From contig NZ_LR734877.1 of NCBI RefSeq assembly GCF_900010725.2, positions 293,412-317,411 of the forward strand: a stretch of DNA of 24,000 nucleotides. Direction: 5' to 3'. The DNA comes from Planktothrix serta PCC 8927. GTDB taxonomy: Bacteria; Cyanobacteriota; Cyanobacteriia; Cyanobacteriales; Microcoleaceae. The translations under genes were made by a program, and so were the position numbers. Positions 1 through 24,000 of this stretch are shown piece by piece (position 1 is the first letter of the stretch; each line of letters starts with the position of its first letter). Below the pieces are notes generated by a model. The model was not told where the DNA came from. It saw only the letters and a program-made list of their open reading frames with translations, and searched no databases.

Positions 1-199
1 ATCAGGTGCTTAATCATTGAGCTAAAAATTTTGATCACCCTTGTTTTAACAGTGTCTTGTTTCCAGAAATTTCTTAATTTAGAAAACAAATTAAAATAAA
101 CAATAGAAGGATTGTACATCTGGAATAAAAATGCTATAGAGCTATTATATCTCTACTTTAATTGTCCTATTTACAACTCATTTTAGCAGTCTATCCTTT

Positions 200-1990
200 A
201 TGAATAATGTCTTGGATTCCGGTGAAACTAAAAATATTCTAGTTGTCGATGATACCCTCGATAATTTAATATTTTTATCTGCAATTTTAGAAAGTAAAGG
301 ATACTGTGTTTATACCGCAAATGATGGGAAAAGTGCGATTTCCTTAGCAATGAATTATCCTCTTGATTTGATTTTACTGGATATTATCATGTCGGACATG
401 AATGGTTATGAAGTTTGTAAGCAATTAAAATCCTGTAAACAAACCTCGAAAATACCGATCATTTTTATGAGTGGATTATCCCATGTTGACGATAAAGTTA
501 AAGCCTTTAAAATGGGTGGGGTAGATTTTATTTCTAAACCCTTTCAATATCAAGAAGTTATGGTTAGAGTGGAACATCATTTAGAATTAAATCAAATTCA
601 AAAACAACTGATTAATCTTAATTTACAGTTGGAAGAACGGGTTCAAGAAAGAACATTACAACTTGAACAAGCTAATGAGCAATTACTAAAAATAGTGCTT
701 CACGATTCCTTGACAGGCTTATTGAATCGGAGAGCTTTTATACAACAATTAAAACAAGCTTTTCAACAAAATCAAACTCACCTAGATCAACCCTATGCTA
801 TTTTATTTTTAGACTGCGATCGCTTCAAATTCGTGAATGATTCTTTAGGTCATTTTGCTGGGGATGAATTACTGATTGCGATCGCTCAACGTTTACAAAG
901 TTTTTTAGATCCTCCTGACCTAATTGCTCGCTTAGGGGGTGATGAATTTGTAATCTTATTAAATCCGCTTAGACATCGTGATCCTCAACACATTGCCAAT
1001 CAAATTTTAGAATCCTTTTCCCATCCTTTCCGCCTAGGAATCCGAACGGTTTTTATTAATTTTAGTATCGGTCTTGCTATCTCCAATCCAAGTTATCAAA
1101 AACCCGAAGATTTGTTACGAGATGCAGATACAGCACTGTATCAAGCAAAGGCATTAGGAAAAGGTCGCTATCAACTATTTGAGCCAGAAATGTATCAAGC
1201 TGTTTTGCAACGATTACAATTAGAAACAGATCTGAGAAAAGCACTGGTTAATCAGGAATTCAGCGTTCACTATCAACCGATTATTTCCCTAAACTCAGGA
1301 ATAATTATTGGGTTTGAAGCCTTAATTCGTTGGCATCATCCAACTCAAGGCTTAATTCCTCCGGGTTTATTTATTCCGATTGCTGAAGAAACAGGTTTAA
1401 TTGCTCGAATTGGGGAATGGGTATTACGAGAATCTTGTCATCAAGTTTCAGCTTGGAAAAAACAACGCTTAAGTGATTATCCCTTAACGGTAAGTGTGAA
1501 TTTATCAGCTTTACAATTTTCTCAAGAAAATTTAATTAAACAAATTGATAATATTTTAGATGAAAGCCAACTTGAACCTCAATATTTAAACCTAGAAATC
1601 ACAGAAAGTGCGATTTTAGATCATCCAGAAACCGCTTCCGATATTTTAAAACAATTCAAAAAACGGCGAATTAACTTAAGTATTGATGATTTTGGGACAG
1701 GTTATTCATCCCTAAGTTATCTGCATTCTTTTCCGGTAGACACCCTAAAAATTGATCGTTCTTTTATTACTCCTATTGACGATAATCCTAACACCCTAGG
1801 ATTAGTTCCCGTGATTATTAGTTTAGTTCAAACCCTAGGAATGAATGTGATTGCAGAAGGAATAGAAACTGCACAACAACTCGATCAATTAAGAAAGCTG
1901 AACTGTAATGCAGGTCAAGGATATCTTTTTTCTAAACCTGTTAATAGTCAAACAGCAACCCATCTGATTCAATCTTCCCCACACTGGTAA
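200..1990 (+). CDS. Response-regulator receiver (REC) - GGDEF - EAL protein (c-di-GMP synthesis/hydrolysis)
   Basis: ATG-initiated 596-aa ORF. N-terminal REC (VVDDT..., LILLDIIM acceptor Asp, KPF) is followed by a coiled-coil linker. The GGDEF domain has an intact RLGGDEF. The EAL domain has FEALIRW, DDFGTGYSSLSYL, EGIETAQQ and QGYLFSKP. Confidence 0.9.
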   Translation: MNNVLDSGETKNILVVDDTLDNLIFLSAILESKGYCVYTANDGKSAISLAMNYPLDLILLDIIMSDMNGYEVCKQLKSCKQTSKIPIIFMSGLSHVDDKVKAFKMGGVDFISKPFQYQEVMVRVEHHLELNQIQKQLINLNLQLEERVQERTLQLEQANEQLLKIVLHDSLTGLLNRRAFIQQLKQAFQQNQTHLDQPYAILFLDCDRFKFVNDSLGHFAGDELLIAIAQRLQSFLDPPDLIARLGGDEFVILLNPLRHRDPQHIANQILESFSHPFRLGIRTVFINFSIGLAISNPSYQKPEDLLRDADTALYQAKALGKGRYQLFEPEMYQAVLQRLQLETDLRKALVNQEFSVHYQPIISLNSGIIIGFEALIRWHHPTQGLIPPGLFIPIAEETGLIARIGEWVLRESCHQVSAWKKQRLSDYPLTVSVNLSALQFSQENLIKQIDNILDESQLEPQYLNLEITESAILDHPETASDILKQFKKRRINLSIDDFGTGYSSLSYLHSFPVDTLKIDRSFITPIDDNPNTLGLVPVIISLVQTLGMNVIAEGIETAQQLDQLRKLNCNAGQGYLFSKPVNSQTATHLIQSSPHW

Positions 1991-2092
1991 TAAAGTTAGT
2001 ATAATTAACATAATGTGCTTGATGATATCCCCTTAATATCCCTAATTATACAACACAAAAACCTTTCAGCATCAATCAAGAAAGCATAAAAT

Positions 2093-3385
2093 ATGAATCA
2101 TTCTTCAAACAATCAACCTAAAGCCGATCTTCTTGTTGTTGATGATACCCCAGCTAATTTACGGTTTTTATCTCAAATGCTGGTAAATCAGGGATATAAT
2201 GTTCGGAAAGCAATTAACGGTCAAATGGCATTAACGGCAGTCAAAACTATTTTACCCGATCTAATTTTACTTGATATTAATCTACCCGGAATGAATGGTT
2301 ATCAAGTGTGTGAACAGCTTAAACAAGATGAACGAACTCGGAATATTCCGATTATTTTCTTAAGTGCTTTAGATGATATTTTAGATAAAGTCAAAGCCTT
2401 TCAAGCCGGAGGAGTAGACTACATTACCAAACCTTTTCAGTTTGAAGAAGTTTTAATTCGGATTCAAAATCAATTAACAATTCAACAGTTACAAAGTCAA
2501 CTCAAACAACAAAATTCTCAATTACAATTAACGGTCAATGAATTAAAGTTAACTCAAGCTCAACTGATTCAAAAAGAAAAAATGGTGAGTTTAGGACAGC
2601 TTGTAGCTGGAATTGCTCATGAAATTAATAATCCCATTAGTTTTATTTCAGGAAATTTGGCTCCGGCTCAACAATATATTCAAGATTTATTAAATTTAAT
2701 TAGTTTATATCAGAAAGAATATCCTCTACCCAGTCCATCTATTCAAGCTTTTTTGCAAGAATTAGAATTAGATTTTATTAGTAATGACCTGCAAAATATT
2801 CTGGGATCTATGGAGCGAGGAACAGAACGAATTCGCACCATTATTTTAGCATTAAGAATTTTTTCTCGTTTAGGAGAATCAGATATTAAACCTGTTGATT
2901 TACATCAAGGACTGGATAGTACCTTATTACTCTTACAATATCGGCTGAGATCCGAGGGACAACGCTCTGAAATTGAAATTATTAAATCCTACGATAATTT
3001 ACCCCCTGTAACTTGTTATGCTAGTCAAATTAATCAGGTATTTTTAAATTTATTAACGAATTCAATTGATGCTTTAGAGTCAGGAATCGGATCAAAAATT
3101 TTACCAGGGATGTCACCGACAATTTGGATTATAACAGAAGCGACCCATCCGAATGAGATCAGAATTCGGATTAAAGATAATGGCGTAGGAATGTCAGAGG
3201 AAGTTAAATCTCAATTATTCAACCCATTTTTTACCACAAAACCTGTGGGTCATGGCATGGGATTAGGATTAACAACCTGCTATGAAATTATTGTCCAAAA
3301 ACATCAGGGAAAACTGAGTTGTAACTCTGACGAAGGAGAAGGATGTGAATTTATTATTGATCTACCCACTCAAATGAACTCCTGA
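2093..3385 (+). CDS. Hybrid histidine kinase: N-terminal REC domain fused to HisKA-like dimerisation domain and HATPase_c
   Basis: 430-aa ORF. REC (VVDDT, LILLDINLPGMNGY, KPF), coiled coil, H-box AGIAHEINNPISF, N-box NLLTNSIDAL, G1 DNGVGM, G2 GHGMGLGL. No other sensor domain and no TM segment. Confidence 0.88.
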   Translation: MNHSSNNQPKADLLVVDDTPANLRFLSQMLVNQGYNVRKAINGQMALTAVKTILPDLILLDINLPGMNGYQVCEQLKQDERTRNIPIIFLSALDDILDKVKAFQAGGVDYITKPFQFEEVLIRIQNQLTIQQLQSQLKQQNSQLQLTVNELKLTQAQLIQKEKMVSLGQLVAGIAHEINNPISFISGNLAPAQQYIQDLLNLISLYQKEYPLPSPSIQAFLQELELDFISNDLQNILGSMERGTERIRTIILALRIFSRLGESDIKPVDLHQGLDSTLLLLQYRLRSEGQRSEIEIIKSYDNLPPVTCYASQINQVFLNLLTNSIDALESGIGSKILPGMSPTIWIITEATHPNEIRIRIKDNGVGMSEEVKSQLFNPFFTTKPVGHGMGLGLTTCYEIIVQKHQGKLSCNSDEGEGCEFIIDLPTQMNS

Positions 3386-3483
3386 TTTATTTAAACTATG
3401 ATTTATTAATAAAATTGATGCAAATAATTAATAAAAGAGCGATATAATATAAAAAATCCCTAATTTTCCTGAGTGTTATCCCT

Positions 3484-4959
3484 ATGGTGGCTCAAAAATC
3501 ACAACCAACCCGAAACTGGCAACCCCTCATTCAACAATTTGAAACTATTGTTGGTAAAAAAGGTGTCATTCAACGCCGCGAAGAATTACTGGTTTATGAA
3601 TGTGATGGACTGACTAGCTATCGCCAACGTCCGGCATTAGTTGTCCTTCCCCAAACTACAGAAGAAACAGCAGAAGTTGTAAAAATTTGCGATCGCAATT
3701 CTATTCCTTGGGTCGCTAGAGGTGCAGGAACAGGACTTTCAGGAGGTGCTTTACCTGTAGAAGATTGTGTGTTAATTGTCACGGCTTTAATGCGAAAAAT
3801 CCTAAATATTGACTTAGAAAATCAACGGGTTGTGGTGCAACCGGGTGTGATTAATAACTGGGTGACACAAGCCGTGAGTGGTGCTGGATTTTATTATGCA
3901 CCTGACCCTTCTAGTCAAATTATTTGTTCCATTGGGGGAAATGTTGCAGAAAATTCTGGGGGGGTTCATTGTTTAAAATATGGGGTAACAACTAACCATA
4001 TTTTAAGTTTAAAAATTGTAACTCCTGATGGTTCTATTGTCGATCTAGGTGGCGATATTCCCGAAATGCCAGGATATGATTTAACCGGATTATTTGTCGG
4101 TTCAGAAGGAACATTAGGGGTGGCTACTGAAATCACTTTAAGAATTCTGAAAGCACCGGAATCAATTTGTGTTTTATTAGCCGATTTTATGAATTTAGAA
4201 GCGACTGGATCGGCGGTTTCTGATATTATTAGTTCGGGGATTATTCCTGGGGGAATGGAAATTATGGATAACCTCAGTATTAATGCCGTTGAGGACGTGG
4301 TAAAAATTGGCTTATATCCCCGTGATGCGGGAGCAATTTTACTCGTTGAACTGGATGGTTTACAAGTTGAAGTTGATAAGAATAAACAACGAGTTAGTGA
4401 AATTTGTAGAAAAAATGGAGCGAGAAATATTACTACCGCCAGTAACCCCGAAGATCGGTTAAAAATATGGAAAGGACGCAAAGCAGCTTTCGCAGCAGCA
4501 GGTCATGTCAGTCCTGATTATTATGTCCAAGATGGGGTGATTCCCCGGACTCAAATGGCCTATGTTTTGAAACAAATTGAAGCATTAGGAGAAAAATATG
4601 GGTATCGTATTGCTAACGTTTTTCATGCCGGAGATGGCAATTTACACCCTTTAATTTTATATGATAATTCCGTTGCAGGCGCGTTAGAAACCGTTGAAGA
4701 AATTGGCGGTGAAATTCTCAAGATTTGCGTTGAAGTGGGGGGAAGTTTATCGGGTGAACATGGCATTGGTGCCGATAAAAAATGTTATATGCCTCAAATG
4801 TTTAACGAAGTTGATTTAGAAACAATGCAATGGGTGAGAGCAGTTTTTAACCCCAAAGGTTTAGCAAATCCGGGTAAAATGTTGCCGACTCCGCGCACCT
4901 GTGGAGAGTCAGCAAAAGTGCAAAACGTTAAACAATTTGAGGGTGTAGAAGTATTTTAA
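3484..4959 (+). CDS. glcD: Glycolate oxidase/dehydrogenase subunit GlcD (FAD-linked oxidase family)
   Basis: 491-aa ORF with FAD-binding PCMH-type N-terminal half (ARGAGTGLSGGA, GGNVAENSGG) and C-terminal FAD-oxidase_C motifs (FHAGDGNLHP, GSLSGEHGIG). Length and sequence are typical of cyanobacterial GlcD. Confidence 0.85.
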   Translation: MVAQKSQPTRNWQPLIQQFETIVGKKGVIQRREELLVYECDGLTSYRQRPALVVLPQTTEETAEVVKICDRNSIPWVARGAGTGLSGGALPVEDCVLIVTALMRKILNIDLENQRVVVQPGVINNWVTQAVSGAGFYYAPDPSSQIICSIGGNVAENSGGVHCLKYGVTTNHILSLKIVTPDGSIVDLGGDIPEMPGYDLTGLFVGSEGTLGVATEITLRILKAPESICVLLADFMNLEATGSAVSDIISSGIIPGGMEIMDNLSINAVEDVVKIGLYPRDAGAILLVELDGLQVEVDKNKQRVSEICRKNGARNITTASNPEDRLKIWKGRKAAFAAAGHVSPDYYVQDGVIPRTQMAYVLKQIEALGEKYGYRIANVFHAGDGNLHPLILYDNSVAGALETVEEIGGEILKICVEVGGSLSGEHGIGADKKCYMPQMFNEVDLETMQWVRAVFNPKGLANPGKMLPTPRTCGESAKVQNVKQFEGVEVF

Positions 4960-5591
4960 ACGGCGGTACTTCTCACCCCTTCAAATAAGGCGATCGCACT
5001 GAAAACCAGAAATAGACAACCCCCAATGGCTGTAATGGTGCGTTCTGATAATCTTCCAGCAATTAATTTTCCTCCTAATACCGCAATTGCCGCACAAATT
5101 GTATGTCCGACAATTCCGCCAATAATTACCCCAACCGGGTTATGAAATGTCGCTAAGGCGATCGTAGCAATTTGAGTGCGATCGCCCCATTCTGCTGCAA
5201 ATGTTAACACAAAAGATTCTAATAAAGTCCCCCATTTGCTTTTGCGTTTAGGAAACTTATTTTCAGCTTTTTCTACTGCTTCTAACGCTTCTTCTTGTTC
5301 ATCTTTACTTCCCAATTCAGGGGGCATTTTACTGGCATCATACAACAGCTTAAACCCAAATAAGGCAAATAAAATAATCTCGGCATAGTGAATATAAATT
5401 TGAGGTAAAAATGAAAAAACTCGCCCTACAATAACAGAAAGAACTGTCATGGTTGCTAATGCAGCCACTACCCCGATAAATACAATTTTTCTATCATATT
5501 TGGATGACAAAATAACCGCAATAAAAAAGGTTTTGTCTCCAAGCTCTGAAATCGTAATCAGTAAGAGAGCGGCAGTAAAAGCAGTAAGCAT
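4956..5591 (-). CDS. UPF0016 / GDT1-TMEM165 family cation (Mn2+/Ca2+) transporter, Mnx/PAM71-like
   Basis: Two E-x-G-D-(K/R)-T signature motifs (ELGDKTF, EWGDRTQ) in a two-repeat membrane protein with a central acidic loop (DEQEEALEAVEKAE). The ORF track starts at TTG 5627. I prefer ATG 5591 (MLTAFTAALLL...), which begins directly at TM1. Confidence 0.8.
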   Translation of the reverse strand: MLTAFTAALLLITISELGDKTFFIAVILSSKYDRKIVFIGVVAALATMTVLSVIVGRVFSFLPQIYIHYAEIILFALFGFKLLYDASKMPPELGSKDEQEEALEAVEKAENKFPKRKSKWGTLLESFVLTFAAEWGDRTQIATIALATFHNPVGVIIGGIVGHTICAAIAVLGGKLIAGRLSERTITAIGGCLFLVFSAIALFEGVRSTAV

Positions 5592-6037
5592 GACTTCAAT
5601 ATTATGAAACAGGATTAATGAAAGCAAACAATTAGACTTCTGTTTTCTACTTTACCATAAAATCTCGGTTTATTTAAGTATTTTTATCCGTTTAAATTGC
5701 TAATTTTATTCATAAATGAATCACAATAGTTTCATAATCAATTCATTTTTATTCAGCCACTGAAATATTAATAAAAATTTCTTAAAAACTTAATTCTTAA
5801 CCGACCTCTCTTTAACGGTGGCTAGAAAAAGGGAAAAATCACGAGGTTTCTATCTAAAGTTAGAAAAAATTTTACTTTCTGTTAACTATCTGTCCCCTTG
5901 CTAAAATTTATGAAACAGGATCTTCCCCTTAGTCGTAAGATCAAAGCATGGATCTCAGACGTTGATTTGATTTGTTCCCATCTGCAACTTCACTTGATCC
6001 CGTACAAATTTCTATCCCCTTAAGAGCGTTAATCCTT

Positions 6038-7546
6038 ATGGCATTTCCCCGTTCTAGCGGTATTCTGCTGCACCCCACATCTTTACCGAGTCCATTTGGC
6101 GTGGGAGACATTGGCCCCGTCGCCTATCAATTTGTTGATTTCTTAAAAAATAGTGCCCAGCAATTGTGGCAAGTGTTACCCCTTGGCCCCACCGGATTTG
6201 GCAATTCTCCTTATTTATCCTATTCTGCTTTTGCGGGAAACCCCTTATTAATTAGTTTAGAACTCTTAAAAGAGGATGAATTATTAACCGACGAAGACTT
6301 AATTAATCCTCCTAAATTTCCTAGTCATCTTGTTAATTTTGATCCGGTTAAAGCCTTTAAAGATCAACTCTTTCAAAAAGCTTGTAAAACCTTTAAAGAA
6401 AATGCGACATCTGACCAAGAACAGGAATTTAATCACTTTTGTTCTCGCAGCAACTATTGGTTAGATGATTATGCTATTTTTATGGCTCTCAAAGAAGCCT
6501 TAAATGGTGAAAGTTGGAATCAATGGGATGAAGAAATTGCTCGACGGAAACAGGAAGCTCTACACAAATGGGGAGAAAAATTAGCTGAACCCATTTATTA
6601 TCATAAATTTCTCCAGTTTCAATTTTTTAAACAATGGGGAAAACTCAAACAGTATGCGAATGAACAAGGCATACAAATGTTTGGAGATTTAGCGATTTAT
6701 GTCGCTCATGATAGTGCTGATGTTTGGTCACATCCTGAAATCTTTTCTTTAGATGGAGAAACCGGAGAAGCCTCATTAATGGCGGGTGTTCCCCCGGATT
6801 ATTTTAGTGAAACGGGTCAATTGTGGGGAAATCCCGTTTACAATTGGGAACGTTTACAACAAGAAGGATTCCATTGGTGGATACAACGAGTTGAGTCTTT
6901 ATTAGGCTATTTAGATTTAATTCGGATTGATCATTTTCGCGGTTTAGAATCCTATTGGGGGGTAGCTCAAGGAGAAACAACTGCGATTAATGGTCGCTGG
7001 ATAGACGCCCCTGGAGATGCCTTTTTTAGCTTATTAAATCAGAAATTAGGCACATTACCGATTATTGCCGAAGACTTGGGAATTATCACCCCAGAAGTCG
7101 AAGAATTGCGCGATAAATATGGTTTTCCCGGCATGAAAATCCTACATTTTGCTTTTGATTCCGGGTCAGGTAATCCCTATTTACCCTATAATTATAGTTC
7201 GGCGAATTGGGTTGTTTATACCGGAACCCATGATAATGATACAACCCTGGGATGGTTTAACCGTCGTAGCTTACAGGAACAAGCTAGAGTTACCCGCTAT
7301 TTAGGCTGTACCTCCGATTATGGCATTCATTGGGATTTAATTCGGTTAGCCATGTCCTGTGTCGCTAATCAAGCAATTTTCCCCCTTCAGGATATTTTAG
7401 GGTTAGGCAGTGAAGCTAAAATGAATATGCCAGGGGAAGCTGAAGGCAACTGGGCTTGGCGTTTTCAACCGGGAATGTTAACCGAAGAAATCGGAGAACG
7501 TCTCAAATTTTTTACTGAAACCTACGGTCGTCAACCGCGTCATTAG
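6038..7546 (+). CDS. malQ: 4-alpha-glucanotransferase (amylomaltase, GH77)
   Basis: Begins RSSGILLHPTSLPSPFGVGDIG, with later GH77 blocks (IRIDHFRG, AEDLG, YTGTHDN). The ORF track starts at TTG 5972. ATG 6038 (MAFPRSSGILLHPTSL) matches the usual MalQ N-terminus. Confidence 0.9.
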   Translation: MAFPRSSGILLHPTSLPSPFGVGDIGPVAYQFVDFLKNSAQQLWQVLPLGPTGFGNSPYLSYSAFAGNPLLISLELLKEDELLTDEDLINPPKFPSHLVNFDPVKAFKDQLFQKACKTFKENATSDQEQEFNHFCSRSNYWLDDYAIFMALKEALNGESWNQWDEEIARRKQEALHKWGEKLAEPIYYHKFLQFQFFKQWGKLKQYANEQGIQMFGDLAIYVAHDSADVWSHPEIFSLDGETGEASLMAGVPPDYFSETGQLWGNPVYNWERLQQEGFHWWIQRVESLLGYLDLIRIDHFRGLESYWGVAQGETTAINGRWIDAPGDAFFSLLNQKLGTLPIIAEDLGIITPEVEELRDKYGFPGMKILHFAFDSGSGNPYLPYNYSSANWVVYTGTHDNDTTLGWFNRRSLQEQARVTRYLGCTSDYGIHWDLIRLAMSCVANQAIFPLQDILGLGSEAKMNMPGEAEGNWAWRFQPGMLTEEIGERLKFFTETYGRQPRH

Positions 7547-7641
7547 TAATCAGTCATCAGTCATCAGTTTTGAGTTTTTAGCTAATAACTACTAACTACT
7601 AAATATTAACTCTTACACTGATAACTGATACCTGATTTAAC
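7544..7641 (+). repeat. Tract of ~14 strictly 7-nt-phased degenerate heptamers (STRR-like)
   Basis: Read in phase from 7544: tagtaat cagtcat cagtcat cagtttt gagtttt tagctaa taactac taactac taaatat taactct tacactg ataactg atacctg atttaac. The tract starts at the malQ stop codon. Confidence 0.8.
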
Positions 7642-7653
7642 TTACGAGGGGGT

Positions 7654-7740
7654 TTGGGGGAGCGATAAGTCCCTCGCTGAATTTCACGCCTACAAAAAAA
7701 ATAACCACCAAATCAGCGTGGGATACATGGACTCCCCCAA
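7654..7740 (+). repeat. 9-bp inverted repeat TTGGGGGAG / CTCCCCCAA in the putative left end
   Basis: Arms at 7654-7662 and 7732-7740 are perfect reverse complements. A smaller CGAGGG/CCCTCG pair (7644-7649 / 7671-7676) overlaps the start of this interval: its left arm lies just 5' of the left arm here and its right arm lies inside the loop. Confidence 0.5.
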
Positions 7741-7776
7741 GTTAATTTTGTATGTCCCAATCCCGACAAAATTAAC
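7741..7776 (+). repeat. Left-end subterminal hairpin (10-bp perfect stem, 16-nt loop) about 40 nt upstream of the tnpB ATG
   Basis: GTTAATTTTG (7741-7750) and CAAAATTAAC (7767-7776) are perfect reverse complements. AT-rich stem. Confidence 0.5.
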
Positions 7777-7817
7777 AACAATATGTTAAAGTATATCAAA
7801 GAGTTTTGAAAGCGACA

Positions 7818-9026
7818 ATGTTTCTGGCATACAAATTCAGAATTTACCCAACAATTGAGCAGCAAATCGCCTTAGCCAAAAGCTTTGGTTGTTGCCGTTG
7901 GTATTGGAATTATGCCTTAAATTTATGTCAAGAAACTTATAAAGCAACAGGAAAAGGGTTATCAAGAACAGCAATTCAAGGATTGTTACCTCAACTGAAA
8001 AAGGAATATCCTTGGTTAAAAGATGCCTATTCTCAATGTTTACAAGTCGTCGCTCTCAATTTATGTACAGCTTACAAAAACTTCTTTGAGAAACGAGCAA
8101 GATTACCTCAATTCAAATCCAAACATAGCAGACAATCAATCAGTTATCCCCAGAGCGTTAAGCTGGAAGGAGATTATCTAAAATTACCCGGCAAAGTTGG
8201 GCTAATTTATTGTCGTCGCCATCGAGAATTTGAGGGGACAATTAAAACCGTTACTATCTCAAAGAATCGTGACGGGAAATACTACGCATCTGTGTTAGTT
8301 GATGACGGCAAGGAAATGCCTGAACCATCAACGAATGGAAAAGCGATTGGGATTGATTTAGGATTAACCCATTTTGCAATTACCAGTGATGGAGACAAAT
8401 ATAGCAACCCCAAACACTTTGCTAAACATCAACGCAACTTAAAACGAAAACAACAGAAATTATCTCGTAAACAAAAGGGAAGTAACAGGAGACAAAAATC
8501 TAGATTAAAAGTCGCTAAAGTCTACGCTAAAATATCTCGGTGTCGAGAAGATTTTCTACACAAACTATCCCGCAAGATAGTCAACGAAAACCAAGTGATT
8601 GCTGTAGAAGATCTAGCAGTTAAGAATCTGGTGAGAAACCCTAAATTAGCCAAGTCAATTAGTGATTGCGGTTGGGGAATGTTCGGCACAATGTTGAAAT
8701 ATAAAGCTGAAAAAGACGGGAAAACCTATATCGAAATTGATCGATTTTTCCCGTCTTCTAAAACTTGTCACGTCTGTCTAAATCAAGTTGGTAGTCTACC
8801 TCTTGATGTTAGAAACTGGAGTTGTGAACATTGTCAAACAACCCATGACCGTGATCTCAACGCTGCGATCAATATCAAAAATGAAGCCTTGCGGATACTG
8901 TCGTTGGGAACCAGCGATACTGCTAGTCTAAGGGGATGTCAGTCATCTGAACAAACTTCTGTTTCTTCAGATGCTATCCCCGTTGATGCTAGAAGCCCAC
9001 ACTTACTCGTAGAGAAGTGTGGGTAG
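7818..9026 (+). CDS. tnpB: TnpB (OrfB) RNA-guided endonuclease, RuvC-like plus zinc finger
   Basis: Begins AYKFRIYPT..EQ as in the OrfB_IS605 N-terminus. RuvC triad intact: IGIDLG (Asp codon 8355-8357), AVEDL, HDRDLNAAINI. CxxC...CxxC zinc finger (CHVC...CEHC). The ORF track starts at TTG 7806; ATG 7818 is preferred. Confidence 0.9.
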   Translation: MFLAYKFRIYPTIEQQIALAKSFGCCRWYWNYALNLCQETYKATGKGLSRTAIQGLLPQLKKEYPWLKDAYSQCLQVVALNLCTAYKNFFEKRARLPQFKSKHSRQSISYPQSVKLEGDYLKLPGKVGLIYCRRHREFEGTIKTVTISKNRDGKYYASVLVDDGKEMPEPSTNGKAIGIDLGLTHFAITSDGDKYSNPKHFAKHQRNLKRKQQKLSRKQKGSNRRQKSRLKVAKVYAKISRCREDFLHKLSRKIVNENQVIAVEDLAVKNLVRNPKLAKSISDCGWGMFGTMLKYKAEKDGKTYIEIDRFFPSSKTCHVCLNQVGSLPLDVRNWSCEHCQTTHDRDLNAAINIKNEALRILSLGTSDTASLRGCQSSEQTSVSSDAIPVDARSPHLLVEKCG

Positions 9027-9046
9027 TTCACGATTTAGATAAATCT
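8830..9046 (+). ncRNA. Predicted omega-RNA (reRNA) of TnpB. Scaffold overlaps the tnpB 3' end and the guide is read from the flank.
   Basis: Placement follows established TnpB biology: the omega-RNA is encoded in the tnpB 3' end and right end, and its guide is the first ~16-20 nt beyond the element. Supported here only by the terminal 9-bp hairpin at 8996-9023. The 5' end is a guess. Confidence 0.3.
8996..9023 (+). repeat. Right-end terminal hairpin (9-bp perfect stem, 10-nt loop) ending at the tnpB stop codon
   Basis: CCCACACTT (8996-9004) and AAGTGTGGG (9015-9023) are perfect reverse complements. The TAG stop is at 9024-9026. Confidence 0.6.
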
Positions 9047-9936
9047 TCAGCTTTGAAAACCGCTTCTTCTACCCGACCGGGTTCACCGAGGCGTTTAGCT
9101 TCTCCATTATTGACTGTAACTAGAACACCTCCGGCATTTCCAGCGACAACAACAACTTTATCCTTTGCTTTCCAACTGCGTTGTGTTCCTCCCTCTAAAG
9201 TTCCTTCAAATTCGGTTTTCCCATCGACTTCAATCAAGACCCAAGAAGCATCTTTAACAACAATTCCCACTTCTACCGTCTTTTCAGTCGTTGATTTGGC
9301 GGAGGGCTTCGTTTCCGAGGCTTTCTCAACCGTTGTTGTCATCGTTGACGTTGGGGTATCCAGGGGAGAAGACAATAAGCGACTTTCGGGTTGAGTTTGG
9401 GACTGAACTACCGCCTGACGGAGTTGAGGATTGACTTCCGAAGGTTTGGGTGTAGCCACCTGTTCACCCGATACACCCGCAAAATTAGTGGTTTTATTCA
9501 GATAAGAAACCCCATTAATGGCACAAATAATTAATAGGATATAAGTTAAGTAAAGATGAGTTGGTCTTAATTGAGGCAGGGCTAAGGAACTGAGTTTAGA
9601 TTTAATTCCGGCTTGTGGAGGTTCAGGAAGGAAAAAGTTAGCGAGTTCTGCTCCATTTAAACCCAAAGCATCTGCATAACGACGGATTAACCCTTGAGTA
9701 TAAACAGGTTCCGGTAGCTGTTCTGTCCTACCTTCTTCTAGTGCTTGTAATAAATGAGAACGAATTCGGGTGTAAGCCGATACCATATCTAAAGATAAGG
9801 AATGATTAATCCGAGTTTCTCGGAGTTGTTCTCCGATTTCTACTAAGCGCTGAATTCGTTCAGCATCATAGGAATTAAGCGTCTGGCGAGGATGTTTAGT
9901 CACTTTAAACGGTAAGACAAATAAATCAGTTTTCAT
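9028..9936 (-). CDS. rodZ: RodZ-like cytoskeleton/morphogenesis protein (N-terminal HTH, one TM, Pro/Thr-rich linker, C-terminal DUF4115-like domain)
   Basis: HTH region LRETRINHSLSLDMVSAYTRIRSHLLQALEEG, TM LYLTYILLIICAINGVSYL, C-terminal beta-rich domain DASWVLIEVDGK...VVVVAGNAGGVLVTVNNGE. This is the RodZ architecture. Confidence 0.75.
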   Translation of the reverse strand: MKTDLFVLPFKVTKHPRQTLNSYDAERIQRLVEIGEQLRETRINHSLSLDMVSAYTRIRSHLLQALEEGRTEQLPEPVYTQGLIRRYADALGLNGAELANFFLPEPPQAGIKSKLSSLALPQLRPTHLYLTYILLIICAINGVSYLNKTTNFAGVSGEQVATPKPSEVNPQLRQAVVQSQTQPESRLLSSPLDTPTSTMTTTVEKASETKPSAKSTTEKTVEVGIVVKDASWVLIEVDGKTEFEGTLEGGTQRSWKAKDKVVVVAGNAGGVLVTVNNGEAKRLGEPGRVEEAVFKAEDLSKS

Positions 9937-9942
9937 AATCTT

Positions 9943-10737
9943 TTACTCCTTGCTTTCTACAGGGTTAACTGGCACACTAACCAATGGTGAGGAAACGGGA
10001 TTTCGTAAAAACTCAATTTCAGATGTACTGAGAGAACGATACTGACCTTCAGACAATGCAGGCTGTCCGGGAGGTTGGAGTTGAATTGAGCCAATGGCTG
10101 TCCGGTGCAGTTCTACAACCGGATAACCCAATTGCTCGGCAACTCGGCGAATTTGCCGCTTTCTACCCTCGTATAAAATCACTTCTAATAATGCCTGATC
10201 GCCGGGAATTTGCTGGATACACCGGACTTGAGCCGGGAGGGTTTTTTTTCCTGCTAACATCACACCCTGACACCAAGCCTGTAATATTGAATCCGACGGA
10301 TTTCCCTGCACCCAGACTTGATAAGTTTTAGGAATGAAATGACGAGGATGAGTTAAACGAAATGTTAATTCTCCATCGTTAGTCAGCAACAATGCTCCTG
10401 TAGAATCTACATCCAACCGTCCAACCGGATGAATGCCTTCACCCACCCGCAGTTTACGGGGAAGTAGATCCAAAACGGAAGGTCGTCCGTTCGGGTCTAA
10501 ACAAGTAGATACAACACCTATAGGTTTATTGAGCAGTAAATAGATCGGCACAGGTCGTCTTGAGGGATGAATGAGTTTCCCATCTATCTCAATTTGATCA
10601 CGGTTGGGATCGGCTTTTTGTCCCAAATGGGCGAGATTACCATTGACTCGCACCCGTCCTGCTTGGATCATTTCTTCCGCATGACGGCGCGAGGCAATGC
10701 CCCATTGAGCCATAATTTTTTGTAGCCTTTCATCCAT
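9943..10737 (-). CDS. rRNA pseudouridine synthase, RsuA/RluB family (S4 domain plus catalytic domain)
   Basis: S4 domain ([31 protein letters not shown]) and catalytic [17 protein letters not shown] motif. The ORF track starts at 10818; ATG 10737 (MDERLQK) fits the family N-terminus. A 6-nt gap to rodZ suggests an operon. Confidence 0.85.
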
Positions 10738-10886
10738 GATTGGGGTGAACGTCGTATACTGCTCTAAATCTTTTAAAACCACGCTCAATTGTGCCACAAG
10801 TCTAAAGACTATGTACAAATATTACAGCAATCCGCAATTAATCCTACTATCAATCTGAACTCGGTGTGAAATAATGGGGATGAAAA

Positions 10887-11657
10887 ATGGGAGTCGCTAT
10901 GGCCTTGATTGAAATGCCGCGTAAACCTCTAGTTGGAACTCTGCTATCAACGGCAATTCAGCTTTGGTTGCGATCGCAAGTTGACAAAATCGATGATTTG
11001 CACTTTAGTATCGAGGGGACTAATCGTTCTTTACTATCAGGCCATATTCCTCAAGTCTCTGTCTCGGCTGAGAATGCCATTTATCAAGGGTTACATCTAA
11101 CTCAGGTACAATTACAAGGCTCAGGTATTCGGTTTAATTTAGGTCAAGTTTTAAAAGGTCAACCCCTACATCTATTAGAACCTTTTTGGGTCACAGGGGA
11201 TCTAAATTTTAATCAATCGGATCTGAATATGTCCCTACAGGCTCCGATATTAGCACAGGCATTAAACGAGTTTGTTTTGTCCCTGTTGAGATCCATGATG
11301 GAAAACCCATTAATGTCTTCCTCTGATCTCAAACCGGATCAAGATCAGTCTTGGATTAATTCAGTTCAACAGGTTCAAGATACCCAAATTACCCTAGAAA
11401 CCGATCATTTAATTTTAACAGCCAAGCTGCTTTTCTCCAAGGGTGAATTATTGCCGTTTCAATTAAAAACAGGATTAGAACTTGCCAGTTCCCATGAACT
11501 GATGTTTGTCCAGCCTCAAGTTGAAATTCAAACTTTGAATACTGAATTTCAATTGAGTCATTATACCATTGATTTGGGATCAGATCTTAAAATTCAAGAT
11601 TTAATTTTATCTGCTCAACTTCTTCAAATTAACGCTACGGTCAAAGTTAATCCCTAA
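10887..11657 (+). CDS. Hypothetical protein, possibly DUF2993/LmeA-like
   Basis: 256-aa ORF with GGGGA 6 nt upstream of the ATG. The N-terminal hydrophobic segment and repeated beta-rich pattern (LSGHIPQVSVSAENAIYQGLHLTQVQLQGSGIRFNL) resemble DUF2993, from memory only. Confidence 0.6.
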   Translation: MGVAMALIEMPRKPLVGTLLSTAIQLWLRSQVDKIDDLHFSIEGTNRSLLSGHIPQVSVSAENAIYQGLHLTQVQLQGSGIRFNLGQVLKGQPLHLLEPFWVTGDLNFNQSDLNMSLQAPILAQALNEFVLSLLRSMMENPLMSSSDLKPDQDQSWINSVQQVQDTQITLETDHLILTAKLLFSKGELLPFQLKTGLELASSHELMFVQPQVEIQTLNTEFQLSHYTIDLGSDLKIQDLILSAQLLQINATVKVNP

Positions 11658-11660
11658 TTA

Positions 11661-12206
11661 TTATGGTTGCAACGTTGAAACTAACGGCCAAGTTGTCACC
11701 ACAAAAATAATTACTGCAATAATTGATAACACCAGTTCAATAATATTTCCTAAAATTGAACCAATAAAAACCCCAATACTCGCTTTGAAAGAGGGCTTAA
11801 TTCGTTCACTGAATTTGAGATCCCGTTGATAGAGAAATTCCCCAATAAAAGCCCCTAAAATTGGCCCCAATAACAGCCCCAAAATTGGCCCTCCCAGGGG
11901 TAAAGCAGGTAACAGTCCGAATACTCCTAGCACTAATCCAATAATCGCCCCAAACTGCGCCCATTTACTCGCCCCGGACTGCTGAACGCCCCAATAGGTC
12001 GCTAAATATTCAATAATTGTACTTAAAATTAAAATAACAAATATCGCCACCATCGGCCAAACAATGCCCGTGAATTGGGTAGCAATTCCCCAAACTAAAA
12101 TCGCTCCTAATATTAAACTGGTTCCGGGTAATAACGGCACAACTGTTCCAATTACCCCAATTACCATAACTGCAATAACAACCCAATAGAGAATCCAATA
12201 ATTCAT
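11661..12206 (-). CDS. DUF456-like small integral membrane protein
   Basis: Polytopic glycine-rich membrane protein starting MNYWILYWVVIAVMVIGVIGTVVPLLPG. The ORF track starts at TTG 12224; ATG 12206 is preferred. It lies 31 nt downstream of the M48 gene on the same strand. Confidence 0.65.
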   Translation of the reverse strand: MNYWILYWVVIAVMVIGVIGTVVPLLPGTSLILGAILVWGIATQFTGIVWPMVAIFVILILSTIIEYLATYWGVQQSGASKWAQFGAIIGLVLGVFGLLPALPLGGPILGLLLGPILGAFIGEFLYQRDLKFSERIKPSFKASIGVFIGSILGNIIELVLSIIAVIIFVVTTWPLVSTLQP

Positions 12207-12237
12207 ATCTTTTAACCTGATCAACGTTTAAAGGACA

Positions 12238-13083
12238 TCAGCGAGAACCCACAATTTGAGTAAAGCGTTCTTGTCCTTCATCTAAATTAGCCGGAATTCC
12301 ATTCGGATAAGTTTCAGTAATTATAGCCTGGAGCCGTTCAACCCGATTACCGGGGTTAGGATGGGTGCTGAGAAATTCTGGAGGGTTTCCCCCAGAACGA
12401 GCAGAGGCTAAGATCTGCATTAATTCGACTAATCCCTTGGGATTGTAACCCGCTTGGGTCATGAATTGAAATCCTAGGCGATCGCTTTCTAGCTCATCTT
12501 CGCGGCCATATCGCAGATTGACTAATTGATTCGCAGCCTGGGCTAAAATTGCGGCTTGTCGAGCATCCTGGGGGTTATCACTGGCTGAAATTCCCACCGC
12601 ATTCACTAACGCCGATCCTAACTGTTGTCGCGCCAGATGTTCTGAACCATGTCGGGCAATTACATGGCCAACTTCATGTCCCAAAACCCCCGCCAGTTGT
12701 GCTTCTGAATTCAAACGATTAAATAGGGCTTGGGTAATAAATACCTGTCCCCCTGGTAACGCAAAAGCATTAATCGTTTTGGGATCACGCAACAGATGAA
12801 AATCAAAGGGATAGGACGCTTGGGCTGCATCCGATTGTTTTACTACCCGTAATCCCACTTCATCGACATAATTTTGTAACCTGGGATCGGGATATAAACC
12901 CCCATATTGATCCGCGAGTTGTCCTCTGGATTTGAGTCCTAAAACAACTTCTTGACGGGGAGAAAGACTAACTCGCTGCATTTCCCCGGTGATTGGGTTT
13001 TTTTCAACATTGGTACAATAACTGACCAACCCAAATAGAGCAAATAAAATTCCGATAAACAGACGCAATAAAAGTCTTTGCAC
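12238..13083 (-). CDS. M48-family zinc metallopeptidase with N-terminal signal/anchor
   Basis: HEXXH site GHEVGHVIARH with a downstream E (REDELESD), typical of peptidase M48. N-terminal hydrophobic leader LFIGILFALFGLVSYC. GTG start at 13083; the next in-frame Met would delete the leader. Confidence 0.8.
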   Translation of the reverse strand: MQRLLLRLFIGILFALFGLVSYCTNVEKNPITGEMQRVSLSPRQEVVLGLKSRGQLADQYGGLYPDPRLQNYVDEVGLRVVKQSDAAQASYPFDFHLLRDPKTINAFALPGGQVFITQALFNRLNSEAQLAGVLGHEVGHVIARHGSEHLARQQLGSALVNAVGISASDNPQDARQAAILAQAANQLVNLRYGREDELESDRLGFQFMTQAGYNPKGLVELMQILASARSGGNPPEFLSTHPNPGNRVERLQAIITETYPNGIPANLDEGQERFTQIVGSR

Positions 13084-13208
13084 GGAAGATATCTCAACAC
13101 TTATCTAGGATTATAACATATTTTTTTTAAATTTGTCCTCTCTAACGACTGGGAATTTTAGAGATATTAGGATAATTTTTTATAAAAACTATATCAAAAG
13201 ATAGATAC

Positions 13209-13337
13209 TATAGCAGTCCTAAATAGGTTGTACTATTTTATCGTAGGGGTGGCGCCCCTCCCAACCCAGACATAAAGAGGGTTGGGAGGGACGCCACCCC
13301 TACAGAATTTTTTCACAAATCATTTAGGATTGCTATA
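13209..13337. mobile_element. 129-nt MITE-like nested palindromic element
   Basis: Outer 16-nt inverted repeats TATAGCAGTCCTAAAT (13209-13224) and ATTTAGGATTGCTATA (13322-13337), 1 mismatch. Inner GC-rich 25-nt arms at 13243-13267 and 13279-13303, 1 mismatch, with an 11-nt loop. The two spacers are each exactly 18 nt. Confidence 0.5.
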
Positions 13338-13362
13338 TATAAAGTTTGTTTAATAAATTTTA

Positions 13363-13379
13363 GCCCGCAGGGTGCGGGC
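13363..13379 (-). terminator. Candidate intrinsic terminator of ctaB
   Basis: GCCCGCA-GGG-TGCGGGC (7-bp GC-rich stem, 3-nt loop) 13 nt downstream of the ctaB stop on the minus strand, followed there by UAAAAUUUAUU. Confidence 0.45.
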
Positions 13380-13391
13380 AATTTCTGGTTT

Positions 13392-14357
13392 TTACATCAG
13401 TCCCAGAGGCAAAGATTCACTCAATGCCATTACCATCTCACGGGTAATGGGTAAACTATCAACCACCATTGCCGCACACAATAGCATCAAATAGAGAATG
13501 GAATATTTAAACAGCGATCGCGCTGTATTTCGTTCCGAGGGAGTTTGTAATAATAGCCAAGCTTTTTGTAAGAAAATCCCTCCTAAAATCAAGGCAATTA
13601 TCGCATAAACAAAACCACTCGTATGTAACGGATAAACCAACAATAAGGTAGAAGGAATCAGAATTAAGCTATAAATCCAGATTTGTTTAGCAGTAGTTTC
13701 ATCCCCTTCAATTACAGGTAACATTGGAACCCCGACTTCCTTATATTCATCTCGAATCATCATGGCTAATGCCCAAAAATGAGGCGGTGTCCAGAGAAAA
13801 ATGATCGTAAATAATAGCCAAGCAGACCAACTTAAATCTCCGGTAACAGCAGCCCATCCCACTAACGGAGGAATCGCTCCAGCCGCGCCTCCAATGACAA
13901 TATTTTGAACGCTATGGCGTTTTAACCAATGGGTATAGATCAGGACATAAAAAACAATTCCCGATAAAGCTAATAACGCCGTTAATAAGTTTGCAAAAAC
14001 CGTCAGTAAGACAAATGAAGTAATCGCAAGAGCGATCGCAAAAATTAAAGCATCCAGGGGTTTAACACGACCCGATGGTAGCGGACGCCAGCGAGTCCGT
14101 TCCATAATGTAATCAATATCTCGGTCATACAAACAGTTAATCGTATTAGCAGAACCCGACGCTAAAGCCCCCCCCGTTAATGTTACCAATAACAATAAGG
14201 GATCAACCTCTCCTTTAGCCGCTAACCACATTCCCGCAGCCGTTGTAATTAACAACAATAGAATAATTCTAGGCTTGGTCAATTGATAATAACTTTGCAC
14301 CACTTGTAAAACATTCTCATGGTGTCGGGAGACGTTGGTTTGAATCACTTCTTGCAT
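13392..14357 (-). CDS. ctaB: Protoheme IX farnesyltransferase (heme O synthase)
   Basis: UbiA-family protein: [43 protein letters not shown] 14357 is preceded by GAGGA 8 nt upstream on the minus strand. The ORF track starts at GTG 14372. Confidence 0.92.
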
Positions 14358-14372
14358 GAAAAAATTCCTCAC

Positions 14373-14400
14373 TGATTACTGATTACTAATTACGGATAAC
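14373..14400 (+). repeat. Four phased heptamers (TGATTAC x2, TAATTAC, GGATAAC) at the ctaA/ctaB junction
   Basis: Read directly. The reverse complement encodes the last residues (QLSVISNQ) and the TAA stop of ctaA. Confidence 0.75.
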
Positions 14401-15314
14401 TGTCGATCTCGCAGTGCTAAAGTGCTAAAACAAACTAGAGTTCCGAGAAGTGTCGCTCCCATCGCTTGATGGGCAACGGTGAGGGGTTCGACTTGTAAAC
14501 GCAAGTAAAACGTTGCCACCCCTAAAAGAATTTGAGCCACTAAACAAGCTCCTGCGATAGTTGCTAATTTTCTGAGTAAGGGATGCAAAGCAGAAGTTCG
14601 CCAAGCGAAAATAATTAGGGTTAATGTGACTAGAGTGGGAGGAACAACCCCAATAATATGGCTATTCATCACAGTACAGAGTTGAGAAGACCCAAAACAT
14701 TGATGTAAAGCCCATTGAGAACCGACTAACGCTCCTAAAATACTTTGGAAGTAAACTAAAATTGCTGCGGTAATACTCATCCCAGTTAGCTTTCCCACAT
14801 TGACCGTACCTTGATAGGGTAAGAGAAGACAACCGATAATCAGCAAGGTTGAGAAAAACAGTAAAGCAGTTCCTAAATGGGCGGTAACAATATCAAAACG
14901 TAACAGTTGTGTAACCGTGAGTCCCCCTAAAACGCCTTGAAACACGATTAAAGCTAAGGCGAAGAGGGAAGCCCAAGGGAGCCATTGGGGTAACTCCCGT
15001 CTGTACCACCCGGATAACCCCACAAGGACTATTGTACCGAATCCAATTCCAGCAGCATCAAGACGATGAAACCACTCCAAGAAGACTTGAACATTCATCT
15101 GGGCTGCGGGGATAAACTCCCCATAACATAACGGCCAGTCAGGACAAGCCAGTCCAGCATTCATGACTCGCGTAGCACTGCCAACGGCCATTAACAGTAA
15201 CGTGGCAATACTCAGTTTCCAGACTAAACGCCGAATCATATTCTGGGCGAGAGATCCGATCTCTCCCGTCTGTGTGGTTGATAAACTGGCATCGTTAAGG
15301 ACAGTATTGGCCAT
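14376..15314 (-). CDS. ctaA: Heme A synthase (COX15/CtaA)
   Basis: Polytopic membrane protein with the CPDWPLCYG motif and conserved His residues. The ORF track starts at TTG 15344; ATG 15314 (MANTVLND) is preferred. Confidence 0.9.
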   Translation of the reverse strand: MANTVLNDASLSTTQTGEIGSLAQNMIRRLVWKLSIATLLLMAVGSATRVMNAGLACPDWPLCYGEFIPAAQMNVQVFLEWFHRLDAAGIGFGTIVLVGLSGWYRRELPQWLPWASLFALALIVFQGVLGGLTVTQLLRFDIVTAHLGTALLFFSTLLIIGCLLLPYQGTVNVGKLTGMSITAAILVYFQSILGALVGSQWALHQCFGSSQLCTVMNSHIIGVVPPTLVTLTLIIFAWRTSALHPLLRKLATIAGACLVAQILLGVATFYLRLQVEPLTVAHQAMGATLLGTLVCFSTLALRDRQLSVISNQ

Positions 15315-15440
15315 GAGTTCCACCCATTTAACTTGAGACTGCAATGATTAAAGCATGATGGTTGATTGTACTTATCTAAGTTAACGATGCAATCCCAAGA
15401 TGAACAGACTTTTAGGAAGTTTTCTGATTTTGCGTTAATT

Positions 15441-15460
15441 GTTGACGGTCAACCGTCAAC
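15441..15460. promoter_or_regulatory. Candidate operator: 8-bp perfect inverted repeat GTTGACGG-tcaa-CCGTCAAC in the divergent ctaA/ctaC promoter region
   Basis: Arms at 15441-15448 and 15453-15460 are perfect reverse complements. Located 127 nt upstream of the ctaA ATG and 214 nt upstream of the ctaC GTG. Confidence 0.3.
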
Positions 15461-15660
15461 CCCCAATGCAATTCTAAAGAAAATCCAAAAGATAATTCAG
15501 TATCGATTCAGGGATTTGTGATTTGCTTTACGGTAGATGTAGGGTTTTAGCCAGAAAATAAACCCTGGTGTTCAGGTTTCTCAACCAGCTACTAAGATTA
15601 AACAAGCGTGTAAATAGACAGCATCTTCCTATCCGATCTCTGTGTTGGAAATGCTCAATA

Positions 15661-15666
15661 AGGAGG
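15661..15666 (+). promoter_or_regulatory. Shine-Dalgarno (AGGAGG) for ctaC
   Basis: AGGAGG lies 7 nt upstream of the GTG start at 15674. Confidence 0.55.
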
Positions 15667-15673
15667 AATAGGC

Positions 15674-16711
15674 GTGATCATTCCAAGTTCAATTTTGACT
15701 TTGCTAGTAGGGATCGGGATTACTCTCGTCAGTCTCTGGTATGGTCAAAACCATAATTTATTACCGGTTGCAGCCTCCGCAGAAGCGGCTGAAGTCGATG
15801 GGTTATTTAACCTGATGATGACCATTAGCTTTGGGTTAGTGCTTCTAGTCGAAGGAGTGTTACTGGTATCTTTAATTAAATTTCGTCGCAAAAAAGATGA
15901 CACAACCGATGCGACTCCCATTCACGGCAATATTCCCCTAGAAATTGTCTGGACAGCGATCCCGGCGGTTATCGTTTTGGGGATTGGTATTTATAGTTTT
16001 GAAATCTATAACAACATGGGCGGCCTTGATCCGATGGCTTCGGGTCAACATTCTATGCACGCCCACGGCAAAATGAATGGATCGGCGATCGCAGCCCCAT
16101 TAATCGACGGCCAGCAGCCCCCAGAATTTACCCAAATCGCCTTGGGGATCGGCGCATCTCCCGCTCAAGAAGGGAAAATCGCCGCCGTTAATGTGGATGT
16201 GACTGGGTTACAGTTTGCCTGGATTTTTAACTACAAAGAGACAGGTATTACCGCCGGAGAACTTCATGTCCCCGTTGGTCAAGAAGTGCAATTAAACATG
16301 ACCGCCCAAGATGTAATCCATGCCTTTTGGATTCCGCAATTGCGCTTAAAGCAAGATACGATTCCCGGTCGGATCACAGAATTGCGATTTACACCCACTA
16401 AGCTGGGAACCTATCCCGTTGTCTGTGCCGAGTTGTGTGGTGGCTATCATGGGGCAATGCGATCGCAAATGATTGTCGATACCCCAGAAGATTATGCGGC
16501 TTGGGTGGCTGAAAATGCCGTTGCCAGCGCAACCAACCTACAACAAGCCGTTGCCATCAATCCCGCAGAATTACCCGATGGTGAATTTCTAGCACCCTAT
16601 GTCAACGAAAATCAGTTATCAGTCAACAGTGAACAGTTATCAGTGATGAGACAGTTGACTGTTGCTTTGAGTCAACAAAATCTTGATTTTGTTTCTAACA
16701 CTGATAACTGA
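15674..16711 (+). CDS. ctaC: Cytochrome c oxidase subunit II (CuA-containing, aa3-type)
   Basis: Two N-terminal TM helices. Complete CuA ligand set: HAFWIPQL ... CAELCGGYHGAM. GTG start with a strong SD. The C-terminal tail is encoded by heptamer repeats and the stop codon lies inside the (CTGATAA)7 array. Confidence 0.92.
   Translation: MIIPSSILTLLVGIGITLVSLWYGQNHNLLPVAASAEAAEVDGLFNLMMTISFGLVLLVEGVLLVSLIKFRRKKDDTTDATPIHGNIPLEIVWTAIPAVIVLGIGIYSFEIYNNMGGLDPMASGQHSMHAHGKMNGSAIAAPLIDGQQPPEFTQIALGIGASPAQEGKIAAVNVDVTGLQFAWIFNYKETGITAGELHVPVGQEVQLNMTAQDVIHAFWIPQLRLKQDTIPGRITELRFTPTKLGTYPVVCAELCGGYHGAMRSQMIVDTPEDYAAWVAENAVASATNLQQAVAINPAELPDGEFLAPYVNENQLSVNSEQLSVMRQLTVALSQQNLDFVSNTDN
16613..16647 (+). 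repeat. Five phased heptamers CAGTNAN (cagttat cagtcaa cagtgaa cagttat cagtgat) inside the ctaC 3' coding region
   Basis: Read directly. They translate with 7-aa periodicity (QLSVNSE QLSVMRQ). This is the same unit family as the downstream CTGATAA array, in opposite orientation. Confidence 0.75.
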
Positions 16712-16749
16712 TAACTGATAACTGATAACTGATAACTGATAACTGATAA
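16701..16749 (+). repeat. Perfect tandem array (CTGATAA)x7
   Basis: 49 nt, seven identical units. Contains the ctaC stop (TGA 16709-16711) and ends 1 nt before the ctaD ATG (16751). Confidence 0.97.
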
Positions 16750-16750
16750 A

Positions 16751-18523
16751 ATGGCACAAGCACAACTGGATCTCACCGCTAATGTTCCTAAACCTGATCA
16801 TGAGCAGGAACGACGTTGGCAAGATTATTTTGGTTTTAGTCACGATCACAAAGTCATCGGGATTCAATATCTGGTGACGGCCTTTTTCTTTTATTTAGTC
16901 GGGGGTGCTTTAGCAACGGCCGTTCGTACCGAACTAGCAACCCCCGATCCTGATTTTGTCAGTCCTGAACTCTACAACAGCTTATTTACGGTACACGGAA
17001 CTGTAATGATCTTTCTGTGGATCGTTCCGGCGGGTGCGGGATTAGCCAACTATTTGATCCCCTTAATGATTGGGGCCAGAGACATGGCGTTTCCCCGGTT
17101 GAATGCCGTTGCCTTTTGGTTAATTCCTCCCGGTGGGACGCTGTTATTAGGGAGTTTCTTATTTGAAGCGCCTAAAGCGGGTTGGACATCCTATCCGCCT
17201 CTGAGTATATTGTCGGGCCAAGTTGGAGAAGAAATTTGGATTCTCAGCGTTTTATTGTTGGGAACTTCTTCGATTTTGGGGGGATTAAACTTCGCGGTGA
17301 CGATTTTCAAAATGCGAATTCCTACAATGGGGCTCAACGATATGCCTCTATTGTGTTGGGCAATGATCGCCACGTCTGCGTTAATTCTGCTGTCTACTCC
17401 GGTACTCGCTGCGGCGTTAATTCTGCTGTCTTTTGATTTACTCGCGGGAACCAGTTTCTTTAACCCCACTGGGGGCGGTGATCCCGTTGTTTATCAACAC
17501 TTATTCTGGTTTTATTCCCATCCAGCCGTCTACATCATGGTTTTACCCTTTTTTGGGGTAATTTCCGATGTTCTGCCGGTTCATGCTCGGAAACCGATTT
17601 TTGGATATCAAGCGATCGCCTATTCCAGTTTAGCCATTAGTTTTTTAGGCTTAATTGTCTGGGCACACCATATGTTTACCAGTGGAACTCCGGGTTGGTT
17701 ACGGATGTTTTTTATGATCACGACGATGATCATTGCTGTCCCCACTGGAATCAAGGTTTTTGGCTGGTTAGCAACGATTTGGGGCGGTAAACTGCGTCTG
17801 AATAGCGCCATGCTATTTGCGATGGGGTTTATTTCTACCTTCGTGATGGGCGGTGTCACCGGAATTATGGTGGCGTCGGTTCCCTTTGATATTCACGTTC
17901 ACGATACCTATTTCATCGTGGCGCACTTCCACTATGTTCTGTTTGGGGGTGCAGTGTTTGGCGTGTTTTCCGCGATTTATCATTGGTTCCCAAAAATGAC
18001 GGGACGGATGATGAACGAACCCTGGGGAATTGTTCACTTTGTTCTGACGTTCGTGGGTACGAATATGACCTTTATGCCCATGCACGCTTTAGGATTACAA
18101 GGAATGCCTCGTCGGGTGGCCATGTATGACCCCCAATTCACCACGTTAAATCAGGTCTGTACCGTAGGCAGTTATATTCTGGCCGTTTCGACTATCCCCT
18201 TCTTAATTAATGCGGCTTGGAGTTGGTTCAAAGGGCCTAAAGCTCCTGATAATCCTTGGGAAGCTTTAACCTTAGAATGGATGACGTCTTCTCCTCCGCC
18301 AATTGAAAACTTCCTCGTTACTCCCGTTCTCAAAACTGGGCCCTATGACTACGGAAGTCGCAAAACCCTAGCCATTCGTCAACGGTTAAAACAAATGGCC
18401 GGAAGCCGCCCCAAAGAAGTCGGTGTTCCTATGTCTGAAGCCAAATCTTCTACAGTATTTACAGACGACCGTTCAACAACGGTTGTTGAACCCGAAAAAG
18501 ACATTAATGATCCTAGTCATTAA
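16751..18523 (+). CDS. ctaD: Cytochrome c oxidase subunit I
   Basis: 590-aa heme-copper oxidase subunit I: DHKVIGIQYL, WFYSHPAVY, the HH pair in WAHHMFTSG, HFHYV. Confidence 0.95.
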   Translation: MAQAQLDLTANVPKPDHEQERRWQDYFGFSHDHKVIGIQYLVTAFFFYLVGGALATAVRTELATPDPDFVSPELYNSLFTVHGTVMIFLWIVPAGAGLANYLIPLMIGARDMAFPRLNAVAFWLIPPGGTLLLGSFLFEAPKAGWTSYPPLSILSGQVGEEIWILSVLLLGTSSILGGLNFAVTIFKMRIPTMGLNDMPLLCWAMIATSALILLSTPVLAAALILLSFDLLAGTSFFNPTGGGDPVVYQHLFWFYSHPAVYIMVLPFFGVISDVLPVHARKPIFGYQAIAYSSLAISFLGLIVWAHHMFTSGTPGWLRMFFMITTMIIAVPTGIKVFGWLATIWGGKLRLNSAMLFAMGFISTFVMGGVTGIMVASVPFDIHVHDTYFIVAHFHYVLFGGAVFGVFSAIYHWFPKMTGRMMNEPWGIVHFVLTFVGTNMTFMPMHALGLQGMPRRVAMYDPQFTTLNQVCTVGSYILAVSTIPFLINAAWSWFKGPKAPDNPWEALTLEWMTSSPPPIENFLVTPVLKTGPYDYGSRKTLAIRQRLKQMAGSRPKEVGVPMSEAKSSTVFTDDRSTTVVEPEKDINDPSH

Positions 18524-18553
18524 ATAACATCGAGAACTCGGAATTAATTTCTT

Positions 18554-18588
18554 CCCTGTTCCCTGTTCCCTGTTCCCTGTTCCCTTTT
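18554..18588 (+). repeat. Tandem heptamers (CCCTGTT)x4 plus one degenerate unit between ctaD and ctaE
   Basis: Read directly. Ends 13 nt upstream of the ctaE ATG. Confidence 0.9.
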
Positions 18589-18601
18589 ATTAACTCAATT
18601 C

Positions 18602-19225
18602 ATGCAAGGTTCAGCAATTAACGAGTCTCAAACCGTTCTTGGATATGAACAAGAGGCTACCGCCTCTGGACATGAACATCAAGAACACCCCGATCTGCGA
18701 ATGTTGGGCGTGGTTGTCTTCCTGATTGCAGAGAGTATGATCTTTTTAGGCTTATTCTCTGCCTATCTGATTTATCGAGCCATGTCACCCGTTTGGCCCC
18801 CGGAAGGGACTGAACGAGAATTATTACTTCCGGCGATTAATACCGTAGTTCTGATTTCGAGTAGTTTTGTCATGAATCAAGGGACAATTGCTATTAAGAA
18901 AAATGATACTGCGGGTTTGCGGAATTGGTTTATTGCAACGGCGATTATGGGGTTAACCTTCTTAAGCGGTCAAGCTTATGAATATAGTCAGTTAGCCTTT
19001 GGATTAACGACTAATTTATACGCCAGTTCTTTCTATGTGTTAACGGGGTTTCACGGGTTGCACGTCACCTTTGGAATCTTGTTAATTTTAGCGGTGTTGT
19101 GGCGGGGACGCAAAGCCACTCACTACAGCAAAGAATCCCATTTTGGCCCGGAAGCGGCGGAATTATATTGGCACTTTGTTGATGTGGTTTGGATTATTCT
19201 GTTTATTTTGTTGTATTTGTTGTAA
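18602..19225 (+). CDS. ctaE: Cytochrome c oxidase subunit III
   Basis: 207-aa membrane protein with subunit III motifs (FHGLHVTFG, YWHFVDVVW). Confidence 0.92.
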   Translation: MQGSAINESQTVLGYEQEATASGHEHQEHPDLRMLGVVVFLIAESMIFLGLFSAYLIYRAMSPVWPPEGTERELLLPAINTVVLISSSFVMNQGTIAIKKNDTAGLRNWFIATAIMGLTFLSGQAYEYSQLAFGLTTNLYASSFYVLTGFHGLHVTFGILLILAVLWRGRKATHYSKESHFGPEAAELYWHFVDVVWIILFILLYLL

Positions 19226-19251
19226 ATCTTCATCAAATCAATATTATCCTC

Positions 19252-19273
19252 AAACCCCCTACGGGGTTTTTTT
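19252..19273 (+). terminator. Intrinsic terminator of the ctaCDE operon
   Basis: AAACCCC-CTAC-GGGGTTT hairpin running into a 7-T tract (19267-19273), 27 nt after the ctaE stop. Confidence 0.75.
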
Positions 19274-19360
19274 ATTGGCAATTTGGGGTAGAGATGAATA
19301 TGATTAAGATTAATTCCCTGAAACCTTTGAAACAGAAAAGGATAATCTGGATATTGTGAA

Positions 19361-19381
19361 ATCAGTTATCAGTTATCAGTT
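19361..19381 (+). repeat. Tandem heptamers (ATCAGTT)x3
   Basis: Read directly. This is the perfect reverse complement of a 21-nt stretch of the (CTGATAA)7 array at 16701-16749. Confidence 0.9.
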
Positions 19382-19465
19382 AAGAAAAAGGTGAACTTTG
19401 TGGATCATTGTTATATTCTCAGAGTTCTGACAATTACTCTAAAACTAACTAAAGAGGCATCATTG

Positions 19466-20662
19466 ATGAATAACTATCGTTTAGAACAAGCTAAAAACAG
19501 AAAACAAGTGTTTGATAATTTTCTGCAAATTGAGCGTAAAGTCGGAGCTAATTCTGAGAAACTTGCCTTTTTAGATCGAGGAATTGAACAGTCTCCCTAT
19601 CAAAATAAGATTCCTGATTATCCTCAATATTTAACCCGCAGACCGTTACAATATAGTTCCTATCCCGTTTTAGGGAAAATTCCTTATATTGATCAACAAG
19701 GTTTAGATTTTCTCCATCCTCAAATTGAGGAAGCTTGTATTAGTCTAGGGAAATTTGAAGCCGGAGAACTCAAGACTATTTGGTTAGGGAGAAATCCGCT
19801 TAAAACCGCCCAATTTTGGAGTTCTACTAAAATTATTCCGGTTCTTCATACTTTAAGTAAAATTGATCAACTCTTTCCTGAAGGAGATATTAAAAATTTA
19901 GACTTAAAAGATCCTGAAAATGCAACCGTTAAGTTTCCTCTGGATTTAGCAATTCAAGATATTGTCAACTATCAAGAAAAGCTGGCTAGTTCTAATGCCT
20001 TAGCCACCCTTTTTAAACGATTTGAAACTCGATCTAATTTAGAAATTTGGTTTCAAAAATTGACAGGAAATTCAACCTTGAAATTCCAAGGAGATTATGG
20101 AGAAGTTTCTGCAATTCAGAATCCAATCATTTTTGATCGGGTTACTCAAAATACCCTAATGAAAGCCGTTACAGACAGTCCTAAAGGTGACAATTTTGTC
20201 TCAGCTTATGATCTGACTCGTTTGATTTCTTTGATAGGATGGCACGCTTATCTACCATCAGGATGTCAGTTGCCAAACCTTCAGCAAAAAACGTTAAATA
20301 GTTTAATTTTAGCGATGGGTCAAGATACGGCTCGTTATGTAGATGTTGCGTTAGAAACCTTGGGAATTGAAGAAGTGATTACGGCTCCAGTTATTCTTTC
20401 TAAAATGGGTTATGGAGATAGTGAAATTCGGCAAACTGTAGAAGCTTGTTATATGGCATTTGTACAGTTTATTGACCCTTTACCCAAAGCTAACGGAAAA
20501 TCGGCTCAATTCCGAACTTTAGCACTCACTTTAAGAGGTGTAATTCCAGTGAAAAATATGGGAGATGTTACTCAAGAAGCATTGGAATTAGATGCTAGAA
20601 TGGCGGCAGAAGTCACGGAAATCATTCGTCGTGTTGTTACAGACGAATTAGATCAACTCTAG
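19466..20662 (+). CDS. Hypothetical protein; divergent class-A-beta-lactamase-like serine hydrolase fold with a ~110-aa N-terminal extension and no signal peptide
   Basis: ATG 19466 is preceded by AAAGAGG; the ORF track starts at GTG 19391. Motifs occur in class A order and spacing: S-S-T-K (19820-19831), S-S-N-A-L-A-T-L (from 19988), S-K-M-G-Y-G-D (K at 20402). The helix VSAYDLTRLISLI lies between them. The assignment is by eye only. Confidence 0.55.
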   Translation: MNNYRLEQAKNRKQVFDNFLQIERKVGANSEKLAFLDRGIEQSPYQNKIPDYPQYLTRRPLQYSSYPVLGKIPYIDQQGLDFLHPQIEEACISLGKFEAGELKTIWLGRNPLKTAQFWSSTKIIPVLHTLSKIDQLFPEGDIKNLDLKDPENATVKFPLDLAIQDIVNYQEKLASSNALATLFKRFETRSNLEIWFQKLTGNSTLKFQGDYGEVSAIQNPIIFDRVTQNTLMKAVTDSPKGDNFVSAYDLTRLISLIGWHAYLPSGCQLPNLQQKTLNSLILAMGQDTARYVDVALETLGIEEVITAPVILSKMGYGDSEIRQTVEACYMAFVQFIDPLPKANGKSAQFRTLALTLRGVIPVKNMGDVTQEALELDARMAAEVTEIIRRVVTDELDQL

Positions 20663-20989
20663 CTACAATAGGAAAATATCTAGTCGGAAAAAGAGAGAGG
20701 ACAGCTAGGGGATGCCATTGTCTTCTCTGTCAAGTTAGAATGGGAATATTAAGAAAACTGCAAAAGCAACAAACTAAGATCGCAGTTTTGGGTGCATTCC
20801 GGTTCCTGAATTGAAGAATCAATCACTGTACTCAGTAAGTGGGTATCCATCAACTTAAAAGAATCAACGATTCTAGGGTGTAAAAGTTTACAGGTACACC
20901 CGAAGCACCGTTGAGGCAGAGTTTTACCTACTGATTTAGAGCCTCTAGTACAGTCATTATTATTAGGAGGAGGAATACACCCAAATTTT

Positions 20990-23900
20990 ATGAAAGAAAT
21001 ACAACAAACTAATCAAGATTCTTTAAAAACTTTAAATCGAATTTTTGCAAGATTTAATGGTGATTTTTCCCTGATTTTAGCTCATTCTAATTATAGAATT
21101 GTTCGAGAAAAAATAATTCAGCAATTACAACAAAAATACCCTAGTGCAATTAAAATTGTTACTCTGGATACCAAGGTAACTAATATTTATAATGCCTTGG
21201 TTGAAGCGGTTGAAGCCGAACAAAATCCACCGCAAGCTTTAATTGTATCTGGTTTAGAGTCAAACGAACAACTGGATACTTTGATTAAGATTATGAACCA
21301 AATGCGGGAGGAATTTCGCCGGAAATTCCACTGTCCTTTGGTGCTGTGGGTGACGGATTCTCTGTTACACGCTTTAATTCGGTTAGCTCCTGATTTTTAT
21401 AGTTGGTCAACAGCGATTATTTTTGAAATTACGACAGAAGATTTACTGCAATTTATTCAACAAACAGCCGATCAAGTTTCTGCTACCGTGTTAGATAGTG
21501 GTGCGGGTATTTTTTTAACGAATTCTTGCTTAAATTTAGAGTTAGGTTCTCCCTTAAGAGAAGAATTAGAAGTAGCTCGTCAAGAATTACAGAAACGAGG
21601 AGAACTATTAGGAACTGAACTAGGTGCGGGTTTAGAATTTGTATTGGGTCGAGTTTCTGATCATTCTAACCATATTGCGTTACAACATTATGAACGTAGC
21701 TTAGAACTTTGGCAACAAACAAATAATTTAATTCGCTATAGTCAATTATTATTTTATGTCGGATTTTGGTGGCACAGTTATGGAATTTTACATCCCACTG
21801 AAAAGCCATCTGCTTATCATCAGGCTAAAAGTTATTATACTCAATCCATTCAAACCTTTAAACGAGCAAACCGTTGGGATTTAGTGGCTAAGTTTATTAA
21901 TGCGTTGGCGGATGTTTTGTTTGGACTAAAAGAATGGCAAGAATTGGAAAAAGTGGCGAAGGAATCGATTCATTATAATCAAATTTATGCTTATCCTTTT
22001 CGAGAAGCGCGGGGATATCATTTTTTAGCTGAAGTTGCTTTAGCAAAAGCTTCCCCCTATGAAGCAAAAACTTTAGCAGAAAAGGCTCAAAATTTATTAA
22101 CTAAAACCTTATCAAATTATCATCCCCAAACCTCTGATGAACAGTTAATTTTAGATTGGGAGACTTCCTATCATCAGGGATGGTATTTGGTGACTCTGGC
22201 TCAAGCACATCAACAACTACACCAATATCAAGAGGCGATTAAAATTCTAGAAAAAGCGAAAGCTCGCTCCAAACCACATTATGACCCAGAACTTTATATT
22301 CGGATTTTACAACTTTTACAGGATTTATATTTCCAAAAAGGCGAATATTTAATGGCTTATGAAATTAAGCAAAAACGTCGAGAAATTGAGCAACAATTTA
22401 GATTAAGAGCCTTTATCGGAGCCGGACGACTCGGACATATTCAAAGCATTAATAATCCTAGTTTACCTCCAATTAACCATACTGAAACCATTAATCCTGA
22501 AATTACCGCGTCTGGTCGTTTATCGGTTGTCAATTGGTTGGGTGAACGCATTAGACGCAATGATTGTCGGTTAACGGTGGTTTATGGACAATCAGGAGTC
22601 GGTAAAAGTTCGATTTTGCAAGCTGGTTTTATTCCAGAGTTACAAAAAACTGCCATTGATACTCGTCACTTTATCCCGGTATTACTTCAAGTTTATACGA
22701 ACTTGAATCAGGAGTTTTCTCGTGCTTTAGCTAAAGGAATTAGAGAGGTTAGCAATATTGAATTAAACTCTTCTGAACTGAATAATCAAGAAGTGATTTT
22801 AGAACAAATTAGAACCTTAGTTAATCAAAATTTCTGGGTTGTGATTATTTTTGATCAGTTTGAGGAATTTTTCTTTGCTTGTAAAGAGAATCAACAACGA
22901 CAAAACTGTTATCAATTTATTAAAGATTGTTTAAATATTCCCTATGTTAAAATTGTTTTATCTTTGCGAGAGGATTATTTACATTATTTATTAGAATGTA
23001 CTCGTCAAGGTTATTTAGAGATTATTGGGAATAATATTTTAGATCGCAATATTTTGGCTTATATTGGGAATTTTACACGGGAAGAAGCCAAGTCTGTGAT
23101 TCAGAGTTTAACGGAAAGGACGCAATTTGTTCTTGAACCTGCTCTAATTCATCAATTAGTTGAAGATTTAGCAGAAGATTTAGGAGAAATTCGACCGATA
23201 GAATTACAAGTTGTGGGTTCTCAGTTACAAGCTCAAAAAATTACCACGTTAAAACAATATCAACAAGCGGGACAAAAAAAACAGTTAGTTGAAGACTATT
23301 TAGATGAAGTGATTCGAGATTGTGGTTTAAGCAATAAAAATTTGGCGGAATTAGTGCTTTATTTACTAACGGATGAAAATAATACTCGTCCCTTAAAAAC
23401 TCGTGCTGATTTAGTTCGAGAAATTAAAGAATTAGCAAACTATTTTGAAAATATTAATGAAAATTTAGATACTGTTCTGAAGATTTTTGTCCTTTCTGGT
23501 TTAGTTTTTATTTTACCAGAAATTCCGATGGAACGGTATCAACTGGTACATGATTATTTAGTCGGTTTAATTCGTCAAAATCGTAGTTCTGACCTGCTAA
23601 AAGAGTTAGAAGAAACTCGAAAAAAAAGTCAACAACTAGAATTAGACAAACAAAAACTTTTGCGACAACAATTTTTGAGCTTGATTGCATTTTTATTATT
23701 TTTAATAATTTCGTCTTCTTCTTTTCTGTTTTGGCGAATTAATGATTTAAAAACCAAAAAATCAGAGTTGATTTTGGCTCATGAAAATACTAAATATACG
23801 GCTCTGGTCAATGAAAATAATCAGCTTGATGCTTTATTAACACTTATCATTGCGGGTAAACTTTTAAAACCTGATAGTTATAAATCTTCTATTTACCAAG

Positions 23901-24000
23901 AAACTTTGAGTAAATTAGGTATCGCCACTCAAATCATTCAAGAACAAAATATTTTAGATGGACATGAAAAAAATAGTGTTTTAAGTGTGGCTGTCAGTCC
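20990..24000 (+). CDS. Large multidomain STAND-type P-loop NTPase (N-terminal alpha/beta module, TPR-like repeats, NTPase, one TM helix, start of WD40 repeats); 3'-partial, runs off the window
   Basis: My own translation: open from ATG 20990 (the in-frame stop TGA at 20912-20914 closes the frame upstream; GGAGGAGGA at 20966-20974) for 1003 codons to the window edge. Walker A GQSGVGKSS at 22586-22612. Walker B VVIIFDQFEE at 22838-22867. TM FLSLIAFLLFLIISSSSFLFW at 23672-23734. WD40-like ILDGHEKNSVLSVAVS from 23951. Not in the supplied ORF track. Confidence 0.85.
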   Translation, partial: MKEIQQTNQDSLKTLNRIFARFNGDFSLILAHSNYRIVREKIIQQLQQKYPSAIKIVTLDTKVTNIYNALVEAVEAEQNPPQALIVSGLESNEQLDTLIKIMNQMREEFRRKFHCPLVLWVTDSLLHALIRLAPDFYSWSTAIIFEITTEDLLQFIQQTADQVSATVLDSGAGIFLTNSCLNLELGSPLREELEVARQELQKRGELLGTELGAGLEFVLGRVSDHSNHIALQHYERSLELWQQTNNLIRYSQLLFYVGFWWHSYGILHPTEKPSAYHQAKSYYTQSIQTFKRANRWDLVAKFINALADVLFGLKEWQELEKVAKESIHYNQIYAYPFREARGYHFLAEVALAKASPYEAKTLAEKAQNLLTKTLSNYHPQTSDEQLILDWETSYHQGWYLVTLAQAHQQLHQYQEAIKILEKAKARSKPHYDPELYIRILQLLQDLYFQKGEYLMAYEIKQKRREIEQQFRLRAFIGAGRLGHIQSINNPSLPPINHTETINPEITASGRLSVVNWLGERIRRNDCRLTVVYGQSGVGKSSILQAGFIPELQKTAIDTRHFIPVLLQVYTNLNQEFSRALAKGIREVSNIELNSSELNNQEVILEQIRTLVNQNFWVVIIFDQFEEFFFACKENQQRQNCYQFIKDCLNIPYVKIVLSLREDYLHYLLECTRQGYLEIIGNNILDRNILAYIGNFTREEAKSVIQSLTERTQFVLEPALIHQLVEDLAEDLGEIRPIELQVVGSQLQAQKITTLKQYQQAGQKKQLVEDYLDEVIRDCGLSNKNLAELVLYLLTDENNTRPLKTRADLVREIKELANYFENINENLDTVLKIFVLSGLVFILPEIPMERYQLVHDYLVGLIRQNRSSDLLKELEETRKKSQQLELDKQKLLRQQFLSLIAFLLFLIISSSSFLFWRINDLKTKKSELILAHENTKYTALVNENNQLDALLTLIIAGKLLKPDSYKSSIYQETLSKLGIATQIIQEQNILDGHEKNSVLSVAVS

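Follow-up and report, generated by a model that had tools for sequence, protein, structure and literature searches.

The 24,000-nt stretch of Planktothrix serta PCC 8927 DNA analysed here (the window) ends inside a large gene. The frame that begins at ATG 20990 on the forward strand is free of stop codons up to the window edge (1003 codons), and its translation is 100% identical, start included, to residues 1-1003 of P0001, a protein of 1621 aa from the same strain, annotated as 'WD-40 repeat protein'. The window carries the first 62% of this 1621-codon gene. A sequence-only reading had proposed here an ORF of more than 1000 codons, missing from the ORF list for want of a stop; the gene is genuine and indeed runs off the window, and the full ORF, whose recovery was advised, is that of P0001, with 14 WD40 blades. 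As 1062 homologues of the window protein were found at E <= 1e-10, the frame is far beyond chance. The 327-bp gap upstream of the ATG contains no terminator-like site, and no more promoter-like matches than shuffled controls. The features of the locus are as follows:

20965..20974 (+): purine-rich run AGGAGGAGGA resembling a Shine-Dalgarno site and lying 16-25 nt upstream of the ATG, read from the sequence
20990..24000 (+): 5' part of the gene, 3011 nt, 1003 of 1621 codons; by its length the gene ends at about 25855, beyond the window
20990..21484 (+): N-module, aa 1-165, alpha/beta domain that is AAA+-like but lacks a P-loop (putative pseudo-NTPase; AF2, Foldseek, conserved columns)
21485..21550 (+): linker, aa 166-187 (VLDxGAGIFLxN...), near-invariant columns in alignment A3
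21551..22399 (+): TPR region, aa 188-470, a superhelix of 13 helices resembling LGN/Pins and kinesin light chain (Pfam, AF2, Foldseek)
22514..23563 (+): nSTAND1 NTPase module, aa 509-858 (PF20703, E = 2.3e-33, 116.8 bits)
22586..22612 (+): Walker A GQSGVGKSS, aa 533-541, read from the sequence; G-S-G-V-G-K-S-S near-invariant in A3
22838..22867 (+): Walker B VVIIFDQFEE, aa 617-626, read from the sequence; I-F-D-Q-F-E-E near-invariant in A3
23585..23671 (+): juxtamembrane segment, aa 866-894, Lys/Arg-rich and coiled-coil-like by sequence, predicted to lie on the cytoplasmic side
23672..23734 (+): predicted transmembrane (TM) helix, aa 895-915 (FLSLIAFLLFLIISSSSFLFW), from Kyte-Doolittle hydropathy and conserved position
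23735..23956 (+): linker, aa 916-989, predicted to be helical and periplasmic, joining the TM helix to WD40 blade 1
23957..24000 (+): start of WD40 blade 1, from aa 990 (xxLW motifs; WD40 Pfam families on P0001)

The central NTPase matches the PF20703 profile over positions 18-341 of 379, with a score far above the cut-off of 27.1 bits. Both Walker motifs are intact, and C-terminal superstructure-forming repeats (the 14 WD40 blades) follow, so that by profile and motifs the protein belongs to the nSTAND1 clade, as the sequence-only reading had suspected of this P-loop region. The clade owes its name to Kaur, Iyer, Burroughs and Aravind (eLife 2021, PMC8195603). Described nSTAND1 systems have EADs or enzymatic effectors at the N-terminus and FGS/lectin sensors at the C-terminus. 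The window protein resembles them in its near-whole profile match, its Walker A and B motifs, the repeats behind the NTPase and its occurrence in multicellular cyanobacteria. Unlike them, it has a P-loop-less AAA+-like head with TPRs and a TM helix after the NTPase, and the sensor of its family, be it WD40, CHASE2 or TPR, would by prediction lie outside the cytoplasm.

In Apaf-1-like and other bacterial STANDs with WD40 beta-propeller sensors (Nature 2026, PMC13581612), tandem WD40 propellers likewise come after the NTPase and presumably sense the ligand, and the closest bacterial relatives of Apaf-1 are also cyanobacterial. However, those STANDs are soluble proteins whose propellers lie in the cytosol and whose heads are of the caspase or CARD type, whereas the window protein has an nSTAND1 module instead of an AP-ATPase, a predicted TM helix ahead of its propellers and no protease head.

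N-terminal to the NTPase, where TPR-like helical repeats had been read from the letters, Pfam TPR_12 reaches 46.4 bits (cut-off 30.1), TPR_10 is also matched and TPR_MalT weakly. The AF2 model of aa 1-505 (pLDDT 87) places 13 helices at aa 188-469, and Foldseek matches this region to the TPRs of LGN, KLC and Rap proteins with E of about 2e-7. Profile match and helical-hairpin superhelix together make this a TPR repeat protein, and we propose that the superhelix may serve as a protein-binding scaffold.

The N-module carries the conserved motifs FSLILAHSN, ALIVSGLES, NQMREEFR, PLVLWVTD and RLAPDFYSW (alignment A1). Its AF2 model (pLDDT 90.8) consists of five strands alternating with helices, in agreement with the alpha/beta module without a P-loop that was previously read from the sequence. 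The 50 best Foldseek matches in the PDB are nearly all AAA+ cores, including those of Rad17/RFC, ORC, TnsC, ClpC and RuvB (best E = 4.7e-5, TMq 0.62), and the model shares with them the ASCE alpha/beta core fold of AAA+ ATPases. A loop of three residues, H-S-N, connects strand 1, FSLILA (aa 27-32), to helix 36-49; between strand and helix, GxxxxGK[ST] occurs in no member of the N-module family (A1, AF2 model). Because the model matches almost only AAA+ cores, and the HSN loop lies at the Walker A site, the N-module is most simply described as a pseudo-AAA+ domain. Catalytically dead AAA+ subunits, such as clamp-loader delta/delta', ORC2/ORC3 and those of Rad17-RFC, are structural partners of active ATPases. 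The N-module resembles them in its AAA+ alpha/beta core without Walker A nucleotide binding, and they are among its best structural matches; it differs from them in lacking detectable sequence kinship, in being a single domain fused to TPRs and in having no known ring.

At the level of sequence the N-module stands apart. Residues 1-170 have no match in Pfam, NCBIfam, PDB sequences or PADLOC, and no Avs-type enzymatic effector (nuclease, protease, TIR, SIR2) was found among them in these searches; the best PDB profile hit of the N-module reaches only E = 0.12. Kinship to an AAA+ or STAND family was not detected with Pfam, PDB profiles or hhalign. An origin by duplication and decay of the nSTAND1 NBD in the same protein was rejected on sequence grounds (probability 1.3% with hhalign). 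A decayed tandem STAND formed by N-module and TPRs is not supported either: Foldseek with aa 1-505 returned mostly plain TPR proteins, and the solved TPR-STAND 6mfv only at rank 33 (TMq 0.30). The model predicts a P-loop-less AAA+ fold in a domain that is absent from the catalogues.

The N-module family is large and cyanobacterial, with 2144 representative clusters, and the earlier suggestion that similar N-termini occur on other large cyanobacterial proteins proved correct. It also occurs as many stand-alone proteins of about 160 aa, and P0241 bears two copies in tandem. Among the best 134 matches, which were classified by architecture, the N-module-TPR-nSTAND1 triad is present in every long protein, and the exchange of the N-module for CHAT, TIR or caspase heads, a possibility raised by the sequence-only reading, was seen in none. 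The same reading had named the N-module a candidate effector or adaptor. With no catalytic family, no Walker A motif and no head swaps, the effector half is not supported; the adaptor half is, and the N-module seems to behave like an adaptor with a KAP-like NTPase as its recurrent genomic partner.

This partner, NTP450, is a KAP-like P-loop NTPase of about 450 aa with the Walker A motif GHIGCGKST, and four of the five proteins scanned pass the KAP_NTPase cut-off. Of the 76 related loci that could be assessed, 66 have it directly upstream of the N-module gene and in the same orientation, a proportion that may overstate the linkage family-wide, since the 80 loci were drawn with stand-alone modules of one subfamily. 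In 16 loci NTP450 overlaps the downstream N-module gene by 4 bp, and two N-module::NTP450 fusions were found (L072 and P0315). KAP NTPases can stand in for STANDs in conflict systems. NTP450 is like them in mostly exceeding the KAP_NTPase gathering threshold, but it is separate, small and soluble-looking, and pairs with a STAND instead of replacing it; no strong defence-model match was obtained for it. Docking of the N-module as a pseudo-protomer is a conjecture, as profile-profile comparison relates the N-module to neither NTP450 (hhalign probability 0.9%, by which a kinship with the NTP450 NBD was rejected) nor nSTAND1, all probabilities being <= 1.3%.

In the window itself, the NTP450 profile (hmmsearch --max, all six frames) found nothing better than E = 0.71, and NTP450 was not found adjacent to the gene in the Planktothrix/Capilliphycus lineage. 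The ORF of 423/398 aa that adjoins the STAND gene upstream in Planktothrix and Capilliphycus is not a divergent NTP450, having no BLASTP or hmmsearch --max match. It was also rejected as a partner of the STAND gene because in Microcoleus it follows ctaCDE without one; this cell-wall-family ORF therefore accompanies the cta operon. The EACC1 two-gene system, in which the gene for the small TM domain EACC1 lies 5' of a gene whose product begins with a caspase, was likewise rejected: a caspase head is missing, and the upstream ORF encodes 398 aa without a Pfam match.

Behind the NTPase and the coil, the predicted TM helix has a mean Kyte-Doolittle value of 2.38 over 19 residues, which bears out the single hydrophobic helix noted earlier after the coiled coil. 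It was called from hydropathy and indirect signatures instead of a dedicated predictor, and of 117 homologues scored, 103 have it at a kept position, with drifting sequence. As it is missing from about 12% of homologues, membrane insertion would not be essential to the core machinery. Family-wide, the 15 residues before the helix contain on average 5.0 Lys and Arg, versus 2.9 after it, and this positive-inside bias (more K+R upstream than downstream) holds in 81 homologues versus 9. Cysteine makes up 0.35% of the part after the helix in 137 TM-containing members, as opposed to 1.25% in 18 TM-less ones (p = 2e-10), whereas it is equally frequent in their N-terminal parts (1.21% and 1.20%, respectively). 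The tail of P0001 behind the WD40 array holds a Cys pair (C1593, C1614), but it was dropped as proof of a periplasmic location, since it is also present in TM-less paralogues; the quantitative depletion test was used in its place.

The sensor is also replaceable. In some family members CHASE2 takes the place of WD40, with the TM helix at the same location and 1-3 further hydrophobic segments after the CHASE2 domain, while in others Cys-poor TPR arrays lie behind a TM helix at that position. The C-terminal sensor therefore appears to be a modular part, WD40, CHASE2 or TPR. In the Planktothrix protein the WD40 array, whose opening blade had been recognised near the window end, runs from about aa 990 to about aa 1590, beyond the window, and its 14 blades (xxLW motifs) would be enough for two 7-bladed propellers. 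The linker that precedes it (aa 916-989) is the least conserved region: among the five closest homologues of the Planktothrix type, identity here is 72% for P0007 and 52-54% for the other four.

Because of the hydropathy, the positive-inside rule, the Cys depletion behind the helix and the replacement of WD40 by CHASE2, the WD40 array lies most likely in the periplasm and the N-terminus in the cytoplasm, with a single pass between them. These four independent lines support the earlier suggestion that the WD40 array and the NTPase are on opposite sides of a membrane. The protein has by prediction what a single-pass receptor is expected to have, i.e. one span of about 20 residues and compartment signatures in its C-terminal part. 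Alternatively, the hydrophobic segment might not span a membrane, and the whole protein would be a cytosolic, Apaf-1-like soluble STAND with WD40. There is no signal peptide, a span some 900 residues into a protein is unusual for a signal anchor, and the TM-less homologues also fit this view. We nevertheless consider it highly improbable, given the hydropathy and kept position of the segment, the charge bias, the restriction of Cys depletion to the post-TM part of TM-containing members, and the fact that CHASE2, which has canonical flanking TM helices, is found at the very same place.

Based on our observations, we suggest with moderate confidence that the protein is a single-pass membrane receptor with an adaptor head, which performs outside-in STAND signalling. 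Its domains would be ordered as a P-loop-less AAA+-like N-module, TPRs, an nSTAND1 module predicted to be active, a basic coil, the TM helix, a linker and WD40. A periplasmic or cell-envelope ligand would bind the WD40 propellers, and the TM helix and coil would relay the signal to nSTAND1, which would exchange nucleotide and oligomerise within the membrane plane. This would cluster the N-terminal platform of TPRs and pseudo-ATPase, which could then recruit or activate a downstream protein, in most relatives very probably the upstream-encoded KAP-like NTPase. As NTP450 is not encoded next to the gene in Planktothrix and Capilliphycus, the partner there might be encoded elsewhere or be dispensable. 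We infer the direction of signalling, the oligomerisation, the contact between N-module and NTP450 and the biological output from the anatomy of the protein and the general behaviour of STANDs. No output or effector domain was identified in the protein.

To our knowledge, every bacterial STAND/NLR-like protein examined to date senses in the cytosol. The present family comprises more than 2000 sequence clusters, essentially cyanobacterial, with a predicted NTPase switch inside and a repeat sensor outside the membrane; this topology, if confirmed, would extend STAND signalling to extracytoplasmic cues. The arrangement of an outside sensor, one TM helix and a cytoplasmic enzyme is like that of CHASE2- or PASTA/WD40-type single-pass receptors, and CHASE2 itself occurs in family members. 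In contrast to those kinases and cyclases, the output would be a STAND NTPase with an adaptor platform, and a cytoplasmic part of about 890 aa precedes the TM helix. The N-module and its strongly linked, fusion-supported NTP450 offer a concrete hypothesis of protein-protein interaction.

The genomic context bears on what the receptor might be for. The gene has housekeeping neighbours, among them the cta operon, ctaA/ctaB, an M48 peptidase and RodZ, and does not lie in a defence island. In both Planktothrix and Capilliphycus it comes behind ctaCDE, with upstream synteny stable between the genera; the same chromosomal place is occupied in Planktothrix, a Planktothrix-like MAG and Capilliphycus, and dnaG lies downstream in three lineages. 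It evolves faster than its housekeeping neighbours, with 78% identity versus 92-98%. Several genomes have multiple paralogues, e.g. P0009 and P0097 on one Capilliphycus chromosome, and there are many in Nostocales. The named homologues and loci are all cyanobacterial, mostly filamentous, except for a few uncultured-bacterium MAGs and one 'Sulfitobacter' MAG.

Vertical inheritance at one chromosomal place, together with this distribution, would suit a non-immune factor of envelope signalling or assembly in filamentous cyanobacteria, acting e.g. in filament integrity, motility or septal structures. Such a protein might report the state of the periplasm or cell wall inward, or its ATP-driven oligomerisation might arrange a periplasmic WD40 scaffold (inside-out). 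The substitute sensor CHASE2, typical of environmental signal transduction, and the missing effector agree with it. On the other hand, no link to an envelope pathway was found, the adjacent cell-wall-family ORF going with the cta operon; the fast divergence and the many Nostocales paralogues are unusual for housekeeping, and the pairing with another NTPase, a KAP-like one, recalls conflict systems more. We regard this role as possible, although not as the probable one.

The same fast divergence and paralogues, the exchangeable sensor and the definition of nSTAND1 within predicted conflict systems of multicellular bacteria could also point to an Avs/NLR-type antiphage or cell-death receptor, which the sequence-only reading had seen in the joining of a STAND NTPase to a repeat sensor. 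In that case WD40 would sense phage, nSTAND1 would oligomerise, and the N-module would be toxic or recruit a toxin, so that the cell dies. The protein does share with Avs the three-part plan of head, STAND NTPase and repeat sensor. Unlike Avs, however, it has no effector head, no PADLOC Avs match (the full frame gave a weak generic mad3 match only, E = 0.0046, and the N-module none) and no defence-island location, and its sensor is predicted to be periplasmic, while known Avs sensors are cytosolic. The fold of its head, which is not exchanged for effector heads among the matches classified, is that of a non-catalytic pseudo-NTPase, and the housekeeping neighbours and stable synteny also speak against the antiphage role, which was not borne out and which we consider quite unlikely. 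A conserved syntenic gene of characterised function had been named beforehand as contrary evidence; the synteny extends across genera, and nothing relevant was found in the literature on all2124.

Returning to the outside-in receptor, it is a rather unlikely speculation that the whole family acts as an outward-looking NLR, a periplasm or envelope sensor that unites surface-receptor and NLR logic in one polypeptide and relays to a KAP-like NTPase via a pseudo-ATPase docking domain. If so, it might sense damage to the envelope, the adsorption or injection machinery of phages, or the signals of neighbour cells in filaments. The predicted topology, if confirmed, would give a testable model of how filamentous cyanobacteria watch their envelope or phages, and, Planktothrix being a bloom former, a conserved predicted surface receptor in it is of ecological interest.

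In the databases, relatives of the protein are labelled "WD40 repeat", "sugar-binding" or "hypothetical". Four Planktothrix entries, P0121-P0124, which might be taken for stand-alone copies of the N-module, were rejected as such: P0124 is a fragment of the orthologue from a frameshift-ridden assembly, and P0121-P0123, on contigs of 1.9-3.5 kb, are probably fragments as well.

The frame that opens at ATG 20990 (+) is free of stop codons over 1003 codons, to the window edge at position 24000, as the sequence-only reading had noted, and it is missing from the ORF listing solely because it runs past that edge. Along its whole length the translation matches residues 1-1003 of P0001 with 100% identity; P0001 is a 1621-aa protein, labelled "WD-40 repeat protein [Planktothrix serta PCC 8927]" in NCBI and UniRef, and the gene is therefore expected to end about 1.85 kb past the window edge. 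A protein search with the ORF translation yielded 1062 homologues at E ≤ 1e-10, which show that the ORF is a real gene. About 100 of the listed homologues, each of about 1600 aa, share 42-51% identity with the query over 98-100% of its length; their source genera include Nostoc, Calothrix, Moorena, Symploca, Lyngbya, Limnoraphis and Limnospira. Database entries already exist for the protein, under the names "WD-40 repeat protein" and "nSTAND1 domain-containing NTPase". The features of the gene (here called the receptor gene) and of its protein downstream of the N-terminal domain of about 165 aa (N-module) are as follows (residue numbers follow P0001):

16-25 nt 5' of ATG 20990, + strand: purine-rich run AGGAGGAGGA, read from the sequence
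N-terminal to nSTAND1: TPR_12 and TPR_10, plus a weak match to TPR_MalT (Pfam)
aa 509-858: nSTAND1 (PF20703), 116.8 bits versus a cut-off of 27.1 (Pfam)
aa 533-541: Walker A, GQSGVGKSS, near-invariant in the family alignment
aa 617-626: Walker B, VVIIFDQFEE, near-invariant in the family alignment
aa 895-915: hydrophobic helix, directly after a Lys/Arg-rich coil
after the helix, in the full-length protein: linker of about 75 residues, 14 WD40 blades, short two-cysteine tail

The structural interpretation made from the sequence alone was largely right, i.e. the NTPase does belong to nSTAND1 and TPR-like repeats do precede it, the latter seen both in the Pfam matches and in a structural model. 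The near-invariance of both Walker motifs predicts an active NTPase. Fourteen blades are enough for two seven-bladed propellers. The tail that follows them (P0001 aa 1591-1621, beyond the window) carries the motif GCxxLxDYLKxNPNVxxSDRxLC in the family alignment; its two cysteines are near-invariant, and it is common to members with and without a transmembrane (TM) helix.

The proposal that the WD40 array lies across a membrane from the NTPase is well supported by four independent lines of inference from sequence. Firstly, 103 of the 117 homologues scored contain a helix with a mean hydropathy of at least 1.6, located 360-380 residues past Walker A, whose sequence is unconserved, as expected of a lipid-facing span. 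Secondly, the K+R count averages 5.0 in the 15 residues before the helix versus 2.9 after it, being higher before the helix in 81 proteins and after it in 9. Thirdly, cysteines are depleted past the TM position (Mann-Whitney p = 2e-10 for TM-containing versus TM-less members):

TM-containing members (n = 137): Cys 0.35% past the TM position (modal count 2), 1.21% in the N-terminal part
TM-less members (n = 18): Cys 1.25% past the TM position, 1.20% in the N-terminal part

P0001 has just two cysteines past the TM helix, C1593 and C1614. Fourthly, the C-terminal module is exchangeable. In some members it is CHASE2, a classic sensor of the extracytoplasmic type, with the TM helix in its unchanged position after nSTAND1 and 1-3 more hydrophobic segments past CHASE2; others bear long TPR arrays behind the same helix, with a single Cys in all of 500-720 residues. 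The NTPase would therefore be cytoplasmic and the sensor periplasmic, and this order, in which a TM helix joins nSTAND1 to an extracytoplasmic sensor behind it, appears to be the design of the family.

About 12% of the full-length homologues lack the TM helix (including P0020, P0030, P0047, P0048, P0052, P0059, P0062, P0081, P0083, P0098 and P0113), and their WD40 arrays are 3-4 times richer in cysteine. Judging by their sequences, these proteins seem to be paralogues of the same machine with a cytosolic sensor, and TM-containing copies are often present in the same genome. Two further proteins depart from the usual C-terminus: in P0305 (1932 aa, possibly an assembly or gene-call artefact) N-module-TPR-nSTAND1 is followed by a complete phosphoenolpyruvate carboxylase, and in P0259 (1591 aa) by a second STAND module, NACHT + NCH2.

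No Pfam or NCBIfam match was found for aa 1-170. An alignment of aa 1-175 with 66 homologues defined the N-module as a compact conserved domain of about 150 aa, with the motifs FSLIL-x2-CN, ALMVxGLES, NxVREEFR, FPLVLWV-x-D and RLAPDFxSW, and with F26, L30, N103, R106, P116 and D135 invariant. Its AlphaFold2 model (pLDDT 90.8, pTM 0.81) has the order helix-b1-a1-b2-a2-b3-a3-b4-a4-b5-helix. In a Foldseek search of the PDB almost all of the top 50 matches were AAA+ cores (best E = 4.7e-5, TMq 0.62), e.g. Rad17/RFC, Elg1-RFC, ORC subunits, TnsC, ClpC/Hsp104, RuvB, Hda and DnaC. At the site of the AAA+ Walker A loop, strand 1 and helix 1 are separated by three residues only, H-S-N (consensus x-C-N), and GxxxxGK[ST] occurs in no family member of the alignment. 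No relation at the sequence level was detected between the N-module and PDB chains, the nucleotide-binding domain of nSTAND1 in the same protein, or NTP450, a KAP-like P-loop NTPase of about 450 aa encoded at related loci. Since the predicted fold is AAA+-like but lacks the Walker A loop, and no sequence relation to the NTPases compared was detected, we call the module a P-loop-less AAA+-like domain, a pseudo-NTPase.

Searched with a profile of the N-module, 1.84 billion representative proteins gave 2144 clusters at E ≤ 0.001 (599 at E ≤ 1e-30), which bears out the suggestion that similar N-termini recur on other large cyanobacterial proteins. The module lies almost always at the extreme N-terminus. 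When 134 of the best matches were classified using HMMs built from the regions of the window protein itself, all long proteins proved to be N-module-TPR-nSTAND1; this census of head swaps, which the earlier reading had advised, revealed a constant triad, and among the 134 matches the N-module was never replaced by a CHAT, TIR, caspase or nuclease head. One protein (P0241) has a tandem double N-module, and many matches are stand-alone proteins of 150-200 aa. In the model of aa 1-505 (pLDDT 87) the N-module is followed by a 13-helix TPR superhelix. This superhelix most resembles peptide-binding TPR domains, namely those of LGN/Pins, kinesin light chain and Rap proteins, thus the entire N-terminal third looks, in the models, like a protein-protein interaction platform. 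The N-module had been put forward as a candidate effector or adaptor. Given its AAA+-like fold devoid of Walker A and the absence of effector-head swaps among the 134 matches, it is not an enzyme-type effector; the adaptor alternative agrees with the pseudo-NTPase fold and the TPRs.

NTP450 was first seen as a gene upstream of stand-alone N-module genes, its stop overlapping the module start by 4 bp; at four loci (L001-L003 and L013) such a pair lies just 5' of a full-length family member. A survey using one genome per species and six modules as queries confirmed at least 543 loci, 80 of which were kept. All those with named records are cyanobacterial, except for a few "uncultured bacterium" MAGs and one MAG labelled Sulfitobacter. 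Of the 76 loci whose upstream sequence was long enough, 66 have NTP450 directly 5', on the same strand, of a gene starting with the N-module. This adjacency (87%) pertains to the one subfamily whose modules yielded the 80 loci and is not extendable to the whole family. The gene that follows is usually a full N-module-TPR-nSTAND1-TM-WD40 gene (product of 900-2013 aa), and the 4-bp overlap occurs in 16 pairs. NTP450 bears a Walker A motif FTGHIGCGKST and a Walker B-like VVIVDNLD; four of the five copies scanned passed the Pfam KAP_NTPase threshold (22-32 bits versus 20), and an N-module-NTP450 fusion protein scored 19.2. The two are fused in the 687-aa ORF of locus L072 and in P0315. Because of the tight linkage, translational coupling and gene fusions, the N-module and NTP450 likely interact, physically or functionally. 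NTP450 is absent from every frame of the window and from the syntenic loci of close relatives (L010, L011, L098, L099).

In L013 (Lyngbya aestuarii, 5050-16498) several of these genes are packed densely on one strand: a pair of NTP450 genes (one NTP450 at 6649-8004), a stand-alone N-module (8001-8498), a 79-aa ORF, a full-length receptor of 1605 aa, and then a third NTP450, which overlaps a further TPR-nSTAND1 gene. L001-L003 repeat the order NTP450, module, ORF of about 80 aa, receptor. An RlaP-type nucleotidyltransferase gene (PF10127, about 255 aa) lies about 120 bp 3' of stand-alone N-modules of 164-165 aa in L005-L009 (10001-11381) and L015-L017 (about 8001-9389). As two different module proteins in differing surroundings are involved, this constitutes a second, smaller conserved pairing.

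The mechanism that we propose builds on the observed domain identities, module fold, active-looking NTPase, membrane span, compartment signatures, sensor modularity and partner linkage in relatives; what goes beyond anatomy and linkage we infer. The Planktothrix gene itself has no adjacent partner. The propellers would bind a ligand of the periplasm or envelope, and the single TM helix and basic coil would carry the signal across the membrane. STAND proteins in general undergo nucleotide exchange and oligomerisation, and nSTAND1 may do so here, in that order. Clustering might then let the TPR and pseudo-ATPase heads draw in or switch on a factor further downstream, in all likelihood NTP450 at the loci that have it. 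Dead AAA+ subunits are often structural partners of live ones, e.g. clamp-loader delta/delta' and ORC2/3, and these rank among the best structural matches to the N-module. R131 of the RLAPDF motif is placed by the model between helix 4 and strand 5, a site which we take to be close to that of the arginine fingers in AAA+ structures, making it a candidate only.

The NTPase of the receptor is a genuine nSTAND1; the systems described for this clade have EADs or effectors at the N-terminus together with FGS/lectin sensors (PMC8195603). The protein does not belong to the EACC1 system. The suggestion of an Avs/NLR-type antiphage role, and with it the effector interpretation, is not supported and keeps only a low probability: the testable defining features of Avs-type defence proteins, i.e. 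an effector head, a defence-model match and a defence island, were not found. No known defence genes were detected among the window ORFs scanned, and PADLOC gave the window protein no more than a weak generic match. No account of the N-module, of a membrane-spanning nSTAND1 with periplasmic WD40/CHASE2/TPR sensors, or of the NTP450 pairing turned up in the literature searched; since its coverage was incomplete, this amounts to no more than absence of evidence. We rate as new the undescribed receptor architecture and the uncatalogued adaptor domain on a known NTPase clade; a predicted outward-facing STAND receptor with a two-NTPase logic would surprise specialists.

The genes 5' of the receptor gene in the window are ctaA/ctaB, ctaCDE, and those for an M48 peptidase, RodZ, TnpB and signalling proteins. 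The related loci are arranged as follows:

P. pseudagardhii (L010): receptor gene after ctaCDE, 77-79% identical
P. rubescens (L011): receptor gene after ctaCDE, 77-79% identical
Planktothrix-like MAG (L012): receptor gene in the same place, frameshift-ridden assembly
Capilliphycus salinus (L098): orthologue 50% identical, same place, dnaG downstream
Limnospira (L099): dnaG downstream

These arrangements indicate vertical inheritance and a stable chromosomal position. The receptor gene (about 78% identity) evolves faster than its neighbours (92-98% for COX1 and COX3). Its most conserved part is nSTAND1 (about 88%); identity falls to 71-75% in the N-module, 69-77% in the second propeller and about 52% in the juxtamembrane linker, which are the least conserved parts.

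Directly 3' of ctaCDE and 5' of the receptor gene lies an ORF of 398 aa (window 19466-20662, +), listed from GTG 19391 and probably starting at M26 (window 19466). It adjoins the receptor gene in Planktothrix and Capilliphycus (53% identity) and was considered as a STAND partner. This was rejected, since Microcoleus vaginatus has a homologue of it after ctaCDE but no STAND gene there; the ORF is therefore assigned to the cta operon, as a conserved cytochrome oxidase operon companion that follows ctaCDE also in Capilliphycus and Microcoleus. It has no Pfam or NCBIfam match. Its family has at least 714 cyanobacterial members, some fused to SLH (PF00395) or PG_binding_1 (PF01471), and is therefore taken as cell-wall associated. 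By eye, SSTK, SSN and KMG are ordered as in serine beta-lactamase/PBP-like folds, a putative likeness.

Group II intron reverse transcriptase genes (RVT_N/RVT_1/GIIM/HNH) occur in L011 (2839-6431), where one splits ctaC, and in L010 (7133-8866 and 18244-19971), where one lies between a 422-aa ORF and the receptor gene; none is present at the corresponding places of the window. No Y1 transposase ORF was found among the scanned neighbours of the window TnpB, an apparently intact IS605-family OrfB/TnpB of 406 aa (7806-9026, +) with HTH_OrfB_IS605, OrfB_IS605 and Cas12f1-like TNB domains.
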